Assembly: GCA_026387335.1 (NCBI GenBank)
Contig: JAPLLX010000002.1
Coordinates: forward strand, 77,326 to 141,325
From: Candidatus Omnitrophota bacterium
Lineage (GTDB): Bacteria > Omnitrophota > Gorgyraeia > Gygaellales > Profunditerraquicolaceae
Length of the DNA: 64,000 nt
Reading direction: 5' to 3'
In this document: piece by piece, positions 1 through 64,000 of the stretch
Layout of the letters: each line of letters starts with the position of its first letter
How positions within the stretch are numbered: position 1 is the first letter of the stretch
Made by a program: the position numbers and the translations under genes
Notes under the pieces: model-generated
The model's input: only the letters and a program-made list of their open reading frames with translations
Told to the model about the DNA's origin: nothing
Database searches by the model: none

Positions 1-1
1 C

Positions 2-940
2 GAACAGAAAATAAGAGCAGTCCTGTTTTACTTAAGTCTGGCGGTATTTTTCTCCGGGCTCCCGCTGATTTTATCATTCTCCTTAGGTTATAAGTTTGAC
101 CCGCGCACATTTAAGTTTACTAAGACCGGGATCGTCAGTTTAAAAACTCAGCCCCAGGGAGCAGATGTTTACCTGGACGGCAGGCTCCTGGATCAGAAGA
201 CCCCGCTTACTATTAATGAACTTCTCCCCGGTTCATATAATCTTAGGGTCGAGTTAAAACATTATTATCCGTGGTCCTCTCAAATCAATGTCCAACCGCG
301 TAAAGTCATCCGCTTTGAAAAAATAATACTTTTTCCTTCCCGCCCGAATATAGAACAGCTGAATCAGGATAAAGTATCGTATTTCTGGCTGGATAAAGCA
401 GGGGGGAGGGTCTATTATTTCAATCAAAATGATAATATTCTCTATAAGTCTAATCTTAACGGAGATAGGTTTGAAGAAATAGGAAGTATCCCGGCAGAAT
501 TTTCGGCGTTACCCAGGGAATTAAAAATTTCTCCCGACAGGCAAAAGATGCTTATCTTTAACGCGCATCAGATCTGTACGCTTTATTTAAAGCCGCAAGG
601 CAATTTATCATATGTTCAGGCGCCGGTAGTTTATAATTTTCCGAAAAAACAGATCAACAATGTATTCTGGCATTCAGACAGCTATCACCTTATTTTAGCC
701 ACGGATACTAATATTGAAGCTTTGGAGATTGAATCCCGGTCTGATCCGGTTGCCCTGGTAAGCCTGAACAATAAGATGGCGGATATATTTTATGATACCG
801 ATAAAGACACGCTTTATTTTATGGACTCCCAGAAAGGCGTTGACGAAGCTATCTACGAAAACGTATATAAACTGGAATTAAATAATGAAAATAATATTCT
901 AAATGAACTCATGGGGATAAGAAAGAATGTGGAAGAATAG
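2..940 (+). CDS. PEGA-domain protein, 5' end cut by window edge
   Basis: Frame 2 is open from nt 2 and continuous with the tracked ORF 548..940. A hydrophobic stretch LSLAVFFSGLPLILSF is followed by a PEGA-type signature GADVYLDGRLLDQKTPLTINELLPGSYNLRVE. Confidence 0.6.
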   Translation, partial: EQKIRAVLFYLSLAVFFSGLPLILSFSLGYKFDPRTFKFTKTGIVSLKTQPQGADVYLDGRLLDQKTPLTINELLPGSYNLRVELKHYYPWSSQINVQPRKVIRFEKIILFPSRPNIEQLNQDKVSYFWLDKAGGRVYYFNQNDNILYKSNLNGDRFEEIGSIPAEFSALPRELKISPDRQKMLIFNAHQICTLYLKPQGNLSYVQAPVVYNFPKKQINNVFWHSDSYHLILATDTNIEALEIESRSDPVALVSLNNKMADIFYDTDKDTLYFMDSQKGVDEAIYENVYKLELNNENNILNELMGIRKNVEE

Positions 941-2420
941 GACTATAAAGAGGTGGTTAGAGGTTATTCCGGGTTTTTTATCCTGGGCAATAGTGCTGGG
1001 CCTTATTTTATTAGCCATAGTTAACCCCGTTTCCTGCGCCGTTATCATCATAGTCTTTGATTTTTATTGGATCATCCGCACGGTTTATCTGACCACCCTC
1101 TTAGCTATGGCCCACCATAAGCTTTACCGGCAAAGGGATAAAGATTGGCTAAGCGAATGCCGGAAACTTAAAGATAATAGCGCCCTGAGCAGGTTAAAGC
1201 ACCTGGTCATCTTTCCGGTGTATAAAGAGGGAGTAGATATTTTAAGGCCGTCTTTAAGGGCTATACAGGAATGCAATTATCCGAAAGATAAGCTTATTGT
1301 GGTTGTGGCTTTTGAAGAACGTAATCCCAACTCCAGAGAGAACGCCTTAAGGTTAGAATCCGAGTTTAAAGATAAATTCTTTCGCTATATCTCCACTTTT
1401 CATCCGGATGGCCTTCTGGGCGAGAGCCGGACTAAAGGCGCCAATGCCACCTGGAGCGCAAAGAAGGCCAGGGAATTATTAAAATCCGAAAATATCCGGG
1501 ACGAAGATGTGGTTGTCTCTTGCTTTGACGCGGATACCTGCGTGGAAAAAGAGTATTTTGGCTGCCTCACTTACCATTTTATGACTTCAGCCAATCCGCA
1601 TCAGGCAAGTTACCAGCCTATCCCGGTCTATAACAATAATATATGGCAGGCTCCTTCATTTGCCCGGCTGGTTGAGATAAGCTCATCATTCTGCCAGATG
1701 ATTGAAAGCATGCGCCTGGAAAAATTCGTCACCTTTTCCAGCCATAGCATGAGTTTTAAGACTTTAGTGGATATAGGTTATTGGCCCGTGGATATGGTTT
1801 CAGATGATTCAGTAATTTACTGGAAGGCCTTTCTCTTTTTTAAAGGGGCCTACCGGGTGGTGCCGTTATATATTACAGTTTCCATGGATGTGGCCTATTC
1901 CAGCAATTTCTTTAAGACGATCCAGATGCAGTATAAGCAGAAGAGAAGGTGGGCCTGGGGGGTGGAGAACTTTCCGTTTTTAGTAAACGGGTTTTTAAAT
2001 GAGAAACAAATACCTTGGGCGGTAAAAATAAGAAGGTCGTTCCATCTTCTGGAAAGCCACGTGACCTGGGCGGTTTGGGCGATTATACTGGTTTTTATCG
2101 GGCCTCTGCCGCTTATTCTGGGCGGGACATTCTTTAATCAAATGGCTATAGGCTACAATTTGCCTAAGGTAACCGGCCTGCTTTTTAATTTTACTTTCCT
2201 GGCTAGCTTGGCTTGGATAGCCCTGAGCCGTATAATTTTGCCTCCCCGGCCAAAAGAGGTCAGCTGGATGAAAAATGTAGTGATGATACTGGAATGGTTC
2301 TTGGTCCCTTTTATAATACTGATCCTGGGATCTCTTCCGGCGCTGGACGCGCAAACGCATTTATTATTGGGCAGGTATATGGAATTTAATCCTACTCATA
2401 AAAGCAAGAGGATGGTATAA
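927..2420 (+). CDS. polytopic family-2 glycosyltransferase (processive beta-glycan synthase-like)
   Basis: 497 aa. N- and C-terminal TM segments, a DxD-like FDADTC and a Q(R/Q)xRW-like motif QYKQKRRWAWG. Overlaps the upstream ORF by 14 nt. Confidence 0.65.
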   Translation: MWKNRTIKRWLEVIPGFLSWAIVLGLILLAIVNPVSCAVIIIVFDFYWIIRTVYLTTLLAMAHHKLYRQRDKDWLSECRKLKDNSALSRLKHLVIFPVYKEGVDILRPSLRAIQECNYPKDKLIVVVAFEERNPNSRENALRLESEFKDKFFRYISTFHPDGLLGESRTKGANATWSAKKARELLKSENIRDEDVVVSCFDADTCVEKEYFGCLTYHFMTSANPHQASYQPIPVYNNNIWQAPSFARLVEISSSFCQMIESMRLEKFVTFSSHSMSFKTLVDIGYWPVDMVSDDSVIYWKAFLFFKGAYRVVPLYITVSMDVAYSSNFFKTIQMQYKQKRRWAWGVENFPFLVNGFLNEKQIPWAVKIRRSFHLLESHVTWAVWAIILVFIGPLPLILGGTFFNQMAIGYNLPKVTGLLFNFTFLASLAWIALSRIILPPRPKEVSWMKNVVMILEWFLVPFIILILGSLPALDAQTHLLLGRYMEFNPTHKSKRMV

Positions 2421-2477
2421 TAATTTCCAGTCGGAAAGATCAAATATCAGGATTTTAATTTTAGGGAGGCTAGAAAT

Positions 2478-3551
2478 ATGAGCATTAAGAAATTAATGCA
2501 AGAGATGGTTGAACGTAACGCCTCGGACTTATTTTATCGGGCAGGAGGGAGCGCGCGTTTAAAAATTGACGGTAAATTGCTTTCCGTGGATGAGAAAATA
2601 CTTACCGTTGATGATGTTGTCGCGGCAGCGCAGGAATTAACCACCGCCAAGCAGCGGGAGTTTTTCAAGCATAATTTAGATGTGGATTTTGCTATTTACT
2701 TAGAGGAGCTGGGTTTGCGGTTTCGGGTCAGCATATTTATGCAGAGAAACTGGCCCTCTATTGTCATAAGAAAAGTAAATAATACAACCCAGACGTTTGA
2801 GGAGTTAAGCTTACCGGCGGATGTTTTGAATAGATTATCCATGGAAAGAGGCGGCCTGGTCCTTTTAACCGGCAGTATGGGCTCTGGCAAATCTACGACT
2901 ATTGCCAGTATGATCGACCACATTAACAATAATAGCCGAAAACATATCCTGACCATTGAGGAGCCGATAGAGTTTACTTTTAAAGATAAAGAATCGCTTA
3001 TTAATCAAAGAGAACTGGGTATTGATGTTGCATCTTATCCGGCAGCCCTGCGCTCTTTTGCTTTACAAAGTCCCGATGTTTTATTTATCAGCAATATTCG
3101 CGATATGGAGACTATGGCTAGCGCTCTTACCGCGGCCGAAACAGGAGTATTGGTATTAAGCACCCTGCATACGATTAATGCCGCCCAGACTATAGAGAGG
3201 ATCATTAATTTATTTCCCGCGCATCAGCATCAGGAGGTCAGGAACCAGCTTTCTTCTCTTTTAAAAGGCGTCATATCTTTAAGGCTTGTTCCGGCAAAGA
3301 GCGGTAAAGGCAGGATCCCGGCTTATGAGGTTATGCTGCTTACGCCTACCATTAGCCGTTTGATCCGCGAAGGAAAGATTTGGGAAATCCCCCAGTTTAT
3401 TGATGATGGGTCAATTTTTGGAATGCAGTCTTTTACGCAGTCGCTGATAAAATTAGTCCGGGAGGGCAAGGTCAGCGAAGAAGACGCTATTTATTTCGCA
3501 GATAGTAAAGATGAATTTACCTTAGCGCTAAGAGGCATAAGAAGGAACTAG
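2478..3551 (+). CDS. pilT: PilT-like type IV pilus retraction ATPase (divergent catalytic residues)
   Basis: 357 aa. Walker A GSMGSGKST, PilT-type Asp and His box regions (PDVLFISNIRDMET, AETGVLVLSTLHT). RBS GGGAGG lies upstream. Confidence 0.8.
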   Translation: MSIKKLMQEMVERNASDLFYRAGGSARLKIDGKLLSVDEKILTVDDVVAAAQELTTAKQREFFKHNLDVDFAIYLEELGLRFRVSIFMQRNWPSIVIRKVNNTTQTFEELSLPADVLNRLSMERGGLVLLTGSMGSGKSTTIASMIDHINNNSRKHILTIEEPIEFTFKDKESLINQRELGIDVASYPAALRSFALQSPDVLFISNIRDMETMASALTAAETGVLVLSTLHTINAAQTIERIINLFPAHQHQEVRNQLSSLLKGVISLRLVPAKSGKGRIPAYEVMLLTPTISRLIREGKIWEIPQFIDDGSIFGMQSFTQSLIKLVREGKVSEEDAIYFADSKDEFTLALRGIRRN

Positions 3552-3565
3552 ACAGGAGAGTTGGG

Positions 3566-4673
3566 ATGTTAGATGAGATAAAAACCAAACTTAGCCTTAT
3601 CCAGATCAGCCTGGAGCAACTAAGAGGTTATCTTTGACATTGATAACAAAAAGAAGCTTATAGCGGATTTATCGGCGAAGATGTCCGAGCCCGGATTTTG
3701 GGATGCCGGCGAGAATTCTACGAAAATAGTCCGGCAGCTCAAAATCCTTAAAAATACGGTTGAACCGTGGGACTCCGCGGGTAAAAAATTTCAGGAGTTG
3801 CAAGAACTCACCCTTCTCCTTAAACCCCAGGATAGCGAATTCTTTTCAGATCTAAACAAGTCCGCGGATTCTCTTCTGAAGGAGTTGGGAGCGTTAGAAT
3901 TTAAGACTCTTCTATCCGGAGAACTTGACCCGAACAACGCGATTTTAAGCATCAACGCCGGAGCCGGCGGGACCGAGTCTTGCGATTGGGCAGAGATGCT
4001 TTTTAGGATGTATTCCCGTTTTTGCGAGAAGAGAGGCTGGAAGGTCAAGGCTATAGATGTGCTTTATGGAGAAGAAGCCGGCATAAAGAATGTCACGGTT
4101 TTAGTTGAAGGGGATTATGCTTACGGTTATCTTAAGGAAGAGCGCGGAGTGCATAGGTTAGTGCGTATATCGCCTTTTGACGCTAATAAGCGCAGGCATA
4201 CATCTTTCGCTTCGGTAGATGTGATCCCTGAAGTCCTGGAGGATATAGACGTAAAACTGGAAGAAAAAGACTTAAGGATCGATGTTTACCGTTCCAAGGG
4301 CGCGGGAGGCCAAAGCGTAAATACTACGGATTCCGCGGTGAGGATCACGCACCTACCCAGCGGAATAGTCGCGCAATGCCAGAACGAACGCTCGCAGCAT
4401 CAGAATAAACAGACAGCGTTAAAGATCTTAAAGGCGCGCATATATGATATGGAAAGGCTTGCTCGGGAAGCAGAGATGCTCAAAAATTACGCCGGAGGGA
4501 AAAAGAAGATAGAATTCGGAAGCCAGATCCGCTCTTATGTTATGCACCCCTACAGTATGGTTAAGGACCACCGCACAGATCATGAGACCGGGGATGTTTC
4601 TAGCGTCATGGATGGGGCCCTGGATGAATTTATTGAAGCGAATTTAAAGTTGCAAAAAGGAAGAAAAAAATAA
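3566..4673 (+). CDS. prfB: peptide chain release factor 2, expressed through a programmed +1 frameshift (3566..3634 joined to 3636..4673)
   Basis: A short frame, ATG 3566 through CTT 3632-3634, runs into in-frame TGA 3635-3637. The +1 frame starting at GAC 3636 is the same frame as tracked ORF 3681..4673. RF2 motifs SPF (ISPFDA) and GGQ (GAGGQSVN) are present. Confidence 0.9.
3623..3638 (+). promoter_or_regulatory. prfB autoregulatory +1 frameshift site (SD-like GAGG, then CTT TGA C)
   Basis: The sequence AGAGGTTATCTTTGAC matches the canonical CUU UGA C slippery/stop context with an upstream SD-like element. Confidence 0.85.
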
Positions 4674-7600
4674 TGTTAAGGTATATTAAAAAATTGGCTT
4701 TAAGCAGCAAGCAGAAACAGATCAATCGCCTGGCTCCCGGAGTGAAGATATTTTTACATCCGGATATGCCGCAGCCATCAATGCATAAAATGGCCCAGAT
4801 AAGCTCTATAGTGTATGCGGTTAACGCGCTGGAAGCAAAAGTCAGCGGTTTGACCGATGAGCAGTTAAGGGCCAAGACACCGGAATTTAAGGAACATATC
4901 CAGCGGGAGGCGAAAGTCTATGAGCAGGAATTACTGGAGTTGGAAGAGGCGATGCTCTCCGTGGCTATTCCGGAAGAAAAAGAGAAATTAAAGGAAAAGC
5001 TTAAATTTACGCGCAATAATGTTTTTAAAGATATCCTCCCCGAAGCGTTCGCGATAGTCAGGGAGGCGGCCAAAAGGACAATAGGCCTGCGGCATTTTGA
5101 TTCCCAGCTCGCCGGAGGCGTAATCTTACACGAAGGCCGGATCGCGGAGATGTCTACCGGTGAAGGAAAAACTCTGGTGGCGACCCTTCCGGCGTATCTG
5201 AACGCCCTTCTGGGTAGAGGAGTGCATATAGTCACGGTAAACGATTATCTGGCCCGCCGCGACTCAGAGTGGATGGGGCCGGTCTATGAATTTTTAGGGT
5301 TAAGTGTGGGGGTCATCCAGCATGAGATGTCCGACGAGCAAAGGAAGCTGGCTTATTCCTGCGATATCACCTACGGGACAAACAATGAATTTGGCTTTGA
5401 TTACCTGCGCGACAACATGAAGTATTCACTGGAAGATCTTGTGCAGAGGCCTTTTTACTACGCCATAGTTGACGAAGTAGATTCAATATTGGTGGACGAG
5501 GCGCGCACCCCGTTGATTATCAGCGGAGCGGCTGAGGAGTCTACGGGAAAATATTTTACCGCTAAAAATATCGCCGACCAGCTAAAGGGCAGGCGGGTTA
5601 CCGAGAGGGACGAGATAGACGCTAAATACAAGGGCCTGGATTTAGGCAAGGGCTTTGATTATGTGGCGGATGAAAAAGCCCAGACCATAGCCTTGACTGA
5701 TGACGGTGAAACAAGGGCAGCCCAGCTTTGGGGGGTAGAGAGCCTGCATAATATTGAAACTATAGAATGCCGGCATCATACTATCGCCGCCCTAAGGGCC
5801 AAAGAATTTTATGAGCGCGATGTAGATTATGTAATTAAGGATGGCGAAGTCATTATTGTTGATGAATTCACCGGCCGCATGATGCCGGGGAGGCGCTGGT
5901 CAGACGGCTTACATCAGGCAGTGGAAGCCAAGGAAGGGATGAAGATAGAACGCGAGAACCAGACGTTAGCCACGGTTACCTTTCAGAATTATTTCCGGAT
6001 GTATGAAAAGCTAGCCGGAATGACCGGGACCGCTTTTACTGAAGCCAATGAGTTTAAGAATATATACCAGCTGGATGTTATAGTCATCCCGACAAATAAG
6101 CCGCTAATCCGGGCAAATTACCCTGACCGTATTTATAAAACAGAAAAAGAAAAATTTGCAGCGGTAGTTGAAGAAATCGTCGAACTTTATAATTCAGGCA
6201 GGCCGGTTTTGGTAGGCACCATCTCAATTGATAAGTCTGAGCGGCTCGCGCAGATGCTTAAACTGCGCGGGATAACCCATCAGGTGCTTAACGCCAAATA
6301 TCATGAGTTGGAAGCGCAGATTGTCGCCCAGGCCGGAAGGTTTAAGGGTGTTACTATCGCCACCAATATGGCCGGCCGGGGGACAGATATTTTATTAGGC
6401 GGTAACCCGGAATTTATGGCTAAAAATGTAGCCAAACAAAAACTTAATACTGAAGATCCTGCTTATCAGGAAGAGTATAAAAAAATATTGGATAAATATA
6501 AGCAGGAGACTGAGACTGAGCATAATAAAGTAGTGGAATTAGGCGGCCTGCATGTTTTAGGGACTGAACGGCATGAAGCGCGCAGGATTGATAATCAGTT
6601 GCGCGGCCGCTGCGGCCGTCAGGGAGACCCTGGTTCATCCAGATTTTATGTTTCTTTAGGGGATGACCTGATGCGGCTTTTTGGTTCTGACCGGCTTATC
6701 GGCATTATGGATAAGCTGGGGTTAGAAGAAGGCCAGGTCATTGAGCATCCCTGGGTCAGCCGCTCCATTGAAATTGCCCAGAGGCGGGTTGAGCAGCATA
6801 ACTTTGAAATAAGAAAGCAGCTTTTGGAATATGATAATGTAATGAATAAGCAGAGAGAGATAATTTACGGCCAGCGCCACCAGATCCTGCAGGGGATTTC
6901 TTTAAGAGAGAGAGTGTTGGAGATCGCCGAAGCCGTTGTGGATAATCTTATGAGTATCTATTTTCCGGATAATTCTTCCGGAGCTGATCCGGACTTGGAA
7001 GGTTTTGTGACCGCGCTAAATTCTAAATTCGCTTTAGTGCCCGCCGCGGAAATGCTGAATAATAATTCTAAAAACGGCCTTAGGCAAGAATTATTTAATC
7101 AGGTAATCAGCCTTTATGAAAATAAAGAAAAGGCAATCGGCTTAGATTTAATGCGGCATTTAGAGCGTATGGTATTCTTGCAGATCATTGACGCCAAATG
7201 GAAGGATCATTTATACGCTATGGATAGCCTGCGCGAAGGCATAGGGTTACGCGCTTATGGCCAACGCGATCCGTTAGTGGAGTATAAACGCGAGGCATTT
7301 GGTATGTTTAGTCAAATGGTCGCTTCCATTGAAGAGGAGTCAGTAGAGGCTATTTTCAAACTGCAACCGTCCCAGCCGCAGAGTTTTAGAGGGGCATTTA
7401 GTTCCGTGCATCAGGAGCTTTCGCATCCTGAGATTACCGGACTACAAGGCCCCCAAGAAGGAGACAGCGGCGAAGATTTTGCAGCCGCTGAAGAAGGGCC
7501 ATCCCAAAAAACAGTAAAATTATCCCACCCTAAAGTCGGACGCAATGAGCCTTGCCCTTGCGGTTCCGGCAAAAAATATAAAAAATGTTGCGGCAAATAA
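4673..7600 (+). CDS. secA: preprotein translocase ATPase SecA
   Basis: 975 aa. DEAD-like motor motifs (MSTGEGKTLV, VDEVDSILVDEARTPLIISG, TNMAGRGTDI) and a C-terminal zinc motif CPCGSGKKYKKCCG. Start overlaps the prfB stop (TAATG). Confidence 0.95.
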   Translation: MLRYIKKLALSSKQKQINRLAPGVKIFLHPDMPQPSMHKMAQISSIVYAVNALEAKVSGLTDEQLRAKTPEFKEHIQREAKVYEQELLELEEAMLSVAIPEEKEKLKEKLKFTRNNVFKDILPEAFAIVREAAKRTIGLRHFDSQLAGGVILHEGRIAEMSTGEGKTLVATLPAYLNALLGRGVHIVTVNDYLARRDSEWMGPVYEFLGLSVGVIQHEMSDEQRKLAYSCDITYGTNNEFGFDYLRDNMKYSLEDLVQRPFYYAIVDEVDSILVDEARTPLIISGAAEESTGKYFTAKNIADQLKGRRVTERDEIDAKYKGLDLGKGFDYVADEKAQTIALTDDGETRAAQLWGVESLHNIETIECRHHTIAALRAKEFYERDVDYVIKDGEVIIVDEFTGRMMPGRRWSDGLHQAVEAKEGMKIERENQTLATVTFQNYFRMYEKLAGMTGTAFTEANEFKNIYQLDVIVIPTNKPLIRANYPDRIYKTEKEKFAAVVEEIVELYNSGRPVLVGTISIDKSERLAQMLKLRGITHQVLNAKYHELEAQIVAQAGRFKGVTIATNMAGRGTDILLGGNPEFMAKNVAKQKLNTEDPAYQEEYKKILDKYKQETETEHNKVVELGGLHVLGTERHEARRIDNQLRGRCGRQGDPGSSRFYVSLGDDLMRLFGSDRLIGIMDKLGLEEGQVIEHPWVSRSIEIAQRRVEQHNFEIRKQLLEYDNVMNKQREIIYGQRHQILQGISLRERVLEIAEAVVDNLMSIYFPDNSSGADPDLEGFVTALNSKFALVPAAEMLNNNSKNGLRQELFNQVISLYENKEKAIGLDLMRHLERMVFLQIIDAKWKDHLYAMDSLREGIGLRAYGQRDPLVEYKREAFGMFSQMVASIEEESVEAIFKLQPSQPQSFRGAFSSVHQELSHPEITGLQGPQEGDSGEDFAAAEEGPSQKTVKLSHPKVGRNEPCPCGSGKKYKKCCGK

Positions 7601-9561
7601 GAAAACAATTAGCAACTGAGTTAATTTTATGTTTCTCTAGCGCGCTCCTGCTTATCCTTTCCTTTTCTTCAAGTAAGTGGTGCTGGGTATTCGCCTGGGT
7701 GTCTTTTGTGCCGTTGTTTTTTGCTCTGGAGAACAAAGGGGCTAAGCGAGCGTTTGGCCTGGCTTACTTTACGGGAATATTATTCTGGTCAGGCACAATA
7801 TATTGGTTAGCTAACGTAACTATTTTCGGCCAGATCCTTTTAATCCTGTATCTTGCGCTTTATTTTGGCCTGTTTGGTTTATTAATGACCCGGCCATTTG
7901 CCAAATGCAGCCTGTTATTTATACCCGCATTATGGGTCTTCCTTGAATATGCGCGCAGCCATCTTCTAACGGGCTTTCCCTGGGCTTTGCTGGGTTACTC
8001 GCAGTACGCGAATCTGGCGATTATCCAGATTGCCGATATCGCCGGAGTCTGGCTCGTCTCTTTCCTGGTCATGTTTGTGAATGTCGCTATTAAGGAAGCA
8101 TGGTCCAGGAGGCAGCGCAGGTATCTATTTTTTGCCGGTATTTTTTTAGCCCTCAGTCTTGCTTATGGGTCTTTAAGGTTGCCTAAGATCGAGAGCCCGG
8201 AGACATTAAGAATATCTGTTGTGCAGGGGAATATCCCGCAGGAGTTAAAATGGGAAGAGAGGGCCAGAGAATTTGTAATCAACAGGTATTTTAAGTTAAC
8301 CGGTGAGGCCAAGAAAGACGCGCCGGATTTAATCATCTGGCCTGAAGCAGCCCTGCCGGTAGTCCTGGAAGAGCAACCTCTTTATTATGAAAGATTAAGC
8401 CGGTACACAAAAACAATCGGCCGGCCGTTAATTTTTGGCGCGGTCACCAGCCGTAACGACGCTTATTATAATAGCGCGCTGCTCTTATCTAAAGAAGGCA
8501 GATTATTAAGGAGTTACGATAAGTTCCACCTTGTTCCGTTCGGTGAGTTTATTCCTTTCCGAAAGGCTTTTCCGTTCCTAGAGACAATCGCTCCCATTGG
8601 CGATATTACCAGGGGCCGGGATTATACCCTGTTTAATATCCAGCATCAGGGTTTAAGGATAAGGCATCAATTCGGGGTATTGATCTGTTTTGAAGATGTT
8701 TTTCCGGAATTAGCCAGGGAATTTGTAAACAAGGGCGCGGATTTTCTGGTCAATATTACCAATGACGCCTGGTTTGGCAAGACTACCGAAGCCTACCAGC
8801 ATCTGGCCGCTTCGGTTTTTAGGGCGGTAGAGAACAGGGTTTGCCTGGTGCGCTCGGCCAATACCGGCATCTCCGGATTTATCGACCCGCAAGGAAGAGT
8901 TGTTCCTTTAGCTGACGCGCAAGGTAATTTAATTTTTACCCCGGGCTATAAAACAGAGAATATATTTTTGCCCGCGCATGCGTCATTTTACGGTTATTAC
9001 GGAGATTTTCTGATTCCTCTATGTTTATTGCTTCTTATATATATTATACTTTTTTCTTTATATAAAAAGGCGATGCGTAAGATCCTGCTGATTTCTCTGC
9101 TTATTTTGGCTATTTATTCAGCGATAAATTATTATTTCGCCGATAAATATTATTTTCTTTGCCCTATACGTTACGATACTAGTCTTATTGTCCGTAGCGA
9201 TTCCCGGGGGGATGGTTTTTTCGGCTCCAGCCGTAATGGCAATAGGATGCATCAGGGGATTGATTTGTTTGCCCAGGTCGGCACTCCGGTTTTGGCAGCT
9301 CGTTCGGGTATAGTTACGGCGGCCAAGAGCAACCGGGGTATGGGTAAGTATGTTATCATCCGCCATAGTTTTAATCTGGTCAGTATTTACGGACACCTCT
9401 CCCAGATTTTCGTTACTAAGAATCAAATCCTGCGCCAGGGACATATTATCGGCAGCGTTGGCAAGACCGGAAACGCCAGGCATCCCGGGATACAGCCGCA
9501 CTTGCATTTTGAGGTCAAGAAAAACGGCATTCCCCAGGATCCCTTGGAGTATTTAAAATAA
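7585..9561 (+). CDS. lnt: apolipoprotein N-acyltransferase continuous in frame with a C-terminal M23 (LytM-type) metallopeptidase module
   Basis: Lnt catalytic triad contexts are IIWPEAALP, YDKFHLVPFGEFIP and VLICFED. From ATG 9073 there is no intervening stop, and the frame continues with a TM helix plus M23 motifs HQGIDL and HLHFE. Confidence 0.75.
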   Translation: MLRQIRKQLATELILCFSSALLLILSFSSSKWCWVFAWVSFVPLFFALENKGAKRAFGLAYFTGILFWSGTIYWLANVTIFGQILLILYLALYFGLFGLLMTRPFAKCSLLFIPALWVFLEYARSHLLTGFPWALLGYSQYANLAIIQIADIAGVWLVSFLVMFVNVAIKEAWSRRQRRYLFFAGIFLALSLAYGSLRLPKIESPETLRISVVQGNIPQELKWEERAREFVINRYFKLTGEAKKDAPDLIIWPEAALPVVLEEQPLYYERLSRYTKTIGRPLIFGAVTSRNDAYYNSALLLSKEGRLLRSYDKFHLVPFGEFIPFRKAFPFLETIAPIGDITRGRDYTLFNIQHQGLRIRHQFGVLICFEDVFPELAREFVNKGADFLVNITNDAWFGKTTEAYQHLAASVFRAVENRVCLVRSANTGISGFIDPQGRVVPLADAQGNLIFTPGYKTENIFLPAHASFYGYYGDFLIPLCLLLLIYIILFSLYKKAMRKILLISLLILAIYSAINYYFADKYYFLCPIRYDTSLIVRSDSRGDGFFGSSRNGNRMHQGIDLFAQVGTPVLAARSGIVTAAKSNRGMGKYVIIRHSFNLVSIYGHLSQIFVTKNQILRQGHIIGSVGKTGNARHPGIQPHLHFEVKKNGIPQDPLEYLK

Positions 9562-9563
9562 AT

Positions 9564-10709
9564 ATGTTCAATATTATTTTATTAGGCGTCACCAGTTTAT
9601 TGACGGATATCTCCAGCGAAATGGTTTATCCGATACTCCCGGTTTATCTGGTTACAAAACTTGGGGCTAGTCCGGCTATATTGGGTTTAATTGAAGGCAT
9701 TGCTGAAAGTTTAGCCAGCTTGCTTAAGGTATTCTCAGGTTATTTCTCGGATAAGATTAAACTAAGAAAACCTTTTACTATATTTGGCTACGCCGCTTCT
9801 ACCGTTGGGAAATTTCTTCTCTATATTTCTACAAGCTGGGGTTATGTTTTGGTAGCCCGGATAGTGGACCGTTTCGGAAAAGGGATGCGCACTGCTCCGC
9901 GCGACGCCTTGATTGCGGAGAGTAGTAAGGAGAGGAAAAGAGGGGCGGCTTTCGGATTACACAGGGCTTTAGATTCGCTGGGCGCTTGCCTGGGAGTTTT
10001 AGGCGCCTATTTTTTGATTACTCATTATCAGGGTGAGTTTAAGAATGTTTTTCTTCTTGCGCTTATACCGGCGATATTAGGTGTGTTATTCCTTTTTTTC
10101 GTCAGAGAGAAGAAGGCTCCCGCGCCGAAAGAAGCCGGCAATAAAATTGAATTCAGATGGCGCGCTCTGGATAAAAGACTAAAGCTCTTCCTGGTATTCA
10201 CATTTGTATTTACTCTTGGTAATTCGTCTAATCAATTCCTGCTCTTACGCGCGCAAAATCTGGGTAATCCCCTCCCCATAGTTATACTATTGTACCTTTT
10301 TTATAATATAAGTTACGCTATTGTTTCGTATCCAGCTGCGCGCCTTTCGGATAAAATAGGCAGAAAGAAACTGCTTGTCGCAGGTTACCTATTTTACGCC
10401 CTGGTTTATTTAGGGTTTGCCTTAAACAAATCGCCGCATAATTTCTGGTTTTTATTCGGCGTCTATGGATTATATATAGGATTTACCGAAGGTGTAGAAA
10501 AAGCGCTGGTAGCGGATATCGCACCGAGCGAACTTCGCGCTACAGCCATAGGTTTACACGCCACGCTTGTGGGTATAGGTTTATTGCCGGCGTCAATATT
10601 TGCCGGATTACTTTGGAAATCTATCGGTCCGCAAGCCGCGTTTTATTTCGGCAGCTTTATGGGGCTAATCTCAAGTATAGGATTTTATTGGGTTTTAAAG
10701 GGGATATAA
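9564..10709 (+). CDS. MFS transporter
   Basis: 381 aa, about 12 predicted TM segments, MFS loop motif DRFGKG/DKIGRKK. Confidence 0.7.
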   Translation: MFNIILLGVTSLLTDISSEMVYPILPVYLVTKLGASPAILGLIEGIAESLASLLKVFSGYFSDKIKLRKPFTIFGYAASTVGKFLLYISTSWGYVLVARIVDRFGKGMRTAPRDALIAESSKERKRGAAFGLHRALDSLGACLGVLGAYFLITHYQGEFKNVFLLALIPAILGVLFLFFVREKKAPAPKEAGNKIEFRWRALDKRLKLFLVFTFVFTLGNSSNQFLLLRAQNLGNPLPIVILLYLFYNISYAIVSYPAARLSDKIGRKKLLVAGYLFYALVYLGFALNKSPHNFWFLFGVYGLYIGFTEGVEKALVADIAPSELRATAIGLHATLVGIGLLPASIFAGLLWKSIGPQAAFYFGSFMGLISSIGFYWVLKGI

Positions 10710-10731
10710 ACTAGGGGGTTTGACCTAAAAA

Positions 10732-12129
10732 ATGCTTAAAAAATTAATTACTATTTTAATATTATTGCTGCTTTATTCCGCACTAGGAATAAGCCTGGCC
10801 TTAGCCCAAAGCGCTTACGGCACAATAACTGCGTTTAATAAAGATGACCGCGTCCTTATACTTGCCCCGCATCCGGATGATGAAACTTTAGGTTGCGCAG
10901 GCGTGATCCAAAACGCGCTAAAAGCCGGGGCAGAAGTAAAAATAGTTTATCTTACTAACGGGGATAATAACGAGTTTGCTTTTATTGTTTATGAGAAGAG
11001 GTTGACTTTTAAGAAGGGCGAGTTTATCCATATGGGCCAGGTGCGCAGGCAAGAAGCGATTGAGGCAATGAAGCTATTGGGTTTAAACGAAGATAACCTG
11101 GTATTCTTAGGTTACCCGGATTTCGGGACATTTACCATATTCACAAAATATTGGCAGGCGCTTAAACCCTACCGGAGTATGCTTACGCGTTCGACAAAAG
11201 TGCCTTACCAAAATGACTTGTCATTCGGCGCTCCTTATGTCGGAGAAAGTATCTTAAGCGATTTGGAGAAAATCCTGCTTAATTATAAACCGACGCAGGT
11301 TTTTGTCGCGCATCCGGCGGATGTTAACCCCGACCATAAATCGCTTTATCTGTTTTTCCAGATAGCTTTGCGTAATTTAAGAAAACAAATTCCTGATCCC
11401 AAGGTATATCCTTATCTTGTCCATTCTTCAGGCTGGCCTAAACCGCGGCATTATCATCCAGAATTAAGCCTGGAGCCGCCGGTTAACCTTACGGATTCTC
11501 AAGGAAAGTGGCTGAAGTTGGATTTGACCCCGCTAGATTTAGAAAATAAGCACAAAGCCGTACTCTGTTATAAAAGCCAGACAGAATCCAGCGCTTTTTA
11601 CCTGTTGTCATTCGCGCGTAAAAATGAATTATTTGGAGATTATCCCGAGATTGAATTAAGCCGGCAGGTTTCTTTAAAAGAGCGGGCAATTGCCTTTTTC
11701 GGCTTCTCTAAGATGTTCACGAATTCAGAAGAAGAGGGGACCCTGGCTAATGACAGCCTTATAGAAAATCAGGGAGAGGTAAGTTATGCCGTTGTAGATA
11801 ATTGCCTGCTTATACGCGTGGAGAAGGATAAGGAGCTAATACACAGGTTCAGCTTAACGCTTTATATTTTTGGGTTTAACGCTAAAGTCCCGTTTTCTTC
11901 TATGCCTAAAATACGCATAGTAACTAAGTCTAATAAGTTTAAAGTTTATGACGGCAAGAAAATAATTAATCCCGGCAGTATCCGTTTGGATTTGACCGCC
12001 GACGATTTAGTCTTACGTATACCGCTGAACATATTGGGGGACCCTGAATTTATACTTACTTCGGTAAAGGCGCGGGGAGAGAAGTCAGCTTCAGGCACCT
12101 CGGGTTTTAGAAAAATTGTTATCAAATAA
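10732..12129 (+). CDS. PIG-L/LmbE-family deacetylase with signal peptide and extra C-terminal domain
   Basis: Signal-like N-terminus, PIG-L motifs ILAPHPDDETLGCAG and HPADVNPDH. The C-terminal portion of roughly 170 aa has no motif I recognise. Confidence 0.7.
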   Translation: MLKKLITILILLLLYSALGISLALAQSAYGTITAFNKDDRVLILAPHPDDETLGCAGVIQNALKAGAEVKIVYLTNGDNNEFAFIVYEKRLTFKKGEFIHMGQVRRQEAIEAMKLLGLNEDNLVFLGYPDFGTFTIFTKYWQALKPYRSMLTRSTKVPYQNDLSFGAPYVGESILSDLEKILLNYKPTQVFVAHPADVNPDHKSLYLFFQIALRNLRKQIPDPKVYPYLVHSSGWPKPRHYHPELSLEPPVNLTDSQGKWLKLDLTPLDLENKHKAVLCYKSQTESSAFYLLSFARKNELFGDYPEIELSRQVSLKERAIAFFGFSKMFTNSEEEGTLANDSLIENQGEVSYAVVDNCLLIRVEKDKELIHRFSLTLYIFGFNAKVPFSSMPKIRIVTKSNKFKVYDGKKIINPGSIRLDLTADDLVLRIPLNILGDPEFILTSVKARGEKSASGTSGFRKIVIK

Positions 12130-12143
12130 CAGGAGGAGGCAAC

Positions 12144-12629
12144 ATGCTAGAGCTCAAATTAATTGAGGTCAAAAAACCGCAGGATGTTAATTTAATATTG
12201 GGCCAGAGCCATTTTATTAAAACAGTAGAAGACCTTTATGAGGTTTTGATGAATAGCGTGCCGGGTATAAAATTCGGTTTGGCCTTTGTTGAATCCAGCG
12301 GGGCCTCTAAGGTAAGATCAGAGGGTAACGACCCGGAATTAAAGTCGTTGGCTTCCTCAAACATCCTGGAAATAGGCGCGGGCCATAGCTTCATCATATT
12401 TATGCGCGACGCCTTTCCGATTAATGTCTTAAATGCGATTAAAAACATCCCGGAAGTCTGCTCCATATACTGCGCGACAGCCAATCCTTTAAAGGTAATA
12501 GTAGCCCAAACGCAAGATGGTTCGGGTATCCTGGGAGTGATTGACGGCGGAAAGCCTAAGGGCGTGGAAAACGAGGCAGATATAGCTTGGCGCAAAGATT
12601 TCTTGCGTAAAATCGGATATAAGCTATAA
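12144..12629 (+). CDS. adenosine-specific kinase family protein (PF04008-like)
   Basis: 161 aa. Size and overall sequence resemble the small archaeal/bacterial adenosine-specific kinase family. Recognised from memory, not searched. Confidence 0.5.
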   Translation: MLELKLIEVKKPQDVNLILGQSHFIKTVEDLYEVLMNSVPGIKFGLAFVESSGASKVRSEGNDPELKSLASSNILEIGAGHSFIIFMRDAFPINVLNAIKNIPEVCSIYCATANPLKVIVAQTQDGSGILGVIDGGKPKGVENEADIAWRKDFLRKIGYKL

Positions 12630-12682
12630 TCTTTCTTACAAAATTAAAGCCGCTAAGATTTGACTTGTTTAAGTGAGGGGAT

Positions 12683-13594
12683 ATGGATTTAAAAAAAATA
12701 CGTAAAAGCATTATTGGGTTTTTAAGCTGGTTTGGTTTGACTACCTGTTCCCTGATAGTCAGGATTATGCCCGCGAGCTTCCTCTATTGTTTCGCTGATT
12801 GCGTAAGCTTTTTAGCCTGTAGATTTGCCGCTAAACAAAAACGGATTGCCTTGGAGAGCCTAAGTTTTGCTTTTGGCGAGGAGAAAACTGCTTTTGAGCT
12901 TGAGCAGATTGCCAAAGATTGTTTTACTATTATGGCTAAATCGGCGGTAGAATTGATGTTCTTTTTTGATAAGCCGTCTATCTTGAAGAAGCGGGTTACG
13001 CTTGTGGGCAGGGAAAATTTGGATAGCGCGTTAGCCAAAGGCTGCGGAGTGGTTTTAGTTAGCGCCCATTTCGGTAATTTCCCGCTTTTACTCGGGAGGC
13101 TGGCGGTTGAAGGCTATATAGCTGGAGGTATAATGAAGCCGATGCATGATGCGGGTGTAGAGAGGATTTTTTTGGAAAAACGCAAAAAATTCGGGGTCAA
13201 AACCATCTACAGCCAGCCGCGCAATGCTTGCGTAAATAATACCATTCAAGCGTTACGTAACAATGAGTTAGTTTTTATCCCGATAGACCAGAATTTCGGA
13301 ACCGGCGGAGTTTTTGTTAATTTTTTCGGCAGGAAAGCAGCTACTGCAGCAGGGCCGGTTGTCTTTGCCCAGCGCACGGGCGCGGCACTCTTACCCTGTT
13401 TTATAGTCAGGCAGCCCAATGATACGCATAAAATTATCTTTGAACCGGCGGTAAAACTAGAAGAGGGTAAGGATTCCCGGGATACCGTTCTTATAAATGT
13501 TCAGAAACTGACTAATATCATTGAGGCATATATCCGCAGATACCCGGCGGAATGGGGATGGATCCACCGCAGATGGAAGAGCCAGCCGGGCTAA
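12683..13594 (+). CDS. LpxL/HtrB-family late lipid A (lysophospholipid) acyltransferase
   Basis: 303 aa. N-terminal TM segment, HX4D-type region SAHFGNFP, C-terminal YPAEWGWIHRRWK typical of the family. Confidence 0.7.
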   Translation: MDLKKIRKSIIGFLSWFGLTTCSLIVRIMPASFLYCFADCVSFLACRFAAKQKRIALESLSFAFGEEKTAFELEQIAKDCFTIMAKSAVELMFFFDKPSILKKRVTLVGRENLDSALAKGCGVVLVSAHFGNFPLLLGRLAVEGYIAGGIMKPMHDAGVERIFLEKRKKFGVKTIYSQPRNACVNNTIQALRNNELVFIPIDQNFGTGGVFVNFFGRKAATAAGPVVFAQRTGAALLPCFIVRQPNDTHKIIFEPAVKLEEGKDSRDTVLINVQKLTNIIEAYIRRYPAEWGWIHRRWKSQPG

Positions 13595-13616
13595 AAGGTA
13601 AAAGGAGGATCGACAA

Positions 13617-13817
13617 ATGAGCCAGACAGCTAAAGAAAATGCTTCAAAAAAATATTTTGCTACTTTTTTTAAGGTTATTCTGGGTTTGCTATTCTTAGGG
13701 TTAGGAGCCTGGGCGATCTTAAAATGGTGGAGCCTTCTTTTTATGATAATCAAGGGATGCCTGGGCCCGTTATTGCTTTTGGCAGGTATAATTACTTTAA
13801 TCATAGCCAAAGAATAA
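13617..13817 (+). CDS. small two-TM membrane protein
   Basis: 66 aa with a good RBS (AAAGGAGG) and two hydrophobic helices. Confidence 0.4.
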   Translation: MSQTAKENASKKYFATFFKVILGLLFLGLGAWAILKWWSLLFMIIKGCLGPLLLLAGIITLIIAKE

Positions 13818-13884
13818 GATTTAAGGTATAATTATTTATAGTTTGATCCAGGTTAGCTGGCGTTAAGAAAGCTTAGGAGGGATA

Positions 13885-14451
13885 ATGGTCGGTGTATTAA
13901 AAAGAGAATTAGCCTTGAGTAAGCAGGCCAATAGGATTTGCGCCGTATTATTTTCGGTGATTTTTATCGCTCTTGGCGCTTTTGTGCGCCTACCTTTGCC
14001 TTTTACGCCAGTCCCGATTACCTTGCAGACATTTTTTGTTTTGTTATCTGCCGGCCTTTTAGGCAGGAGATTAAGCGTAATTACGCAATCAAGTTATATG
14101 CTATTAGGGGCATTGGGCTTACCGATATTTGCAGGAGCAGCCAGCGGTTTAGGTTATTTTATTTCTCCTACGGCCGGCTATTTGTTCGGATTTATCCCGG
14201 CTGCTATTATCGCTGCGCTATATTTAAGGCGCGCCGGAGATAATCCGCGTTTGATACTACAGGTTTTTTGCCTATCCAGTATAATTATTTTATCAGCCGG
14301 GTCCATCTGGCTTAAGGTCAGCCTTAGAATTCCGTTAAGTCAGGCCTTGGTTATCGGGTTTGCGCCGTTTATCATCGGCGACTTCTTAAAAGCGACAGCC
14401 GCAACCTGGGTTTATTTAAAGCTTAAGGCCCGCTTCGGGAATATCTTATAA
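13885..14451 (+). CDS. bioY: biotin transporter S-component BioY
   Basis: 188 aa with a BioY-like N-terminus (PLPFTPVPITLQTFFVLLSAGLLG) and 5-6 TM segments. Confidence 0.8.
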   Translation: MVGVLKRELALSKQANRICAVLFSVIFIALGAFVRLPLPFTPVPITLQTFFVLLSAGLLGRRLSVITQSSYMLLGALGLPIFAGAASGLGYFISPTAGYLFGFIPAAIIAALYLRRAGDNPRLILQVFCLSSIIILSAGSIWLKVSLRIPLSQALVIGFAPFIIGDFLKATAATWVYLKLKARFGNIL

Positions 14452-14473
14452 GATTACCTCCCCGCTAGCTTTC

Positions 14474-14502
14474 TTGACAAGAATTACCATTCATGGTAAA
14501 TT
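14474..14502 (+). promoter_or_regulatory. sigma70-type promoter (TTGACA-N17-TAAATT with TGG extended -10)
   Basis: TTGACA at 14474-14479 and TGGTAAATT at 14494-14502, 28 nt upstream of ATG 14530. Confidence 0.5.
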
Positions 14503-14529
14503 AATCTAAGGTTAAAGGAGGGGCTACTC

Positions 14530-14988
14530 ATGAAAATAAGGATAATCGCGATATTAGCGGTATTGGTATTAGCAGGCACAGTCTTAGGCTTCAGTGAGGA
14601 GAAGGCGCTCCCTGTTCCCGAAGAAACTCCTGCCGCGGCAACCACCCCGGTCATCCAGGAAAATAGCGATTTAGCAAATACGCAGTGGGTTTGGGGCGAG
14701 GTCATAAGCGTGAATGCGCAAGATAAAACACTTAGCCTTAAATATCTGGATTACGAGACTGACCAGGAAAAAGAGATGTCCATAATAACGGATGACTCCA
14801 CCAGCTATGATAATGTTAAGTCCCTGGGAGAAATCCAGCCTAAGGATAACTTAAGCGTTGATTATATTTCGAAAGACGGTAAGAATATCGCTAAGACTAT
14901 AGGTTTAGAGAAGGCCGAAAACGCGCTGCCCGCGGCGAATAATATTGACGCAGGGGTAAATATCCCGGCTCTTCAGGCAAGTCAATAA
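14530..14988 (+). CDS. secreted hypothetical protein
   Basis: 152 aa with RBS AAAGGAGG and a signal peptide MKIRIIAILAVLVLAGTVLG. No recognisable motif. Confidence 0.4.
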   Translation: MKIRIIAILAVLVLAGTVLGFSEEKALPVPEETPAAATTPVIQENSDLANTQWVWGEVISVNAQDKTLSLKYLDYETDQEKEMSIITDDSTSYDNVKSLGEIQPKDNLSVDYISKDGKNIAKTIGLEKAENALPAANNIDAGVNIPALQASQ

Positions 14989-15018
14989 TCTAGATTTTCC
15001 TATTAGCTAAAAACGCAT

Positions 15019-15045
15019 AAGGCAGGGTATTCACCCTGCCTTTAA
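15019..15045 (+). terminator. intrinsic terminator-like hairpin
   Basis: AAGGCAGGGT-attc-ACCCTGCCTT is a perfect 10-bp stem followed by a short T run. Confidence 0.55.
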
Positions 15046-15046
15046 T

Positions 15047-15733
15047 ATGATGAAGCTTAAATATATTTTAGTTATTGGTTACGGTATTTTGATTTTGGCT
15101 GGCTGCGCGGTCTTAAATAAACCTGTTCAGTTTGTCGATGATTTTATAGGCTCAACCTTTTTCCCTCCATATTCCGGGCCGAAGGCCAGGGTGGTCGTAG
15201 CTGATTTTGAGATTAAGACGGTTAATATTACTACTGAAGTGAACTTAGGCTTGCGCGATATGTTAATAGAGGAATTAAATAAAACCAATCGTTTTTTAGC
15301 GGTCTCTGCCCCTAAGGATTACGCTGAAAAAAACACCGGATTGATTATCGCGGCTGAGGTAATAAATTTTGATCCGCTTATATCCGGCGGAAGCGAAGGT
15401 ATCGGCGGAGGAGGAAGTTCAGCCAGCGGTACGCTGGGGAGTTTATTGGGCGTGAGCACCAATAAATCAGTCGTGGCTTTAAATATCCGTATAGTTGACG
15501 CGCTGTCGTCTAAAGTATTAGTCGCGGAGCGCCTTACGGGACAGGCCGTGGATACGGGCAGCTTAAGTCGGGAACACCATCATAAGGGAAGTAATTTAAA
15601 CGAAGGCCTATCCGCCTATGCCAATACCTCTATGGGGGAAGCAATCAATAAGTGTATTGCTGAAGCCGTAAGGTATATTGTGCGCAAGGTTCCGGATAGC
15701 TATTATAAAGGGGATAAAAATGGGAAAGCGTAA
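15047..15733 (+). CDS. lipoprotein, CsgG-like (curli-type secretion channel family) candidate
   Basis: Lipobox ILAGC, a Gly/Ser-rich loop GGSEGIGGGGSSASG, and size and pattern reminiscent of the CsgG family. Weak call. Confidence 0.35.
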   Translation: MMKLKYILVIGYGILILAGCAVLNKPVQFVDDFIGSTFFPPYSGPKARVVVADFEIKTVNITTEVNLGLRDMLIEELNKTNRFLAVSAPKDYAEKNTGLIIAAEVINFDPLISGGSEGIGGGGSSASGTLGSLLGVSTNKSVVALNIRIVDALSSKVLVAERLTGQAVDTGSLSREHHHKGSNLNEGLSAYANTSMGEAINKCIAEAVRYIVRKVPDSYYKGDKNGKA

Positions 15734-15800
15734 GCGCAGGGGCAAACTTAACTGGCGTTCCAAAAAAGCAAATAAGGGCAGAAAGCCAAACTTAGGCTAA
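15720..15800 (+). CDS. 26-aa highly basic micro-protein, Thx-like ribosomal protein candidate
   Basis: Not in the ORF track (under 60 aa). MGKRKRRGKLNWRSKKANKGRKPNLG follows SD AAGGGGA. The pattern MGK..RRGK..W..R resembles bTHX of Thermus and Bacteroidetes. Confidence 0.25.
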   Translation: MGKRKRRGKLNWRSKKANKGRKPNLG

Positions 15801-15823
15801 TCAAGGGGATTTAGGTTTACGTT

Positions 15824-16564
15824 ATGGTCCTAGGCTGGATTCTCATAAGCACATTATTGGTCAGCGTTATTTCGCTTATCGGCATATTTACGCTGGCGAT
15901 AAAAGAGGAGAGGCTGCATAAGATTATTTTTAGCCTTATCGGATTCTCCGCCGGCGCGCTTATCGGCAGCGCCTTCCTGCATATTCTGCCGGAAGCTTTA
16001 GAAAAAACAAACAGTACAGTTGTTTTTTATTATCTTATTCTGGGGTTAACCCTGTTTTTTTTGCTGGAGAGATACCTCCACTGGCGGCATTGCCATGATA
16101 AAGACTGCGCTGTGCACGCCTTCACTTATTTAAATCTTTTCGGGGAAGCCTTCCATAATTTCATTGATGGCATTGCCATTGCCGCCAGCTTCATCATTTC
16201 ATTTAAATTGGGGCTGGCTACTACTTTAGCGATCATACTGCATGAGATCCCTAAGGAGCTGGGGAACTTCGGAGTGCTTATTTACGGCGGGTTTAGCCGC
16301 AATAAGGCCCTGCTTTATAATTTTATTTCGGCTTTAGCGGCGGTTATCGGGGCGCTTGTAGGATATTTTATCTCTGATTTCGCGCACGGTTTTTCCGATT
16401 TTATTATGCCTTTGACCGCGGGCGGATTTATTTATATCGCCACCTCTGACTTAATCCCCGAGATACATAAAGAAAAGGACCAAAGGCGCGCGACCCTGGC
16501 TTTTGTTTCTTTCTTATTCGGGATTCTATTTATGGCGCTAGCCAAAATATTACTGCCGGAGTAG
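15824..16564 (+). CDS. ZIP-family divalent metal (zinc) transporter
   Basis: 246 aa with the signature HEIPKELGNFGVL and a His-rich loop HWRHCHDKDC. Confidence 0.8.
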   Translation: MVLGWILISTLLVSVISLIGIFTLAIKEERLHKIIFSLIGFSAGALIGSAFLHILPEALEKTNSTVVFYYLILGLTLFFLLERYLHWRHCHDKDCAVHAFTYLNLFGEAFHNFIDGIAIAASFIISFKLGLATTLAIILHEIPKELGNFGVLIYGGFSRNKALLYNFISALAAVIGALVGYFISDFAHGFSDFIMPLTAGGFIYIATSDLIPEIHKEKDQRRATLAFVSFLFGILFMALAKILLPE

Positions 16565-16606
16565 GAACATTTCCCTATTTATAGCGAAAAATACATTATC
16601 AAGATC

Positions 16607-17614
16607 ATGAAAGCGATTGCTTTGATTTCAGGAGGTTTGGACAGCATTCTGGCGGCAAGGATAATTAAAGAGCAGGGTATTGGAGTCCTGCCTTTGAATT
16701 TCAAGATTCCTTTTTGCCAGCGTAAAAAACAAGCCTCCCAGGATAACGACATAAATTCATTAGTAAAGAGAAGTCTAGGCCAAGAGCTTAAGGTGGTTGA
16801 CATAAGCAGTGAATTTCTGGAACTGGTTTTAAAGCCAAGGCACGGATTCGGTTCAAATATGAATCCCTGCATAGATTGCAAGATTTTTATGTTAAAAAAG
16901 GCTAAAGAGTTGTTGCGTTTTTTTGACGCGCAATTTGTAGTTACCGGGGAGGTCTTGGGCCAGAGGCCGATGTCACAGCACAGAAGGGCGCTGGATACTA
17001 TTGAGAAAGAGAGTGGTTTAGACGGCCTCTTGCTTAGGCCATTGTGCGCTGGTGTCCTTGCGGAAACCCGGCCTGAGAAAGAGGGTTGGGTCAAGCGCGA
17101 TAGATTATTTAAATTTAGCGGCCGTTCCCGCAGGCCGCAGATGGATTTAGCCAGAGAATTTAGCATAGATAATTATCCTAACGCCTCCGGAGGTTGTCTG
17201 TTAACCGACCCGCGATTTTCTAATAAGCTCAGAGACCTTATTTCCCACCAAGCCCTAAACTTAGAAGATGTGGGGTTATTAAAGATAGGCAGGCATTTCA
17301 GGCTATCCGAGAAGGCCAAGTTAATTGTCGGCCGCAACGAAGAAGAGGACAGGGAACTGGAATTAAGCGCCCGCGGGAATGATTATATATTTATGCCAAA
17401 TCCGGAATTGGCTGGTCCGACTTGTTTGGGCAGAGGAGAGTTTGATAACGACTTAATCCAACTCTCTTTACAGATAACCTGTCATTATTGCGACTTAAAT
17501 ACAACTAAAAGCGCGAGGTTAATCTATTATCGGGCCGGGATTAGCCCACGGGAAGAATCTTCCTGGGAGGTTTCTCCTCTCCCGGAGGATAAACTTAAAT
17601 TATTCAGACTATGA
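16607..17614 (+). CDS. PP-loop ATP pyrophosphatase, ThiI/MnmA-like thiolation enzyme candidate
   Basis: PP-loop ISGGLDS and cysteine motif NPCIDCK. 335 aa. Confidence 0.5.
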   Translation: MKAIALISGGLDSILAARIIKEQGIGVLPLNFKIPFCQRKKQASQDNDINSLVKRSLGQELKVVDISSEFLELVLKPRHGFGSNMNPCIDCKIFMLKKAKELLRFFDAQFVVTGEVLGQRPMSQHRRALDTIEKESGLDGLLLRPLCAGVLAETRPEKEGWVKRDRLFKFSGRSRRPQMDLAREFSIDNYPNASGGCLLTDPRFSNKLRDLISHQALNLEDVGLLKIGRHFRLSEKAKLIVGRNEEEDRELELSARGNDYIFMPNPELAGPTCLGRGEFDNDLIQLSLQITCHYCDLNTTKSARLIYYRAGISPREESSWEVSPLPEDKLKLFRL

Positions 17615-18621
17615 AAGAAGCGTTACTTTATGAAAAATTGGATAAAAGTTTAGTACATTGTTATTTGTGCAGCCATCACTGTAAGATTGCCGACCAGGGA
17701 TTCGGTTTTTGCGGGGTTCGGCAGAATTTAGAAGGGACATTGTATACCCACGCTTATGGGAATGTAATTTCCGCGCAGGTTGACCCTATTGAAAAGAAAC
17801 CGCTCTATCATTTTTTACCGGGTTCAAGCAGTTTTTCAATAGCCACCCGGGGTTGTAATTTTCGTTGCGGGTTTTGTCAGAATTGGGAAATATCCCAGCA
17901 ATCTTTTAAGGATGGAAGCAGCAGCCTGGGGGAAGAAGAATTAAGCCCGTCCGATATAGTAGAAGAGGCTCTGAAAAACGACTGTAAAAGCATAGCTTAT
18001 ACTTATACCGAGCCGACCATATTTTTTGAATATGCCTATGAAACCGCCAGGCTGGCCAAAGAAAAAGGCCTACGTAATATTTTTGTTACCAACGGCTATA
18101 TGACTAAAGAGTGCTTGATTATGATTAAGCCGTATTTAGACGCCGCGAATGTGGACCTTAAGTTTTTCAACGATGCTTCCTATAAAAAGATTTGTTTAGG
18201 TAGTTTAAGTCCGGTATTGGATTCTATCAGGCTTATGAAGGAATTAGGGATATGGATAGAGATAACTACTTTGCTTATACCTGGAGAGAATGATTCTGAT
18301 GTAGAATTATCCGGGATAGCCCGTTTTATCTCCGGCGTTGATAAAGGCATCCCCTGGCATATTTCCCGCTTCCATCCTGATTATAAGTTCAGCGAATACC
18401 CGGTTACCCCGCAAGAGTCACTTAAAAAAGCGTATTCTATCGGCCGGGAAGCGGGTTTAGACTTTATTTATATAGGTAATGTTTCAGGTTGGGGGAGTGA
18501 TACGGCTTGTCCGGCTTGCAAAAAAAGATTAATTAGAAGAGATTATTTTAATATTTTAGAGTATAATATCAAAGAAAGCAGGTGTATTTATTGCCGGGAG
18601 CGCCTACCGGGAGAATTTTAA
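17611..18621 (+). CDS. AmmeMemoRadiSam-system-type radical SAM enzyme
   Basis: N-terminal CxxCxxxC region, radical SAM cluster CNFRCGFCQNWEISQ, and typical length of 336 aa. ATGA overlap with the upstream gene. Confidence 0.7.
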   Translation: MKEALLYEKLDKSLVHCYLCSHHCKIADQGFGFCGVRQNLEGTLYTHAYGNVISAQVDPIEKKPLYHFLPGSSSFSIATRGCNFRCGFCQNWEISQQSFKDGSSSLGEEELSPSDIVEEALKNDCKSIAYTYTEPTIFFEYAYETARLAKEKGLRNIFVTNGYMTKECLIMIKPYLDAANVDLKFFNDASYKKICLGSLSPVLDSIRLMKELGIWIEITTLLIPGENDSDVELSGIARFISGVDKGIPWHISRFHPDYKFSEYPVTPQESLKKAYSIGREAGLDFIYIGNVSGWGSDTACPACKKRLIRRDYFNILEYNIKESRCIYCRERLPGEF

Positions 18622-18640
18622 GGCGGATTAAGGGCTGAAG

Positions 18641-19309
18641 ATGAAGATAATCAATCCGGAAAAATGTATTGTTTTTTTTGATTTTGATAATACCATCGCC
18701 ACCTGCGATGTATTTGATAATATGCTCCCGCGTTTCTCCCAGGATGACCTTTGGGTCAAACTGGAGAAGGATTGGCAAAAGGGGAGAATCGGCTCGCACG
18801 CCTGCCTTGCCGGACAGATTAACGGGATAAGTATTAGCAAACAGGCGTTGGATAAGTATTTGTCCGGGATAAAACTGGACCCCTATTTTAAGAAGATCGT
18901 AAAGTTGCTCGCGGTGCATAAGATAACCGTGGCGGTATTAAGCGATAACTTTGACTATATATTAAAACGCATACTAGGCTTTAACTCCATTAAGAACCTT
19001 AAGGTTTATTCCAATAAGCTAAAGTTCGTTAAAGATAAGCTTATCCCGTTTTTTCCGTTTAGGAGCAAAAAATGCCAGGTCTGCGCCCATTGTAAGACAA
19101 AAAACCTCTTGGCAAATGTTTCCCAGGATTCTATAATAATCTACGTAGGTGACGGCCGTTCCGACATCTGCCCGTCACAGTATGCGGACCTGGTCTTCGC
19201 TAAAGACGCGCTCTTAAAATATTTTCAGGATAAAAAACTTACCTGTTTTGCTTATAAGTCTTTAAAAGATGTGTATACTTATTTAAAAGGAGTTTTGTAT
19301 GAACAATAA
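18641..19309 (+). CDS. HAD-IB phosphatase (MtnX/PHOSPHO-like)
   Basis: Motif I FFDFDNTI, motif IV GDGRSD, plus a CxxCxxC insertion (CQVCAHCK). Confidence 0.6.
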   Translation: MKIINPEKCIVFFDFDNTIATCDVFDNMLPRFSQDDLWVKLEKDWQKGRIGSHACLAGQINGISISKQALDKYLSGIKLDPYFKKIVKLLAVHKITVAVLSDNFDYILKRILGFNSIKNLKVYSNKLKFVKDKLIPFFPFRSKKCQVCAHCKTKNLLANVSQDSIIIYVGDGRSDICPSQYADLVFAKDALLKYFQDKKLTCFAYKSLKDVYTYLKGVLYEQ

Positions 19310-20717
19310 ACTGGCCAACAAAAAAACCAAGATCAATAACAGTCCCGCTCTTTCAGATGACCTTTTAGCCCTGGAAGCGAAATATTGTTCCTGGGGCGAT
19401 ACAGTCCATTACGCGGATAAGCTAAATATATTCAAGTCCGCCGAAGGAAGTTTTTTGTATGATAACAACGGAGTCGAGTACCTGGATCTGCAGATGTGGT
19501 ATTCAGCGGTTAATTTTGGCTACAAGAATAAGCGCCTGAACGCGGTCTTAAAAAAACAGATTGATACCCTGCCTCAGCTGGCCTGCCAGTATTTACACGA
19601 AGAGAAGATACGGCTAGCCGCGAAAATCGCGCGGAAAAACGAAATGGCTTTTGAAGAAAAAGGCAGAGTCCATTTTAATGTCGGAGGCTCTTCCGCTCTG
19701 GAGGATGCGCTCAAGTTGATCCGGAATCATTCCGGCCGCAGCCTGGTTTTCGCTTTCATGGGCGGTTACCACGGCCGGACATTGGCTGCCTCGGCAGTTA
19801 CCTCAAGCTTTCGCTACAGGGAGCGCTTCGGACATTTTGGTGACCGGGCGCAGTTTATCCCGTTTCCTTACTGTTTTCGCTGCCCTTATGACAAAAAGAA
19901 GGATTTTTGCGACCTTTATTGCCTGAAACAATTTGAAAGACTCTTTGAAACAGAGTACCATTCCGTAGTCAATAAAAAAACGAATAAATGTGAATTCTCC
20001 GCTTTTATTGTGGAAGCAGTCCAGGGAACAGGCGGTTATGTCATTCCGCCTCAGGAGTATTTTTCAGGCTTAAAAGAGATCCTGGACAGATACGGTATAC
20101 TCTTTGTTGATGATGAAATACAGATGGGTTTCTTTAGGACCGGAAAACTCTGGGCCATAGAGCATTTTAACGTCACTCCGGATATAATTGTCTTTGGCAA
20201 GGCCTTGACTAACGGTTTAAACCCGATTTCGGGCGTCTGGGCGAAAGAAAAACTGATCTCTCCCGATGTTTTTCCTCCGGGATCCACCCATTCGACATTC
20301 TCCTCCAACCCCTTAGGCACCGCGGCAGGGTTAGAGGTAATGAAATTAATTGAAGAATCAAATTTTGCCGTGGATATCCCTAAGAAAGGGCAATATTTCA
20401 TCAATCATTTTAAGAAGCTGCAAAAGAAATACCCGCAGATAGGCGACGTAGATGGTTTAGGCCTGGCTATACGCGTGGAGATGTGTGAAAAAGACGGTTA
20501 TACGCCCAGCAAGGAATTAGCCGACAGAATAGTGAATTTAGGCTTAAGCGGAAACCTGGGAGCGGGTAGTAAAAAACGCGGGCTGATATTAGATATCGGA
20601 GGATATTACAAAAACGTCTTTACCATGGCGCCTTCTTTTTATATCACCGAAAAAGAGATAGACCTGGCAGTCGAGCTTTTTGAAGAAGCGCTCTCTAAGG
20701 CCCTCAAGAAAGCTTAA
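19299..20717 (+). CDS. class III PLP-dependent aminotransferase
   Basis: 472 aa with DDEIQMGFFRTGKLWA and the PLP lysine context VFGKALTNG. Confidence 0.75.
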   Translation: MNNKLANKKTKINNSPALSDDLLALEAKYCSWGDTVHYADKLNIFKSAEGSFLYDNNGVEYLDLQMWYSAVNFGYKNKRLNAVLKKQIDTLPQLACQYLHEEKIRLAAKIARKNEMAFEEKGRVHFNVGGSSALEDALKLIRNHSGRSLVFAFMGGYHGRTLAASAVTSSFRYRERFGHFGDRAQFIPFPYCFRCPYDKKKDFCDLYCLKQFERLFETEYHSVVNKKTNKCEFSAFIVEAVQGTGGYVIPPQEYFSGLKEILDRYGILFVDDEIQMGFFRTGKLWAIEHFNVTPDIIVFGKALTNGLNPISGVWAKEKLISPDVFPPGSTHSTFSSNPLGTAAGLEVMKLIEESNFAVDIPKKGQYFINHFKKLQKKYPQIGDVDGLGLAIRVEMCEKDGYTPSKELADRIVNLGLSGNLGAGSKKRGLILDIGGYYKNVFTMAPSFYITEKEIDLAVELFEEALSKALKKA

Positions 20718-20740
20718 AGAAAATTCAATCCTCGCCTTGT

Positions 20741-21670
20741 ATGCTTAGTCAAGATATCCGCGTACTGGATTTTGATGGCAGCGTTAGAAAGCAGCAGGGC
20801 CTTCTGCATAAATATCCGCATCAAATTGTATCCCTGGGAGATTTAGCCCCGCGTTCCCGGCTTTGGATGGATAAGCGCGTAAGACTTGGTATTAGCGAAC
20901 GCCTGGATAAAACTAGACGTAATTGCGTTACTTTCCTGGGTTCGGGAGATTTTCATAACATTACACCGCTACTCCTGGAAAAATTTGAGGAACCGATTTC
21001 ACTTATTGTTTTTGATTTTCATCCTGACTGGGATACGCTCCCGCCGCGTTTTGGCTGTGGCTCCTGGGTAAGTGATGCTTTAAGAAGAAAGAATATTGTA
21101 AAATGCCTGCTTATCGGTATCGCCTCCGATGATATTTCTTTTCCCTGGATACAAAGCGGAAATTTAGGCAGCCTTAATAATGACCGGCTGGAAATCTATC
21201 CCTACGCGCATGAGCCCTCAACGGTATTTTTGCGAAAGGTTCCGGAGAATATTTCTTTAAGGAAAAAAGTTGGTTTCTTAAAAACCCGGCTCTACTGGGA
21301 GGAGCTAAGAAGTAAGAACTTAATGGATTTTTTTAGCCCGCTCTTTAGCCGCCTGCCGGTAAAAGATGTATATGTTTCCATAGATAAGGATTGCCTGGAG
21401 AGTAGAAGCGCTCTGACTAATTGGGAAGAAGGCAGGTTAACCCTAGCGCAGCTTCTTCTAATACTTGAACTAATAAAGAAAAACCTCAATATTGTGGGTG
21501 TGGATATTACGGGAGATTATTCCAGGATTTCTATTTCCGGAAGGCTAAAAAGCATCTTTTCTCGGTTAGACCATCCTAAGGCAGTCCAAGCGGATAAGTT
21601 ATCGGAAGAAGCAGTAACCCGCGTAAATGAAGAGACCAATCTCAAGATACTCAAAACCCTTATAGCGTAA
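20741..21670 (+). CDS. arginase-fold (ureohydrolase-like) protein with divergent metal motifs
   Basis: Motif echoes are GSGDFHN (vs GGDHS), FDFHPDWD (vs DAHxD) and SIDKDCL (vs SxDxD). Confidence 0.4.
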   Translation: MLSQDIRVLDFDGSVRKQQGLLHKYPHQIVSLGDLAPRSRLWMDKRVRLGISERLDKTRRNCVTFLGSGDFHNITPLLLEKFEEPISLIVFDFHPDWDTLPPRFGCGSWVSDALRRKNIVKCLLIGIASDDISFPWIQSGNLGSLNNDRLEIYPYAHEPSTVFLRKVPENISLRKKVGFLKTRLYWEELRSKNLMDFFSPLFSRLPVKDVYVSIDKDCLESRSALTNWEEGRLTLAQLLLILELIKKNLNIVGVDITGDYSRISISGRLKSIFSRLDHPKAVQADKLSEEAVTRVNEETNLKILKTLIA

Positions 21671-21673
21671 GTC

Positions 21674-22534
21674 TTATTTATACTTTGCAAAGAAAGATAT
21701 AGTCTGATCAGCGACTTTATCCCTCTCTTGGTCGGCGATAATAATATGGTAAGAATCCTCAAAGAGCACGACGTTTTTATCTTTAGCGGCAATATGATTA
21801 TATATATAGTAGGAATTCTTCGGGCTGGTTACGTCATCGTCCTTTGCTTGTAATAGCTGTATCGGGGTAGTTACTTTATCTAATAAGCGCATAACGTGTT
21901 TGGTTAACAGGGAGTTTTGCTCCATACTGGAGACAGGTATGACCGGATAACCATAGAGATGGACCTTGCTGTAATCAAATAAGTCCGATTCTTTGTAGAA
22001 ACTTTCGATCCTCGACCTTAACCTTTCGTTCTTCACTCCATAAGGATATCCCTCTTTAAGATAAAAATAGTATTTAAGAGGCGTCCTGTAAATAAGAGGC
22101 AGCAGGATCCTTAGCTTGGGCGTGGCCCAACCGTCAAAAAAGAGAGTAGGCGAAAAACAGTTAATCGCTTTTATTTTATTAGGGAATTCATAGGCCAGGA
22201 GTATCCCTAAAAGCGCCCCGAATGATAACCCGGCTACAAATATATTATCATAGGATGATTCATATTTCAGGAATTCCCGTTTTATCCCGCTGTATAACTC
22301 CTGCCAGGTTTTTCTTTTTAATACCGATATAGATTGGTTATGCCCGTCCAGCATGGGCGCTGCTACTGAAAACCCTTCTTTATTCAGGCGCGCTCCTATG
22401 GAGCTCATTTCTTTAGCGGTCCCAGTAAGCCCATGGATAAGAAAGCAAAGGTTTTTCCCTCCTTCTAAGAAAAAGCTTGAGTCCGGTATATCATTTATCT
22501 GGCGGCGGTCTTCGGCAAGAGAGAAGATGATCAT
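21674..22534 (-). CDS. alpha/beta-fold hydrolase (esterase/lipase)
   Basis: 286 aa with oxyanion HG (IHGLTG) and nucleophile elbow GLSFG. Confidence 0.6.
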   Translation of the reverse strand: MIIFSLAEDRRQINDIPDSSFFLEGGKNLCFLIHGLTGTAKEMSSIGARLNKEGFSVAAPMLDGHNQSISVLKRKTWQELYSGIKREFLKYESSYDNIFVAGLSFGALLGILLAYEFPNKIKAINCFSPTLFFDGWATPKLRILLPLIYRTPLKYYFYLKEGYPYGVKNERLRSRIESFYKESDLFDYSKVHLYGYPVIPVSSMEQNSLLTKHVMRLLDKVTTPIQLLQAKDDDVTSPKNSYYIYNHIAAKDKNVVLFEDSYHIIIADQERDKVADQTISFFAKYK

Positions 22535-23752
22535 TTATATTTTCTTTATCCTTTCAATCAGGGAGCAGATATCTTTTTGGGTTAAGAAACGGCTGGTAGT
22601 CAAGGTAATATGGTTTTTGGCGATTGCCCTGGCGTTGGGATAAACTGCGTCACCCACCATATCTTTTAGGTAAGCGTAATCGGTGATAGCCGCAAGGTAG
22701 ATTAACGCTACGCCTAATCCGGAGTTATGTAAAATATTGAATACCTTATCGCGTTGCGCTGTTTCGTCAAAGAGCAGGGTAAGGTAAGGGTAATTGGCAG
22801 TAGAGCCGTTAGGTTCGGTAATCAATTTTATCCCCTGGAGGCCTTTTAAGCCTTCTATATAATCTGCCGTGGTTTTTCTCTGGTTGGTTATTTCGTTTTC
22901 CAGGCGATCAAACATCGCGTGAGCCACCGATTTTCTCATCTTGGATACTTTATGGAGCGGGAAATCAACGCTAAAATATTCAATAAACGCCTTTTCCATC
23001 TTGCCCTGCAGCTGCCAGAAAAGCTGCGGAAGCCTGAAGACGAACCAGAAGAGGAAGGGCCTGTAAAAAATCCAATAGCCGAATAATTCCAGGACTTTTA
23101 AGCATTCAGAGAAGAGGTCGGTTTTAGCTAGACGATTCAATTCGCTGTCAATGAGCGCGGCGAATTTAAGGCTGCTTACAATTACTCCTCCTTCGTAGGT
23201 AGTCAGGCCTTTACCCCGGCAGAGGCTAAAGAAGGCGAAATCTCCCAGTGTCCCGGTTTTTTTATTTTGATATACCGCGCCTAAGCTTTGCGCGCAATCT
23301 TCAACGATAAATATTTTATTTTCTTTTACTATATCTTGTATTACTTGAAAATCCGCCGCTATGCCGGCTAAATGCACGGCTACAATTGCCAGTATGTCGT
23401 TATTATTTGCGCATAATTTTTTTAACTGGTTGACTTCAAAATTGAAGTCAACTTTATTAATGTCGCAGACCGCCACCTTTAATCCCGCCCTCTTGATGGC
23501 TAATGGAATAAGTGGGCAGATAAAAGCAGGGATAATAACGGTTTTTCTTGGGGAGAGCTTTTTTAACGCTTCTAGTATGATATAAAAAGCAGCTGTCCCC
23601 GAATAAGTTATAGCCGCGTAAGAGGCGCCCAGATACTTTTTAAAATCTTCTTCTAAAGAAGCGGATGGGTTTCTTTTAGAGAAGGCGCAAAAGATATCCC
23701 TGGCGTAAAGAGGCAGGCCGGCTGTGGGTGGTATTTCTCGGAATAAGCTCAT
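22535..23752 (-). CDS. DegT/DnrJ/EryC1-family sugar aminotransferase (ArnB-like)
   Basis: 405 aa with the PLP-lysine region FFSLCRGKGLTTYEGG. Directly abuts the downstream hydrolase gene. Confidence 0.8.
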   Translation of the reverse strand: MSLFREIPPTAGLPLYARDIFCAFSKRNPSASLEEDFKKYLGASYAAITYSGTAAFYIILEALKKLSPRKTVIIPAFICPLIPLAIKRAGLKVAVCDINKVDFNFEVNQLKKLCANNNDILAIVAVHLAGIAADFQVIQDIVKENKIFIVEDCAQSLGAVYQNKKTGTLGDFAFFSLCRGKGLTTYEGGVIVSSLKFAALIDSELNRLAKTDLFSECLKVLELFGYWIFYRPFLFWFVFRLPQLFWQLQGKMEKAFIEYFSVDFPLHKVSKMRKSVAHAMFDRLENEITNQRKTTADYIEGLKGLQGIKLITEPNGSTANYPYLTLLFDETAQRDKVFNILHNSGLGVALIYLAAITDYAYLKDMVGDAVYPNARAIAKNHITLTTSRFLTQKDICSLIERIKKI

Positions 23753-23823
23753 TTTAGCATTAGTATTTCACCTATTCTATGCTAAAATACTTCATAATTC
23801 AAGCTACTTATTGTAAGCCGCTT

Positions 23824-24945
23824 ATGGAAAACCTAACTTGCCAAATTCTGGATTCAGTCGCCAAAATCCGCAAAAATGACTGGGATAGGGTTTTTGGAGA
23901 TATCCCCGAGGGGTATGAATTTTATAGGACGATTGAGGAGTCCGGGCTCAAAGAATTTACCTTCTTTTATCTTATTCTCTATAATAACCAGTGCTTAGTT
24001 TTAATTGCCCCCATTTTTATCGCGGATTTTAACCTGGATATTGCTGTTGAGGGATGGCTCAAAAATGTTATTGCGTCTGTGCGTAAGATTATCCCCCGTT
24101 TTTTAATGATGCGGACCATCTTTTGCGGTTCGGTGTTCGGAGAGCATGGCGTTATCGGTATAGATAAAGGCGCGCAGGAAAATCCGGCTATCCCGCGAGA
24201 ATTGTTAAAAGGCCTGGAAGACTTCCGTAAACAAAAAAAAGCCAGCCTGGTGATGTTTAAAGACTTTCTTAAAAACTCGCCGGGGTTTTTAGATTCATTT
24301 AAGCAAAAAGGCTTCTTTCGGGTCAATAGTTTCCCTTGCGCAGCCAGTGAAGTTAATTTCCCTGATTTCCAGGGGTATTTACAGAGCTTGGGGCATTCTA
24401 CCCGAAAGAACCTGCGCCGTAAGCTCAAAGAAGCCTATAAAGAGTCCAAGATAAGCGTAGAAGTAGCGGATAATGTTGCTAATATCATAGACGAGATTTA
24501 CGGGCTTTACCTGCAGGCGCATCGCGACGGCGCGACAAAATTCGAGAAACTTACCAAAGTGTTCTTTTTAAAGGTATCCGAACACATGGCTCCTTATGTA
24601 AAATACTTCTTATATTATGTTAACGGCAAGTTAGGCGCGTTTAATCTCTGTTTTGTGCAAAAAAATTTATTCATTGATAAATTCATTGGTTTCGATTATG
24701 ATATATCTAGAAGGCACCATTTATATTTTGTCAGCTGGTGTTATAATGTGGAATGGTGCATTAAGCATTCCATACCTTTTTATCATACCGGCCAGACGGA
24801 TTACGAAGCTAAGGTAAGGTTGGGATCAAAACTTATACCGCTTTATGCTTACCTGAGGCATAAAAACAAAGCCGCAAATTTATTTTTTAAAGCCTTAAGC
24901 TTAGTTTTAAAGCCCGATAATTTTGATAGAGAGATCAAAACATGA
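23824..24945 (+). CDS. FemAB-like/GNAT-fold acyltransferase (PF04339-like) candidate
   Basis: The tracked ORF starts at 23779. The internal ATG 23824 (MENLTCQILDSVAKIRKNDWDRVF) gives the family-typical N-terminus and leaves a 71-nt divergent promoter region. Confidence 0.45.
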   Translation: MENLTCQILDSVAKIRKNDWDRVFGDIPEGYEFYRTIEESGLKEFTFFYLILYNNQCLVLIAPIFIADFNLDIAVEGWLKNVIASVRKIIPRFLMMRTIFCGSVFGEHGVIGIDKGAQENPAIPRELLKGLEDFRKQKKASLVMFKDFLKNSPGFLDSFKQKGFFRVNSFPCAASEVNFPDFQGYLQSLGHSTRKNLRRKLKEAYKESKISVEVADNVANIIDEIYGLYLQAHRDGATKFEKLTKVFFLKVSEHMAPYVKYFLYYVNGKLGAFNLCFVQKNLFIDKFIGFDYDISRRHHLYFVSWCYNVEWCIKHSIPFYHTGQTDYEAKVRLGSKLIPLYAYLRHKNKAANLFFKALSLVLKPDNFDREIKT

Positions 24946-25367
24946 TAAAAGTATTTAAAAAAAAACTTACCCTTAAAATATTAGTTTTTCTTATTCTGAC
25001 CGACTTTTTGGAGACGTTCACCCACCTTTGCTTTAAGAAGAGCGCCCTTACCGAGAGCGATTTTGTTATAAATAAATTACCGGATGCGCTGATTTTCTTA
25101 CAGAGTGTTTTTTCATCCGGATTTTTATGGCTGGGCCTTTTTTCTGTAGTAGTAACATTTATTATCTGGTCAAGCCTGCTTTCTAAGATTGATTTAAGCG
25201 TTGCCGTACCGGTATGCAGTTTTAGCTATATCCTTATCCCGATAGCTTCTATTATCTTCCTGCAGGAAAAGGTAAGCCTTTTCAGGTGGTCAGGGGTATT
25301 ATTCATATTATTGGGGGTGGTTTTTGTTTCCCTGAGCGCCTCAGAGAAGGAGCATATCCTAGAATGA
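24942..25367 (+). CDS. small EamA/SMR-like 4-TM protein, ArnE-like flippase subunit candidate
   Basis: 141 aa with 4 TM segments. ATGA overlaps on both sides. Confidence 0.5.
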   Translation: MIKVFKKKLTLKILVFLILTDFLETFTHLCFKKSALTESDFVINKLPDALIFLQSVFSSGFLWLGLFSVVVTFIIWSSLLSKIDLSVAVPVCSFSYILIPIASIIFLQEKVSLFRWSGVLFILLGVVFVSLSASEKEHILE

Positions 25368-25750
25368 GAGAAGGACTAGGATTCATCTTATTTCTTATAG
25401 CCCTCACCAGCATCTGCGATACTATAAATCAACTTTTCTTAAAATCCGCGATTAACTCCCTTTTTTCGCCTTCAGGAAATATCCGGGAAATATTAAGGTT
25501 CATTTTCAAGCTGCTTCTGGTGCCCAGGGTCTGGGTCAGCTTCTTATTCAGTTTAATTTCGTTATGTATATGGCTATTTGTATTGAGCCAAGTGGATTTA
25601 AGTTTTGCCTTTTCCGCGGATAGTATGCATTATATTTTTATTGCTCTTGCCTCAAGGTTTATATTGAAGGAGAAGGTTTGTTTTAAGCGCTGGGTAGGAA
25701 TAATACTTATCGTGGTAGGTATTATGATGGTGAGCGTAAGCGTAAGCTAG
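25364..25750 (+). CDS. small EamA/SMR-like 4-TM protein, ArnF-like flippase subunit candidate
   Basis: ATG 25364 overlaps the upstream stop (ATGA) and is preferred over the tracked upstream start at 25286. 128 aa, 4 TM segments, paralogous in layout to the preceding gene. Confidence 0.5.
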   Translation: MREGLGFILFLIALTSICDTINQLFLKSAINSLFSPSGNIREILRFIFKLLLVPRVWVSFLFSLISLCIWLFVLSQVDLSFAFSADSMHYIFIALASRFILKEKVCFKRWVGIILIVVGIMMVSVSVS

Positions 25751-25838
25751 GCAAGAATACTCCTATATGCTTTAAGAAGTAAAATAAGCTTAAAGCCAAG
25801 AGGCGTGCCGAGTAGATTTTAGTAAAAAAGGAGGGAAG

Positions 25839-25937
25839 ATGATCTGGCTGTGGATAATTTTAGGTATTGTTGTCGTGGTTATTTTGTTTAGGAAATTTTG
25901 CGGTAAATGCGGGTGCGGCTGTTCCCCTAAGAAATAA
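25839..25937 (+). CDS. 32-aa TM micro-protein with Cys-rich tail (FeoB-associated Cys-rich membrane protein-like)
   Basis: Not in the ORF track. RBS AAAGGAGGGAAG precedes MIWLWIILGIVVVVILFRKFCGKCGCGCSPKK, and a terminator follows. Confidence 0.45.
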   Translation: MIWLWIILGIVVVVILFRKFCGKCGCGCSPKK

Positions 25938-25972
25938 ATCAGTCATAGACTAGGTCGCTATTTTAGAAATGG

Positions 25973-26003
25973 GGCCAGAGAAATAATTCTGGCCTCATTT
26001 TTT
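25973..26003 (+). terminator. intrinsic terminator
   Basis: GGCCAGA-gaaataat-TCTGGCC stem followed by TCATTTTTT. Confidence 0.55.
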
Positions 26004-26005
26004 AC

Positions 26006-26034
26006 TTGACAAATGATACAATTATGGTATCATT
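26006..26034 (+). promoter_or_regulatory. promoter of the Rrf2 gene with an overlapping inverted repeat (candidate autoregulatory operator)
   Basis: TTGACA at 26006-26011 and TGGTATCAT at 26025-26033. The inverted repeat AATGATAC-N7-GTATCATT (26012-26034) spans the spacer and -10 element. Confidence 0.55.
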
Positions 26035-26051
26035 TCTGAAGAAAGGAGAAG

Positions 26052-26450
26052 ATGAAATTAATCACCAGGAATACGGATTACGCATTAAGGGCGGTATGTT
26101 TTATGGCTAAACATAAGGGGAAGGTTGTTTCGGTCGCAGAATTGACCCGAAAATTACGGGTGCCCCGGCCGTTCTTAAGAAAGATACTCCAATCATTAAA
26201 CAGAAGCGGGATACTTAAGTCTCTTAGGGGACAGGGAGGCGGGTTCATCCTGGCGAAAGATGCGACGCAGATATTTCTAATGGATATAATGCGCATATTT
26301 CAGGGGAAATTGAGGCTAAACGATTGTCTGCTCAAAAAACTTATCTGTCCTAATAAAAGAAGCTGTCCTTTAAGAAAAAAGATCGCTAAAATTGAAAGTT
26401 ATGTGCTTAAAGAGTTAAGTGCTATTAATATAGCGTCATTATTGGAATAA
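26052..26450 (+). CDS. Rrf2-family transcriptional regulator
   Basis: 132 aa with MKLITRNTDYALRAVCFMA, a wHTH, and C-terminal cysteines (CLLKKLICPNKRSC) that could bind an Fe-S cluster. Confidence 0.85.
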   Translation: MKLITRNTDYALRAVCFMAKHKGKVVSVAELTRKLRVPRPFLRKILQSLNRSGILKSLRGQGGGFILAKDATQIFLMDIMRIFQGKLRLNDCLLKKLICPNKRSCPLRKKIAKIESYVLKELSAINIASLLE

Positions 26451-26577
26451 GAGAGAGAATATTGATGAATAAGTGTCCGGGGCAGGATGCGCAAAAGCAG
26501 TTGCCATATTGCTTAGTTTGTTGTATCTTAATATCACAGGTAAACAGGCTGCCGATAGGCAGCCAGGGAGGTGAAAT

Positions 26578-26637
26578 ATGAGTTGCGGATGCGGTTGTGG
26601 GACAAAGAAGAAAAAGAAAAAAGCCAAAAAGAAGTAG
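26578..26637 (+). CDS. 19-aa Cys/Lys micro-ORF (MSCGCGCGTKKKKKKAKKK)
   Basis: Not in the ORF track. Strong SD (CAGGGAGGTGAAAT), followed by a perfect 9-bp terminator. Shares the CGCGC motif with the 25839 micro-protein. Confidence 0.3.
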   Translation: MSCGCGCGTKKKKKKAKKK

Positions 26638-26647
26638 TTTTTTAGTC

Positions 26648-26685
26648 CGGGCGCCGTTTTAGCAAGCGGCGCCCGCTTATTTTCT
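26648..26685 (+). terminator. intrinsic terminator (or attenuator) upstream of the superoxide reductase gene
   Basis: CGGGCGCCG-N10-CGGCGCCCG is a perfect 9-bp GC stem followed by CTTATTTTCT. Confidence 0.65.
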
Positions 26686-26698
26686 AACGGAGGCAGCG

Positions 26699-27094
26699 AT
26701 GGCGGATTTAAAAGATTTATTGCAAAACGCAGATTGGAAAACCGAAAAACATGTTCCGGTTATTGAAGCCCCGGATAAGATCAACAAGGGCGAACCAGTA
26801 AAGGTTACTGTCAGTGTTGGCAAGCAGGTAGCCCATCCTAATACCACTGAACACCATATTAGATGGATCGAGGTCTATTTTCTGGGCCAGGGAGAAAAAT
26901 TTCCTTATCAGCTAGGCAGGTTTGAGTTCTCCAGCCACGGCGAATCAGCCCAGGGGCCCAACACCAGCACTATTTTTACTCAGCCGGAGGTTCTGCTTAC
27001 TTTTAAAACTGAGAAAAGCGGGACGATCCTGGCCGTTGCTTATTGTAATATCCATGGTTTGTGGAAAAACGCAAAAGAAATCCAGGTTGAATAA
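26699..27094 (+). CDS. sor: superoxide reductase, 1Fe neelaredoxin type
   Basis: 131 aa with EKHVPVIE, HPNTTEHHIRWIEVYF and CNIHGLW ligand motifs. No N-terminal desulforedoxin domain. Confidence 0.85.
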   Translation: MADLKDLLQNADWKTEKHVPVIEAPDKINKGEPVKVTVSVGKQVAHPNTTEHHIRWIEVYFLGQGEKFPYQLGRFEFSSHGESAQGPNTSTIFTQPEVLLTFKTEKSGTILAVAYCNIHGLWKNAKEIQVE

Positions 27095-27119
27095 TTTTAG
27101 CGGGATGAAACTTAAAAGC

Positions 27120-27148
27120 CTGTTCCTTAGGCAGGCAGGGAGGTAAGT
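27120..27148 (+). promoter_or_regulatory. conserved pre-SD element, copy B (CTGTTCCTTAGGCAGGCAGGGAGGTAAGT)
   Basis: Near-identical to 30041-30070 and related to 26556-26577 and 28355-28377. Lies immediately 5' of ATG 27149. Confidence 0.45.
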
Positions 27149-27442
27149 ATGTGTATGCTGGGTAAAATGGCCGGATATTTTGCTTTAGTACCTGCGACGA
27201 TGTTATTGGTAGTAAGCTTCTTTGTTTTGTTTACGCTCGGAAAGGTTGTTTCCCGTAATCTAAAGTTATTCGGAGCGGTGATTGTGGCCCTACTTTGGCT
27301 AAGCGCGCTGCTGATTTTTTCTACCGGAGCCTATACTACTGTTAAGGGTAGGCCGCCTTTTAAGTGCCCGATGATGGAGATGATGAAAGGTAAACAGGAT
27401 ATGATGCCTGGTGGTATGATGCAAGCCCCGCAACCCAAGTAA
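27149..27442 (+). CDS. membrane protein with Met-rich C-terminal tail
   Basis: 97 aa with 2 TM segments and tail [22 protein letters not shown]. Confidence 0.35.
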
Positions 27443-27455
27443 GGAGATATTCAAT

Positions 27456-27614
27456 ATGGATAAATACAAGTGCACTGTCTGCGGTTATATTTATGATCCT
27501 AGCCAAGGCGATTCTGTCGGGGGAATCCCCGCTGGTACGCCTTTTGATAAACTGCCCGCGGATTGGGTCTGTCCTGAGTGCGGAGTAGGCAAGGACATGT
27601 TTGAGAAGATTTAA
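27456..27614 (+). CDS. rub: rubredoxin
   Basis: Not in the ORF track (52 aa). [15 protein letters not shown]...[16 protein letters not shown] has both CxxCG knuckles. RBS AAGGAG. Confidence 0.9.
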
Positions 27615-27642
27615 CCGGGCAAGCTTAGTTTTAGGTACTTAA

Positions 27643-28347
27643 ATGGCTCAGGAATTATCCGTAAGAGTTAAAGAAATAATTCCCAGGACCTATAATGTCA
27701 AAAGCGTTCGGCTGGATATAGGTCAGGAAGCAGAATTTAAGGCCGGGCAGTTTCTTGCGGTCACACTGCAGGATAATCCGGGCCTAAAAAGATACCTTTC
27801 CATATCCAGCTCGCCCACTGAAAAATCTTACCTGGAATTTACCAAGAAGCTTACGGAAAGCGCTTTTTCAAAAGTCCTCCTGAAACTTAAGCCCCAAGAT
27901 CCCGTTAAGATCCAATACCCTATGGGTAAATTTACTCTGGATGACGCCTATACAAATATCGCGTTTTTATCCGGGGGGATCGGCATTACCCCTATAAGGA
28001 GCATAGTTAAATATGTTGTGGACAAAAATTTGGGGACGGATATGGTTTTAATCTATGCCAACCGGTCAGTAAAAGATATCGTCTTTAAAGAAGATTTTGA
28101 CGCGCTGCAGAAAGTTTATCCAAAGCTAAAAGTCGTCCATGTGCTTGGCGAACCTGCCCCGGATTTTAAGTGTATTCCCGGATTAATCAACGTCCAGGTG
28201 ATTAAAAACGAGGTGAGCGATTATCTAAATAGAAGATTTTATCTGTGCGGCCCGCCCCAGATGGTGGAAGTCATGGGAAAAATACTGACTGACGGATTGA
28301 AATTAGCTAAAGAAAATATAATTACGGAAAATTTTCAGGGGTACTAG
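27643..28347 (+). CDS. ferredoxin-NAD(P)+ reductase-like FAD/NAD(P)-binding oxidoreductase
   Basis: 234 aa with FAD motif RYLSISS and NAD motif GGIGITP. Confidence 0.7.
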   Translation: MAQELSVRVKEIIPRTYNVKSVRLDIGQEAEFKAGQFLAVTLQDNPGLKRYLSISSSPTEKSYLEFTKKLTESAFSKVLLKLKPQDPVKIQYPMGKFTLDDAYTNIAFLSGGIGITPIRSIVKYVVDKNLGTDMVLIYANRSVKDIVFKEDFDALQKVYPKLKVVHVLGEPAPDFKCIPGLINVQVIKNEVSDYLNRRFYLCGPPQMVEVMGKILTDGLKLAKENIITENFQGY

Positions 28348-28377
28348 AAAAATAACAGGCAGGGAAGGAGAAACGAT

Positions 28378-29571
28378 ATGGCAGTTTTAGAAATATTACC
28401 GGGCATCTATTCTGTAGGAGTTGTGGACTGGAACGTACGTAATTTTCACGGGCATACCTATACTACAAAGAGGGGCACTACCTATAATGCCTATCTTATT
28501 ATTGATGAAAAAGTCACCCTTATCGATACGGTTTACGGGCCTTTTGCCGCGGAGTTGATGGAAAATATCCGGCAGGTTATACCCGTGGAGAAAGTAGATT
28601 ATATTATCGCTAACCACGTGGAGACAGACCATAGCGGCGCGCTCCCTGAAATTATGAAACTCGTTCCGAAAGCTAAAATATTCGGGACAAAAAATTGCCA
28701 GGAAGGCCTCTACCGTTATTATTACGGCGACTGGGATTTTGGAATAGTTAAAACCGGAGATAAATTAAAATTAGGCAAAAGGAGTTTAACGTTTATTGAG
28801 GCTCCTATGGTCCATTGGCCGGATAGCATGTTTACCTATTGTCCCGAAGAAGAATTACTTATGCCCAACGACGCCTTTGGCCAGCATCTGGCGACTAATG
28901 AACGTTTCGCCGACCAGGTTGATCCGTGCGCGTTGTGGGATGAAGCGGCGAAATATTACAGCAATATACTCTGGCCGCTGGGGGCAGTCATCTTAAAGAA
29001 AATAGAAGAAGTCCTGAAATTAAACATTCCCATAAAGATTATCGCTCCCAGCCACGGCGTTATCTGGCGTAAGGATCCTATACAGATAATCAATAAGTAT
29101 GTCAGTTGGGCCAAGAATGAAACTTTGGCCAAGGTAGTCCTGGTCTATGAATCTATGTGGGGAGCGACTGAAAAGATGGCCCGTAAAATTATTGAGGGAG
29201 TCCAAAAAGAAGGGTTAAGCGTAAAGTTGTTTGATATAACCGGCTCTGACCGCACGGAAGTTGTTAAAGAGATGCTGGAGGCAAAAGGTTTTATTTTCGG
29301 TTCGTCAACCCACGATAATGGGATACTTACTACGCTGGCCGGCTTTCTGGAATTTATAAAGGGATTTAAACCGAAGAACAGGCTGGCCGCCAGTTTCGGC
29401 TCTTATGGTTGGGCCGGCGGGGCGGTTAAGCAGATAGAGGATATAGCAAAAGAAGCCGGCCTGGAGTTGGCAGCAACCGGATTGCAGGTAAAATATATGC
29501 CGGATAAGGATGACTTAGAAAAGTGTTTTGAATTCGGCAGGAATTTCGCTCTAAAGATAAAAGGGAAGTAA
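28378..29571 (+). CDS. fprA: flavodiiron protein (FprA / rubredoxin:oxygen oxidoreductase type)
   Basis: 397 aa with metallo-beta-lactamase diiron motif NHVETDHSGA and a C-terminal flavodoxin domain. Confidence 0.9.
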   Translation: MAVLEILPGIYSVGVVDWNVRNFHGHTYTTKRGTTYNAYLIIDEKVTLIDTVYGPFAAELMENIRQVIPVEKVDYIIANHVETDHSGALPEIMKLVPKAKIFGTKNCQEGLYRYYYGDWDFGIVKTGDKLKLGKRSLTFIEAPMVHWPDSMFTYCPEEELLMPNDAFGQHLATNERFADQVDPCALWDEAAKYYSNILWPLGAVILKKIEEVLKLNIPIKIIAPSHGVIWRKDPIQIINKYVSWAKNETLAKVVLVYESMWGATEKMARKIIEGVQKEGLSVKLFDITGSDRTEVVKEMLEAKGFIFGSSTHDNGILTTLAGFLEFIKGFKPKNRLAASFGSYGWAGGAVKQIEDIAKEAGLELAATGLQVKYMPDKDDLEKCFEFGRNFALKIKGK

Positions 29572-29574
29572 GCA

Positions 29575-30039
29575 ATGAGTCAGCTTAGTGAAACGGTTAT
29601 TCATTTTCTTCAAAGACAGGGGTGCGTTGTTGTCTCTAGCATTGATAGCCGGGGTTTTCCTCACTCTGCGTGCAAGGCGATAGTCAAAATTGAGAATAAT
29701 GGGACTGTTTATTTGTTGGACGCTTACCAAGGAAAAACTTTTCATAACCTGAAAAATAATCCTTTAGCCAGCGTGACTTCTTTTGACGAAGATAAATTCG
29801 CCGGTTATTGCCTTAAGGGCCGGGCGAGGATCTTATCCAAAGAAGAGCTGGATGCCGAAATAATCAAAGCTTGGGAGGAGAGGATCGTCAGCAGGTTAAC
29901 CCAGAGATTGCTTAAGAATATTCAGGGCGGGGCGAAAGGCCATCCAGGCCATCCGGAAGCTTTACTCCCTAAGCCCGAGCATATGATTGTTATTGATGTG
30001 GAAGAAGTTGTTGATCTTACGCCGCAGCATTTAAAGTAA
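29575..30039 (+). CDS. pyridoxamine 5'-phosphate oxidase-like FMN-binding split-barrel protein
   Basis: 154 aa. Family-like pattern only, a weak motif-level call. Confidence 0.5.
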   Translation: MSQLSETVIHFLQRQGCVVVSSIDSRGFPHSACKAIVKIENNGTVYLLDAYQGKTFHNLKNNPLASVTSFDEDKFAGYCLKGRARILSKEELDAEIIKAWEERIVSRLTQRLLKNIQGGAKGHPGHPEALLPKPEHMIVIDVEEVVDLTPQHLK

Positions 30040-30040
30040 T

Positions 30041-30070
30041 CTGTTCTTTAGGCAGACAGGAGGTAAAAGG
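30041..30070 (+). promoter_or_regulatory. conserved pre-SD element, copy D (CTGTTCTTTAGGCAGACAGGAGGTAAAAGG)
   Basis: See copy B. Lies 5' of ATG 30076. Confidence 0.45.
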
Positions 30071-30075
30071 AAAAT

Positions 30076-30312
30076 ATGGCTAAGAAGGTTAAGATTTATA
30101 GCACTCCTACTTGTCCGTGGTGTATCCGGGTCAAGCAGTTTTTAAAAGAAAATAATATAGTTTTTGAAGATTATGATGTTTCTTCCGACCCGGCAAAGGC
30201 TGAGGAGATGGTTAAAAAAACCGGGCAAATGGGTGTGCCGGTATTGGATATTGAAGGCGAAATCATCGTCGGGTTTGATAAAGAGAAAATAAAAGCGTCT
30301 TTAGGGTTCTAA
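30076..30312 (+). CDS. glutaredoxin-like protein (NrdH/YruB type)
   Basis: 78 aa with CPWC active site and GVPVL motif. Confidence 0.75.
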   Translation: MAKKVKIYSTPTCPWCIRVKQFLKENNIVFEDYDVSSDPAKAEEMVKKTGQMGVPVLDIEGEIIVGFDKEKIKASLGF

Positions 30313-30322
30313 GTTTTAAGCT

Positions 30323-31231
30323 ATGCAGACATACGATTTGATTATTATTGGCGCCGGGCCGGCAGGGATTACCGCCACCGTATACGCGGCGCGCAAGAAA
30401 ATGGATTTCCTGGTTATAACCGGGGATATCGGCGGCCAAACCGCCTGGAGCTCAGATATTGAGAATTATACCGGATATCAATTTATTAGCGGGCCGGATT
30501 TAGTGCAGAAATTTGAGGAGCATATGCGCAGTTACCATACAAACGTCAAAGAAGGAGAAGGGGTAACTGAAGTAGAAAAGTCCGCAGGGCTGGTTTTGGT
30601 AAAGACTGACAAGGGCCTAGAATATCAAGCTAAATCCGTCATCATCGCTTCCGGCAAGCGCTCAAGAGAACTGAATGTTCCGGGCGAGAAGGAGTACAGA
30701 AATAAAGGCGTCAGCTATTGCGCTACTTGCGATGGGCCTATTTTTAGCGCTAAAGATGTGGCGATTATCGGAGGAGGGAATTCCGCCTTAGACGCTTGCC
30801 TGCAGTTAATAAGGATCGCCAGGCAGGTTTATATTATCAATAATGTTCCCCAGCTCGCCGGAGACGCGATTATGCGCCAGAAAGTAGAAGCAGCGGCGAA
30901 TGTCAGCATTTTTAATAATTCTAAAGTAACTGCTGTTTTGGGCGATAAGATGGTGAAGGCCATCAGGATAAATCAAGAAGGTGAGGAAAAGACGCTTAGC
31001 GTCCAAGGGGTCTTTGTTGAAATCGGGCTCATCCCTAATTCAGACTTTGTTAAAGGCGTGGAGAAGAACGCTCAAGGTGAAATCATTATCAATAACCGTA
31101 ACGCGACAAATATCCCCGGAATTTTTGCCGCAGGCGATGTCACGGATGTCTCCGAAAAACAGATTATTATCGCCGCGGGTGAAGGTTCCAAGGCCTGCCT
31201 ATCCGCCTTTCGTTATTTAGCCCGACATTAA
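30323..31231 (+). CDS. trxB: thioredoxin-disulfide reductase-like flavoprotein
   Basis: 302 aa with GAGPAG, redox-active CATCDG and GGGNSA. Confidence 0.8.
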   Translation: MQTYDLIIIGAGPAGITATVYAARKKMDFLVITGDIGGQTAWSSDIENYTGYQFISGPDLVQKFEEHMRSYHTNVKEGEGVTEVEKSAGLVLVKTDKGLEYQAKSVIIASGKRSRELNVPGEKEYRNKGVSYCATCDGPIFSAKDVAIIGGGNSALDACLQLIRIARQVYIINNVPQLAGDAIMRQKVEAAANVSIFNNSKVTAVLGDKMVKAIRINQEGEEKTLSVQGVFVEIGLIPNSDFVKGVEKNAQGEIIINNRNATNIPGIFAAGDVTDVSEKQIIIAAGEGSKACLSAFRYLARH

Positions 31232-31253
31232 AAGTTAATAAAGAAATAAATAC

Positions 31254-31296
31254 TTGACAAAATCCGCGTATCTTGTATACTCTACTATTATAATAG
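31254..31296 (+). promoter_or_regulatory. promoter of the second Rrf2 gene plus a perfect 12-bp palindrome (candidate operator)
   Basis: TTGACA at 31254-31259 and TATACT at 31276-31281. The palindrome CTATTATAATAG at 31285-31296 sits near the predicted transcription start. Confidence 0.55.
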
Positions 31297-31312
31297 AGAT
31301 TATCTAGAATAA

Positions 31313-31753
31313 ATGAAAATCACCTATAAGGGCGATTACGCCTTAAAGACAATTTTGGATTTAGCCGCTCATTTCGGGAACGGACCGGTGGTCATCAACG
31401 ATTTATCCCGGCGCCTGGATATCCCCACAAAGTTCCTAGAGCAGATACTTTTGGATTTAAAGCGGGCGCACTTTGTGGAGAGTAAGCGCGGTAAGATCGG
31501 AGGCTATTCTTTGGCCAGGCATCCAGGGCAAATTACCCTGGGAGAGGTGACCCGTTTTATTGACGGCCCGATTGAGCCGATTGCCTGCGTAGATAAAAGA
31601 TATTCCGGCTGTCATGACGCGGGAGCCTGTGTTTTTAGAAGCATTTGGGGCCAGGTAAGCAGCTCAACCGCCAAGATCATAGATAATATAACCTTTGAAG
31701 ACCTTTTGAAAAGGTCAAAGAGGACAAATAAGTCTTTCAATTACCAAATTTAA
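31313..31753 (+). CDS. Rrf2-family regulator (CymR/IscR-like)
   Basis: 146 aa with Rrf2 N-terminus MKITYKGDYALKTILDLA and three spaced cysteines (CVDKRYSGCHDAGAC). Confidence 0.85.
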   Translation: MKITYKGDYALKTILDLAAHFGNGPVVINDLSRRLDIPTKFLEQILLDLKRAHFVESKRGKIGGYSLARHPGQITLGEVTRFIDGPIEPIACVDKRYSGCHDAGACVFRSIWGQVSSSTAKIIDNITFEDLLKRSKRTNKSFNYQI

Positions 31754-32671
31754 ATGAAAATAGCCAAAGATATTACAGAATTAATCGGCAATACCCCTTT
31801 GGTTAAACTTAACCGTTTAACCAAAGATTCCCTGGCCAACGTTGTGGCCAAGCTAGAAGCATTTAACCCCTGTTCTTCAATAAAGGATAGGATAGGCTTG
31901 AATATGATTGAACAGGCGGAAAAAGACGGCAAGATTAAAAAAGACACCATTATTGTTGAGCCGACTTCCGGGAATACGGGGATCGCTTTAGCTTTTGTCT
32001 CGGCGGTAAAGGGCTATAAATTGATTTTAACTATGCCCGAGACGATGAGCCTTGAGCGCCGCCAGCTTTTGTCAGCTTTTGGAGCTGAAATCATCCTTAC
32101 TCCCGGAGCTGAAGGGATGTCTGGCGCAGTAAAGAGGGCCGAGGAGTTAGCTAAGAGCGATAAGCGTTATTTTATTCTGCAGCAGTTTGAGAATCCAGCG
32201 AATCCGGATATCCACCGGCGCGTGACTGCGCAGGAAATTTGGCGCGATACAGACGGAAAGATTGATATTTTAGTTGCGGGCGTGGGTACAGGTGGTACAA
32301 TCACAGGTATAGCCGAAGCGCTGAAAAAGAAGAAAGCTGCGTTTAAAGCAGTTGCTGTTGAGCCGGAAGATTCGGCGGTTTTATCCGGTGATAAACCCGG
32401 GCCGCATAAGATCCAGGGGATTGGCGCGGGTTTTATCCCGCAAGTATTGAATACGAAGATCATTGATGAGGTGATCCGGGTTTCCAATGATGATGCCCTG
32501 GAAACTTCCCGTAGGCTAGCTAAAGAAGAAGGTATCTTAGCGGGGATATCCAGCGGCGCGGCTACTTTCGCGGCGATAGAAATTGCCAAGAGAAAAGAGA
32601 ATAAAGGAAAATTAATCGTGGTAATCTTGCCGGATACAGGCGAACGGTATCTGAGCACAGGATTATTTTAA
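31754..32671 (+). CDS. cysK: cysteine synthase A (O-acetylserine sulfhydrylase)
   Basis: 305 aa with the PLP lysine in NPCSSIKDR, plus GNTG and GTGGT loops. Confidence 0.9.
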
Positions 32672-32682
32672 GGGGGATAAAA

Positions 32683-32904
32683 ATGAGAGATAGAATTGAG
32701 AAGGCATTAGCAAAAGTAAGGCCCATGTTGGAAGCTGACGGCGGAGATGTGGAGTTGATTGATGTGACAGCCGACGGTGTGGTTAAATTAAAGCTTAAAG
32801 GAAGCTGCGGTTGCTGCCCAATGAGCTCAATGACTTTAAAGATGGGTATTGAGAGGATTATTAAACAAGAGGTTCCGGAAGTCAAAGAGGTTGTGGCAAT
32901 ATAA
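32683..32904 (+). CDS. nfu: NifU C-terminal domain (Nfu-type) Fe-S carrier
   Basis: 73 aa with motif GSCGCCPMS. Confidence 0.8.
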   Translation: MRDRIEKALAKVRPMLEADGGDVELIDVTADGVVKLKLKGSCGCCPMSSMTLKMGIERIIKQEVPEVKEVVAI

Positions 32905-32925
32905 ATATTATTTTAGAGGTAATCA

Positions 32926-34140
32926 ATGAAAACGATTAAAGAGATAAATGAAAAAATTAAAAGAGGCGAAGTAGTTGTAGTCACTGCCGAAGAGGTCATT
33001 GATTTGGTGGAAAAGAAGGGAGCCAAAAGGGTGGCCCAGGAGGTTGACGTTGTGACTACCGGCACCTTCGGCCCGATGTGTTCATCGGGAGCCTATTTTA
33101 ATATCGGTCATTCTAAGCCCAGGATAAAAATCGGTGGAGGGATCTGCACGCTTAATGATGTTCCCGCCTACACCGGTTTTGCCGCGGTGGATATTTATAT
33201 TGGCGCCACCGCTCTTCCCGATAATGACCCGCGCAATAAAGTTTACCCGGGAGAATTTAAATACGGCGGCGCGCATGTCATTCAGGAATTGACCGCCGGA
33301 AACGATGTGCGTTTAGAGGCCAGCGCCTACGGCACAGATTGCTACCCGCGCAAGAAATTAGCGACCCTTTTGAATATAAAAGACCTGAATGAAGCGGTGT
33401 TATTCAATATCCGTAATGCCTATCAAAATTATAATGTGGCGGTAAATTTATCGGATAAACCCATATATACCTATATGGGGCTGCTTAAACCGAACCTGGG
33501 TAACGCTAATTATTGTTCCGCTGGCCAGCTTTCACCGTTGCTTAAGGATCCTAAATACCGTTCAATAGGCATAGGGACTAAGATATTCCTAGGCGGAGGC
33601 GTTGGTTACGTTGCCTGGCAGGGGACTCAACACAATCCCTCTGTTTTGCGAAAAGAAAACGGCGTACCGCAGGCGCCCGCAGGTACTTTAGCGGTCATCG
33701 GCGACTTAAAACAAATGAAACCGCAGTGGTTAGTCGGAGCAAGTATGCTGGGTTACGGAGTTACTCTTATCGTCGGTATAGGTGTTCCTATACCGGTTCT
33801 GGATGAAGAAACAATCCAATACGCCGCAATCCGGGATAAAGATATTTATGCCCAGGTTATAGATTACTCTCAAAATTATCCGCAGTGCGTAGGTTCATCG
33901 CTGGGTGAGGTAAATTATGCCCAGCTCAAAACCGGTAAAATAACTCTTCAGGGTAAAGAAATACCGACAGGCAGCCTCTCCAGTTATTCCAAGGCCCGCG
34001 AGATTGCCGAGGAATTAAAAGCTTGGATTAAAAGGGGAGAATTTACGCTGACTGAACCGGTGGAGAAGATTCCGGGGCAAGAGTCCGGCTATAGCTTTAA
34101 AATGCTTAAAGAGCGCCCGATAATTGAAAAAGAGGTATAA
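32926..34140 (+). CDS. COG1900/DUF39 homocysteine biosynthesis protein (MA1821-like)
   Basis: 404 aa. Family-typical N-terminus KTIKEINEKIKRGEVVVVTAEEV, and paired with the NIL-ferredoxin gene downstream. Confidence 0.75.
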   Translation: MKTIKEINEKIKRGEVVVVTAEEVIDLVEKKGAKRVAQEVDVVTTGTFGPMCSSGAYFNIGHSKPRIKIGGGICTLNDVPAYTGFAAVDIYIGATALPDNDPRNKVYPGEFKYGGAHVIQELTAGNDVRLEASAYGTDCYPRKKLATLLNIKDLNEAVLFNIRNAYQNYNVAVNLSDKPIYTYMGLLKPNLGNANYCSAGQLSPLLKDPKYRSIGIGTKIFLGGGVGYVAWQGTQHNPSVLRKENGVPQAPAGTLAVIGDLKQMKPQWLVGASMLGYGVTLIVGIGVPIPVLDEETIQYAAIRDKDIYAQVIDYSQNYPQCVGSSLGEVNYAQLKTGKITLQGKEIPTGSLSSYSKAREIAEELKAWIKRGEFTLTEPVEKIPGQESGYSFKMLKERPIIEKEV

Positions 34141-34143
34141 AAA

Positions 34144-34551
34144 ATGGTTTCTAAGAGAATAGTCCTGCATTTTCCGACTCGCCTGGTTGACCAGCCGATA
34201 GTCTATAAACTGGTCAAAGAATTTGATTTGCAGTTTAATATCCTGAAGGCCTTTGTTACTCCGCAAGAAGAGGGCCTTATGGTTGTGGAGCTAAACGGAA
34301 AAAGAGAAAATTTTGATAAGGGGATAGAATATTTACAGTCTTGCGGGGTGCGCATCCAATCCTTAGCTCAAGATGTTATCAGGAATGAAGATAAATGCAC
34401 GGAATGCGGCGTATGCGTCCCGATCTGTCCGACTGAGGCCCTGGTAGTTGACCCCGCAACGCGCAAGGTAATTTTTCATAATAAAAAATGTATTGCCTGC
34501 GAGCTCTGCGTTAAAATCTGTCCTCCGCGCGCCATGGAAGTGCATTTCTAA
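34144..34551 (+). CDS. NIL domain plus 2x[4Fe-4S] ferredoxin (MA1822-like partner)
   Basis: 135 aa with an NIL-like N-terminus, then CTECGVCVPICP and CIACELCVKICP. Confidence 0.75.
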   Translation: MVSKRIVLHFPTRLVDQPIVYKLVKEFDLQFNILKAFVTPQEEGLMVVELNGKRENFDKGIEYLQSCGVRIQSLAQDVIRNEDKCTECGVCVPICPTEALVVDPATRKVIFHNKKCIACELCVKICPPRAMEVHF

Positions 34552-34558
34552 GTTTACA

Positions 34559-35365
34559 ATGCGGCTTAAAAATAAATTATCCAGGTTAAAGAAGATACTT
34601 TTAAAATCCGGCTCTTGTGTAATCGCTTTTTCCGGCGGAGCGGATAGCGCGTTTTTGTTAAAAACAGCTTCTTTAGTTTTGCCTAAGGCAAAAATACTGG
34701 CAGTCACCGCAAATTCCGCCACCTACCCTAAAGAAGAATTGATCTTGGCGAAAAAAATCGCGGGTACCTTCGGCGCAAAGCATAAAATAATCAATACGGC
34801 GGAATTAAAGAACAAAAGATTTATCGCCAATACCCGCCAACGCTGCTATTTTTGTAAAAAAGAACTTTTTACCAAGCTAAAAGATATCGCCAGGCAAAAC
34901 AAACTCGTGTTTGTTTTTGACGCCAGTAACATTTCGGATAAATCCGATTTTCGCCCCGGGGAAAAAGCAAAAAAAGAATTAGGTATTCGTTCGCCGCTGC
35001 AGGAAGCGGGTATTACCAAAGCCGATATCCGGACTTTAAGCAAAAGGCTGGGCCTTTTGACCTGGAATAAGCCGGCTCAAGCTTGTTTAGCCTCCCGGAT
35101 CCCTTACGGAATAAATATCTCTAAGCCTATACTTAACCGTATTAATAAGGCGGAGAACTTTTTAAAGAAGTTAGAATTCTCACAAGTAAGGGTCAGGCAC
35201 TATAACGGGTTATGCCGGATAGAGGTCCCTAAGAATAAAATCGCCAGGCTGTTCAATAAAAGCCAAAGCCTAATCGACAAACTAAAAAAAATAGGCTATA
35301 ATTATGTTACTGTGGATCTGGAAGGTTACCGCGTAGGCAGTTTAAATGAGGTGGTTAAAAAATGA
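34559..35365 (+). CDS. LarE-like PP-loop ATP-dependent sulfur transferase
   Basis: ATG 34559 is preferred over the tracked start 34493, which overlaps the ferredoxin gene. PP-loop FSGGADS and conserved QACLASRIPYG. Confidence 0.65.
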   Translation: MRLKNKLSRLKKILLKSGSCVIAFSGGADSAFLLKTASLVLPKAKILAVTANSATYPKEELILAKKIAGTFGAKHKIINTAELKNKRFIANTRQRCYFCKKELFTKLKDIARQNKLVFVFDASNISDKSDFRPGEKAKKELGIRSPLQEAGITKADIRTLSKRLGLLTWNKPAQACLASRIPYGINISKPILNRINKAENFLKKLEFSQVRVRHYNGLCRIEVPKNKIARLFNKSQSLIDKLKKIGYNYVTVDLEGYRVGSLNEVVKK

Positions 35366-36525
35366 AGAATATTTATTTAGATTATGCGGCAACTGCTCCC
35401 TGCGACCCGGAAGTAGTCAAAGAGATGGAGCCTTATTTCTTCAAGAAATTCGGCAATGCCTCCAGTCTTCATGCTTACGGACAGGAAGCCAAGAAAGCCC
35501 TTGAGGATAGCCGCCAAACTACAGCCGAATTTTTAGGCGCCAAGAGCGAAGAAGTAATTTTTACTTCCGGCGGAACAGAGTCAGACAATAATGTTATTTT
35601 TGGGGTAGCTGGCGCCTTAGAAAGCAAAGGCAACCATATTATTACTTCCGCGATAGAACATCACGCCATCATTGAGCCTTGTAAAGTTTTAGAGAAGAAA
35701 GGTTTTAAGGTCACTTATCTGGGAGTTGATCAGGACGGAGTGGTTTCTCCCGATGACGTTAAAAAGGCGATTACCGACCAGACAATCCTTATTTCTATAA
35801 TGCAGGCGAATAATGAAATCGGCACAATCCAGCCCATTTCCCAAATCGGTAAAATTGCCAAAGAAAAAGGAGTTTGTTTCCATACTGACGCGGTGCAAAC
35901 CGTAGGGCATATCCCGGTAAATGTTGATGACCTCAATGTTGACCTTTTATCGCTTTCGGCCCATAAATTTTACGGGCCCAAAGGCGTAGGCGCTTTGTAT
36001 ATCAGAAAAGGCACGCGCATAGGAAGATTTTTGTGCGGCGGAGACCAGGAGAAGGGAAGGCGCGCCTCCACTCATAATATTAGCGGTATAGTAGGTTTAG
36101 CCAAGGCCATAGAGTTGTGCGCTAAGGGTATGGATAACGAAACCAAGTTTTTGCTATCTTTACGCGATAAATTGATTAAAGAAATACCGAAGACAATCCC
36201 GGAGGTCCGGCTTAACGGCCATCCGAATCAGCGACTTCCGAACAATGTTAATTTCTCTATAAAATACATAGAGGGAGAGTCTATTCTTTTAAGTTTAGAT
36301 ATGCTGGGGATTGCCGCTTCCACCGGTTCAGCCTGCACTTCCAGTTCTTTAGAGCCTTCTCATGTGCTTTTAAGCATCGGCTTAGACCACGCGACTGCCC
36401 ATGGCTCGCTCAGGATCAGTATGGGTAGATGGACCAAAGAATCCGATGTAAATTATTTGCTGGAAAACCTTCCTAAAGTAGTTGAGAAGCTGCGCGCTAT
36501 GTCTCCGCTTTACGAGAAAAAATAA
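35362..36525 (+). CDS. nifS: cysteine desulfurase (NifS/IscS class)
   Basis: 387 aa with PLP lysine SAHKFYGPKG and catalytic Cys loop STGSACTS. Confidence 0.9.
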   Translation: MKNIYLDYAATAPCDPEVVKEMEPYFFKKFGNASSLHAYGQEAKKALEDSRQTTAEFLGAKSEEVIFTSGGTESDNNVIFGVAGALESKGNHIITSAIEHHAIIEPCKVLEKKGFKVTYLGVDQDGVVSPDDVKKAITDQTILISIMQANNEIGTIQPISQIGKIAKEKGVCFHTDAVQTVGHIPVNVDDLNVDLLSLSAHKFYGPKGVGALYIRKGTRIGRFLCGGDQEKGRRASTHNISGIVGLAKAIELCAKGMDNETKFLLSLRDKLIKEIPKTIPEVRLNGHPNQRLPNNVNFSIKYIEGESILLSLDMLGIAASTGSACTSSSLEPSHVLLSIGLDHATAHGSLRISMGRWTKESDVNYLLENLPKVVEKLRAMSPLYEKK

Positions 36526-36542
36526 ACGCGTTAAAATAAATA

Positions 36543-37499
36543 ATGCAAAATAAAATTTTAGGTTTGTTAAAGAAAAAAGAGGGTTATGTTTCCGGCGAGG
36601 ATATAAGTGCTCATTTAAAAATAAGCCGCCAGGCGCTTTGGAAGCATATACAGGAGTTAAAAGATAAAGGTTACCTGATTGAAGCGGTCCCGCATTTAGG
36701 CTATCGCTTAAGCGCTAGCCCCGATAAGCTCTTTGAATTTGAAGTCGCCAGAGACTTAAATACAACGATTTTAGGGAAAAAGATCTTTTATTTTGAGACC
36801 TTAAGCTCGTCTATGGATAAGGCTATGGAGTTGGGGGTCAGTGGCGCAGCCAGCGGGACTTTGATTATGACTGAGACGCAGACCAAAGGCCGGGGTAGGT
36901 TGGGTAGGGTATGGTTCTCTCCAAAATATAAGGGTTTGTACTTCTCTTTGATTTTGCGGCCGGATATGCTTCCTACACAGGCATCTATCCTTACCTTGTT
37001 AAGCGCCGTAAGTATCTGTGAGGCGATTAAGGAAGTCAGCGGAATTGACGCGCAGATAAAATGGCCGAATGATATTTTAGTGCATAATAAAAAAATCGGC
37101 GGCATATTGACCCAGATAACCGCGGAGACTGATAAGATAAACTTTGTGAATATCGGTATCGGAATAAATGTGAATAATGATAAGAAAGCTTTAATAAGCA
37201 CGGCCACTTCCTTAAAAGAGCAAAAGAAAGAAGAGGTAAGCCGTATAAGCCTGTTACAAGAGATACTGCGCAGGATGGAAGCTAATTATTTAGCCTTAAA
37301 TAAAAAGGGAAGCGGCCCGATACTTGAGAAATGGCGCCAGTACGCTACTACTTTAGGCAGGCGGGTTAAAATATATTGCCGGAGTAAACATATTGAGGGA
37401 GAAGCGGTAGATATAGATACCGACGGTTCGCTTTTGTTACGCAGGGACTCCGGTTTTGTAGAAAAGGTTTCTGCCGGGGATGTGGTGCACTGCAGATAG
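36543..37499 (+). CDS. birA: bifunctional biotin-protein ligase and bio repressor
   Basis: 318 aa with an N-terminal wHTH, GRGRLGRVW and KWPNDIL. Confidence 0.9.
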   Translation: MQNKILGLLKKKEGYVSGEDISAHLKISRQALWKHIQELKDKGYLIEAVPHLGYRLSASPDKLFEFEVARDLNTTILGKKIFYFETLSSSMDKAMELGVSGAASGTLIMTETQTKGRGRLGRVWFSPKYKGLYFSLILRPDMLPTQASILTLLSAVSICEAIKEVSGIDAQIKWPNDILVHNKKIGGILTQITAETDKINFVNIGIGINVNNDKKALISTATSLKEQKKEEVSRISLLQEILRRMEANYLALNKKGSGPILEKWRQYATTLGRRVKIYCRSKHIEGEAVDIDTDGSLLLRRDSGFVEKVSAGDVVHCR

Positions 37500-37528
37500 C
37501 CTATTGTAAACTATAATTAGATAATAAG

Positions 37529-37556
37529 TTGACAATAAGCCACGGCCATTTATAAT
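37529..37556 (+). promoter_or_regulatory. consensus sigma70 promoter (TTGACA-N16-TATAAT)
   Basis: The -10 element ends 7 nt before ATG 37564 and no SD lies between them, so the transcript may be leaderless. Confidence 0.5.
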
Positions 37557-37563
37557 ATGCCGT

Positions 37564-39357
37564 ATGCATAAGATAAAGTGGCACGGCTTATTTTTTGCAA
37601 TAATTCTAGCGGGTACTTTTTCTTTTGCCTTGGCGCAGGATGATACCTCGACAGACTTAGATAGAATAGTTGTTTCTAAGAGCAGAAACTTGTTTTCAGG
37701 CGGGTATTCTTTAAGTGCTGCCGACCTAGAAGCCCTTCCGGCAAGCTCAATTATTGAAGCAGTAGGTTCATTACCTTTAGATTTACAGAGCCGCTCACCG
37801 CACTCAGGGATCCAAGCAGATTTTTCTTTACGCGGGTCAAGTTTTCAGGATGTGCTTCTTCTTCTTAACGGCCGGCGGATTAACGATCCCCAGACAGCCC
37901 ATTTTAATTCCGATATTCCCTTTACCCGCGCGGATATCTCCAAGGCCCAGGTTTTGCCTTCAGCTTCTTCATCGCTTTTTGGCCCGGACGCGATAGGAGG
38001 GGCGGTTAATTTCATTATTAAAAGGCCGCAAGAGAAAAAATACGTTTTAGAATTATCCGGGGGCCAGCATAACACTTTTTCAGGGCTTTTTAGCGCCAGC
38101 GATAAGATTAAAGACTTGGGGTTAAGGCTATCCATAGAGAGAGCGCAGTCATCCGGGTTCCATGAGGACACAGATTATAAAAAATTTACCACAAGTATCG
38201 CTTCTTCTCTAGCCTTGCCGTTGGGCTCCTTTGATTTTAATATGGGGTATCAGCAAAAGGAATTCGGAGCGTTTGATTTTTATACCCCCGGAAAAAATAA
38301 TCCTTCCAAGGAGTGGACAAGGACGTATCTTTTAGATACCGGATTCAATTTAGATAAGGATGGTTTGGTGATTAAGCCGAATTTTATCTGGCGCAGGCAT
38401 TTTGATAAATTCCAGCTGGATAAAACAGGGGTGAAAAGTAATTTTGTCAGTAATCACCGTAACGACACATATACACCGAGTATTTATTTTCAAAAGGAAT
38501 TTTTAAGCCTGGGCAAACTCGGTTTTGGCCTGGAATATGGAGATGAACGTATTACCTCCACTACTTTAGGCAGGCACAATAGGGAGCACAAAAGCCTATT
38601 TATTGATGACGCGCTAGATTTAACTCCAGCGCTTTCTTCAGGCTTATCTTTTCGCCTGGATGATTTTGACAGTTTTAATACAGCTTATACCGGCTCCTTA
38701 ACCTTGCGCTACGAAATCCTTAGCCAAAACTTTTTGCATTTTGCGGTTTCCCGGAATATTCGCGTGCCTTCTTTTACCGAGCTTTATTATAGCGATGACG
38801 GTTATACTATAGGTAACTCTAATCTTTCAGCCGAGAAGTCCCTGAATTACGAAATCGGTTACGAAATCAAAAAAGAGAGATTTTCCTTTAGCCCGACACT
38901 ATTCTTCCGCAGGGAGGATGATTTTATTGACTGGGTAATGGCTGGTTCAAGATGGCAGGCTAAAAACATTTCCGGCGCGGATGTGCTTGGGATAGAAACT
39001 CGATTCGGATGGGAAATAAATAAAATTGCTAGCGTAAATACCAATTATACCTATATTAATAAATTCACGAATAATGAGTACCTTTTTAAATACGGGCCCA
39101 ACTATGCCCGGCACCTGTGGAATACCGAATTTGTCTTCCAGCTTCCTTTCGGCGCTCAAAGTATAGGTTTTACCTATAAAAAGAAACCCGGTCGAGACGG
39201 CTGGTTTCTGCTTAACGCCCGCGCAAACTTCAATTTAAATAAAAATACCTCTTTATTTATTACGGGGACAAACCTGCTTAATACCGGTTATCAGGAGATA
39301 GAGGGGATACCTCAGCCCGGAAGGTGGGTAGATTCCGGATTTAGGCTTGAATGGTAA
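37564..39357 (+). CDS. TonB-dependent outer-membrane receptor
   Basis: 597 aa with a signal peptide, plug-domain motifs (DRIVVS, LLLNGRRINDP, FGPDAIGGAVNFI) and a C-terminal beta-barrel ending in an aromatic residue (GFRLEW). Confidence 0.8.
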   Translation: MHKIKWHGLFFAIILAGTFSFALAQDDTSTDLDRIVVSKSRNLFSGGYSLSAADLEALPASSIIEAVGSLPLDLQSRSPHSGIQADFSLRGSSFQDVLLLLNGRRINDPQTAHFNSDIPFTRADISKAQVLPSASSSLFGPDAIGGAVNFIIKRPQEKKYVLELSGGQHNTFSGLFSASDKIKDLGLRLSIERAQSSGFHEDTDYKKFTTSIASSLALPLGSFDFNMGYQQKEFGAFDFYTPGKNNPSKEWTRTYLLDTGFNLDKDGLVIKPNFIWRRHFDKFQLDKTGVKSNFVSNHRNDTYTPSIYFQKEFLSLGKLGFGLEYGDERITSTTLGRHNREHKSLFIDDALDLTPALSSGLSFRLDDFDSFNTAYTGSLTLRYEILSQNFLHFAVSRNIRVPSFTELYYSDDGYTIGNSNLSAEKSLNYEIGYEIKKERFSFSPTLFFRREDDFIDWVMAGSRWQAKNISGADVLGIETRFGWEINKIASVNTNYTYINKFTNNEYLFKYGPNYARHLWNTEFVFQLPFGAQSIGFTYKKKPGRDGWFLLNARANFNLNKNTSLFITGTNLLNTGYQEIEGIPQPGRWVDSGFRLEW

Positions 39358-39372
39358 AAGATTATTGCTATA

Positions 39373-39672
39373 ATGTTATCTATGTTTATTCATGTTGTTT
39401 TATTCCAGGTTAAGCCTAAAGAAGTGGCCAAATACCGCAAGGATAGCCTGATGTGGGCCAGTTATACTAAGAAAGCTAAAGGATTTGTGGCGTATTTTAC
39501 TATGAAGCGTTACGGTCGCCTTAATCAATACGCTTCAGTGTATGAATGGGATAGAAAAGTTGATCACAACCGCTTTATGAAGAAATACCACGATTGGTTG
39601 GTAAGCAAATCCAAAGCCAAGGTAAAAGTGCTGGGTTATTATAACCTTAAAGGCATAGATAGGCTAAGGTAA
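39373..39672 (+). CDS. small ABM/Dabb-like ferredoxin-fold protein (candidate)
   Basis: 99 aa. Only the pattern of an antibiotic-biosynthesis-monooxygenase-like fold. Its position after a TonB receptor is reminiscent of IsdG-type proteins, but this is weak. Confidence 0.3.
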   Translation: MLSMFIHVVLFQVKPKEVAKYRKDSLMWASYTKKAKGFVAYFTMKRYGRLNQYASVYEWDRKVDHNRFMKKYHDWLVSKSKAKVKVLGYYNLKGIDRLR

Positions 39673-39688
39673 AAATACCTAAAAAAAC

Positions 39689-39716
39689 TTGAAATTCGCC
39701 TATTTTATGGTATACT
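39689..39716 (+). promoter_or_regulatory. promoter of the giant ORF (TTGAAA-N16-TATACT with TGn extended -10)
   Basis: TTGAAA at 39689-39694 and TGGTATACT at 39708-39716. Confidence 0.55.
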
Positions 39717-39781
39717 TTCTTAAGTTTTAGGTAGTTAGGATTAGCGTTCCCGCTGGAGGGCGGAAACGCGGAGAAGTCTAT

Positions 39782-39829
39782 AAACCAGAATGCCACGAAC
39801 AAGGGTCGGCTTTCTGGTTTTTTATTTTC
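39782..39829 (+). terminator. intrinsic terminator inside the 5' leader of the giant ORF (attenuator or riboswitch expression platform)
   Basis: AAACCAGAAtGCC-N13-GGCtTTCTGGTTT stem followed by TTTTTTATTTT. It ends 36 nt before ATG 39866. Confidence 0.65.
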
Positions 39830-39865
39830 CGGTATTATTAAAGAGATTAAAAAAGGAGTTAGGGA

Positions 39866-42800
39866 ATGAAAGTCAAATTAAGAAAAATCCTATCTTTAGC
39901 TTTAACCATTAGTTTACTTTTTCAGCAAATAGGTTTTGCCCAGATAGCTACCGAACTTAACCTGGTCAATCACTTCGCCAGGATGGCTAGCAGTCTCACA
40001 GTAGAGAAATTTCGGCCCCTGCACCTGCGTTATTTCTCTTACGACAACTTAAATGACAATTTCAAGGTATTGGTGGATAAAGGTGACTTCGAGAAGGGAC
40101 TGTCCCCGAAGGGGGCTGTCCCTGAAGAGAAACTTAAAGAAGAAACCAAAACCCTCCTTAGCTACTTCCTTGTAGGAGTTACTCTTCCAGATAGTATGTT
40201 CTGGGTTAACCTGCGCCCTGATTCCGAAGACCAGATAATAGACCAGTATCTGGAGAAGACAGATATAGGTAAGATAATGCTGGAAGCAGATCTCCAGCTA
40301 AAGAAAGACACCGCGCTAATGACTTCTCCGGCTACCCCTGAAGGTAGGGAATACTGGGATAGGCTCTATAAGAAGGCAGCCGAGCTTTATGGCTATGATA
40401 ATGTTAGCATACCTACCTTAACCCGGCCCTGGATAGTCCCCGGAGAAATAATTGTCCGGGAATCTCAAGACTCAGCCTATGTTTATAAAGCTAATCTTAA
40501 GGTAATGCTGGAGCAGGATTACTTAAAAGATTCTAGTAACTATAACTTTAAAGACAGCCGCTCCAAAGCCCTGAATGAATACTCATCCGAACTAATAAGG
40601 GAATTAATTATCCCTAAGCTCACTAAAGAAGTAAACTCCAGCAAAAGATACGCTCCTTTACGCCAGGTATATTACTCTTTAATCCTGGCCCGCTGGTTTA
40701 AACTGCGCTTTAGCGGCAAAACCGGCACCTATGCTTCGCTCATTAACACTAGGAATTTAACTAACTTAATATCTAAAGACTCCTGGTCCAAGACCGATTA
40801 TTTTAAACAATACCAAAAATCCTTCTCTGAAGGCGAATACAATATCCAAGAACCAGTGCGTACCCCTACAGGCCAGGTAATCAGGAGTTACTTTAGCGGC
40901 GGGATAGATGTAGCTAGTAGCGCTATTAATACTCAGAATGGCGTTAGTAATCTTAAAGCGGCGTTGCCCCTTTCTTTGTTTTCTCGAACCGGAGTCATAA
41001 TAGGAGGAAATGCCGCAAGGCCTTTTAGCGTAAATCTGCAGCCCGTTGTTGCCGCTTCAGTCGGCGCCGCCTCGCCGGTTAAAACCTCTAGCCCGATATT
41101 TACTCTTGATGATAGAAATGGGGTAGTCTTTTCTGTTTATCCCAGAACAGAAATAAGAGAGGATCAACTAAGAGAGGCGGCGGAGGTTTTGAAAAACCGG
41201 ATTTTTAACTATCCAAAAAATGGCAAGATTATTGATATTCAGCTAGTCCCTGGCTCTAAGCGGCAGATAGCTTATCCTACGCGCTGGAAAATAGTTATAG
41301 AGCATAAGCCTGATTTAGAAGAAACTCTGGTTACATTAGTAAATGATCAGGGCAAAGTTATTATTAATATAGGCTATTCTATCGATAGTAAAGCGCTCGA
41401 TTTACCAGAAAAACTTCTTAACGAACACCTGCAGATGGCATTGATTAGCGCCGCATCCAGAATAAGGTTTAATTCACTGGCCGCCGCCTCGCCGGTTAGT
41501 TCATTAGAAAATCAAGCATATCTTCTTGCTTTAACCTTGGGCATAAAAGATTCAGAAAGGAAGTATGTCGCGGTGGTATTTATGATGCCTTTGATAAAAG
41601 CCTTTATGGATAATAGTAATCCTCCTCCGACTTCAAGCCAGGCCAAAGAATTCTATCAGAGAATAATAAATAATACAGACAAGACAGTTTCAGTTGAAGT
41701 TTTAGCCCGGTCGTTTGCTTTCCTTTCAAATCCGAACGCTAGCTTGTCGGAAAAAGAAAAATTCAACAGCTCGCCGGTGACTTCAAATTTAGCTAAGGCA
41801 GTTGAGGAAGCGCAAAGCCAGTTGCCGGCAGATGTAAATGAACAGATTTTAAAGTTTATTGTTACCGGCGATGAAAATGGAAGAATACTTTATCCTATTT
41901 GGCCGCAAGATTCTGTTATGGTCGGACATGTCAGAGATGACCGGGCTGGATATTTTGCCAGAGGCCTGCAGAATAGAGGCTTTAAAAATTTATTAGGATA
42001 TATTAAATTTACCAATGATTTCCAAGGTAAAGCTGTTTTGTCCGAAGAAACTATCGCTAGTGTTCCAAATACTTTTTTTGAGAGAATATCCAACAAGGGG
42101 TATCAAGTGTTGGTGATTTCTGAAGATGAGAAGAAAAGCCATACGGGTAAAAACGCTGCCGGTAGGAAAAAGGACGGGCTTTTCCCCGGGCAAAAACAGA
42201 TTGTAATACCTATGCAGAAATCTGAAATGGCCTATGTAGATACTCCCCAGATGAAAATGAAAGAATGCGCTGACGAGGTATTAAATGGACTGGATGACGA
42301 TGCTACAGATTTTATTTTAGTTAATCTGCTAAGTTCAGATATGATGAAACACACCGGTAACTTCCAAGCGGCAAAAAAAAGTAATGAAATAACCGACCAG
42401 CAGATCGGAAGAATAAAAGAAAAGGTTGATAGAATAAAAAGCCATATTCTGGGTGATATGATGAAAGAAGTCAATAAATACTTATCTAGAGAAGAGGCCA
42501 GTCAGCTTTATGTTTTACTATTGAATAATTATGCTGAATTTTTAGCAAGGCTGAAGAATAAAAACCAGGAGCTCTATAAACGGATAAAAGATTTAGAAGC
42601 CAAAATTCCCATCTTTGTTATTACTGCTGACCATGGCGCTTCTGAGGCAGGTCTCACTGATAATCCGAAGGAATCCGACACTTTCCATACAGCCAATCCA
42701 GTGCCGTATATTATTTATGATCCCCTAAGAACTCAAAAATTAGCTTTAAAGTCCGGACAGACCATCAGGAATAACGGGGCTACATTATTACACCTATTAG

Positions 42801-45800
42801 GCGAAGAGATCCCCCAAGGGTCTGATCCCAGCTTGCTGCCTGATGATTATCAAGGAAGTAAGCGTAGGATCACGATGGCTGTTTTGGATGGCTGGGGTAT
42901 AAACCCTGATCAGAATTATCCCTGGGATGCTATCCGGCTGGCCAATACACCTAATTATGACTGGATGGTTGAGAATGCGTCTTTCACTCAGGTCCAAGCG
43001 CACGGTGAAGTGATCGGATTAAGAGGCCCATTATCTTTGGAAGAAGGTAGACACCATTTAAGAGGCCTGCAAGCAGGCCAGACTGACGTTGGCCACCTGC
43101 ATTTGTTCTCACTGAGAGAGATTAAACAACCTTTATGGTATGTAGACAGGCTTATCAAAGGCAGTATACGCGATGGCGTTTTTGATGAAAGCAAACCCGA
43201 AGTCCAGGTATTGGTAAAAGAATTACAAAGGGTTAAGGATAATAATTTGAGATTTCATTATATAACCATCGCTTCTGAGGGTGGAGTGCATTCTTCGCTC
43301 TATCATATGTATGCCTTGATGAGATTAGCTAAGAAAATCGGCTTAAGGCAGGATCAATTTATTATCCATTTTGCCGCTGACGGTAGGGATGTGCCTACGC
43401 GCACCGCGCATCTATACATTCAGGATGTTGAAAAACGCATTGAAGAAATTGGAATAGGCGTAATTGCAACGGTATTTGGCAGGGATATGTTCGTACGTAA
43501 GGATGGCGCAGAAAATATCACTAATCGCATCATTGATGTAATGGAGGGTATTAATCTGGATGCGCAGGATGTCACGCAGGTAAAATCTGTCGCCAGCTCG
43601 GCGGTCACAGCAGTAGAATCTTTGAGAAATGATATTCTAACTAGGCTAAAAGAACGGATAAAAGATGATTCTGTTGTTAACCTGGTAAGGTCAAACTACT
43701 TATTTTATACGGCGAATACTCCTTCTAAATTAGCAAAGGCACTTGTTCAGATAGAAGAGAATCTGGATGGATTGATTATGTCTGCCACCGAAGAAAGATC
43801 GAGAGACCTGCAGACGCTCCAAGAATCAATAGAATCAGAACTGGCTAAACTTGTCTCCGTCGACTTGCCGGTGGAGACTATCAGTGAATTTGCAAAGATA
43901 GTTGAAAAACTGGCTGGTTATGGAGATGTAAGTTTTGATATATCGGGAACGGGAACTTTGAGAATACGCTATGCTGGTAATTTGTCTATGGTAGATAAGG
44001 TAGAAGCCGACAAGCTTCTGGTTAAGGCTAGAAAATTAATAGTAGAAGTTTCTTCTATAATAGGAAAAAAGATAAGCCAGTCATATGTGATGAAATTCCC
44101 GCAGGGGACTTTAGCTGCTAAGATAAGGGAAGATTTACTGCTTGAAAAAGCAAGGATATCAGAAAGTTTCGCCAGCTCGGAGGTTACTTATATAGACATA
44201 AATGAAGTAAGGCCGCCGGATAAGAGTTTTACTTTTCAACCCACAAATGGAGTGAGAATTTTTATTAATAATCGTGTCAATTGGTATACTCTGCAATTGG
44301 CTAGGTATGAGCCGGGAAAGAAGAATTATTTGATATTTAAGATTGGCAATCAACCTGTTCATTACGCTTACCTGAGCAGTAATCTTACAATTGGCCAACA
44401 GGATGTTGTTAGGACTATAATGAGAAAAATAGAGAATGGAACTCAGCTGTGGACAGAAATAGACTTAATCCAAGCGTTGGAAAAAGCATTATCTATGTCA
44501 CAATATAAGCCTAAAACTCAAGAATTACCGTCACCAATTATAATAGAACCTATTGTAGATAATAAAATTAAAGTGGAGTCGGGTGATTCAGAGCGCGCCA
44601 GCTCGCCGGTGCAGAAGGAAGAAAGATCGAACTATCTATTCTCTGGGTTACAGGAGGCAACCTTAGATGCAATTGGGGATATCCAGGGATTGGCAAGTTG
44701 GGCGCCTTTAATAGAAGAAGGCCCCAGCGGCGTAGAGCTAGGTATGGATATTATAATGAAGGAATACGGTTTAGATTCAGATAAGCCTATTCTTACGCAA
44801 CGATTAGCCGAACCAGGTAATTTTAAAGAGCTTTTGGAAAAAATCGATAAATTATATGAGTTTTTGGAAAAAAAATTAGAGAGCTTTTCTAAATTACTCG
44901 CTGATGTTAAAGAACAACAAAAGAAAATAATGACCCAGCATATAAGTAGTGTTAGCGACCAGGGTAAGGGTATAGAAAAAAGTTCCGTTTATTGGGGGAG
45001 TGAGTTTGTTTTAGAAGTTGCAATTAATAACATTGAAATAGCAATGCTTAAGTTAAGGCAAGCTGTTGAGAAAGTCAAAGGAGATATAGCTATTGTACCC
45101 AACTCATATATCGGGACTAAATTAAAGGAAGGCGCCAGCTCGGCGGTAACCAGAGAGAAAAAAGAGTCAGTTAACCTTTTAGGCGGAAGCACGCAAAAAA
45201 GAGTGCTTAGGGTTTATGAAGAGAAGGGCAGAGATTTAATAGCTACAGCCCTAGCTACAGGCCTTACTTTGGATATTGTATCTGAGTATGTTAAGGACGC
45301 CAAGCGTAATCCGGCCAGCTCGGCGGTGACGGAAAAAATTAAGGAAACGTTTCGCCAAGGAGGACTTTCCTTGAGTGAGTATACTATGGATTATATCGCG
45401 AAAAGGTTAAGCTCCATATTAAAGGATGGCGATGATATTGATAGAGATACTGCTGCTAAAATATTAATTAGCGTATATGATAATAATAAGCTTGCGGGTG
45501 GAACTCGAGCCCTCGGTCAAGTGTTTGCAACGCTTAATGATGCCAGGGAATTGCGGGAAATGGTAAAATACATCCGCGATCAGAAGGATAAATCTGTTGC
45601 CAGCTCGGCGGTGCATCATAAAATAATCAACCTCTACGATTTTGATTCTATCAAGGCGAAGAAAATAGATCCAAGTATTTTAAAAAATAGATTCATAGAG
45701 AAAATAGAAGAATTAATAGCAGATGTAAGGGAAGGTAAGAGAAGAGAATTTGCCGGTGAGTTGATACGATTAGCGAAAGCTGATGAGAACCTTTATACGA

Positions 45801-46357
45801 TTTGGTTTACCGATACAACATGGGTAGATATTAGACCTCAAGGGACAGAGATAGATATTAATTTTAGGTGTCGAGCTGGAATAGAGCAAAGCGTTGTGTG
45901 GGATGTTAGGCGTTTGATTAAGCTTTCCCAGTCAGAATTGTTAGTAGGAACCGTCGGCTCGGCGGTGCAGACTCCTGAGGAGACCGCAAGTTCAGCGTTG
46001 ACTCCCGGCGGTATTGATTTCCGCGCTCTACCGATGAGCATCCAGCCGATGGGAAGTTTTGCGGGCCTGAATTTTAAGCTGCCGCAGTTGACTCAAGCGC
46101 AGCTTAAGCAAATCAATATTGAATCAGAGATGCAACAGGTTAAGAATCTGGTAGAATCAGGGATTGTTCCTTCCGGAGACAGGATTAAAGAGCTTATCGC
46201 CGCTTGCAGCCAGAAGGGGAAGATTAGTTATTATGTAGATAATCTATTACTCTGCCTGGTAGATATATGTAAACTTGAAGAGCAGAATGCCTTTGAAACT
46301 TCCCCGGAGCTAAGAGAGGCGCTGGCGATTGTTGATTCGCTTGGCGGGCAGGTATAA
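39866..46357 (+). CDS. giant secreted mosaic protein (2163 aa) with embedded circularly permuted iPGM-like phosphatase domain; function unknown
   Basis: Uninterrupted 6.5-kb ORF with RBS AAAAGGAG and signal peptide MKVKLRKILSLALTISLLFQQIGFAQ. Has recurring ASS(A/P)V junctions, iPGM motifs (see findings), and a C-terminal PGGIDFRALP region. Confidence 0.9.
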   Translation: MKVKLRKILSLALTISLLFQQIGFAQIATELNLVNHFARMASSLTVEKFRPLHLRYFSYDNLNDNFKVLVDKGDFEKGLSPKGAVPEEKLKEETKTLLSYFLVGVTLPDSMFWVNLRPDSEDQIIDQYLEKTDIGKIMLEADLQLKKDTALMTSPATPEGREYWDRLYKKAAELYGYDNVSIPTLTRPWIVPGEIIVRESQDSAYVYKANLKVMLEQDYLKDSSNYNFKDSRSKALNEYSSELIRELIIPKLTKEVNSSKRYAPLRQVYYSLILARWFKLRFSGKTGTYASLINTRNLTNLISKDSWSKTDYFKQYQKSFSEGEYNIQEPVRTPTGQVIRSYFSGGIDVASSAINTQNGVSNLKAALPLSLFSRTGVIIGGNAARPFSVNLQPVVAASVGAASPVKTSSPIFTLDDRNGVVFSVYPRTEIREDQLREAAEVLKNRIFNYPKNGKIIDIQLVPGSKRQIAYPTRWKIVIEHKPDLEETLVTLVNDQGKVIINIGYSIDSKALDLPEKLLNEHLQMALISAASRIRFNSLAAASPVSSLENQAYLLALTLGIKDSERKYVAVVFMMPLIKAFMDNSNPPPTSSQAKEFYQRIINNTDKTVSVEVLARSFAFLSNPNASLSEKEKFNSSPVTSNLAKAVEEAQSQLPADVNEQILKFIVTGDENGRILYPIWPQDSVMVGHVRDDRAGYFARGLQNRGFKNLLGYIKFTNDFQGKAVLSEETIASVPNTFFERISNKGYQVLVISEDEKKSHTGKNAAGRKKDGLFPGQKQIVIPMQKSEMAYVDTPQMKMKECADEVLNGLDDDATDFILVNLLSSDMMKHTGNFQAAKKSNEITDQQIGRIKEKVDRIKSHILGDMMKEVNKYLSREEASQLYVLLLNNYAEFLARLKNKNQELYKRIKDLEAKIPIFVITADHGASEAGLTDNPKESDTFHTANPVPYIIYDPLRTQKLALKSGQTIRNNGATLLHLLGEEIPQGSDPSLLPDDYQGSKRRITMAVLDGWGINPDQNYPWDAIRLANTPNYDWMVENASFTQVQAHGEVIGLRGPLSLEEGRHHLRGLQAGQTDVGHLHLFSLREIKQPLWYVDRLIKGSIRDGVFDESKPEVQVLVKELQRVKDNNLRFHYITIASEGGVHSSLYHMYALMRLAKKIGLRQDQFIIHFAADGRDVPTRTAHLYIQDVEKRIEEIGIGVIATVFGRDMFVRKDGAENITNRIIDVMEGINLDAQDVTQVKSVASSAVTAVESLRNDILTRLKERIKDDSVVNLVRSNYLFYTANTPSKLAKALVQIEENLDGLIMSATEERSRDLQTLQESIESELAKLVSVDLPVETISEFAKIVEKLAGYGDVSFDISGTGTLRIRYAGNLSMVDKVEADKLLVKARKLIVEVSSIIGKKISQSYVMKFPQGTLAAKIREDLLLEKARISESFASSEVTYIDINEVRPPDKSFTFQPTNGVRIFINNRVNWYTLQLARYEPGKKNYLIFKIGNQPVHYAYLSSNLTIGQQDVVRTIMRKIENGTQLWTEIDLIQALEKALSMSQYKPKTQELPSPIIIEPIVDNKIKVESGDSERASSPVQKEERSNYLFSGLQEATLDAIGDIQGLASWAPLIEEGPSGVELGMDIIMKEYGLDSDKPILTQRLAEPGNFKELLEKIDKLYEFLEKKLESFSKLLADVKEQQKKIMTQHISSVSDQGKGIEKSSVYWGSEFVLEVAINNIEIAMLKLRQAVEKVKGDIAIVPNSYIGTKLKEGASSAVTREKKESVNLLGGSTQKRVLRVYEEKGRDLIATALATGLTLDIVSEYVKDAKRNPASSAVTEKIKETFRQGGLSLSEYTMDYIAKRLSSILKDGDDIDRDTAAKILISVYDNNKLAGGTRALGQVFATLNDARELREMVKYIRDQKDKSVASSAVHHKIINLYDFDSIKAKKIDPSILKNRFIEKIEELIADVREGKRREFAGELIRLAKADENLYTIWFTDTTWVDIRPQGTEIDINFRCRAGIEQSVVWDVRRLIKLSQSELLVGTVGSAVQTPEETASSALTPGGIDFRALPMSIQPMGSFAGLNFKLPQLTQAQLKQINIESEMQQVKNLVESGIVPSGDRIKELIAACSQKGKISYYVDNLLLCLVDICKLEEQNAFETSPELREALAIVDSLGGQV
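43592..45613 (+). repeat. dispersed in-frame 14-mer GCCAGCTCGGCGGT (4 exact copies, 2 one-mismatch copies)
   Basis: Exact copies start at 43592, 45134, 45314 and 45599. One-mismatch copies start at 44171 (GCCAGCTCGGAGGT) and 44597 (GCCAGCTCGCCGGT). Degenerate relatives start at 41066, 41480, 41768, 45956 and 45986. Confidence 0.9.
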
Positions 46358-46381
46358 AGCCGGTTTAGAGGCAAAATTTAG

Positions 46382-46409
46382 TTGACAATTGCATAATTTA
46401 GTGTATACT
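46382..46409 (+). promoter_or_regulatory. promoter of the cold-shock gene (TTGACA-N16-TATACT)
   Basis: TTGACA at 46382-46387 and TATACT at 46404-46409. It leaves a leader of about 115 nt containing hairpin AACCGTAAGG-N15-CCTTACGGTT (46444-46478) followed by a T run. Confidence 0.55.
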
Positions 46410-46532
46410 TATTTAATAGTGAACAAGGGAGTAGAAGGTCTTGAACCGTAAGGAGAAAGAGCGACACACCTTACGGTTTTTGTCTATTCTAGTAGTTTGC
46501 TAAAATTTTAGAAGGAAGGAGGAATTGCGGCA

Positions 46533-46733
46533 ATGGCAAAAGGTAAAGTAAAGTGGTTTTCCAACCAAAAAGGTTATGGGTTTATTACTCCTGAGAATGG
46601 TAATGATGTCTTCGTGCATCATACAGCTATACAGGGTGATGGCTATAAGACTTTAGAAGAGGGCCAGGAAGTGGAGTTTGAGATTGAAAAAGGTCCGAAG
46701 GGCGAGCAAGCTACAAAAGTAACCAAGTTATAA
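46533..46733 (+). CDS. cspA: cold-shock protein (CspA family)
   Basis: 66 aa with RNP1 KGYGFI and RNP2 VFVHH. Confidence 0.95.
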
Positions 46734-46759
46734 CCTAAAAAAGAAAAAAGAAAGCAAAT

Positions 46760-46816
46760 AAAGGGGACGGTTCTATTTTTTCAGGTTTAAGATTAAAAAA
46801 TAGAACCGTCCCCTTT
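46760..46816. terminator. long perfect hairpin, terminator-like (A-run 5' and T-run 3' of a GC core)
   Basis: AAAGGGGACGGTTCTATTTTTT-N13-AAAAAATAGAACCGTCCCCTTT forms a 22-bp perfect stem. Confidence 0.7.
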
Positions 46817-46838
46817 ATTCGTATGCTATAATTACCGT

Positions 46839-47951
46839 ATGAAAAAACGCGTAGTGGTGGGGATGAGCGGAGGGGTGGATTCTGCGGTAGCCGCGGCTCT
46901 GTTAAAAAAACAGGGCTATGAGGTTATTGGGGTAACTATGTGTTTTAATCTTAAGGATTCAGCCCGCAAAAAAGCCGGCTGCTGCAGCCTTCAAGGGATA
47001 GAAGACGCCCGTAGAGTAGCTCATAAGTTAGGGATAAAGCATTATGTTTTGAATATGGGCAAAGTTCTGGAAGAGCGGGTAATCAAGAATTTCTGCCAAG
47101 AATATCTTTTAGGCCGCACGCCTAATCCCTGCGTGCTATGCAATCAATACCTTAAATTCGGCGAGCTACTTAACAAGGCACATGTTTTGGGCGCTGATTT
47201 TTTAGCTACGGGCCATTATGCTCGTGTAGTTAAAACAGCTTCCGGTTTTTTGTTAAAGAAAGCAAAAGACCCAAAGAAAGACCAATCCTATTTTTTATAT
47301 CGTCTTAATCAAGCTCAACTTAAGCATATAATTTTTCCTTTAGGTAATTATACCAAGGAAGAGGTGCGGGATTTAGCCCGGAAATTTAAACTCCCTGTTG
47401 CCGAGAAGAAAGCGAGCCAGGAGATTTGTTTTCTTCCGGATGATGATTACCGGGCGTTTTTAAAGGCAAGAATCAATAAAGATATGAAGCCGGGTCCGGT
47501 AGTAGACACTCAAGGCAATATCGTAGGCCAACATAAAGGCATTGCCTATTATACGATTGGTCAGCGCGAAGGCCTGGGGATTGCCAAGGGTTACCCGGTA
47601 TATATAACCAGAATAGACCCTAAGACTAATAAGATTTTTATCGGTTCCAAAGAAGACGCCTCTAAGCGCGAGTTTATAATTAAGGAACTGCATTATGCCC
47701 TTAAAGCCCCTATAAAAAAGAAAGTTGCCTTTAAGGTGAAGATAAGATATAATCATAAAGAAGCTGAAGCAAGGATTATTCCTTCCGGTAAAAAAGCTAC
47801 AGGCCACAAGGCCGTGGTTTGGCCTCCGATAGCCAAAGCCAAAATAGTTTTTAAAAAACCGCAATTTGCTATAACTCCCGGGCAATCAGCAGTTTTCTAT
47901 AGAGAGAACAGGGTTTTAGGCGGAGCTATTATTGATAAGGTTATAGATTAG
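46839..47951 (+). CDS. mnmA: tRNA 2-thiouridine(34) synthase
   Basis: 370 aa with PP-loop VVVGMSGGVDSAVAA and catalytic cysteines (PNPCVLCN, ICF). Confidence 0.9.
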   Translation: MKKRVVVGMSGGVDSAVAAALLKKQGYEVIGVTMCFNLKDSARKKAGCCSLQGIEDARRVAHKLGIKHYVLNMGKVLEERVIKNFCQEYLLGRTPNPCVLCNQYLKFGELLNKAHVLGADFLATGHYARVVKTASGFLLKKAKDPKKDQSYFLYRLNQAQLKHIIFPLGNYTKEEVRDLARKFKLPVAEKKASQEICFLPDDDYRAFLKARINKDMKPGPVVDTQGNIVGQHKGIAYYTIGQREGLGIAKGYPVYITRIDPKTNKIFIGSKEDASKREFIIKELHYALKAPIKKKVAFKVKIRYNHKEAEARIIPSGKKATGHKAVVWPPIAKAKIVFKKPQFAITPGQSAVFYRENRVLGGAIIDKVID

Positions 47952-48869
47952 ATGACTAAGGAAATCTCCAGTTTAGAAAATAAAATCAAAGAGCTTAAAA
48001 AGCGGCATAACGCTATAATTTTGGCGCATAATTATCAACTCCCCGAAGTCCAGGAGGTGGCGGATTTTAGGGGCGATTCTTTGGAGTTGAGCCGCGTGGC
48101 AGCTAAGACTGACGCCAAGGTGATTATTTTCTGCGGGGTTTATTTTATGGCTGAGACAGCCTCAATCCTTTCTCCGGATAAATTAGTGATCGTTCCGGAT
48201 GCCAACGCGGGTTGCCCGATGGCCAATATGCTCAGCGCCCAAGAATTAAGAAAGCTTAAAGAAAAGCACCCGCAAGCCGTGGTTGTAGGTTATGTAAATA
48301 CGTCGGCGGAAGTCAAAGCGGAATTAGATTATTGCTGTACATCTACGAACGCGGTAGCCGTGGTTAATGCTCTTAAAGGTAAAGAAGAAATTATTTTTGT
48401 CCCGGATAAATACCTGGCTGATTATGTATCTAAACAAACCGGTCGGCAGCTGATTACCTGGAATGGTTTTTGTCCTACCCATATAAAGATTCTCCCTGAA
48501 GATATAAGGCGGGAAAAGAAATTCCATCCTTTCGCTAAAGTTATAGTGCATCCGGAGTGTTTGCCTCAGGTTGTGGCTATGGCTGACGCGGTTTTATCTA
48601 CGAGCCAAATGGCTAAATACGCCAAAGAAACAGAAGCTAAAGAGATGATCATAGGCACAGAAGTGGGGATTATTTACCGGTTGAAGAAGGATAACCCCGG
48701 AAAGGAATTTTATCCCGCTTCCGAACGCGCTATTTGCCCGAATATGAAACGCACTACGCAAGATAAAATACTCTGGGCCCTGGAAGAATTGAAAGAAGAA
48801 GTTAAGGTTCCTGATGATATACGGCAACGGGCTAAAAAAGCAATAGACAGGATGTTGGAGATAGTTTGA
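47952..48869 (+). CDS. nadA: quinolinate synthase
   Basis: 305 aa with a NadA-like pattern (ILAHNYQ, VHPEC, three cluster Cys contexts). Confidence 0.9.
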   Translation: MTKEISSLENKIKELKKRHNAIILAHNYQLPEVQEVADFRGDSLELSRVAAKTDAKVIIFCGVYFMAETASILSPDKLVIVPDANAGCPMANMLSAQELRKLKEKHPQAVVVGYVNTSAEVKAELDYCCTSTNAVAVVNALKGKEEIIFVPDKYLADYVSKQTGRQLITWNGFCPTHIKILPEDIRREKKFHPFAKVIVHPECLPQVVAMADAVLSTSQMAKYAKETEAKEMIIGTEVGIIYRLKKDNPGKEFYPASERAICPNMKRTTQDKILWALEELKEEVKVPDDIRQRAKKAIDRMLEIV

Positions 48870-49462
48870 ATATCCCCATAGCTTATGAAGACGAGTGGCT
48901 TCTGGTAGTAGATAAACCTTCAGGGCTTCTCACCGTGCCTACTCCTAAAAACGAACAACGCACGCTTACCAGTATTTTAAATTTATATCCCTGCCACCGG
49001 CTTGACCGGGAGACCTCCGGTTTGATAATCTACGCGAAAGATAAAAGCGTTCAACAAAAAATGATGGATGAATTTCGGGATAGAGAGGTTAAGAAAACTT
49101 ACATTGCTTTCATCCGGGGAGTCCCTTATAAAAACGCGGGAGAGATCAAGAATAAAATAGAAGGTTTAAGCGCCGCGACGCGTTACAAAGTTATTGCAAA
49201 AAGAAAAGATTTTGCTATTGTAGAAGTGCATCCTCTGACCGGACGGACTAACCAGATAAGGATCCATTTTAAGCAGATCGGCCATCCCATATTGGGAGAG
49301 ACTAAATACGCGTTCCGCAAGGATTTTAAGATTAAGGCCAAAAGGCTTATGTTACAAGCGAAGGAGTTAAGTTTTCCTCACCCCGTAACCGGCGCGCAAG
49401 TTCAAGTACGCCTGGATCTTGCTATGGATATGGCGGGGTTTTTAGAGAAACATCCGCATTAA
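48866..49462 (+). CDS. RluA-family pseudouridine synthase
   Basis: TTG start overlapping the nadA stop. Catalytic motif HRLDRETSG. Confidence 0.8.
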   Translation: MNIPIAYEDEWLLVVDKPSGLLTVPTPKNEQRTLTSILNLYPCHRLDRETSGLIIYAKDKSVQQKMMDEFRDREVKKTYIAFIRGVPYKNAGEIKNKIEGLSAATRYKVIAKRKDFAIVEVHPLTGRTNQIRIHFKQIGHPILGETKYAFRKDFKIKAKRLMLQAKELSFPHPVTGAQVQVRLDLAMDMAGFLEKHPH

Positions 49463-49474
49463 GGAAATTGGAAT

Positions 49475-50245
49475 ATGGATTTGATTCAGGCTTGTATATT
49501 GGGGATCATTGAAGGGATCACGGAGTTCCTGCCTATTTCTTCCACCGGGCATTTAATGCTCGCCAGCCGCAGTATGGGAATTGCCCAGACAGAGTTTGTC
49601 AAAAGTTTTGAGATCGCGATTCAATCCGGAGCTATTCTGGCGGTAGTTATTCTTTACTGGAAGACGTTATCTAAGGGTATTGATATCTGGAAGAAAATCT
49701 TAACCGCGTTTTTACCGACCGCGGTAATCGGAGTATTATTATACAAGGTTATTAAGACCTTCTTTTTGAGCAGCAGCTCAGTAGTGCTTTGGTCGTTATT
49801 CTTAGGGGGCGTCGCGCTTATACTTTTTGAAATTTTTCACGGAGAGAGGCAAGGTTCTTCGGAGGAATTAGTTTCCATCACTTATCCCCAGGCCCTAATT
49901 ATCGGTTTTTTTCAGTCGATTGCCATTATTCCGGGAGTTTCCCGGGCGGCAGCGACTATTGTAGGGGGTCTGGCGTTGGGTTTAAAACGCAAAACAATAG
50001 TGGAATTTTCTTTTTTACTGGCCATTCCCACAATGTGCGCCGCGACTGCCCTGGATTTGGCCAAGAGCGCTAAAAGCTTTAGAACAGATCAATTTTTGGT
50101 TTTAGGTGTCGGGTTCATTGTTTCATTTCTGGTCGCCCTTTTAGCCATAAAATTTCTCCTTGTTTTCATAAAGAAACATACGTTTATTCCTTTTGGGATA
50201 TACAGAATACTTATAGCTGCGGCATTCTGGTTAAGAATGGGGTAG
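49475..50245 (+). CDS. uppP: undecaprenyl-diphosphate phosphatase
   Basis: 256 aa with BacA motifs GIIEGITEFLPISSTGH and PGVSRAAATI. Confidence 0.9.
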   Translation: MDLIQACILGIIEGITEFLPISSTGHLMLASRSMGIAQTEFVKSFEIAIQSGAILAVVILYWKTLSKGIDIWKKILTAFLPTAVIGVLLYKVIKTFFLSSSSVVLWSLFLGGVALILFEIFHGERQGSSEELVSITYPQALIIGFFQSIAIIPGVSRAAATIVGGLALGLKRKTIVEFSFLLAIPTMCAATALDLAKSAKSFRTDQFLVLGVGFIVSFLVALLAIKFLLVFIKKHTFIPFGIYRILIAAAFWLRMG

Positions 50246-50254
50246 GAGGTAAAT

Positions 50255-51157
50255 TTGAGTATATTGGTCTTGGGGACAGTGGCGCTGGATAATGTAAAGA
50301 CTCCTTTTGGCCAAAGAAAACAGTTGCTCGGAGGTTCAGCCGCGCATTTTTCTATGGCCGCGCGCATTTTTACCAAAGTGAACCTGGTCGCTATTGTCGG
50401 AAAGGATTTCCCTCAAAGGCATATCCAATTTTTAGAGGCTAAAGGCATAAATCTTAGCGCGCTTATCCGCGAGGCTTCGGGAAAGACCTTTCAGTGGTCA
50501 GGAGAATATAGGGGGGATTTAAATACCGCTATTACTTTAAATACCGAATTGGGGGTCCTGAGCACGTTTAAGCCTGAGATCTCCGAAGAGCAGAAAAGGA
50601 TAGAACACGTTTTTTTGGCTAATGTTGACCCGGATATACAGCGGCACCTCTTGGGGCATATGCGTTCGCCCAAATTAATCGCTTTGGATAGCATGAATTA
50701 TTGGATCAATAATAAACGTAAGGCGTTGATACGTTTATTGAAACAGGTGGATATTTATGTAGCCAATGATCAGGAGGCCCGGGCTTTATCCGGCGAACAT
50801 AACTTAATCCAGGCGGCCCGCGCCTTGCGCTCTTTTGGCCCCAGGATGGTTTTAATAAAAAAGGGCGAGCACGGAGTTTTGTTTTTCAGCGATAAATTCA
50901 TATTTTCTCTTCCGGCATATCCGGCGGATAAAGTGATTGATCCGACCGGAGCAGGAGATACCTTTGCCGGAGGCTTCATGGGTTATTTGGCTAAATCCAG
51001 GATCCTCAATATGCAAAATATAAGAAAAGCGCTGGTATTCGGGACAATCGCGGCGTCATTTAACATCGAAGATTTTGGTTTGGAAAGGACCTCCAAACTT
51101 ACCCTGAAAGATCTGAATAAAAGGCTCGCCCATTTTAAAAAGTGTATTTTAATCTAA
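50255..51157 (+). CDS. PfkB-family sugar/nucleoside kinase
   Basis: TTG start. C-terminal motif DPTGAGDTFAGGF. Confidence 0.7.
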   Translation: MSILVLGTVALDNVKTPFGQRKQLLGGSAAHFSMAARIFTKVNLVAIVGKDFPQRHIQFLEAKGINLSALIREASGKTFQWSGEYRGDLNTAITLNTELGVLSTFKPEISEEQKRIEHVFLANVDPDIQRHLLGHMRSPKLIALDSMNYWINNKRKALIRLLKQVDIYVANDQEARALSGEHNLIQAARALRSFGPRMVLIKKGEHGVLFFSDKFIFSLPAYPADKVIDPTGAGDTFAGGFMGYLAKSRILNMQNIRKALVFGTIAASFNIEDFGLERTSKLTLKDLNKRLAHFKKCILI

Positions 51158-51190
51158 TACCCGTAGAATACCGCGGGTGAGGGAGGATTT

Positions 51191-51640
51191 ATGTTAGAAG
51201 AAAAGATTCTTAACGACTATAAAGAAGCGATGAAGGCCAGGGATACGCTGAAGAGTGCGGTATTAAGTTTCCTAAGGGCGGATATGATGAATGCCGCTCT
51301 CGCTAAGAAAAAGGCTTCTCTTGATGACAGCGAGGCAGTTGCTATAATTAAGAAGCAGATCAAGCAGCGTCAAGACTCAATTGAGCAGTTTACTAAAGGA
51401 GAGCGCCTGGAGATGGCCGAGAAGGAGAAAAAGGAAGCAGAGATATTAAAAACCTATCTTCCTCCTGAAATGTCTGGCGATGAGATCAAAAAAGTGATTG
51501 AAGAAGTTGTCGCGGCTACCAGCGCTTGCGGCATGAAGGATATGGGCAAGGTTATGAAAGAGGTTAACGCTAAAATCGCCGGACAAGCTGACGGTAAATT
51601 AGTCAGTGATCTGGTAAGAACGAGGCTTTCAGCCGGGTAA
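51191..51640 (+). CDS. GatB/YqeY-domain protein
   Basis: 149 aa with a YqeY-like pattern (ILNDYKEAMKARD...LKTYLPP). Confidence 0.8.
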   Translation: MLEEKILNDYKEAMKARDTLKSAVLSFLRADMMNAALAKKKASLDDSEAVAIIKKQIKQRQDSIEQFTKGERLEMAEKEKKEAEILKTYLPPEMSGDEIKKVIEEVVAATSACGMKDMGKVMKEVNAKIAGQADGKLVSDLVRTRLSAG

Positions 51641-51647
51641 TCAATTT

Positions 51648-52745
51648 ATGGAAACCTATTTCTTAAAAAATGATGACCTGCTAAAATTTTATGAACGTAT
51701 AGCTCAGGAATATGAGTTGTATGTTCCGGTTAGGTCTAGGCTAGCGTATAAGGATGAGTGCGGATGCAAGCCGGGGTTTCCTACCGATGATTATTTCTTA
51801 AGGAAATTTTCGCAAGTAAATAAAGAGGATATAGTCTTTAGCGATTACCGCTGCGTAGAGCCTACCCGCGCGTTCTTCACCCATTATAAAGAAGAAGTCA
51901 GCGCGTATTTTGAAGACGCGCCCTTAAAAGAGAAGAGGGAGCGGCCTTTGGCCCTCTGCGGGATAAAGAATTGCGATATATTTTCCTTAAAAATACAGGA
52001 TTTTGTATTCCTGGAAGGAGATGAAACAGACCAGCTTTATAAGACCAGGAGGGATGGCGCTTTAATAATTTCTAGCGATTGCCCGCATTTTAAAGAAGTT
52101 TGTTTCTGCAGGGCGTTTGATATCAATCCCTATCCGCTCGAAGGTTTTGATTTTAACCTGGCGCCGCTGAATAACGGTTACCTTCTGGATGTAGCGTCGC
52201 CAAGAGCTAAAAGCATAGCTCTATCCTTAAAAAGTATATTAATTCCGGCGACATTGGGCCAGCTCTCGGGAAGAGCAGCCAAGAGAGAGTCGCTGGATCT
52301 GCGCCTGGATGAGCATCTCAAGCAATATAATATCCCCAAGAAAGAAACCCTGCAGGATACGGTATTATCTGGGTATAATTCCGGGATCTGGAATGATGAA
52401 GCGCGCACGTGCGTTGAATGCAATGGCTGCGTATTTATGTGCGATACCTGCCATTGTTTTCTGCTGGCGGATGAACCTTCAGCGCAGAATTCTAAACGGC
52501 TGCGCCTTTGGGACGGCTGCCTCTTTAAGAATTTTACCCGGGTGGCCGGAGGGGCCAACCCTTTACGCCTGCGTTATATGCGGCTGCGCAACCGTTTTTT
52601 AAAAAAATTTGATTTTTTTATTTCTAATCTAGGGATGCAAGCCTGTTGTGGCTGCGGAAGATGCATTGATGTCTGCCCGGGGAAAATTGATATACGCCGG
52701 ATATTGCGTAAACTATATGAAGAAAAACATCTACCAACCAGTTAA
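51648..52745 (+). CDS. Fe-S subunit, AsrA / sulfhydrogenase beta (HydB)-like
   Basis: 365 aa with cysteine clusters CVECNGCVFMCDTCHC and CCGCGRCIDVCP. Followed by the matching FAD/NAD subunit. Confidence 0.6.
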   Translation: METYFLKNDDLLKFYERIAQEYELYVPVRSRLAYKDECGCKPGFPTDDYFLRKFSQVNKEDIVFSDYRCVEPTRAFFTHYKEEVSAYFEDAPLKEKRERPLALCGIKNCDIFSLKIQDFVFLEGDETDQLYKTRRDGALIISSDCPHFKEVCFCRAFDINPYPLEGFDFNLAPLNNGYLLDVASPRAKSIALSLKSILIPATLGQLSGRAAKRESLDLRLDEHLKQYNIPKKETLQDTVLSGYNSGIWNDEARTCVECNGCVFMCDTCHCFLLADEPSAQNSKRLRLWDGCLFKNFTRVAGGANPLRLRYMRLRNRFLKKFDFFISNLGMQACCGCGRCIDVCPGKIDIRRILRKLYEEKHLPTS

Positions 52746-53535
52746 GGCTGTTATTGAGGAAATAATCGAGGAATCCTCAACGATAAAGACTTTCCGGCTT
52801 AAGCCCGAAGGGGATTTTAGTTTTTCTACCGGCCAGTTCATTGAATTGACTGTGCCCGGAGTGGGAGAAGCGCCATTTACCCCTTCTTCTGATCCGGGGG
52901 TCAAGGGAAGTTTAGACCTTACTATAATGAATGCGGGTGAAGTCACCTCTAAATTACATTCTCTGCGTAAAGGAGATGCAGTGGGCCTGCGCGGGCCTTA
53001 CGGCAAGGGTTATCCTTTGGATACGTTTAAGGGAAAGGATATTTTGATCGTCGGCGGCGGAGTGGGTCTAGCGCCGTTACGCTCGTTATTATTCAGTCTT
53101 TTCTCCAAGATCAATAATTACAATAAAGTCGTCTTGCGTTACGGCGCCCGCTCGCCAAAAGACATAGTTTATAAGACCTCTCTTCCTGATTGGGCCAAGA
53201 TGGAGCGAGTGGATGTTTTAGTCAGTGTAGATATAGGGGAACCTGCTTGGCAGGGGAACGTGGGTCTGGTGACTACGATATTAGGGAACGCTCCGATAGA
53301 TTTCACGAATGCCGTCGGAATAGTCTGTGGCCCTCCGATCATGATGAAATTTGTCACTTTGAAATTACTGGACATAGGTTTTAAGCCGCCGGATATATAT
53401 TTATCTATGGAAAAGAGTATGTCCTGCGGGCTGGGTAAATGCGGGCATTGCCGTTTAGGCAAATATTATGCCTGTAAAGACGGCCCGGTATTTACTTACG
53501 AACAGTTAAAAGATATCCAGGGTATTTGGGATTAA
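52717..53535 (+). CDS. FAD/NAD(P)-binding [2Fe-2S] subunit, AsrB / sulfhydrogenase gamma (HydG)-like
   Basis: ATG 52717 (MKKNIYQPVKAVIEEI) is preferred over the tracked start 52648. NAD motif GGGVGLAP and C-terminal CGLGKCGHCRLG. Confidence 0.7.
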   Translation: MKKNIYQPVKAVIEEIIEESSTIKTFRLKPEGDFSFSTGQFIELTVPGVGEAPFTPSSDPGVKGSLDLTIMNAGEVTSKLHSLRKGDAVGLRGPYGKGYPLDTFKGKDILIVGGGVGLAPLRSLLFSLFSKINNYNKVVLRYGARSPKDIVYKTSLPDWAKMERVDVLVSVDIGEPAWQGNVGLVTTILGNAPIDFTNAVGIVCGPPIMMKFVTLKLLDIGFKPPDIYLSMEKSMSCGLGKCGHCRLGKYYACKDGPVFTYEQLKDIQGIWD

Positions 53536-53539
53536 TGCG

Positions 53540-54034
53540 ATGAAAAGGTTATTTCTAGATTTAGATATTTGCGATAAGTGTAAAGAATGCAAGGTTACCT
53601 GTGATTATTTCTATCATCCGCAGAACGACGGTATTACGTCTTTACGCGAATACGCGACTTTCGCGACTATCTGCCGGCATTGTGAAGAAGCGCCCTGCGT
53701 GGATTCCTGTTATCATAACGCCCTGGAGAGGGCGCCTGACGGGCATATTAAGCGTTATAAGATGCGCTGCACAAGCTGTAAATCCTGTTCCATTGCCTGT
53801 CCTTTCGGAATTATTTTCCAGGATTTTATTCCCTATCTGGATTCTAAATGCGATTATTGCGTAGGTAAAAGCGCCGAACTTCCTAAATGCGCGTTTACCT
53901 GCCCCGAAAAAGCTATAGAGGTCAAAGAAGTCGAAGAGAGCTTAGAGCGGGATATTTATTTTGTGGGAGAACATTTAGCGGTGCATTCGCGTAAATGGTC
54001 AAGGGAGGATATACAACCCCCGAGAAAGAAATGA
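53540..54034 (+). CDS. poly-[4Fe-4S] ferredoxin, HycB-like electron-transfer subunit
   Basis: 164 aa with several CxxCxxC(xxxC) groups. Confidence 0.7.
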   Translation: MKRLFLDLDICDKCKECKVTCDYFYHPQNDGITSLREYATFATICRHCEEAPCVDSCYHNALERAPDGHIKRYKMRCTSCKSCSIACPFGIIFQDFIPYLDSKCDYCVGKSAELPKCAFTCPEKAIEVKEVEESLERDIYFVGEHLAVHSRKWSREDIQPPRKK

Positions 54035-54942
54035 AAGAAATTTTTTATTATTTAATATTTCCCGGTTTTTTATTCAGCGCGCTAGTAGGGCTAATGGCCG
54101 GTTGGATAGATAGAAAGTTGACGGCGCGCCTGCAATGGCGGGTCGGACCGCCCTGGCATCAGAATTTTACCGATATCGTAAAATTATTAGGTAAAGAGGT
54201 TATTGTCCCCGAAGGCGCCAGGCTTACGTTTTTATTTTCACCGTATCTGGGCTTGGTAAGCGCGATATTGGTAGCCGCCAGCTTAGGAAGGATCATAATT
54301 TCTCCGGCAAATAGTTTCGGCGCGGACTTGATCGTCTTTTTCTATCTTTTAAGCTTACCGGCCGTAGCCTTGATCATCGGGGCTTCTTCTTCCAGAAATC
54401 CGTTGGCTTCGGTAGGGGTATCCAGGGAGGTTAAACTTCTTTTAGCTTATGAGCTGCCGCTTATCCTCTCTATAATTACTGTGGTCATCAAAAGCAACGG
54501 GTCCCTCCAGATAGGCTCGATAATCCAGCAGCAGATGTTCTTTGGCTCCAATATTTTTTCATTTTCAGGCGCTTTGGCTTTTCTGGTCGCAATATTTTGT
54601 ATGCAGGCAAAATTAGGGTTAGGGCTTTTTGATGTTGCTGAAGCGGATCAGGAGCTTATGTGCGGGACCTTAATTGAATATTCGGGGCTGCCGTTGGCAA
54701 TATTTAAACTAACCAAGGCCTTAATGCTTTATACTGTCCCGCTTTTTATCATTGTTTTATTTTTAGGTTGCTCTTTAAGCCCGGCGTTACTGATCGCTAA
54801 ATATTTGATGCTGTTGGCTATAATGATATTGATCAAGAACACTAACCCGCGTTTACGCATAGACCAGGTTTTAAGATTCTTCTGGAGAATACCGACGCTG
54901 GCAGCCGGGGCAGCCGTTATTCTGGCTATGTTGGGATTATAA
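54031..54942 (+). CDS. NuoH/HycD-like membrane subunit of group 4 hydrogenase
   Basis: ATG 54031 overlaps the upstream stop (ATGA). Motif DRKLTARLQWRVGPP and about 8 TM segments. Confidence 0.8.
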   Translation: MKEIFYYLIFPGFLFSALVGLMAGWIDRKLTARLQWRVGPPWHQNFTDIVKLLGKEVIVPEGARLTFLFSPYLGLVSAILVAASLGRIIISPANSFGADLIVFFYLLSLPAVALIIGASSSRNPLASVGVSREVKLLLAYELPLILSIITVVIKSNGSLQIGSIIQQQMFFGSNIFSFSGALAFLVAIFCMQAKLGLGLFDVAEADQELMCGTLIEYSGLPLAIFKLTKALMLYTVPLFIIVLFLGCSLSPALLIAKYLMLLAIMILIKNTNPRLRIDQVLRFFWRIPTLAAGAAVILAMLGL

Positions 54943-54943
54943 T

Positions 54944-55369
54944 ATGGATATAAGACGTAAGGCTTGGACTAAATCTATCTGGGTATTTCATGTGAGCAAT
55001 GGCTCTTGCAATAATTGCGATATTGAAATCCTGGATTGTTTTACCCCCAGATTCGACCTTGAACGTTTTGGCATACAGCTTATCGGATCAGTCCGGCACG
55101 CCGACGCGCTTTTAATCACCGGGGCAATGAATAAAAAATCAATTCCCAGGATGAAAAAAATCTATGAACAAGCGGCTAAGCCCTGTGTGGTGGTAGCCTG
55201 CGGCACCTGCGCGTGTTCACAGCATATGTTCAGGGATAGCTATAATGTGGGGGAGCCTTTGGATAAAATATTACCGGTAGATGTCTATATTCCGGGTTGC
55301 CCTCCCAAGCCGGAGGCAATCATTGCCGGCATCGTAAAACTGGTAGATAAAGTAAGGAAGGGTAAATAA
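54944..55369 (+). CDS. [NiFe]-hydrogenase small subunit, NuoB/HycG/EchC-like
   Basis: 141 aa with N2-type cluster ligands (GSCNNCD, ACGTCA, PGCPP). Confidence 0.85.
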   Translation: MDIRRKAWTKSIWVFHVSNGSCNNCDIEILDCFTPRFDLERFGIQLIGSVRHADALLITGAMNKKSIPRMKKIYEQAAKPCVVVACGTCACSQHMFRDSYNVGEPLDKILPVDVYIPGCPPKPEAIIAGIVKLVDKVRKGK

Positions 55370-55373
55370 GCTT

Positions 55374-55802
55374 ATGGATATGCGCGACAGAATAAAAGAG
55401 AAATTACAGGATAAAATAAAAGATTGGCAGGAGAAGTCTATTAAGAGGATATACTTCGCAATAGACAAGAAAGATATTTTTAAGGTTACGCAGGTATTAT
55501 TTAAAGAGCTGGAACTAAGGTTTATCACTGCTTCCGCCACAGATATGCCGGATTATTTTGAGATTTTGTATCATTTCAGCAATGACCCTTCGGGCGAGAT
55601 CTATTCAGTCCGTGTTTTATTAGAAGATAAGCTTAAACCCGAAATCCAGTCAATAACCCCGATGTTTGCCGGCGCTGAATGGGTTGAGCGGGAGATCTGG
55701 GAGATGCTGGGGATTAATTTTAAGGGGCATCCGAATTTAAAAAAGCTTCTGCTGGCCGAAGAATGGCCGGAAGGTGAATATCCTTTGAGGAATAAAAAAT
55801 GA
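55374..55802 (+). CDS. NuoC/EchD-like subunit
   Basis: 142 aa with NuoC motifs (ANWYEREIWDM-like AEWVEREIWEMLGI, HPxL). Confidence 0.75.
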   Translation: MDMRDRIKEKLQDKIKDWQEKSIKRIYFAIDKKDIFKVTQVLFKELELRFITASATDMPDYFEILYHFSNDPSGEIYSVRVLLEDKLKPEIQSITPMFAGAEWVEREIWEMLGINFKGHPNLKKLLLAEEWPEGEYPLRNKK

Positions 55803-57007
55803 GCCATAAAATCATCGTGCCCATAGGGCCATATCACCCTTTACAGGAAGAGCCGGAATATTTCCAACTTTATGTTGAAGGCGAGCGGGTAGTTGATATA
55901 GATATAATTATCGGTTATAACCACCGCGGAATAGAAAAACTATCCGAGTCTAAACATTTTGACCAGGTGCCGTTCTTAGTCGAGCGTATTTGCGGCATTT
56001 GTTCGTCAAGCCATCCTTATGCTTATGTTTTAGCCGTAGAAAATATTTTAGGAGGAGAAGCAACTATTGTTCCGGAGAGAGCACTCTATATCCGCACAAT
56101 CATTGATGAACTCCAGAGGATCCACAGCCATCTCTTATGGTTGGGCCTGGCCGGACATTTTATCGGATATAATACTATCTGGATGTGGGCGTGGAAATAC
56201 CGCGAGCCGGTCCTGGATTGTTTTGAAATGGTTACCGGAAACCGGAATAACTACGCTATGTTCAAAGTCGGCGGAGTCAGGCGGGATATAAAAGACGAAG
56301 ATATTCCGGTCTTAAAAAAGATGCTGGACGAATTAAGCCCGGCGGTAGATTTATTCCGCGGCGCGATTATGGATGACCCGGTCATTAAAATGCGGCTTAA
56401 GGGCGTAGGGGTGTTGACCCGCCAACAGGTGATTGATTGGTGCGTTGTGGGCCCCACTGCCCGGGCCTCAGGAGTGAATATTGATATTCGCCGGGATGAT
56501 CCTTACGGAGTAATTGAGAGGCTGGATTGGAACGTAATTTTAGAAAAAGAGGGAGATATTTTTTGTAAAACCGTAGTCAGGATCCTGGAATTATATGAGA
56601 GTATAAGTATAATCCGGCAGTCCTTAAATAAGATCCCCAAGGGCGCTCCCATTGACGCCGAAGTCAAAGATATCCCTGCCGGAGAAGGCATCGGTAGAGT
56701 GGAAGCTCCCCGGGGTGAATGTTTCCATTATATAAAAAGCGACGGGACCAACCGGCCGATCAGGCATAAGATCCGCTCTCCGAGTTTTATGAATGTGGCT
56801 TCGGATAAAGTTTCGGCGGTAGGAGGGACGATTTCCGATGCTACGCTGACTCTAGCGGCGGTTGACCCCTGTTATTGTTGCACGGAGAGAGTGGCGGTTA
56901 TCCGCAAAACAGATAATCACAAAGTGATGAATGGCTGGGATTTGATTAAGTTGTCTCAAGAAAAGACCCTTAGACTAAAGGAGGTTTATTATGGTAGACC
57001 TGAATAG
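55799..57007 (+). CDS. group 4 [NiFe]-hydrogenase large subunit (NuoD/EchE/HycE-like)
   Basis: 402 aa with L1 motif RICGICSSSH and L2 motif DPCYCCTER both present. A tail of roughly 35 aa follows L2. Confidence 0.9.
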   Translation: MSHKIIVPIGPYHPLQEEPEYFQLYVEGERVVDIDIIIGYNHRGIEKLSESKHFDQVPFLVERICGICSSSHPYAYVLAVENILGGEATIVPERALYIRTIIDELQRIHSHLLWLGLAGHFIGYNTIWMWAWKYREPVLDCFEMVTGNRNNYAMFKVGGVRRDIKDEDIPVLKKMLDELSPAVDLFRGAIMDDPVIKMRLKGVGVLTRQQVIDWCVVGPTARASGVNIDIRRDDPYGVIERLDWNVILEKEGDIFCKTVVRILELYESISIIRQSLNKIPKGAPIDAEVKDIPAGEGIGRVEAPRGECFHYIKSDGTNRPIRHKIRSPSFMNVASDKVSAVGGTISDATLTLAAVDPCYCCTERVAVIRKTDNHKVMNGWDLIKLSQEKTLRLKEVYYGRPE

Positions 57008-57608
57008 TATTAAGGTAAAGATTAATCAAATGTCCAAAAGCGCTTCATCTATGTGGCAGCTTACTTATGACGCTTTCATTGAGCACGACGTGGACCTGAT
57101 CACCAAGGCCCTGCTTGAGGAAGATAAACTCAATGCTTTGGAAGAGGAAATCAATAAAGAAATAATCGGCTTAGCTCGTTCGTCAGTCACGCCGGAAGAA
57201 AAATCCAGAGTTATAACTTATGCCAATATTGCCGGGGATTTTGAGTTAATCGGAGACTACTGTAAGGATATTCTGGAGAGGATCCAGATAAAGATAGAAG
57301 AAAAGCTGCTTTTTAGCGAAGGAGCGGTGGAAGAATATAAGAACCTTTACAATAAAACCAAAGGCGCTTTGGATGAAGTTGTTTTTGTTTTGGAGAAAGA
57401 TAACCCCGCCCTGATTAAAGAAGTATTAAGAAAAGAGGAGCATATTGACAGCCTCGTGGATAAATACCGCCATAACCACGACCAGCGAATGCTTGTCGGC
57501 GAATGCACGCCTATGGGCTGTAATATGTTTTTGAACATGCTGGATTTTACAGCCGCGGTTTATTACCATATTAAAAAGATAGCTAAAAGCCTCTTAGAGA
57601 TAAAATGA
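56991..57608 (+). CDS. PhoU-like (PhoU/DUF47-type helical repeat) protein embedded in the hydrogenase operon
   Basis: 205 aa, all-helical, with two halves each carrying acidic E/DxxxD-type patches (EEDKLNALEEEINKE; KEEHIDSLVDKYRHNHD). Overlaps both neighbours. Confidence 0.4.
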   Translation: MVDLNSIKVKINQMSKSASSMWQLTYDAFIEHDVDLITKALLEEDKLNALEEEINKEIIGLARSSVTPEEKSRVITYANIAGDFELIGDYCKDILERIQIKIEEKLLFSEGAVEEYKNLYNKTKGALDEVVFVLEKDNPALIKEVLRKEEHIDSLVDKYRHNHDQRMLVGECTPMGCNMFLNMLDFTAAVYYHIKKIAKSLLEIK

Positions 57609-59338
57609 TGAATACCAGTTTATTCTTTTTACTTGCGCTTCCCCTGGCCGTTTGTTTAATTTTATTCTTTTTAGGCAAACAGGATAATCTGAGGAAGAAC
57701 TTAAGCTTAGCCGTATTCCTGTTAAGCCTGGTATTTTCCGTTTATTTATTTTTAAAGCCGCCCGGAGCCTGGAGCAGGTATTTATTTAACGGCTACGTTC
57801 TTACGCTCGGGCTGGATAAGCTCTCCCGCCTGATATTAATCTTCGCCAATCTTTTCGGGGTATTGGTCTGCTTATATTCTAAAGATTATATGAACGCTAA
57901 GCGCGGGTATTTCTCCTGGCTCCTGGGATTGCTGGTCTTTACTAATTTAGAAATACTGGCCACGGACTTTATTATATTCGTATTATCCTGGGGCGGTTCC
58001 ATCTTTATGCTCTACGCCTTACTTAACCTGGGTTCAAGTTTTAGCGCTAAAAAGGCCACGACAATATTAGGGTTTTCTTATATCTGTTTTATTATCGGCG
58101 CCTGTATCTATTCCAGGTTTAGCGGTTCATTCAGCATGTCAGGCGGGACGAGCATGGTTCTCAACCGGCCTGTATGCTGGCTAGCTTTTGGCTTGATGCT
58201 CACCGGCGCCCTGGCCAAGATGGGTTCGGGCCCATTTCATACCTGGATACCTACTGCCAGCGAAAATGCCCCTATTCCGGTTATGGCCATATTGCCGGCA
58301 TCTTTGGACAAACTGCTGGGCGTATACATACTCTCGCGCCTTTGCCTGGACTTCTTTGTGATGAATAGTTTTGTAATCGCGCTCTTGCTGATTACCGGGA
58401 GCCTCACTATAATTTTTGCGGTTTTGATGGCGCTTATCCAGCATGACTTAAGGAAGCTGCTGGCGTATCACGCGATAAGCCAGGCAGGATATATGGTCCT
58501 GGGTTTAGGCACCGGAAATCCCGTAGGGGTTATAGGCGCGATATTCCATATGTTTAACAACGCGATATACAAAAACGGGCTTTTCCTGGTGGGTGGCGCG
58601 GTAGAAAAAGAGAAGGGAACTTTTGACCTGGATAAATTAGGGGGCCTGGCCCGCTATATGCCGCTTACTTTTGCGAGCGCGCTGATTTTAGCTCTCTCCA
58701 TTTCAGGAGTCCCTCCTTTTAATGGTTTTGTTTCTAAGTTGATGATTTATCAGGGCACACTTTTAGGGCTTATGTCATCTTCAGGGATCTGGTTGCGTTT
58801 TGCTTTTATGTTTGCTTTAATTTCGGCGATGTTTGGCAGCGCCCTTACTTTGGCCAGTTTTATAAAATTTATCCACGCTATCTTTTTAGGCCAGGATAAT
58901 AACCTTAAGAAGAATAAAATAAGCGAGGCTCCCTGGAAGATGCTTACTCCGCTATTGGTCTTATCCGGGCTTTGCGTAGTCCTTGGGATATTCTCCAGCG
59001 CCTTTATCAGAGGAGAACTGGCTGCGTCTTTCTCATTCGCCCTAAATTATAGCGGAAAAATAAACAGTATGTTTGTCGCCTTGTTCTTAGGCGTAGCCTT
59101 ACTGGCGGGATTCCTTTTATGGAAAGTAATTTCTTCAGGCAAAGGGGTAAGGGAAGATAGCTTTTTTGTAGGAGGGGAGTCGGCCTACGGTTCGCCCAAT
59201 TTCCCGGCTACGGAATTTTATAAGACAATAGAGGACGTTCCTTTATTGTCTAAGGTTTATAAGTTTCTTAAATCCGGGAAATGGGATATCTATAACCTGT
59301 TAAACAAAATTTTGAAAATATGCGCCGTCCAAAAATAA
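57605..59338 (+). CDS. antiporter-like NuoL/M/N / HycC-type membrane subunit
   Basis: 577 aa with about 14 TM segments and conserved region KMGSGPFHTWIP. Confidence 0.8.
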   Translation: MMNTSLFFLLALPLAVCLILFFLGKQDNLRKNLSLAVFLLSLVFSVYLFLKPPGAWSRYLFNGYVLTLGLDKLSRLILIFANLFGVLVCLYSKDYMNAKRGYFSWLLGLLVFTNLEILATDFIIFVLSWGGSIFMLYALLNLGSSFSAKKATTILGFSYICFIIGACIYSRFSGSFSMSGGTSMVLNRPVCWLAFGLMLTGALAKMGSGPFHTWIPTASENAPIPVMAILPASLDKLLGVYILSRLCLDFFVMNSFVIALLLITGSLTIIFAVLMALIQHDLRKLLAYHAISQAGYMVLGLGTGNPVGVIGAIFHMFNNAIYKNGLFLVGGAVEKEKGTFDLDKLGGLARYMPLTFASALILALSISGVPPFNGFVSKLMIYQGTLLGLMSSSGIWLRFAFMFALISAMFGSALTLASFIKFIHAIFLGQDNNLKKNKISEAPWKMLTPLLVLSGLCVVLGIFSSAFIRGELAASFSFALNYSGKINSMFVALFLGVALLAGFLLWKVISSGKGVREDSFFVGGESAYGSPNFPATEFYKTIEDVPLLSKVYKFLKSGKWDIYNLLNKILKICAVQK

Positions 59339-59934
59339 GAGAATTAAAAGAGGTTATAAAGTCTTTATTCGGTCGCGCTTACACCAGCGATTTCCCGCGT
59401 AAGCCGCATACGCCTTACGAGAGGTTTCGCGGCAGGCCATATTTCCATGAGGAAGATTGCCTGGGTTGCACTGCCTGCGCTCAGGTCTGCCCGGCGAAAG
59501 CGATAGAGGTAAGCGATCAGGTGGCCGCAGGGGCAATAAAAAGAAAATTAACTGTTCATTGGGATATCTGCATATTTTGCGGGCAATGCGAGGCCAGTTG
59601 CCCTACCTTAAAAGGTATAATGCTCTCGCGGGAATTTGACCTGGCTACAACCGAGAAGAGGCAGGATTTAAAGCAGGTAATTGAAAAAGAGTTCGTAATC
59701 TGCGAATATTGCGGCGAGCCGATCCTGCCTTACGACCAGTATGTTTGGGTCGCTAAACGCTTAGGCGCGCTTACTTTTACCAACGCTTCGCTTCTGCTTT
59801 TTTATTTAAGAAGCGCCGGGCTGGCTTTAAAAGAAAGGTTTCTTGCCGGCAATAAACAGGCCGCTCTCAACCGTTCTACGCGCCTGAAAATCCTTTGTCC
59901 CCGCTGCCGGCGCGAGGCAGTAATCAAATCTTAA
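59320..59934 (+). CDS. NuoI/HycF-like 2x[4Fe-4S] subunit with C-terminal Cys4 extension
   Basis: CLGCTACAQVCP and CIFCGQCEASCP, then CEYCGEP...CPRCRRE. Confidence 0.7.
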   Translation: MRRPKIRELKEVIKSLFGRAYTSDFPRKPHTPYERFRGRPYFHEEDCLGCTACAQVCPAKAIEVSDQVAAGAIKRKLTVHWDICIFCGQCEASCPTLKGIMLSREFDLATTEKRQDLKQVIEKEFVICEYCGEPILPYDQYVWVAKRLGALTFTNASLLLFYLRSAGLALKERFLAGNKQAALNRSTRLKILCPRCRREAVIKS

Positions 59935-59940
59935 TTTATG

Positions 59941-59982
59941 CCCCTGCTGTTCCGAATGTCCGATAAAATGAAACAGCAGGGG
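59941..59982 (+). terminator. hairpin ending the hydrogenase operon
   Basis: CCCCTGCTGTT-N20-AACAGCAGGGG forms an 11-bp perfect stem with no clear T tract. Confidence 0.4.
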
Positions 59983-60042
59983 TAAATTCGCGCATTGACT
60001 TACTCTCTGCCTTCGGCGGATCGTAAGTCAAGCGCTCATTTA

Positions 60043-61239
60043 ATGTTTTCTTCATTACAGGTAAGAAATTACCGGGTCTATTGGCTTGGTATGTTTGTTT
60101 CGCTTATCGGCACCTGGATCCAGCAGGTAGCCCAGAGTTGGCTGGTCTTTGAGCTGACTAATTCGGCTTTTCTCCTTGGCGTGGTGGGATTTTTAAGCTC
60201 TATCCCCATATTCCTTTTATCATTATTCGGAGGCGTTTTAGCTGACCGCCTGAATAAAAGGAATATCCTCATATTAACCCAAACAATTTTTATGGTCCTG
60301 GCGTTTATATTGGCGGTCCTTACTCAAAATAAATTAATTACTCCTGCGCAGATTATGATTATCGCTTTGCTTAACGGGATAGTTATGGCTTTTGACGCGC
60401 CGGCCCGGCAGGCAGTAGTGGTAGAACTCGTCGGAAAAACCCATTTATTTAACGCGATAGCTTTAAATTCCGTGGCTTTTAATTCTTCGCGGATAATCGG
60501 CCCGGCTCTAGCCGGTATATTAGTCGCGACAATAGGCATGAGCGGTTGTTTCTATATAAACGGGATAAGTTTTTTGGCGGTACTGATTGCTCTTTGGACA
60601 ATTAGTATCAAGAGAGGGATTAATGACGTTAAATCCAAAGGAGCGTTCCACGATTTAAAAGAAGGCCTGATATTTATTAAGAATAATCGCCTGATTTTGG
60701 CTTTGATTTCTAATGTAGCGGTAATCAGCCTATTTGGCGTGGCCCATATTATACTTATGCCCATATTTGCCAATGATATTTTAAAGGTGGGGATTAAAGG
60801 CCTGGGGGTTTTATTGTCTGCTTCAGGGATGGGCGCGTTAATCGGGGCGCTGATTTTAGCTAAACTCGGAGATTCTAAGCGCAAGGGGAGGCTCCTTTGC
60901 GCTTCAACGATATTGTTTTCTTTCGCTCTTATAATTTTCTCTTTATCAAAAATATACTGGTTATCGCTTGTGGCTATGTTTTTGGTAGGAGGGACAAGTG
61001 TTACGGCAGTCGCCCTGATAAATACGTTATTACAGATGAGGGTTGAGGATAAATTCAGAGGCAGGGTAATGAGCGTATTTATGATTACTTTTGCCGGTTT
61101 GATGCCTTTTGGCAATCTTATCGCCGGGAGTATTGCCCAGGTAATGGGTGTTTCTTTCGCGGTTATGTTAGGTGGTAGCATTTGCGCGGCGTTTTTTCTG
61201 ACCGTTAATGTTGTCTACCCGAAAATAAGAGAAATCTAA
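60043..61239 (+). CDS. MFS transporter (EntS/MFS_3-like)
   Basis: ATG 60043 (MFSSLQVRNYRVYWLG) is preferred over the tracked non-ATG start 59995. About 12 TM segments. Confidence 0.7.
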   Translation: MFSSLQVRNYRVYWLGMFVSLIGTWIQQVAQSWLVFELTNSAFLLGVVGFLSSIPIFLLSLFGGVLADRLNKRNILILTQTIFMVLAFILAVLTQNKLITPAQIMIIALLNGIVMAFDAPARQAVVVELVGKTHLFNAIALNSVAFNSSRIIGPALAGILVATIGMSGCFYINGISFLAVLIALWTISIKRGINDVKSKGAFHDLKEGLIFIKNNRLILALISNVAVISLFGVAHIILMPIFANDILKVGIKGLGVLLSASGMGALIGALILAKLGDSKRKGRLLCASTILFSFALIIFSLSKIYWLSLVAMFLVGGTSVTAVALINTLLQMRVEDKFRGRVMSVFMITFAGLMPFGNLIAGSIAQVMGVSFAVMLGGSICAAFFLTVNVVYPKIREI

Positions 61240-61350
61240 GTAATTTTGATTGATTTTTCTAAAAGATTTGTTAAAATTATAGAAACCAGTAACACCCCGG
61301 GCTTATAAGGTATTGCGCGGGTGTGCCCTTCTGGTCAAGGAGGTGAGCAG

Positions 61351-61827
61351 ATGAAAAGATTCGGATTTATTGTTTTGGCTTCCGTAATTGCAATTTCAAT
61401 TTTCGGATGCGGTAAAAAGCAGCAAACGTTAGAAGAGATGCAGCAACCAATGTCTATGGAGACGCTTTCCACAATGTCTACTACAACCGCGCCTACTCTA
61501 GAGACAAAGGTAGAGAGCAAGGCCCCTGAAGCTAAGATTGAAGTAGGAACTCCTTCAGTAGTCAAAGCGGCAAAATTAGAACCCTTACCTCCGGCCGGTC
61601 CTTTTAAACCTACGGCTATCGAGATCCAGGCAGCGCTTAAGAACGCGGGTTTCTATACCGGAACAGTAGACGGCAAAATCGGAGCAAAAACCAAGAAGGC
61701 TATCTCAGAATTCCAGAAGGCAAATGGCCTGACAGGAGATGGCAAAGTAGGTCCTAAGACTTGGAGCGTATTAAGTAAATATCTTAATTCCCAGTCAGCG
61801 TCACCAACATCTTCCGGCGCCAGATAA
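61351..61827 (+). CDS. lipoprotein with C-terminal peptidoglycan-binding (PG_binding_1) domain
   Basis: ATG 61351 follows AAGGAGG. Lipobox SIFGC and the PGB motif FYTGTVDGKIGAKTKKAISEFQKANGLTGDGKVGPKTW. Confidence 0.7.
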   Translation: MKRFGFIVLASVIAISIFGCGKKQQTLEEMQQPMSMETLSTMSTTTAPTLETKVESKAPEAKIEVGTPSVVKAAKLEPLPPAGPFKPTAIEIQAALKNAGFYTGTVDGKIGAKTKKAISEFQKANGLTGDGKVGPKTWSVLSKYLNSQSASPTSSGAR

Positions 61828-61850
61828 GCTGAGCCAGTTTTAGTTTTAAG

Positions 61851-61890
61851 AAAAGTCCCGGCATTTTTGCTGGGACTTTTTTTATTTTTG
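61851..61890 (+). terminator. intrinsic terminator
   Basis: AGTCCCGGC-attttt-GCTGGGACT stem followed by TTTTTTTATTTTT. Confidence 0.7.
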
Positions 61891-61906
61891 GTGTTATAAT
61901 AACCTA

Positions 61907-63091
61907 ATGCTTGAATTTCCTAAAGAATTTCTCTGGGGCGCGTCTACTTCCGCTTATCAGGTTGAGGGCGATAATGTATCCAGCGACTGGTGGGAGTGGG
62001 AGAAGCGCGTTAATCTAAAATACCCTTCTGGGAAAGCAGCCCGCCATTACGAGTTTTACGCCCAGGATTTTGACCTGGCCAAAGAGTTAAATCACAATTG
62101 CCACCGTCTCTCTATTGAGTGGTCGCGCATTGAGCCTGAGGAAGGCAGATTCTCCGCTAAAGAGCTGGAGCATTATAAGCAGGTGATTTTGAGCCTAAAA
62201 GCGCGCTCGCTTAAGCCGATAGTCACCCTGCATCATTTCACTAATCCTATCTGGTTTGCCAAAGCCGGCGGTTGGCGCAATAAGCAAGCGGTGCAATATT
62301 TCCTGCGTTATGTTGAAAAAGTTGTAGGCGCGCTTGCCGGCGATGTGCCTTTTTGGGTGACCATCAATGAGCCGATGGTCTATACTTATTTTTCTTATTT
62401 TTTAGGCACCTGGCCTCCGCAGGAGAGGTCAATTTTAAGGGCCAGGCAAGTAACCGGGAATTTGGTCAAGGCGCATATTGCAGCCTATCATTTAATCCGC
62501 GATATTTATCAGAAGAAGAATCTAGAATATCCTCAAATCAGTATCGCCCAGAATATGCAGGCTTTTATTCCTTGCCTACCTAGCCTAAAGAATAAAATAT
62601 CCGCTTACTTCAGGCATAAATTTTACAATCTTGAGTTTATTGATAAATTGATCAGAAAGCACTCGATTGATTTTATCGGGATGAATTATTACAGCCCCAG
62701 CTGGGTGGGAAAGGTAAATTGTGCCAACCAGCCGGCTTTAAGAAAGAATTCCATGGGTTGGGACATATACCCGCAAGGCCTTTACGATTTATTGATGGGA
62801 CTAAAGAAATATAATCTTCCCGTATTTATTCTGGAAAACGGCATTTGCACTGATAATGACGCCTTAAGATGGGACTATATCCGGGAGCATCTTGAGAGTG
62901 TGAATAAGGCGTTGCTTGGCGGAGTAAAGATATTAGGCTACGTATATTGGTCTCTTCTGGATAATTACGAATGGGATAAAGGATTTGCCCCGCGATTTGG
63001 GCTGGTAGAGGTGGATTATAATACTTATAAACGCACGATCCGGGAGAGCGCCCGCAAATTCTCCGAAGTATGCAAGACCGGTAGATTATAA
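61907..63091 (+). CDS. bglA: GH1 beta-glucosidase
   Basis: 394 aa with acid/base TINEP and nucleophile ILENG. Confidence 0.9.
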   Translation: MLEFPKEFLWGASTSAYQVEGDNVSSDWWEWEKRVNLKYPSGKAARHYEFYAQDFDLAKELNHNCHRLSIEWSRIEPEEGRFSAKELEHYKQVILSLKARSLKPIVTLHHFTNPIWFAKAGGWRNKQAVQYFLRYVEKVVGALAGDVPFWVTINEPMVYTYFSYFLGTWPPQERSILRARQVTGNLVKAHIAAYHLIRDIYQKKNLEYPQISIAQNMQAFIPCLPSLKNKISAYFRHKFYNLEFIDKLIRKHSIDFIGMNYYSPSWVGKVNCANQPALRKNSMGWDIYPQGLYDLLMGLKKYNLPVFILENGICTDNDALRWDYIREHLESVNKALLGGVKILGYVYWSLLDNYEWDKGFAPRFGLVEVDYNTYKRTIRESARKFSEVCKTGRL

Positions 63092-63093
63092 TT

Positions 63094-64000
63094 ATGGAAA
63101 CAATTGAAAAAGATTTAATTATCCGGGAATTTCCTCTTTTCGCCGATTTATCGCCCAAAGAGCGCAAAATAATTAAAGAGCATTCCGGCGTTCTTTCCTT
63201 TAAGAAGGGCGATATCATTTATGAAGAAGGATCGTCCCCCAGCGGTTTTTACTGTCTTGTCCTGGGCCGGGTAGTTATTTATACTAAAGATACTCAAGGG
63301 GTCCAGAAAATCCTGGAATATCTGCATCGCGGTAAATACTTCGGGATAATTTCTCTGTTAACCAGCGAGCCGCATTCGGTGACCGCTCAAGCGACAAATG
63401 ACTGCGTGGTGTTAGTCATTAATAAAGAAGATTTTGATTTGGTTATTAACAAGATTCCCCGCCTGGCAATTGATTTGAGCCGGACCCTCTCCAGAAGATT
63501 GAAACGCAAAGACATACATCAGAAAGCTATCTTTGAAAGCACGGTTGTCTCAGTCTTCAGTTCATATTCTCAAGCCGGTAAAACAATTTACGCCCTGAAT
63601 TTAGCTTTAAGCCTTAAGAAAGAAACGCGTAAATCCATAATCATTCTGGATATTCTTTCAACTGACCAAACACATAGTTTGCCGGCGAGGCTGGATTTAG
63701 CAGGTGAGAAGATTTTTGATCTTTCCAAAGATATGGCGGATGCTCAAAAGGCGCCTAAGGATTTTATCCTCAAAAGCAAGTTTGGTATTGATTTATTTTG
63801 TTTCCATTATAGCCCCGAAGACGCTCTTTGCGTAAGAAGATTGCTGGGGATTTTAAGCGAGCTGGTAAACGAGTATCATTATATTATCCTGGATCTACCG
63901 TCACTGCTGGATAAAAACATCTTCAGTATCCTTAACCAGTCTGATTTTATCCATCTTTTAAGCGGGCCTGACGAACAGGAGTTGCAGAAAACGCATCTTC
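63094..64000 (+). CDS. cyclic-nucleotide-binding domain protein fused to a ParA/MinD/CpaE-like domain, 3' end beyond the window
   Basis: Not in the ORF track because it is open at the window end. cNMP-binding beta-barrel (FYCLVLGRVVIYT...GKYFGIISLL), then VVSVFSSYSQAGKT, a degenerate deviant Walker A. Confidence 0.65.
   Translation, partial: METIEKDLIIREFPLFADLSPKERKIIKEHSGVLSFKKGDIIYEEGSSPSGFYCLVLGRVVIYTKDTQGVQKILEYLHRGKYFGIISLLTSEPHSVTAQATNDCVVLVINKEDFDLVINKIPRLAIDLSRTLSRRLKRKDIHQKAIFESTVVSVFSSYSQAGKTIYALNLALSLKKETRKSIIILDILSTDQTHSLPARLDLAGEKIFDLSKDMADAQKAPKDFILKSKFGIDLFCFHYSPEDALCVRRLLGILSELVNEYHYIILDLPSLLDKNIFSILNQSDFIHLLSGPDEQELQKTHL

Follow-up and report, generated by a model that had tools for sequence, protein, structure and literature searches.

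Hairpins adjoining Shine-Dalgarno sequences in an O2/ROS operon

The window, that is, the whole 64-kb stretch of Omnitrophota DNA analysed here, contains an O2/ROS island with a micro-ORF upstream of a superoxide reductase gene and with genes for a Met-rich membrane protein, a flavodiiron protein (FprA), a PNPOx-like protein and a glutaredoxin (Grx) (Table 1). A first-pass annotation had reported a hairpin-forming motif just upstream of the Shine-Dalgarno (SD) sequence at four sites (1 to 4, copies A to D), before the micro-ORF and the Met-rich, flavodiiron and Grx genes. The sequences and coordinates that it quoted for the four sites were correct. The hairpin was also present and was longer than first described. 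Copies A, B and D each form a stem-loop of 6-7 bp (5'-GNCUGYY / GGCAGNC-3'), in which the last stem pair lies 0-1 nt from the SD AGG(G)AGG, and the SD is predicted by folding to be unpaired.

Table 1. Positions of the hairpin copies and neighbouring features in the window
Feature	Position	Strand	Description
Promoter match (sigma-70-like)	26501..26529	+	TTGCCA-17-TATCTT; consensus scan only
Copy A	26547..26571	+	5' arm GGCTGCC 26547-26553, loop GATA 26554-26557, 3' arm GGCAGCC 26558-26564
Copy A SD	26565-26571	+	AGGGAGG; micro-ORF start codon at 26578
Micro-ORF	26578-26637	+	MSCGCGCGTKKKKKKAKKK; upstream of superoxide reductase gene
Terminator-like GC hairpin	26648-26675	+	Upstream of superoxide reductase gene; on terminator-scan list
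Copy B	27118..27143	+	5' arm GCCTGTT 27118-27124, loop CCTTA 27125-27129, 3' arm GGCAGGC 27130-27136
Copy B SD	27137-27143	+	AGGGAGG; start codon of 97-aa Met-rich membrane protein at 27149
Copy C	28355..28377	+	3'-half relic ACAGGCAGGGAAGGAG upstream of flavodiiron gene; not a functional member
Copy D	30040..30063	+	5' arm TCTGTT 30040-30045, loop CTTTA 30046-30050, 3' arm GGCAGA 30051-30056
Copy D SD	30058-30063	+	AGGAGG; single C separates SD from 3' arm
Second, native-looking SD	30067-30071	+	AAGGA; before glutaredoxin start at 30076

When the window was searched for TAGGCAGNCAGGRAGG with up to two mismatches, matches were found only at 26556, 27128 and 30049, i.e., three compared with 0.21 expected, and three or more matches occurred in none of 100 shuffles of the window. 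The exact sequence CTGTTCYTTAGGCAG was present only at copies B and D, which agree at 24 of 27 aligned positions, consistent with the identity of about 90% noted previously. Three of about 60 genes have the hairpin-plus-SD motif, and the approximately 60 other long ORFs of the window do not. Copies A, B and D are all located within one 3.5-kb operon; the other 60 kb of the window contains no copies, and no further copies were detected in the 7.5 kb past the equivalent of the window in one close relative. A covariance model run over all 64 kb with filters off assigned 36.6, 37.1 and 25.0 bits to copies A, B and D, scores that are not independent because these copies were among the seeds of the model. 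Copy C scored 6.8 bits (E = 7). It lacks the 5' arm, and folding yielded 0 kcal/mol and no predicted structure. Thus, there are three copies rather than four; the earlier four-copy claim holds for A, B and D and fails for C, which retains only the 3' half at a noise-level score.

The stem-loop of copy A is the 7-bp GGCUGCC-GAUA-GGCAGCC described earlier, with a local folding energy of -15.8 kcal/mol, and appears in both the MFE and the centroid structure (covariance-model E = 7e-8; SD unpaired probability 0.75). Copy A was unchanged in two same-species contigs. The promoter-like block upstream of it is kept in the relatives L001, L002 and L204; this candidate promoter, recognised by its sequence, would start transcription approximately 10 nt before copy A. 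The micro-ORF peptide and the GC hairpin that follows it are both conserved in the same three relatives. Copies A, B and D were not on the intrinsic-terminator scan list, and their stems are followed by AGGGAGG, not by a T run. Copy B (GCCUGUU-CCUUA-GGCAGGC) had a folding energy of -9.9 kcal/mol and an SD unpaired probability of 0.77. In a population variant (L214), the copy B arm is GCCTGCT, which replaces a U.G with a C-G pair (-12.4 kcal/mol).

Copy D begins straight after the TAA stop codon (30037-30039) of the PNPOx-like gene. Its stem, UCUGUU-CUUUA-GGCAGA, was weak (-4.2 kcal/mol) and was not part of the MFE structure of a 71-nt context; the unpaired probability of its SD was 0.86. Further, in six of 11 same-species contigs the arm at copy D is CCCGTT, which introduces two C.A mismatches and breaks the stem. 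The Grx protein of these sister strains is identical to that of the window, which was the exact-match query that retrieved the sister contigs. Copy D is therefore already decaying, and copy C has decayed.

Structure and covariation

Across 10 aligned copies, 95% of the stem cells were paired compared with only 17-40% in slid registers, and the 5' arm was complementary in every aligned copy. Double-sided changes were found at two stem pairs, and the observed score was reached in only one or two of 500 shuffles. The compensatory change that had been noted between copies B and D was confirmed: pair 2 is G-C in A, C-G in B and U-A in D. Compensatory changes were present between orthologous as well as paralogous copies, namely at site 1 (G-C to C-G) and at site 4 (C-G to U-A via a C.A state). 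Among copies found independently of the search pattern, to which this tally was restricted, all non-Watson-Crick pairs were U.G on the sense strand (window copies B and D, the L001 micro-ORF copy and the L002 Grx copy), which favours a structure formed at the RNA level.

Gain, loss and decay among close relatives

The closest relatives differ at orthologous sites in whether they carry the hairpin, and the difference takes the form of a clean 19-21 nt indel bordering the SD. The L001 homologue of copy A (approximately 4578-4596) has C-G instead of G-C at pair 2, and copy A is missing from the orthologous site of L002 and L204. Copy B is absent in L204, L001 and L002 as a clean 19-21 nt indel adjoining the SD (L204, tttaaaAGGAGGTAAGTATG; window, cttaaaa[GCCTGTTCCTTAGGCAGGCAG]GGAGGTAAGTATG). 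At the orthologue of the flavodiiron site, the hairpin of L002 (5971-5989) is intact and that of L001 (18 bits) is degenerate. The orthologues of copy D in L001 (7838-7856) and L002 (approximately 7838-7857) are hairpins with different stems. The copies at the FprA and post-PNPOx sites are both missing in L003 and L204. Thus, the junctions that bear a hairpin differ among the window, L001 and L002, and the island is present without any hairpin in L204 and L003. The copies of L001 and L002, like those of the window, are located inside the O2/ROS island.

When 80 FprA loci (830 kb) were searched with the covariance model, matches with E < 0.01 were found in seven (L001, L002, L004, L010, L013, L020 and L052). 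All seven fall within the group of close FprA relatives labelled Omnitrophota, though L004 and L052 themselves carry the labels uncultured Planctomycetales/Planctomycetia. Archaeal, Elusimicrobia and Thermodesulfobacteriota FprA loci among the 80 yielded no match at this threshold. In these relatives, copies also precede a BirA-like gene (L013) and a rubredoxin gene (L020). Hairpin doublets or tandem arrays were found in L087, L092 and L203. In unselected Omnitrophota loci, a tally by eye indicated a density of approximately one copy per 50 kb. By our tally, an SD directly adjoins about 40% of the copies that had not been chosen for having one, which is far more than expected by chance.

A repeat family in metagenome contigs

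A pattern scan of metagenomes returned at least 120 matches, and the family counts given here are those among the matches listed. The canonical form is (G)CCTGCC-TGCC-GGCAGG(C), i.e., (CCTG)n/(CAGG)n, often followed by AGGGAGG. The unit CCTG[CT][CT]-N3-6-GGCAGGCAGGGAGG, mostly as the exact palindrome CCTGCCTGCCGGCAGGCAGGGAGG, accounted for 58 of the matches listed; these 58 near-identical copies are on separate metagenome contigs, some of which carry several. Family units are 19-24 nt long with stems of 6-9 bp and folding energies of -4 to -21 kcal/mol. In canonical copies, a slipped register that pairs the SD was predicted (median unpaired probability 0.22, n = 21), so members of the family may differ in effect.

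A start codon 2-12 nt past the SD, followed by an ORF of at least 40 aa, was found for 31 of the 88 listed matches with a complementary pair 2. Ten of the downstream proteins were assigned by Pfam (ABC_tran, GatC, RecA, RRF, Bactofilin, Hexapep, Fer4, mini-rubrerythrin, PEMT and YkuD); the hairpin-plus-SD unit thus precedes recA, frr, gatC and genes for an ABC ATPase, ferredoxin, bactofilin and L,D-transpeptidase on metagenome contigs. Only two of the protein clusters (RecA and ferredoxin) carry organism names, both Candidatus Omnitrophota. In the SD-selected set of 31, a same-strand ORF ended within 40 nt upstream in 13 copies and no ORF was found within 120 nt upstream in another 13. Rfam 15 gave no match at the gathering score over the 64 kb, and at E up to 10 only noise was returned for positions 26400-30200, none of it over the motif. 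The literature provided no match to the element.

Interpretation

The same unit precedes many unrelated genes across the phylum, which argues for a generic repeat rather than a switch dedicated to this gene cluster. We conclude, with a probability of roughly 0.6, that a palindromic repeat widespread in Omnitrophota includes A, B and D as diverged members and is a REP-like hairpin-plus-SD module with a generic effect. The element is neither a sensor nor a regulon-specific operator. Like a REP, the family would combine near-identical copies in many unrelated intergenic regions with multiple copies on single contigs, with 19-21 nt blocks gained and lost at orthologous sites and with every stage of decay. 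According to this reading, the unit would have entered three short spacers of the O2/ROS operon in this lineage by copying, each time immediately 5' of AGG(G)AGG, likely by a short-patch route anchored on SD-like AGG repeats. The transcript is predicted to fold into the 6-7 bp stem-loop while the SD and start codon stay free. By analogy, the most likely effect would be generic and constitutive: the hairpin may impede exonucleolytic decay or cap the 5' end of the flanking cistrons, and may also insulate a strong ribosome-binding site so that it stays single-stranded. The clustering of three copies in one operon is unlike the prediction for a random repeat and counts against this reading. Further, the hairpin is flush with the SD at sites 1 and 2 despite spare room, and both this placement and the compensatory changes suggest either selection or a preferred target. 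The new part is the phylum-wide repeat family, a modest novelty.

Several known systems resemble the element in part. The ompA 5' hairpin, the malE-malF REP and the puf operon hairpins are 5'-terminal or intercistronic stabilisers that do not occlude the SD, and such stem-loops can block exonucleases or 5'-end-dependent RNase attack. The Omnitrophota element likewise places a stable stem-loop either at a cistron's 5' end or in the gap between two cistrons; however, the stabilisers are single, locus-specific and of measured effect, whereas the element is a repeated family known from sequence. Correia elements of Neisseria are short repeats (approximately 100-150 nt, with terminal inverted repeats) that provide promoters. 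Like them, the repeat would bring an expression signal to the adjoining gene, but the signal would be an SD rather than a promoter and the unit is approximately 25 nt. In RNA thermometers and translational riboswitches, too, a small hairpin adjoins or covers the SD, and canonical members of the family are predicted to pair theirs. In contrast, the window copies leave the SD open, their loops differ from one another (GAUA, CCUUA and CUUUA) rather than resembling a conserved ligand pocket and no Rfam family matches.

In synthetic 5' UTRs, a hairpin immediately upstream of the SD modulates initiation up to 100-fold (Espah Borujeni, Channarasappa & Salis 2014, PMC3936740). The geometry of these structured standby sites is exactly that of the element, but a flush hairpin is predicted there to be a penalty, not a benefit (PMC3936740). 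REP/REPIN sequences (Di Nocera et al. 2013, PMC3733652; Bertels & Rainey 2011, PMC3116915), already reported in the PVC superphylum (PMC3733652), are similarly GC-rich palindromes of 20-40 nt that are transcribed as RNA stem-loops; their copies are gained, lost and decaying, with occasional doublets or tandem arrays. REPs recur in many unrelated intergenic regions, mostly where the neighbouring genes are co-directional, and the Omnitrophota repeat may share this distribution. In most described REPs, however, one end is marked by an unpaired GTAG or CGTC tag (PMC3733652), whereas GTAG, CGTC or their complements occurred in none of 57 canonical copies within the 8 nt 5' of the stem; the SD occupies the 3' side. 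The Omnitrophota repeat is also far less dense than classical REPs, and no RAYT/transposase was seen in the 64 kb and the short loci covered. Further, REPs lie mostly downstream of coding regions, between unidirectional or convergent ORFs; of the unselected copies of the Omnitrophota repeat, about 40% are upstream of a gene and joined to an SD.

Among the alternatives, a functionless selfish or neutral palindromic insertion, tolerated only where the gene and its SD-start spacing stay intact, is unlikely. Compact operons would leave only the gap between stop codon and SD, and sites 3 and 4, where the ancestral stop codon touches the SD or overlaps it, offer a single insertion point. Gain and loss among close relatives, the relic C, the degenerate FprA copy of L001 and the disruption of D in sister strains with an identical Grx protein would also be expected of a neutral sequence. 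However, sites 1 and 2 had other room and the insert is still flush with the SD, as are about 40% of the copies that were not selected for one. Compensatory changes at sites 1 and 4, and the retention of B with a U.G to C-G change in the diverged strain L214, likewise argue against neutrality. We consider it improbable that an RNA-binding protein or another trans factor shared across the phylum binds the unit, which would make it a global translation-initiation operator of many genes that is not island-specific. Such a factor could account for a canonical stem whose very sequence, beyond pairing, is nearly invariant over many contigs, for the fixed position relative to the SD and for the slipped register predicted to hide the SD, which may be a two-state device. 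In contrast, the window copies vary in stem sequence and loop with the SD free, copies decay while the genes are retained regardless, there is no known candidate factor and recent spread of a repeat explains the sequence identity equally well.

The first-pass annotation favoured a shared element for post-transcriptional control or processing, by which the micro-ORF and the Met-rich, flavodiiron and Grx proteins could be coordinated. A structured element just 5' of the SD is supported, and all three copies of the 64 kb, like those of L001 and L002, are inside the island. However, copy C is not a member, the hairpin-bearing junctions vary among relatives (with islands lacking the hairpin in L204 and L003) and mismatches disrupt the stem of D in sister strains, so coordination of the four genes is not upheld. 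Its specificity for the island is contradicted at the phylum level by the unit preceding unrelated housekeeping genes, an outcome the annotation had itself named as evidence against its proposal; this reading is therefore very improbable. Two Rrf2 regulator genes flank the island and copy A is an 18-bp palindrome just downstream of the promoter-like match, which would suit a DNA-level palindromic operator bound by either regulator or by a different transcription factor. We regard it as highly improbable: B and D are intercistronic with no promoter-like match in a consensus scan, arm spacing varies (loops of 4 versus 5 nt) and the asymmetries are sense-strand U.G pairs, which would be mismatched in duplex DNA. 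Further, L002 and L204 keep the Rrf2 gene and lack the hairpin at the same promoter, and the promoter of the Rrf2 gene itself has a different palindrome, AAATGATAC-N7-GTATCATTT, also found in L008. Finally, chance resemblance or an extended SD preferred by the organism, the other possibility raised initially, agrees with the 3' part AGGGAGG being an ordinary strong SD. Its probability is negligible: the preferred-SD explanation is wrong because only three of about 60 window genes carry the motif, and both versions are refuted by this gene count, by the number of matches relative to the 0.21 expected and by the complementarity of the 5' arm in all copies.

Three hairpin copies lie upstream of Shine-Dalgarno sequences in the island

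The first-pass annotation had described an element, repeated four times immediately upstream of the Shine-Dalgarno sequence (SD), that would coordinate genes of the O2/ROS-detoxification island. The sequences it quoted were found where it had placed them, and the hairpin upstream of the SD was real and longer than described. When the 64 kb of the window were searched with TAGGCAGNCAGGRAGG, allowing up to two mismatches, three matches (copies A, B and D) were detected versus 0.21 expected, and this number was reached in none of 100 shuffles. The longer 5' part, CTGTTCYTTAGGCAG, matched exactly at B and D only. The stems are GGCUGCC-GAUA-GGCAGCC in A, GCCUGUU-CCUUA-GGCAGGC in B and UCUGUU-CUUUA-GGCAGA in D, each ending 0-1 nt from AGG(G)AGG. 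A covariance model of the hairpin plus SD, with A, B and D among its seeds, was run over the entire window with filters off and scored A at 36.6 bits, B at 37.1 and D at 25.0, with nothing else above noise. The fourth claimed copy, C, reached 6.8 bits (E=7) and lacked any structure. Thus, the hairpin finding holds for three copies, not four.

Local stability was -15.8 kcal/mol for A, -9.9 for B and -4.2 for D. In longer contexts, folding of A was robust, B adopted the hairpin in one of two registers, and that of D was not in the minimum free energy structure. The thermodynamic z-scores of 60-70 nt contexts were unremarkable (-1.7 to +0.6), indicating that folding energy alone does not single out the hairpin regions. 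The predicted probability that the SD is unpaired was 0.75-0.86 in the window copies.

The motif was absent from about 60 other long ORFs of the window, so it is not the habitual SD context of the organism. Further, all hairpin copies of the window and of the relatives' loci L001 and L002 sit inside the island, and no further copies were detected in 7.5 kb beyond the window in a close relative (L211). The simplest account of this clustering is putative local copying within one operon. The Met-rich protein of the island was 100% identical to an NCBI-named protein of a Candidatus Omnitrophica MAG, and the closest flavodiiron loci in the genome collection were Omnitrophota MAGs.

Features of the O2/ROS-detoxification island in the window
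Feature	Position	Strand
Rrf2 regulator, first in cluster	26052-26450	+
Hairpin copy A	26547-26571	
Cys/Lys micro-ORF, 19 codons	26578-26637	+
Terminator-like hairpin, after micro-ORF	26648-26675	+
Superoxide reductase, desulfoferrodoxin-type	26699-27094	+
Hairpin copy B	27118-27143	
Met-rich membrane protein, 97 aa	27149-27442	+
Rubredoxin, then FNR-like reductase	between Met-rich and flavodiiron genes	+
Claimed copy C	28355-28377	
Flavodiiron protein	28378-29571	+
PNPOx-like protein	29575-30039	+
Hairpin copy D	30040-30063	
Glutaredoxin	30076-30312	+
Thioredoxin reductase, then second Rrf2 regulator	after glutaredoxin	+

The hairpin is gained and lost as a block among relatives

We compared four junctions of the window with those of the closest islands, in L001, L002, L003 and L204 (flavodiiron protein of L001 and L002, 83% identical; Met-rich protein of L204, 65% identical). 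The hairpin was gained or lost as a block at these junctions. At site 2, L204 reads tttaaaAGGAGGTAAGTATGTGTATG and the window reads cttaaaa[GCCTGTTCCTTAGGCAGGCAG]GGAGGTAAGTATGTGTATG (insert in brackets). All four inserts abut AGG(G)AGG; insert-bearing copies tend to AGGGAGG where insert-free alleles have AGGAGG. At D, an AGGAGG belonging to the copy itself precedes the native AAGGA.

State of the hairpin at four island junctions
Site	Window	L001	L002	L003	L204
1, micro-ORF leader	present	present	absent		absent
2, Met-rich gene	present	absent	absent		absent
3, flavodiiron gene	3' half only (copy C)	degenerate	intact, GCCTGCC-TATCC-GGCAGGC then AGGGAGG	absent; SD abutted by stop codon	absent; SD abutted by stop codon
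4, after PNPOx	weak	perfect 7-bp stem, before rubrerythrin-like gene	8-bp variant	absent	CCTGCC remnant only

Pairing was examined in ten copies, none of which had been found through a search pattern containing the SD. Standard pairs occupied 95% of cells, with double-sided changes at two pairs; the observed values were reached by 1-2 of 500 shuffles, and slid registers paired at 17-40%. In the L001 copy at site 1, the second pair was changed on both sides, from G-C to C-G. All non-Watson-Crick pairs in the ten copies were U.G on the sense strand, as would be expected of a stem in RNA rather than of a site in DNA.

In same-species contigs from other samples, A and C were identical. In one diverged strain a U.G pair of B had become C-G, so that the stem was kept and strengthened. 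Two C.A mismatches were present in D in 6 of 11 same-species contigs, in which the stem is therefore lost. The history of D reads as C-G to C.A, after which the window lineage restored pairing by a compensatory change to U-A and the sister lineage decayed further. The strengthening of B and the loss of D indicate that selection on the stems is uneven.

The hairpin probably belongs to a wider family in Omnitrophota

When metagenomes were scanned with the pattern CTGYY-N3-6-GGCAGNCAGGGAGG, at least 120 matches were obtained. Among the matches listed, 58 contained the unit CCTG[CT][CT]-N3-6-GGCAGGCAGGGAGG, most of them as the exact palindrome CCTGCCTGCCGGCAGGCAGGGAGG and the others as one- or two-base or loop variants. 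The base before CTG was complementary to N in 88 of 122 of the matches listed, and a start codon 2-12 nt after the SD opened an ORF of at least 40 aa in 31 of 88 of them. About half of the SD-linked copies among the matches listed were intercistronic, and about half had no close upstream ORF. Further copies without an SD were found elsewhere in the same contigs. When we counted copies that had been collected without regard to an SD, about 40% still lay flush with one. A Pfam scan of ten downstream proteins identified an ABC ATPase, GatC, RecA, ribosome recycling factor, bactofilin, a hexapeptide transferase, a ferredoxin, a mini-rubrerythrin, a PEMT-like methyltransferase and an L,D-transpeptidase. 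The two downstream clusters that carried organism names (RecA and ferredoxin) were both Candidatus Omnitrophota.

Among 80 flavodiiron loci (830 kb), seven had model matches at E<0.01, some of them ahead of a BirA-like gene or a rubredoxin. All seven were in the close flavodiiron group titled Omnitrophota, and two of them were titled 'uncultured Planctomycetales/Planctomycetia'. No match at this threshold was detected in the archaeal, Elusimicrobia, Thermodesulfobacteriota and other loci of the set.

In canonical copies, a slipped register that pairs the SD was preferred in prediction (median unpaired probability 0.22, n=21), and the window copies are not predicted to share it. The canonical form in the metagenome contigs L081-L200 (e.g., L132, L160, L166, L181 and L198) is (CCTG)2CC-GG(CAGG)2-GAGG, with a predicted SD unpaired probability of about 0.2; the loop variants TACC and TGAC in this set are predicted to leave the SD open (0.8-0.9).

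The palindromic core was also seen in other settings. Contigs of a viral collection with 54-62% GC (L201, L202 and L203) carry it, inside longer inverted repeats CCCACCCTC...GAGGATGGGG in L201 (2644-2920, 8994-9026 and 10416-10715) and L202 (1533-1562), and L203 (3914-4142) has a tandem array of at least ten 21-nt units (GCCATGCCTACCGGCAGGCAG) reaching the contig end. In a subgroup of contigs with about 50% GC (L085, L145, L163, L169, L171 and L172), the palindrome is followed by a GGAGGACACGGAGGAGAG-like purine-rich stretch and then terminator-like hairpins, and no ORF begins there; a distinct non-coding element may have been built on the core in these contigs. In L052 (5460-5672), a direct repeat at least about 85 nt long (gaataacaaac..ttatgagtgaaat) has one copy on either side of the palindrome.

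Discussion

No Rfam family matched the motif at the gathering threshold or at a permissive E-value, and a literature search returned no relevant description of the palindrome, its SD-fused form or a palindromic sequence in Omnitrophota. The family resembles REPs, which are reported in the PVC superphylum (PMC3733652), in that its members are short GC-rich palindromes, apparently repeated at unrelated intergenic sites, would be transcribed, and are gained, lost and decaying. In contrast to REPs, the GTAG/CGTC tag of most described members was present in 0 of 57 family copies, no tie to a RAYT gene was seen in the 64-kb window and the short loci, and the family is sparse and unusually often welded to an SD. 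We therefore filed it as a REP-like variant rather than as a member of the described REPs, and regard the element as a hairpin-SD module of Omnitrophota that is REP-like and of modest novelty.

Several accounts drawn from other known elements were set aside. A LexA/SOS box (CTG-N-CAG; one copy precedes recA) is disfavoured by the variable 8-9 nt spacing and misfitting half-sites. The resemblance of CAGGGAGG to the CARGGAUG motif of CsrA is inseparable from an ordinary SD, and the loops have no GGA. A loop-to-SD pseudoknot or anti-SD (UUCCU) helix is possible for B and the broken D, not for A or canonical copies, and is not general. Compared with extended anti-SD pairing to 16S rRNA, complementarity of the 5' arm is the simpler explanation of the sequence. 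For an integron attC-like cassette junction, the units are far too short and an integrase is not nearby.

The observation in the first-pass annotation was largely right; its regulatory interpretation was largely wrong. A dedicated riboregulator of the oxygen-detoxification island is tempting and unsupported, and we removed it for the window. Three other readings (an island-specific regulator, an Rrf2 operator and chance) each conflict with several tests. The main rival reading is purely neutral insertion, which fits the decay at C and D and fits less well with the flush placement and the compensatory changes. A phylum-wide RNA-binding factor is a further, improbable rival.

In silico, the stem forms, covaries and leaves the SD unpaired in the window copies. 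We infer that short-patch events, with AGG(G)AGG as their anchor, would copy the REP-like unit into spacers. In mRNA it would be a constitutive stem-loop, which most probably would act as an exonuclease or 5'-end barrier for flanking cistrons and would also insulate a strong ribosome-binding site. Were a conserved promoter-like match (26501-26529) in use, about 10 nt would separate copy A from the 5' end of the transcript. In structured standby sites, a hairpin so placed can raise or lower initiation by as much as 100-fold (PMC3936740), and the element may do either here. A bolder proposal, which we consider improbable, is that the (CCTG)n/(CAGG)n hairpin and AGGGAGG form a portable ribosome-binding module, a new kind of small repeat homing onto SDs across Omnitrophota. 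It would bring a strong SD and a two-register stem (SD open or paired), toggled by a phylum-specific factor or the translating ribosome, as a common layer of translational control for many genes, including the O2-defence operon.

The palindromes represent a repeat family of an uncultivated phylum, of which we found no description and which differs from classical REPs by its welding to ribosome-binding sites. If the fusion is functional, it would show a small repeat rewiring translation initiation and operon stoichiometry, and would provide a recognisable start-site signal for Omnitrophota gene callers and ribosome-binding-site models. If neutral, the family can nonetheless serve to trace recent micro-rearrangements in Omnitrophota genomes.

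Other features of the island and the window

The micro-ORF (19-20 codons) encodes N-terminal Cys-Gly repeats and a poly-Lys tail (MSCGCGCGTKKKKKKAKKK, MGCGRCGPGAKKKKKKAKKK and MGCGKCSCGSKKKKKKAKKK). Together with its hairpin it is conserved in the window (26578-26675), L001 (4607-4710), L002 (4199-4300) and L204 (between 3137 and 3510); the GC-rich terminator-like hairpin is always 3' of it, and the superoxide reductase or Met-rich gene lies beyond. The micro-ORF could be a leader peptide/attenuator or a genuine small metal-binding peptide. Its Cys-Gly/Lys theme is common to a 32-aa ORF (25839-25937) that lies upstream of the Rrf2 gene and encodes a single transmembrane helix and a CGKCGCGCSPKK tail; L204 and L205 each have a called gene of 32 aa at the matching position. 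A 39-codon ORF (26462-26581) spans hairpin A, and its end overlaps the start of the micro-ORF as ATGA. The first residues of its product (MMNKCPGQD...) match those of Cys-rich proteins of 70-75 aa in L002 (3919-4131) and L007 (2660-2887), and the ORF looks like a truncated remnant.

The Rrf2 gene has a promoter-like site, TTGACA-16-TATCAT (26006-26035), with an upstream TG. An overlapping inverted repeat, AAATGATAC-N7-GTATCATTT, which is also present ahead of an Rrf2-like gene in L008 (about 100-150), is a likely autoregulatory operator of Rrf2, distinct from the hairpin motif. The block AAAAGCAGTTGCCATATTGCTTAGTTTGTTGTATCTTAAT (26493-26532), conserved in L001, L002 and L204, contains promoter-like hexamers, with the inverted repeat AAGCA-N10-TGCTT covering the -35 region, and is a candidate operator of the island. 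A gene for a 58-aa rubrerythrin-like mini-protein lies between the flavodiiron and PNPOx genes in L001, L002 and L003 (7197-7375) and is absent from the window (29571-29575); in L001 and L003, glutaredoxin is also preceded by a rubrerythrin-like gene of 158 aa. Small cassettes thus make up the island as a mosaic, with hairpins at its variable junctions.

Elsewhere in the window, a perfect hairpin, AAGGCAGGGT-attc-ACCCTGCCTT (15010-15046), lies directly upstream of an ORF starting at 15047. It resembles the GGCAGG arm of the family in a different arrangement, and the covariance model gave only an overlapping minus-strand match there (7.3 bits, E=5.3). Further, one ORF of 2163 codons occupies 39866-46357 on the plus strand.

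What the first reader, a model, noticed from the sequence alone, without database searches (positions are those of the whole stretch)
39717..39865. Structured leader of about 145 nt with a strong intrinsic terminator in front of the giant ORF (orphan riboswitch or attenuator candidate)
A good promoter (TTGAAA-N16-TGGTATACT) is followed by an imperfect hairpin at 39744-39769 (GCGTT-c-CCGC-tggagg-GCGG-a-AACGC). After that comes a 12-bp terminator stem with a U tract at 39782-39829, only 36 nt before the start codon.

By default, transcription should therefore stop before the 6.5-kb ORF unless something prevents terminator formation.

I compared the leader from memory with c-di-GMP-I/II, guanidine-I/II, ZTP, preQ1, fluoride, glycine and Mn2+ consensus features and found no convincing match. 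It may belong to an undescribed class or be a protein- or sRNA-dependent attenuator.
Basis: seen in the sequence. Interest (0 to 1): 0.6.

Follow-up and report, generated by a model that had tools for sequence, protein, structure and literature searches.

The report
Conserved terminator leader before giant gene
The stretch in front of the 6.5-kb gene is a real, conserved and so far undescribed RNA leader (a hairpin followed by a transcription terminator) that precedes one subfamily of giant secreted proteins in Omnitrophota bacteria and most likely decides whether the giant gene is transcribed, although the signal it senses is unknown.

Summary
A near-consensus promoter (39689-39716) is followed by an imperfect hairpin with a GGAGG loop (39744-39769) and a strong intrinsic terminator (39783-39828), 42 nt before the ATG of a 2163-aa ORF.

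It is not chance. The same leader, called type A here, lies directly upstream of homologous giant genes in 21 of 160 other Omnitrophota loci. A related type B lies upstream in 31 more. Both show compensatory base changes, and each has its own promoter. Neither type occurs anywhere else in 887 kb searched.

Four boxes are shared: the GGAGG loop, UGCCACG, GGGUC and the U tract. In type B the 5' flank AUCCGG pairs with the 5' half of the terminator, which is a classic switch. The window's type A has no such alternative pairing.

No Rfam 15 family matches, and two papers on Omnitrophota giant genes do not mention the leader.

Best reading: a new cis-acting transcription-attenuation leader. The effector is unknown. 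I give a trans-acting RNA-binding factor about 0.4 and a metabolite (riboswitch) about 0.3.

Novelty: new member of a known kind. Interest 0.55.

The parts
39689..39716 (+). Sigma-70-type promoter: -35 TTGAAA (39689-39694), 16-nt spacer, extended -10 TGgTATACT (39708-39716). An A-rich tract lies upstream. The predicted transcription start is near 39722-39724.
   Evidence: 10 of 12 matches, TG present. An equivalent promoter with at least 9 of 12 matches is present in 46 of 47 homologous leaders, with its -10 ending 10-43 nt before the RNA element.
39743..39770 (+). Hairpin H1: AGCGUU-C-CCGC / GCGG-A-AACGC(G), with the apical loop UGGAGG. The invariant GGAGG is at 39755-39759.
   Evidence: -15.8 kcal/mol. 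In alignment A3, 7 of the 11 pairs show changes on both sides and 91% of cells are paired. GGAGG is invariant in 18 of 18 type A leaders.
39771..39782 (+). Linker between H1 and the terminator (GAGAAGUCUAUA). It is poorly conserved. In the window it holds no antiterminator partner.
39783..39828 (+). Intrinsic terminator. Lower stem: AACCAGAA / UUCUGGUU. Upper stem: GCCAC / GU-c-GGC. Loop: GAACAAGG. U tract: 39818-39828 (U6 A U4).
   Evidence: -18.1 kcal/mol, z = -5.3. The lower stem covaries across homologues (AG/CU, GG/CC and GC/GC variants; pairs 65-106 and 66-105).
39791..39797 (+). UGCCACG box. It is conserved in both leader types. Here it forms the 5' side of the upper terminator stem.
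   Evidence: GCCAC is invariant in alignment A2 of 22 type B leaders and absent only from the divergent L149 in the 27-leader A4. It is nearly invariant in type A. Forbidding it from pairing lowers the stability of the terminator hairpin from -18.1 to -8.7 kcal/mol.
39803..39807 (+). GGGUC box, at the 3' end of the terminator loop and the start of the 3' strand. It is conserved in both leader types.
39829..39865 (+). Spacer after the terminator, with the conserved AAAGAGAUUAAAAAAGGAG sequence. The Shine-Dalgarno GGAG is at 39855-39858.
   Evidence: The same sequence occurs in L001, L002, L003, L005, L008 and L016, and in some type B loci.
39866..46357 (+). Regulated gene: a 2163-aa ORF. It has a Sec-like signal peptide, a conserved N-terminal domain of about 390 aa, a cofactor-independent phosphoglycerate mutase core, and a conserved C-terminal domain of about 110 aa. 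It belongs to a large Omnitrophota paralogue family.

Best explanation
The region is the 5' leader of the giant gene's mRNA. It acts as a transcription attenuator and belongs to a conserved RNA motif that has not been described before.

Proposed sequence of events:
1. RNA polymerase starts at the strong promoter, near 39723.
2. It transcribes hairpin H1 with its GGAGG loop, then the terminator hairpin.
3. Unless something interferes, it releases a roughly 100-nt transcript at the U tract (39818-39828), so the 6.5-kb ORF stays silent.
4. Read-through needs an effector that recognises the conserved unpaired or weakly paired boxes: the GGAGG loop, UGCCACG and GGGUC.
5. In the window's type A, binding to UGCCACG/GGGUC would melt the upper terminator stem and weaken the hairpin.
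6. In the related type B the same boxes are wired into a three-strand switch. The 5' flank AAUCCGG pairs with CCGGAUU, which is otherwise the 5' half of the terminator.

I think the effector is most likely a trans-acting RNA-binding factor (a protein), because the window's variant has no alternative RNA fold for a small ligand to stabilise.

Shown: the anatomy, the conservation, the covariation, the promoter, the exclusive position in front of this gene family, and the absence from Rfam.

Inferred: that termination occurs, that it is regulated, the direction of regulation, and the nature of the effector.

I put about 0.75-0.8 on the core claim of a cis-acting terminator-based regulatory leader. 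I put 0.4 on the protein or macromolecule effector.
For: Anatomy in the window.

Occurrence:
- In 160 Omnitrophota loci holding homologues of the ORF's N-terminal domain, models R2 (type A) and R1 (type B) give significant hits in 21 and 31 loci.
- Every hit is on the gene's strand, and there is one per locus.
- For the 49 hits with a recorded start codon, the hit ends a median of 43-46 nt before the start.
- There is no other hit in the 64-kb window or in the flanks (887 kb in all).

Covariation:
- Type A: 90.9% of cells are paired against 40-47% for slid controls. 13 pairs have changes on both sides, and 0 of 500 shuffles reach this (MAFFT-only version).
- Type B: 91.5% against 17-59%, and all six P2 pairs covary.

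Relation of the two types: R2 also scores type B leaders at 23-40 bits.

Promoter: present in 46 of 47 leaders.

The element travels with the downstream gene:
- Upstream neighbours differ between loci and are divergent in L010, L104 and L106.
- L161 has a separate terminator-like palindrome, then a promoter, then the leader.

Type B switch:
- P1 and the terminator share CCGGAU.
- The switch has one concerted three-strand change, in L045.
- The two states are nearly iso-energetic, with a median difference of +0.8 kcal/mol.

Effect of box occupancy: forbidding the UGCCACG box from pairing halves the terminator's stability.
Against: There are no transcript data, so neither termination nor its relief has been observed.

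The window's type A shows no conserved antiterminator. It could be a constitutive terminator.

No candidate RNA-binding regulator (NusG paralogue, ANTAR, PyrR or CsrA) is encoded among about 60 ORFs of the window.

P1 of type B is almost invariant in sequence, so its covariation rests on few events.

The sequences are related MAG paralogues and orthologues, so the shuffle statistics overstate significance.
Confidence: 0.4

Rival explanations
1. It is a metabolite- or second-messenger-binding riboswitch of a new class. The hairpin with the GGAGG loop, the UGCCACG box and the adjoining internal loop would form the aptamer. Ligand binding would then decide whether the terminator forms.
For: Type B has the standard riboswitch layout.
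- A conserved helix, P1, has a 3' strand that is also the 5' half of the terminator.
- P2 shows covariation.
- Conserved nucleotides sit in loops.
- The internal loop varies in length, with inserted hairpins in L097.
- The alternative folds are nearly iso-energetic.

No known class matches.
Against: The window's type A has no alternative pairing for a ligand to stabilise.

The structure is small and simple. The extra P4 helix I proposed has no covariation, and I found no pseudoknot partner for GGAGG.

The enzyme cargo of the regulated genes varies (phosphoglycerate mutase, guanylate kinase, response regulator, HEAT repeats). No metabolite is therefore suggested by gene function.
Confidence: 0.3
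2. The element is constitutive, not a switch. The terminator would simply end the upstream TonB-receptor/orf99 operon, or insulate and dampen a strong promoter. H1 would be a 5' stabilising hairpin. The giant gene would be expressed by leak-through.
For: In the window there is no other terminator between the stop codon of the upstream ORF (39672) and the promoter. Type A has no antiterminator.
Against: The loop and box sequences (GGAGG, UGCCACG, GGGUC) are conserved far beyond what a generic terminator or stabiliser needs.

The element follows the downstream gene whatever lies upstream, including divergently oriented neighbours and a locus that has its own upstream terminator.

It always has its own promoter.

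Type B carries a competing P1 helix.
Confidence: 0.12
3. H1 is mainly a DNA operator. The family's other promoters (type C) carry a perfect palindrome, GAAAGCGCTTTC, centred near -62. A near-identical sequence forms the 5' arm of H1 in many type A leaders. The same transcription factor could bind there, at about +20 to +30, and block elongation or initiation.
For. The box matches 10-12 of 12 positions in L003, L013, L022, L082 and L086-L088. In L028 and L029 it lies just 5' of P1. The basal pairs of H1 (AGCG/CGCU) never vary.
Against: The window's own H1 matches the box at only 6 of 12 positions.

The upper pairs of H1 change on both sides and use G-U wobbles (UG:5 at two pairs). That pattern fits an RNA stem and does not fit two protein-binding half-sites.

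Type B hairpins share the GGAGG loop but not the box.

This reading does not exclude the RNA mechanism.
Confidence: 0.07
4. It is an independent small RNA gene of about 100 nt, consisting of a promoter, two hairpins and a terminator, with a trans function. For example, it could be a decoy for a protein that binds GGA loops.
For: The unit is complete: a strong promoter and a strong terminator. It has a GGA-containing apical loop and a second G-rich loop.
Against: It is found only directly in front of one gene family and on the same strand. In many loci it lies 6-50 nt before the start codon, which leaves no room for a separate promoter for the gene. There are several copies per genome, always tied to paralogues.
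Confidence: 0.06
5. Attenuation is mediated by the ribosome. The GGAGG loop would act as a Shine-Dalgarno sequence for a start-like NUG at the head of the UGCCACG box. In type B this reads UUG CCA CGG UAA. A bound or translating ribosome would free the 5' strand to form the antiterminator.
For: In type B, GGAGG lies 9-10 nt before UUG, GUG or CUG in 22 of 27 leaders. Several leaders read UUG-CCA-CGG-UAA.
Against: The stop codon and the reading frame are not conserved. Five leaders lack NUG. The spacer between GGAGG and NUG is the paired 3' strand of P2. In type A the AUG lies 33-50 nt from GGAGG and has no Shine-Dalgarno sequence of its own. The NUG positions are explained by pairing with UAG in the extended P2.
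Confidence: 0.05

Closest known systems
Terminator-type riboswitches (for example the purine and c-di-GMP classes)
   Same: Both have a structured element close to the promoter, covariation in that element, an intrinsic terminator straight after it, and the start codon soon after that. In the type B relatives the 3' strand of the closing helix is also the 5' half of the terminator.
   Different: No Rfam 15 family matches, even at E up to 10. No ligand is known. The window's own variant has no mutually exclusive fold. The structure is only a hairpin with an internal loop.
PyrR-controlled pyr attenuators (protein-bound purine-rich hairpin loop, antiterminator and terminator). I describe this system from my own knowledge.
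   Same: Both are leaders with a hairpin that displays a conserved purine-rich loop, followed by a terminator. The terminator's formation depends on competing helices that share strands, which matches the logic of type B.
   Different: There is no hit to the Rfam PyrR model. The loop is GGAGG, not the PyrR binding sequence. The genes have nothing to do with pyrimidine synthesis. No pyrR-like gene lies in the window.
Leaders served by processive antiterminators (lambda N with nut boxB, LoaP with its leader hairpin). I describe these from my own knowledge.
   Same: Both have a small conserved hairpin upstream of an intrinsic terminator, at the start of an unusually long transcription unit. This would suit type A, which has no RNA switch of its own.
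   Different: There is no NusG-paralogue (NGN/KOW) gene among about 60 ORFs of the window. I saw no boxA-like element. The P1/terminator competition in type B points to local rather than processive control.
CsrA/RsmE binding sites (GGA in hairpin loops). I describe these from my own knowledge.
   Same: There is an A-N-GGA motif in an apical loop (AUGGAGG in type B), and a Shine-Dalgarno AAGGAG downstream.
   Different: The second conserved G-rich box is GGGUC, not GGA. The two sites are about 100 nt apart. CsrA is not known to need a terminator.
Archaeovorin-type giant proteins of Omnitrophota (bioRxiv 10.1101/2023.11.21.568195). This comparison concerns the regulated gene, not the RNA.
   Same: Both are Omnitrophota proteins with a signal peptide, and both are very long with embedded glycolytic or sugar-phosphate enzyme domains.
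   Different: The window's ORF has 2163 aa, far below the giant range of at least 30,000 aa. Its membership of that group was not tested. The paper does not mention leaders, promoters or terminators.

Membership tests
Intrinsic (Rho-independent) terminator | A stable G+C-containing stem-loop directly followed by a run of U | tested here: met
   The stem has 13 pairs and a free energy of -18.1 kcal/mol (z = -5.3). It is followed by U6-A-U4 at 39818-39828. The stem and U tract are kept in all 19 type A and 27 type B leaders.
Intrinsic (Rho-independent) terminator | Transcripts actually end at the U tract | not testable with these tools
   No transcript data are available for this MAG.
5' leader (transcribed from its own promoter, upstream of the gene it controls) | A promoter upstream of the element, and no separate promoter between the element and the start codon | tested here: met
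   The promoter matches 10 of 12 positions with an extended -10, and 46 of 47 homologous leaders have one. The median gap to the start codon is 43-46 nt and falls to 6-18 nt in several loci. The scan finds no promoter-like site in 39829-39865.
Riboswitch (generic) | A conserved secondary structure supported by covariation | tested here: met
Riboswitch (generic) | An expression platform that competes with the sensor fold (mutually exclusive helices) | tested here: inconclusive
   The feature is met in the type B relatives, where P1 and the terminator share CCGGAU and the two states differ by a median of 0.8 kcal/mol. It is not met in the window's type A.
Riboswitch (generic) | Direct and selective binding of a small molecule | not testable with these tools
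   This needs in-line probing, ITC or transcription assays.
Any described RNA family (Rfam 15: riboswitches, T-box, PyrR, leaders, sRNAs) | A score against the family covariance model | tested here: not met
   There were no matches at gathering scores in the whole window. Nothing relevant appeared at E up to 10 in 39300-40300. There was also nothing on the leaders of 20 further loci of types A, B and C at E up to 1-5, or at gathering scores in 20 type C loci.
ANTAR-regulated leaders (described from my own knowledge) | Two tandem hairpins with hexaloops carrying A at position 1 and G at position 4, the second overlapping the terminator | tested here: not met
   The H1 loop is UGGAGG, with U at position 1 and A at position 4. 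Type B loops are 7-13 nt long. No ANTAR-domain gene lies in the window.
LoaP/NusG-paralogue-dependent leaders (described from my own knowledge) | A specialised NusG paralogue encoded next to the target operon | tested here: not met
   About 60 ORFs of the 64-kb window were scanned against Pfam, and none has an NGN or KOW domain. The rest of the genome was not available.
Leader-peptide attenuators | A conserved short ORF with a Shine-Dalgarno sequence, a start and a stop, whose translation overlaps the switching strands | tested here: not met
   The frame and stop codon after NUG-CCA-CGG are not conserved. Type A has no Shine-Dalgarno sequence near its AUG.

The most novel reading that the evidence does not exclude
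The motif is the sensor of a new riboswitch class, perhaps for a nucleotide second messenger or a central-carbon metabolite. It would gate transcription of one subfamily of the Omnitrophota giant surface proteins that carry enzymes. Type B would be the canonical aptamer-plus-terminator form. The window's type A would be a rearranged form in which the UGCCACG box has moved into the terminator.
Probability: 0.3. Interest if true: 0.75.

Novelty: new member of a known kind. Interest (0 to 1): 0.55.

Why it matters
Omnitrophota are uncultured, largely host-dependent or predatory nanobacteria. Nothing is known about how their very long surface proteins with embedded glycolytic enzymes are controlled.

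This work yields a conserved leader with a clear on/off element, together with a parallel family of promoters that carry a palindromic operator. Together they give the first concrete regulatory handles on that gene family.
- The RNA can be synthesised and probed in vitro without culturing the organism.
- Metatranscriptomes can be checked for terminated against read-through transcripts.
- The motif can serve as a marker to find co-regulated genes.

If the effector is a small molecule, this would be a new riboswitch class from a candidate phylum. If it is a protein, it would be a new attenuation system.

Tried and rejected
1. Known RNA families. Five Rfam scans gave nothing on any leader. I recalled a 'PGK' motif from Weinberg et al. 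2017. The main text of that paper does not mention it, its supplements are not held, and no Rfam model hit these leaders.

2. Terminator of the upstream gene. This is rejected as the main role. Upstream neighbours differ between loci and are divergent in L010, L104 and L106. L161 has its own upstream terminator-like palindrome.

3. The 99-aa upstream ORF as regulator. It is conserved only in the five syntenic loci and has no family hit.

4. An antiterminator in type A. Only the CGC/CGG subgroup has a weak local hairpin, CGGUUU/AAACCG. The window and its CCAGAA subgroup have none.

5. A P4 helix (CGGU/GCCG) that would make type B a three-way junction. It shows no covariation, and its departures are only unpaired cells.

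6. Pseudoknots for the GGAGG loop. By eye I found no conserved complementary segment. CUGG/CCAG and GGAGG/CUUYC pairings fail in several members.

7. A mini-ORF UUG-CCA-CGG-UAA. The stop codon and the frame are not conserved.

8. CsrA.

9. Resemblance to 16S rRNA helix 18. The words UGCCA..CGGUAA and GGAGG also occur there. This is from memory, the order differs, and I did not test or pursue it.

10. Identity of the N- and C-terminal protein domains. There were no Pfam, NCBIfam or PDB sequence matches. I did not run structure prediction, because it would not decide the question about the RNA.

Full report
**What is in the window**

The intergenic region 39673-39865 lies between a 99-aa ORF (stop codon at 39672) and a 2163-aa ORF (39866-46357). 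It contains, in order:
- TTGAAA-N16-TGgTATACT at 39689-39716, which matches 10 of 12 consensus positions and has an extended -10.
- An imperfect hairpin, H1, at 39744-39769 with the loop UGGAGG (-15.8 kcal/mol, z = -3.1).
- A 13-pair hairpin at 39783-39819 with one U.U mismatch and one bulged C (-18.1 kcal/mol, z = -5.3), followed by U6-A-U4.
- A 37-nt A-rich spacer with a GGAG Shine-Dalgarno sequence.
- The ATG.

**Organism and gene**

The ORF is identical to a hypothetical protein of a Candidatus Omnitrophica MAG. It carries a cofactor-independent phosphoglycerate mutase core. Flanking that core are a Sec-like signal peptide, a conserved N-terminal domain of about 390 aa and a conserved C-terminal domain of about 110 aa.

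Those two flanking domains are shared at 55-80% identity by hundreds of Omnitrophota proteins. The middle parts of those proteins hold other enzymes, including PGK, enolase, TPI, GAPDH, phosphomannomutase, PPDK and guanylate kinase. The flanking domains match nothing in Pfam, NCBIfam or PDB sequences.

Glycolytic enzyme domains inside very long Omnitrophota proteins have been reported under the name 'Archaeovorins' (bioRxiv 10.1101/2023.11.21.568195). Neither that paper nor a 2026 survey mentions leaders, promoters, terminators or riboswitches.

The rest of the window encodes housekeeping genes on the same strand. No NusG paralogue, ANTAR, PyrR-like or CsrA-like gene is among them.

**Comparative evidence**

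I fetched 80 genome loci and 80 metagenome loci that encode the N-terminal domain and read the 300 nt upstream of each start codon. Three kinds of upstream region appear.

- **Type A** (the window and about 20 loci). A promoter is followed by a hairpin on an invariant AGCG/CGCU base with a GGAGG loop, then a linker. The terminator then reads AAACC(AG/GG/GC)A-(A/U)UGCCACG-loop-GGGUC-GGC-U(CU/CC/GC)GGUUU, followed by U6 or longer.
- **Type B** (about 31 loci). AAUCCGG-UAG comes first, then a variable hairpin P2 with the loop (U)AUGGAGGUA. Next come UUGCCACGG(U/A)A, a variable loop, and AAGCCGGAUU-GAC-loop-GGGUC-A(N)UCCGGC-U6.
- **Type C** (most other loci). There is no such RNA. Instead there is a perfect palindrome GAAAGCGCTTTC about 26 nt upstream of a CCTTGAA -35, a TATAGCATACTT -10, and a conserved 5'UTR, GGCTGATAAACC.

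**Specificity**

I built covariance models from type B (R1) and type A (R2) and searched the window plus all 160 loci, 887 kb on both strands.
- The window has one hit, at 39743-39823 (80.1 bits, E about 1e-15).
- Across the loci R2 gives 21 hits and R1 gives 31.
- Every hit is on the gene's strand, with one hit per locus.
- For the 49 hits with a recorded start codon, the hit ends a median of 43-46 nt before the family gene's start.
- The only other low-E hits are reverse-strand echoes of the palindromic H1.
- R2 also scores type B leaders at 23-40 bits, so the two types are related.
- A further iPGM-carrying homologue, L161 (3347 aa), also has a type A leader (68.5 bits).

**Structure**

Type A, Infernal alignment:
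- 90.9% of cells form standard pairs, against 40-47% when partners are slid.
- 13 pairs change on both sides, and 0 of 500 shuffles reach this.
- The MAFFT-only alignment gives 88% and 11 pairs.
- Both H1 and the lower terminator stem covary. The lower stem appears as CCAGAA/UUCUGG, CCGGAA/UUCCGG and CCGCA/UGCGG.

Type B:
- P1 + P2 + P3 are 91.5% paired, against 17-59% for slid controls.
- All six P2 pairs covary.
- P2 extends through GGUAG/UUGCC, and one pair there shows five pair types.
- P1 (AAUCCGG/CCGGAUU) is almost invariant, as expected. CCGGAU must pair with the 5' flank or with the terminator's 3' strand, and those two strands have nearly the same sequence.
- One lineage, L045, changed all three strands together: GUCCG, CGGAC, GUCCG.
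- In transcripts cut before the terminator's 3' strand, the folds with and without the inner P1 pairs differ by a median of 0.8 kcal/mol.
- In full-length RNAs the terminator is part of the minimum-energy fold in almost all members.
- A possible fourth helix has no covariation.

**It is a leader, not the tail of the upstream gene**
- 46 of 47 leaders have a promoter with at least 9 of 12 matches, whose -10 ends 10-43 nt before the element.
- Upstream genes differ between loci. Synteny with the window (BirA, TonB receptor, orf99) is kept only in five close loci.
- In L010, L104 and L106 the upstream neighbour is on the other strand.
- L161 has its own upstream terminator-like palindrome before the promoter.
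- In many loci the gap to the start codon is too short for another promoter.

In the window the terminator may additionally end the upstream operon, since nothing else lies between 39672 and the promoter.

**Mechanism**

Type B is wired like a terminator-type switch. If AAUCCGG pairs with CCGGAUU, the terminator cannot form.

The window's type A has the same conserved boxes but no competing helix. Truncated-transcript folds show no conserved partner for the terminator's 5' strand. Only the CGC/CGG subgroup has a weak local hairpin, CGGUUU/AAACCG.

In type A the UGCCACG and GGGUC boxes form the upper terminator stem. Keeping UGCCACG unpaired lowers the hairpin's stability from -18.1 to -8.7 kcal/mol and leaves a 21-nt loop.

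I therefore infer the following. The default outcome is termination at 39818-39828. An effector that reads the GGAGG loop and the UGCCACG/GGGUC boxes allows read-through.

The nature of the effector cannot be settled here. My estimates are:
- about 0.4 for a trans-acting RNA-binding factor, favoured by the lack of an alternative fold in type A and by the G-rich loops
- about 0.3 for a small molecule, favoured by the type B architecture
- about 0.12 for no regulation at all
- small shares for a DNA-operator role of H1, an independent sRNA, and a ribosome-mediated mechanism

The enzyme cargo differs among genes that have the leader. The signal is therefore probably common to the protein family rather than tied to phosphoglycerate mutase.

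**Known families**

Rfam 15 has no matching model at gathering or permissive thresholds, in the window or in 40 loci of all three types. The closest known systems by logic are terminator-type riboswitches, PyrR-type attenuators and leaders served by antiterminator proteins. For each of them a defining feature was either not met or could not be tested.

The motif is thus a new member of a known kind, the terminator-based regulatory leader.

**Verdict**

The finding is real and conserved, and as far as Rfam 15 and the two papers I searched show, it is undescribed. Interest is 0.55. It would rise to about 0.75 if a ligand were found.

Noticed in passing
window 39866-46357; homologues P0002-P0120: The giant ORF belongs to a very large Omnitrophota-only paralogue family. 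A Sec-like signal peptide, a conserved N-terminal domain of about 390 aa and a conserved C-terminal domain of about 110 aa (GGIDFRALP...) bracket a variable middle. That middle carries whole glycolytic or sugar-phosphate enzymes: iPGM here, and PGK, enolase, TPI, GAPDH, PMM, PPDK, transaldolase or guanylate kinase elsewhere. The two bracketing domains match nothing in Pfam, NCBIfam or PDB sequences.
   Followed up: partly
L019, L020, L023, L025, L030, L031, L099, L101, L105 and many others, about 60-130 nt upstream of the family gene start: Most other paralogues lack the RNA leader. Instead they share a perfect 12-nt palindrome, GAAAGCGCTTTC, centred near -62. With it come a CCTTGAA -35, a TATAGCATACTT -10 and a conserved 5'UTR, GGCTGATAAACC. 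This looks like a dedicated transcription-factor operator for the family. L136 combines this promoter with a type B leader.
   Followed up: partly
L003, L013, L022, L082, L086-L088 (5' arm of hairpin H1); L028/L029 just 5' of P1; window 39740-39751 (only 6 of 12 matches): The same GAAAGCG(C/T)TTTC box is embedded in the transcribed hairpin of many type A leaders. The hairpin may therefore double as a DNA operator, or it may have evolved from one.
   Followed up: partly
L161:1190-1225, L007, L013, L042, L043, L047, L079, L080 (intergenic): Palindromes of the form GGGACA...TGTCCC recur in Omnitrophota intergenic regions. They are often followed by a T run, and they sometimes lie between the leader's terminator and the start codon. 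They look like REP-like elements or generic terminators.
   Followed up: no
window 39373-39672: This 99-aa ORF has only a faint DUF4937 match. It is conserved at 83-90% identity directly downstream of a TonB-dependent receptor gene in the five syntenic loci (L002, L005, L081, L084, L095). Its function is unknown.
   Followed up: partly
window 37500-37563: A promoter-like TTGACA...TATAAT lies upstream of the TonB-receptor gene. It is flanked by the inverted repeat AAGCCACGGC...GCCGT and, further downstream, GTGGCACGGCTT. The word GCCACGG occurs here too, probably by coincidence.
   Followed up: no
L097:1334-1459: This type B leader has two extra hairpins (CCGCCGAAGGCGG and UUCGCCUACGGCGAA) inserted in the internal loop between the UGCCAC box and CCGGAU. 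That region therefore tolerates large insertions.
   Followed up: no
L149:1366-1447; L137, L091, L136 (loops): Some variants lack a conserved box. L149 has no GCCAC. L137, L091 and L136 have GAAAG, AAAGG or GGAAU in place of GGAGG. These natural mutants would be useful for testing which boxes matter.
   Followed up: no
L045:1-966; L062:1222-1382: The 3' end of a 23S rRNA gene and a 5S rRNA gene lie about 1.8 kb upstream of a type B leader in L045. There is a weak sub-threshold group I intron hit inside that 23S gene. A 6S RNA gene is present in L062.
   Followed up: no
window 26052-26450 and 31313-31753: Two Rrf2-family regulators lie in the window. One is next to oxidative-stress genes (desulfoferrodoxin, flavodiiron-like protein, thioredoxin reductase-like). 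The other is next to sulfur and cysteine/homocysteine genes. Almost all genes of the 64-kb window are on the + strand.
   Followed up: no

Follow-up and report, generated by a model that had tools for sequence, protein, structure and literature searches.

A 2163-aa gene of an Omnitrophota bacterium is a mosaic of mutually dissimilar modules joined by a recurring short junction. This junction is probably a disordered inter-module seam, its DNA being a crossover point for in-frame module shuffling, and the evidence supports junctions as marking points of module swap, insertion or loss between genes and species. The gene lies at 39866..46357 on the + strand of the window (the whole 64 kb stretch of DNA that was analysed; all features below are on this strand). 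As the first-pass annotation had stated, it is a single uninterrupted ORF, with an ATG start, and its product is identical to the NCBI MAG protein NTW18_02340 of Candidatus Omnitrophica bacterium. Its parts are a head, nine cargo modules (A to I) and a tail.

Eleven ASS(A/P)V-type junctions were found in the gene, all in frame. Junctions 1 and 2 are AASPV (both GCC GCC TCG CCG GTT; 41066..41080 and 41483..41497), junction 3 is (N)SSPV (AGC TCG CCG GTG; 41768..41779), junction 4 ASSAV (GCC AGC TCG GCG GTC; 43592..43606), junction 5 ASSEV (GCC AGC TCG GAG GTT; 44171..44185) and junction 6 ASSPV (GCC AGC TCG CCG GTG; 44597..44611). Junctions 7 (GCC AGC TCG GCG GTA; 45134..45148), 8 and 9 (both GCC AGC TCG GCG GTG; 45314..45328 and 45599..45613) are ASSAV. 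Junction 10 is degenerate ((V)GSAV, GGC TCG GCG GTG; 45956..45967) and junction 11 (ASSAL, GCA AGT TCA GCG TTG; 45986..46000), whose codons have drifted, precedes the tail, as in most family members. These are the copies reported at first reading, save that the second had been placed at 41480, which takes in the preceding Ala. A twelfth copy had been missed; ASSAI (GCT AGT AGC GCT ATT; 40913..40927) lies in the conserved N-terminal domain and is an internal control, showing that the same peptide can be encoded without the junction codons. The earlier count of four identical 14-mers and two single-base variants was borne out, as GCCAGCTCGGCGGT has four exact and two one-mismatch copies, all on the + strand, in frame and inside the 2163-aa ORF, and is absent from the rest of the 64 kb window. 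The claim that all copies use AGC-TCG was too broad, since junction 11 has AGT TCA and junctions 1 and 2 have GCC TCG.

The junction is family-specific. In the family genes, with 135,579 aa in all, the motif A[SG]S[AP][VIL] was present 134 times (0.99 per 1000 aa); the remaining ORFs of the same loci had it 5 times in 234,947 aa (0.02 per 1000 aa), so the enrichment is 46-fold. Among 119 homologues, ASSAV was found 48 times where 0.36 were expected. Family genes contain 31 in-frame copies of GCCRGYTCGSCGGT and none out of frame or on the opposite strand, with one copy in 865 kb of flanks, and near-matches to junction DNA were almost only in frame 0. The 14-mer pattern is thus in frame and particular to the family, rather than occurring in any frame at the frequency expected from composition. 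An RNA-level signal, which had also been suggested, gained no positive support; no conservation was found beyond the 14 nt, and there was no Rfam match and no out-of-frame copy.

Conservation of the junction DNA exceeds what the peptide requires, as the first-pass annotation had proposed. TCG makes up 9.2% of Ser codons in the window's other ORFs and 9 of 150 in this gene outside the junctions. In 78 loci from other species, which include several paralogues per genome so that counts are not independent events, TCG occupied junction position 3 in 70 of 126 cases (12.1 expected), GCG and CCG occupied position 4 in 31 of 40 (8.5 expected) and 50 of 86 (25 expected), respectively, and GCC occupied position 1 in 59 of 90 (23 expected). 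Junction codons therefore do not vary freely. The KL divergence was 1.65 for TCG and 1.77 for GCG, so that synonymous-codon conservation at both was higher than in any of 82 conserved degenerate control columns of the head domain (median 0.31, maximum 1.21). Codon identity at identical residues of the head domain was 0.31 in random pairs, which is near saturation. Part of the signal is family-wide inheritance, since conserved head and tail positions are also codon-conserved (KL up to 1.2).

That the pattern arose by chance, or from ordinary codon bias in a low-complexity peptide of a common kind, has next to no probability and was rejected. Although Ala and Ser are common residues, no copy of GCCAGCTCGGCGGT arose in 100 dinucleotide-preserving shuffles, the probability of GCC AGC TCG GCG given ASSA is 0.0026 per copy (window codon usage), the motif is enriched relative to neighbouring ORFs and junction codons are conserved across species. 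It is also very unlikely that TCG-GCG or TCG-CCG acts as a rare, slow codon pair, pausing the ribosome for module folding or Sec hand-over. TCG, the rarest Ser codon (9.6% in family genes as well), is dominant at position 3 and this bias is common to several species, but GCC and AGC, which are common codons here, are conserved as well, and AGC and AGT, read by the same tRNA, are fixed differently between genes. To aid folding, a pause should lie 30-40 codons beyond the end of a domain, whereas this one would sit at the domain end itself; it would also leave homology breakpoints unexplained.

Those breakpoints, together with the distribution of codon variants, argue for shuffling. Each gene or genome has its own junction variant: GCC AGC TCG GCG GTN occurs four times in the window gene, GCC AGT TCG GCG GTG four times in locus L037 and GCC GGC TCG CCG GTG four times exactly in L010, along with two one-base variants. 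When junctions were compared in pairs, the 14-mers were identical in 10% of pairs from a single gene, in 2.6% of those from different genes of the same genome and in 0.6% of those from different genomes. At four junctions of the window gene, nucleotide identity steps exactly at the 15 nt, from ~0.2-0.3 on one side to 0.7-0.85 on the other. Identity to L016 was 0.22 left and 0.83 right of junction 3 and 0.70 left and 0.33 right of junction 4, while identity to L014 was 0.30 left and 0.77 right of junction 5 and 0.85 left and 0.18 right of junction 6. In cargo regions, 28.6% of BLASTP alignment ends lay ≤ 10 aa from a junction, compared with 6.7% for random positions. The orthologues L057 and L033 differ by a block with a junction copy on either side; L057 has ~1.65 kb between ASSPL and VSSPL, and a single ASSPL joins the same flanks in L033. 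Module shuffling at the junctions, one of the explanations put forward at first reading, is upheld by these steps and this indel, by codons that are both conserved and homogenized, and by the junction-bounded recurrence of modules elsewhere.

The cargo blocks are 55 to 604 aa long and, as had been noted, do not resemble one another (E = 0.45 for the best BLASTP match between blocks), so they are not a single known repeat family. Modules A, C, E, G and I were found in other family members at other positions, with the same motif as border. Module A (134 aa; 41081..41482) has junction-bounded homologues in P0006 and L002. Module E (137 aa; 44186..44596) is 81.6% nucleotide-identical, junction to junction, to a module placed at another position in L014. 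Module G (55 aa; 45149..45313) lies directly after the head in P0005, L002 and L014, flanked by junctions. Module I (114 aa; 45614..45955), which has a predicted alpha/beta fold, is 66% identical to P0005 aa 1303-1416, likewise preceded by ASSAV. The orphans are modules B (90 aa; 41498..41767), D (188 aa; 43607..44170), F (174 aa; 44612..45133) and H (90 aa; 45329..45598).

Module C (604 aa; 41780..43591) is a circularly permuted cofactor-independent phosphoglycerate mutase (iPGM). It aligns to both iPGM domains (TIGR01307; PDB 1EJJ; E = 4e-44), but iPGM residues ~240-500 come first, followed by residues 2-192, and its score of 209 bits is below the NCBIfam cut-off of 330.65. Thr replaces the catalytic, phosphorylated Ser62 of iPGM, with an insertion adjoining that residue. 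The aligned segments keep LDG, DM..H, ADHG and HT.NP, which we take to be the iPGM Mn-ligand motifs. In contrast to iPGM, module C sits inside what is probably an exported multi-module protein.

Under the favoured explanation, the gene would consist of a signal peptide and head, then repeated units of junction plus module, then a junction and the tail, the seam being five disordered residues, A-[S/G/A]-S-[A/P]-[V/I/L]. The seam DNA, GCC-RGY-TCG-SCG-GT, would form a short, phase-preserving crossover point, and whole modules would be joined in frame whenever two junction copies, in the same gene or in paralogues, recombine. Modules would thereby be inserted, deleted and moved as cassettes. Every event would yield a hybrid junction, and repeated exchange would keep junction DNA alike within a genome and spread junction-flanked modules. 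The crossovers may be of the microhomology-mediated or homology-facilitated illegitimate type. We infer that the 14-nt identity itself promotes crossovers, rather than only surviving them, and that no dedicated enzyme is needed. Counting against this explanation, 14 nt is less than the length usual for RecA-dependent recombination, so the crossover mechanism would not be the ordinary one. As keeping a sequence 'for evolvability' is a weak selective argument, the model has to invoke copy-propagation (molecular drive). Breakpoints at linkers are also expected if crossovers occur anywhere and only domain-preserving products survive, which likewise counts against it.

Recombination by a dedicated site-specific system, integron-like or shufflon-like, with the junction as the core site moving in-frame domain cassettes within genes, is extremely unlikely. 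The limits of the element are sharp at 14 nt and lack flanking homology, every lineage carries a variant of its own, which would fit a site co-evolving with its enzyme, and the indel between two junction copies is clean. However, the site is non-palindromic and shorter than known recombinase core sites, its copies are all direct with none inverted, a Pfam scan of the ten ORFs neighbouring the window gene found no recombinase gene, and there are no silent donor cassettes in the 865 kb of flanks because no copies lie outside family ORFs. These last features also separate the family from pilE/pilS, vlsE, Mycoplasma vsa and shufflons, in which variable coding cassettes bordered by short conserved sequences are similarly reshuffled by recombination. 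Moreover, antigenic-variation cassettes are variants of one surface epitope, whereas the Omnitrophota modules are unrelated folds, including enzymes.

A closer precedent for shuffling at the seam is found in phages. The 'glycine islands' of T-even gp37/gp38 are short conserved motifs at module borders that act as crossover points in mosaic tail-fibre/adhesin genes, and lambdoid phages have 'boundary sequences' between modules. In these mosaics, too, dissimilar modules are swapped and joined by a short DNA-conserved sequence where homology starts or stops. The Omnitrophota seam differs in being a single fixed unit of 14 nt and five codons that recurs up to about ten times within a cellular gene and is common to hundreds of paralogues across a bacterial phylum; phage cargo consists of receptor-binding domains, and that of the Omnitrophota family of metabolic enzymes. 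Eukaryotic exon shuffling through same-phase introns resembles it in that domains move as units, because the joints keep frame and fall between folding units, but the Omnitrophota gene has no introns and its joint is translated, being itself a conserved peptide.

Possible, but unlikely, is a protein-level function that would make ASS(A/P)V either a protease site, cutting a secreted polyprotein into modules, or a site at which an enzyme, for example an O-glycosyltransferase, modifies the serines; nucleotide conservation would then arise as a side effect of copying modules along with their linkers. The peptide is retained at some junctions after codon drift (for example, GCT TCT TCA CCA TTA), indicating that it is itself under selection for a reason outside the shuffling model, and the first and second codon positions of the S-[A/P] core vary less than the rest of the 14 nt. 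AlphaFold2 places the junctions between folded units in segments with pLDDT < 50 (junction 9 in a predicted disordered stretch), making them exposed and disordered in the prediction, and a plain flexible linker does not need a fixed sequence. A peptide-only requirement, however, leaves unexplained both a usage of TCG and GCG that exceeds all control columns and the synonymous variants fixed within a gene (AGC versus AGT). No protease or glycosyltransferase gene was found adjoining the gene, and the head domain lacks an invariant His or Cys and matches no peptidase fold. Function in the protein is compatible with shuffling rather than exclusive of it; in the protein, the junction may serve as a simple hinge or as a site of proteolysis or modification.

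Cleavage into smaller products has been proposed for giant proteins of the same phylum ('Archaeovorins', 'multi-enzyme metabolic clusters'), with the cleavage points stated as unknown in the available text of two preprints (10.1101/2023.11.21.568195; 10.64898/2026.06.07.730766), and this too favours a protein-level role. As described there, the giants are signal-peptide-bearing strings of cytoplasmic-type sugar-metabolism enzymes, for example phosphoglucomutase and pyruvate phosphate dikinase. The window protein shares their phylum, a putative signal peptide and a strung multi-enzyme make-up, but has 2163 aa compared with 10,000 aa or more. A term search of the same text found none of the words 'junction', 'linker' or 'conserved N-terminal' in either preprint.

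The window protein belongs to a large paralog family found only in Omnitrophota, whose head and tail domains are shared by no fewer than 956 proteins and 409 genomic loci. The earlier statement that the architecture fits no known family holds in that Pfam and NCBIfam contain no model for it, but a family does exist. Its layout is a signal-peptide head of ~350 aa, variable cargo modules, a conserved 112-aa GGIDF tail and a covarying 5' leader RNA. The head (39866..41065) is conserved to ~aa 348, aa 349-400 forming a variable tail. The C-terminal tail (46001..46354), common to 167 of 197 family sequences, has an extended GGIDFRALP..IQPMGSF..LPQL segment and, after it, a five-helix bundle; this helical part is predicted by AlphaFold2 with pLDDT 92-98; a Foldseek search of PDB gave no significant match. 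Turnover in the family is high: of 5.8 billion proteins, the nearest relative spans no more than 29% of the query, and modules D to I are rarely matched (2 matches among 1.84 billion representatives).

The Sec-type signal peptide reported earlier stands as putative. Its n/h/c layout (aa 1-25; 39866..39940) reads MKVKLRK, ILSLALTISLLF and QQIGFA, followed by Q, with a helix at 2-29 in the AlphaFold2 model, and its conservation among family members is unusually strong.

The 5' leader RNA (39733..39825) is structured and conserved in the family, and covariance model R1 scores 90.2 bits here. R1 matches 30-31 of 79 sources; 30 of 31 + strand matches lie directly 5' of a family gene, the exception being in L034, ~5 kb upstream of the family match. 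In the leader alignment, 96% of cells are paired and compensatory changes occur at 19 of 21 pairs, a covariation reached by 0 of 500 shuffles; a search of Rfam gave no match. Hairpin 1 has an invariant GGAGG loop, and hairpin 2, with invariant UGCCACG and a following U-run, looks like a candidate intrinsic terminator. A consensus scan placed a promoter-like site (TTGAAA, a 16-nt spacer with TG, TATACT; 39689..39716) before the leader, and a Shine-Dalgarno-like AAGGAG (39854..39859) can be read 6 nt 5' of the ATG.

The first-pass annotation had described 39866..46357 (+) as a single ORF of 2163 aa in which dissimilar blocks are joined by a nucleotide-identical ASS(A/P)V-type junction. Translation bears this out: the frame is unbroken, and all eleven listed junction copies (codon starts 41066, 41480, 41768, 43592, 44171, 44597, 45134, 45314, 45599, 45956 and 45986) are in frame. 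An NCBI MAG protein from a Candidatus Omnitrophica bacterium, annotated only as hypothetical, has the identical sequence. The 14-mer GCCAGCTCGGCGGT is present, as had been counted, in four exact copies and two that mismatch at one base, and this ORF holds the six of them on its coding strand; there was no copy elsewhere in the window and none in 100 dinucleotide-preserving shuffles. That every copy shares the serine codons AGC-TCG is correct for most copies but not for all, because the last, ASSAL (45986), reads GCA AGT TCA GCG TTG. A twelfth copy, ASSAI at 40913, lies within the conserved N-terminal domain (GCT AGT AGC GCT ATT) and had been missed. TCG makes up 9.2% of the serine codons in other ORFs of the window and 9 of 150 in the window gene outside its junctions, and the probability that ASSA is encoded as GCC AGC TCG GCG is 0.0026 per copy.

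The blocks between junctions (55 to 604 aa) are mutually dissimilar, as had also been claimed, with a best BLASTP E-value of 0.45 between blocks. As no inter-block match fell below this value, they are not one known repeat family, and Pfam found no tandem repeat in the window protein, just two domains of cofactor-independent phosphoglycerate mutase (iPGM). Because the blocks lack any mutual relationship, recent tandem duplication was rejected as the source of the identical junctions. AlphaFold2, applied to aa 1905-2163, places the three junctions of this region (aa 1912, 2031 and 2041) in stretches of pLDDT < 50 between folded units.

A search of 5.8 billion proteins gave 956 relatives of the window protein, nearly all labelled Omnitrophota or Omnitrophica, whose similarity is limited to its first 16-29%. 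Relatives share a three-part layout of head, variable cargo middle and tail. The head combines an N-terminus resembling a signal peptide with a domain of approximately 350 aa that has many invariant residues. The motifs by which the whole family is recognized (FWVNLRPD, TLTRPWIVP, RQVYYSLxLxRWFK and ..YFSGG) are present in the window protein, and its aa 1-348 show 59-80% identity to 12 other aligned members. The head domain was found at 409 loci (tblastn-confirmed; one genome per GTDB species), frequently several per genome. The tail, of approximately 112 aa from GGIDFRALP..IQPMGSF, was matched in 167 of 197 family sequences; in the window protein GGIDF is at aa 2048, 116 aa before the C-terminus. 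It is predicted to form a five-helix bundle (pLDDT 92-98), for which Foldseek gave no significant match. Neither head nor tail is matched by a Pfam or NCBIfam model. According to precomputed Pfam labels, cargo includes phosphoglycerate kinase, enolase, triose-phosphate isomerase, GAPDH, phosphoglucomutase, pyruvate phosphate dikinase, transketolase, guanylate kinase, HD domains, radical SAM domains and TPR repeats, among others. Junctions of the form A-[SGA]-S-[AP]-[VIL] separate the cargo, densely in the closest relatives of the window protein and sparsely or not at all in some distant members.

The first-pass annotation could not place the architecture in a family known to it. It is true that no named family fits the architecture, but the protein belongs to an Omnitrophota family that is itself undescribed: family, junction and leader RNA (see below) had no description in the literature searched, and term look-ups in the accessible papers about proteins of Omnitrophota gave no hit for a junction, for a linker or for an N-terminal domain described as conserved. 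We rate the family as new, with hundreds to thousands of members and with a head and tail lacking a fold match in the searches run, and the process as one of a known kind (recombination at conserved linkers). Omnitrophota is a phylum known almost solely from metagenomes, with ultra-small and possibly predatory cells.

The junction is specific to this family. In an unbiased k-mer count of the cargo regions of 119 homologues, ASSAV was observed 48 times (0.36 expected); ASSPV and SSPV were also among the most over-represented words, and the sole higher-ranked words came from the tail domain. Across 78 related loci and the window, A[SG]S[AP][VIL] occurred at 0.99 per 1000 aa in family genes, delimited automatically and with a regular expression that admits a few chance matches, and at 0.021 per 1000 aa in the remaining open frames of ≥ 200 aa. 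Because the loci include several paralogues per genome, such counts are not independent events. The sequence GCCRGYTCGSCGGT had 31 in-frame copies in family genes, none in other frames or on the opposite strand, and one copy in 865 kb of flanking DNA. Near-matches to the junction pattern (≤ 3 mismatches) were likewise nearly restricted to frame 0. The motif thus does not occur everywhere and in any frame, which the first-pass annotation had named as grounds for dismissing it, since it is in frame and confined to the family except for the one flanking copy.

Codon conservation at the junction exceeds what the peptide needs, as had been proposed. In the 78 loci from other species, with expectations from their own codon usage, GCC encoded Ala at position 1 in 59 of 90 cases (23 expected), TCG encoded Ser at position 3 in 70 of 126 (12.1 expected), and at position 4 GCG encoded Ala in 31 of 40 (8.5 expected) and CCG encoded Pro in 50 of 86 (25 expected); the codons are thus far from varying freely among orthologues. 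As a control, all 82 head-domain columns with one four- or six-fold degenerate residue conserved to ≥ 85% were used. Their codon-bias KL had a median of 0.31 and a maximum of 1.21, and random pairs of head domains, which are near saturation, shared 31% of codons at identical residues. Junction TCG (KL 1.65) and GCG (1.77) lie above every control column, so codon conservation is in part family-wide and the junction stands above it. Moreover, the peptide does not force the junction codons, since ASSAI in the head domain of the window protein is encoded differently. Nucleotides on either side of the 14 nt are not conserved, and the idea that the junction is part of a longer RNA motif was rejected. 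An internal Shine-Dalgarno mimic was rejected as well, as only the ASSEV copy reads GGAGGT and the consensus is GGCGGT or GCCGGT.

Synonymous forms of the junction differ between lineages. In the window gene ASSAV is GCC AGC TCG GCG GTN (four copies), whereas at one related locus (L037) it is GCC AGT TCG GCG GTG (four copies); at another (L010) the junction is AGSPV, with four exact copies of GCC GGC TCG CCG GTG and two more one base off. The AGSPV form contains a palindrome (CCGGC-TC-GCCGG) and the ASSAV form does not, so a hairpin is not a general property of the junction. Identical 14-mers were found in 10% of junction pairs from the same gene, 2.6% from different genes of one genome and 0.6% from different genomes; given the same first four residues, the 12 nt were identical in 34%, 19% and 7.8%, respectively. 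Synonymous variants fixed within a gene and differing between lineages are a signature of DNA-level copying or homogenization, and a common peptide or tRNA requirement would not yield them. A translational pause at rare junction codons would explain TCG; it leaves unexplained the conservation of common codons, the AGC/AGT variants and the breakpoints described below, and we consider it very unlikely.

The first-pass annotation had offered shuffling of modules by recombination at the junctions as one of three explanations, and it is the best supported of them. Of the nine cargo modules (A-I), A, C, E, G and I are found elsewhere in the family at very different positions, bounded on both sides by the same motif; module G, at aa 1762 in the window protein, immediately follows the head in the related protein P0005 and at loci L002 and L014. 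Nucleotide identity steps at the 15-nt junction itself. Against L014 it is 0.30 to the left and 0.77 to the right of the junction at 44171, and 0.85 and 0.18 around that at 44597; against L016, a further related locus, it is 0.22 and 0.83 around 41768, and 0.70 and 0.33 around 43592. In an all-against-all comparison of cargo, 28.6% of alignment ends lay ≤ 10 aa from a junction, compared with 6.7% for random positions. Loci L033 and L057, from different species, share approximately 83% nucleotide identity across three collinear segments and differ by reciprocal whole-module indels. In L057 (gene nt ~4486-6200) a block of approximately 1.65 kb is bracketed by [ASSPL] and [VSSPL], and in L033 (gene nt ~7057-7090) a single ASSPL joins the flanks that enclose this block. 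Judged from the two sequences, this is the pattern expected if direct repeats had served either as the ends of a deletion or as the site of an insertion.

The best-supported reading takes the junction to be a seam for module recombination that is translated and preserves the reading phase. Recombination between any two copies would join intact modules in frame, and repeated exchange among paralogues would create mosaic architectures, homogenize the junction within a genome and spread junction-flanked modules. What the data show directly is the family specificity, the excess of codon conservation, the variants peculiar to each lineage, and the breakpoints and one indel at junctions. The 14-nt identity probably causes the crossovers through microhomology or homology-facilitated illegitimate recombination, presumably with no special enzyme involved. 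Crossovers anywhere, combined with selection for intact domains, would also place breakpoints in linkers. The DNA-level signature sets the junction apart from ordinary linker conservation. Action of a dedicated site-specific recombination system on the junction appears very unlikely, as there is no palindromic site, every copy is a direct repeat in the reading frame and none is inverted, the 865 kb of flanks hold no silent donor cassettes outside genes, and a Pfam scan of ten neighbouring ORFs found no recombinase. Eight to nine of these ten had a Pfam match, and most have housekeeping functions; among them are genes for a cysteine-desulfurase-like aminotransferase, BirA, a TonB-dependent receptor, MnmA, NadA and BacA.

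In mosaic phage tail-fibre genes, crossovers occur at conserved motifs. The junction may work in a similar way, and exon shuffling is a second possible parallel. With the crossover point at single-codon resolution, this is an unusually clean case of bacterial domain shuffling, and the junction might offer a naturally evolved design for assembling modular proteins in frame.

At some junctions the codons have drifted and the peptide has nevertheless been kept, so it must matter in its own right; it may be a protease or modification site. Such processing would fit the proposal, made in one study, that giant proteins of Omnitrophota are cut into pieces (10.1101/2023.11.21.568195). Against it, the scan of the ten neighbouring ORFs found no protease either, and a peptidase fold was looked for in the head domain and not found. 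Published work calls the cleavage or module boundaries of Omnitrophota multi-enzyme proteins unknown, and the junction provides a sequence-level rule for where a module starts and ends.

Module C (41780-43591, +) is the only recognizable cargo in the window protein, for which Pfam and NCBIfam returned iPGM parts alone. It is a circularly permuted iPGM: numbered as in the Geobacillus enzyme, residues ~240-500 stand ahead of residues 2-192. Its match to TIGR01307 (209.2 bits, cut-off 330.65) is split into three stretches and is not collinear over the full length. In alignment with 1EJJ, Thr occupies the position of the phosphorylated, catalytic Ser62 (QAGQTDVGH), with a 13-residue insertion nearby, and the segments that we take to be the Mn-binding Asp/His metal-ligand motifs are kept. 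At least five further members of the family have kept the permuted form, at 60-76% identity.

Modules D-I (43607-45955, +; aa 1243-2045, 803 aa) look globular and have no low-complexity bias. An exhaustive HMMER search of 1.84 billion representative proteins gave two matches, and no PDB sequence matched below E = 0.16. A word-index protein search gave one weak match; this search is uninformative because it missed known relatives. These modules are nearly orphan and are either very fast-evolving or newly arisen.

The putative signal peptide (39866-39940, +) reads MKVKLRK / ILSLALTISLLF / QQIGFA|Q, with the n, h and c regions assigned by eye, and the window protein has no hydrophobic segment beyond its N-terminus. 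The segment ILSLxL..LLFQQxGFAQ is nearly invariant across hundreds of paralogues, which is uncommon for signal peptides. It precedes cargo enzymes that are normally cytoplasmic and need ATP, NAD or sugar phosphates. Glycolytic and other cytoplasmic-type enzymes are here attached to a putative signal peptide, which makes their place of action in the cell a point of interest.

Upstream of the window gene, a two-hairpin 5' leader RNA (39733-39825, +) scored 90.2 bits with a covariance model built from 13 loci, and is preceded by a promoter-like site (39689-39716, +). A GGAGG loop and the sequence UGCCACG are invariant in this leader, and its U-run resembles that of a terminator. The model matched 30-31 of 79 sources, and the plus-strand matches all lie directly upstream of a family gene except that in L034 (~5 kb upstream of the family match). 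In an alignment fitted to the model, 96% of cells were paired and 19 of 21 pairs had compensatory changes; its covariation score was 0.705, compared with 0.205 for shuffles (0 of 500 reached the observed value) and ≤ 0.138 for slid controls. The leader is absent from Rfam 15; the region 39300-46400, covering leader and junctions, had no Rfam match at E ≤ 1, and the whole window had none at gathering score. The leader is a new conserved RNA, specific to this gene family, and a candidate attenuator or riboswitch, testable as either.

On the most far-reaching reading, Omnitrophota would assemble proteins from exchangeable modules by a route of their own, using a fixed, translated 14-nt 'domain splice site', with in-frame exchange of enzymes and scaffolds, dozens of paralogues per genome and possibly enzymatic catalysis. 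The pentapeptide would be a possible cut site of multi-enzyme and giant proteins, and head, tail and leader RNA would be a common chassis by which any enzyme cargo of cytoplasmic type is exported and co-regulated. We regard this reading as speculative and rather unlikely.

Between the window gene and mnmA lies a gene for a cold-shock protein (MAKGKVKWF..., ~66 aa; 46535-46733, +), with a promoter-like site ahead of it (46382-46409) and a 5' UTR that resembles the Rfam family of the cspA thermoregulator weakly, with a score below threshold (30 bits versus 78). A near-perfect palindrome with a stem of approximately 25 bp (AAAGGGGACGGTTCTATTTTTT ... AAAAAATAGAACCGTCCCCTTT) is found at 46755-46821. 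Its arm GGGACGGTTCT is present in 10 of 78 loci from other Omnitrophota species, with inverted pairs in nine; the palindrome was noted at L007, L014, L031, L035, L039, L040, L052, L055 and L071. The palindrome may be a REP-like intergenic element or a terminator that these loci have in common.
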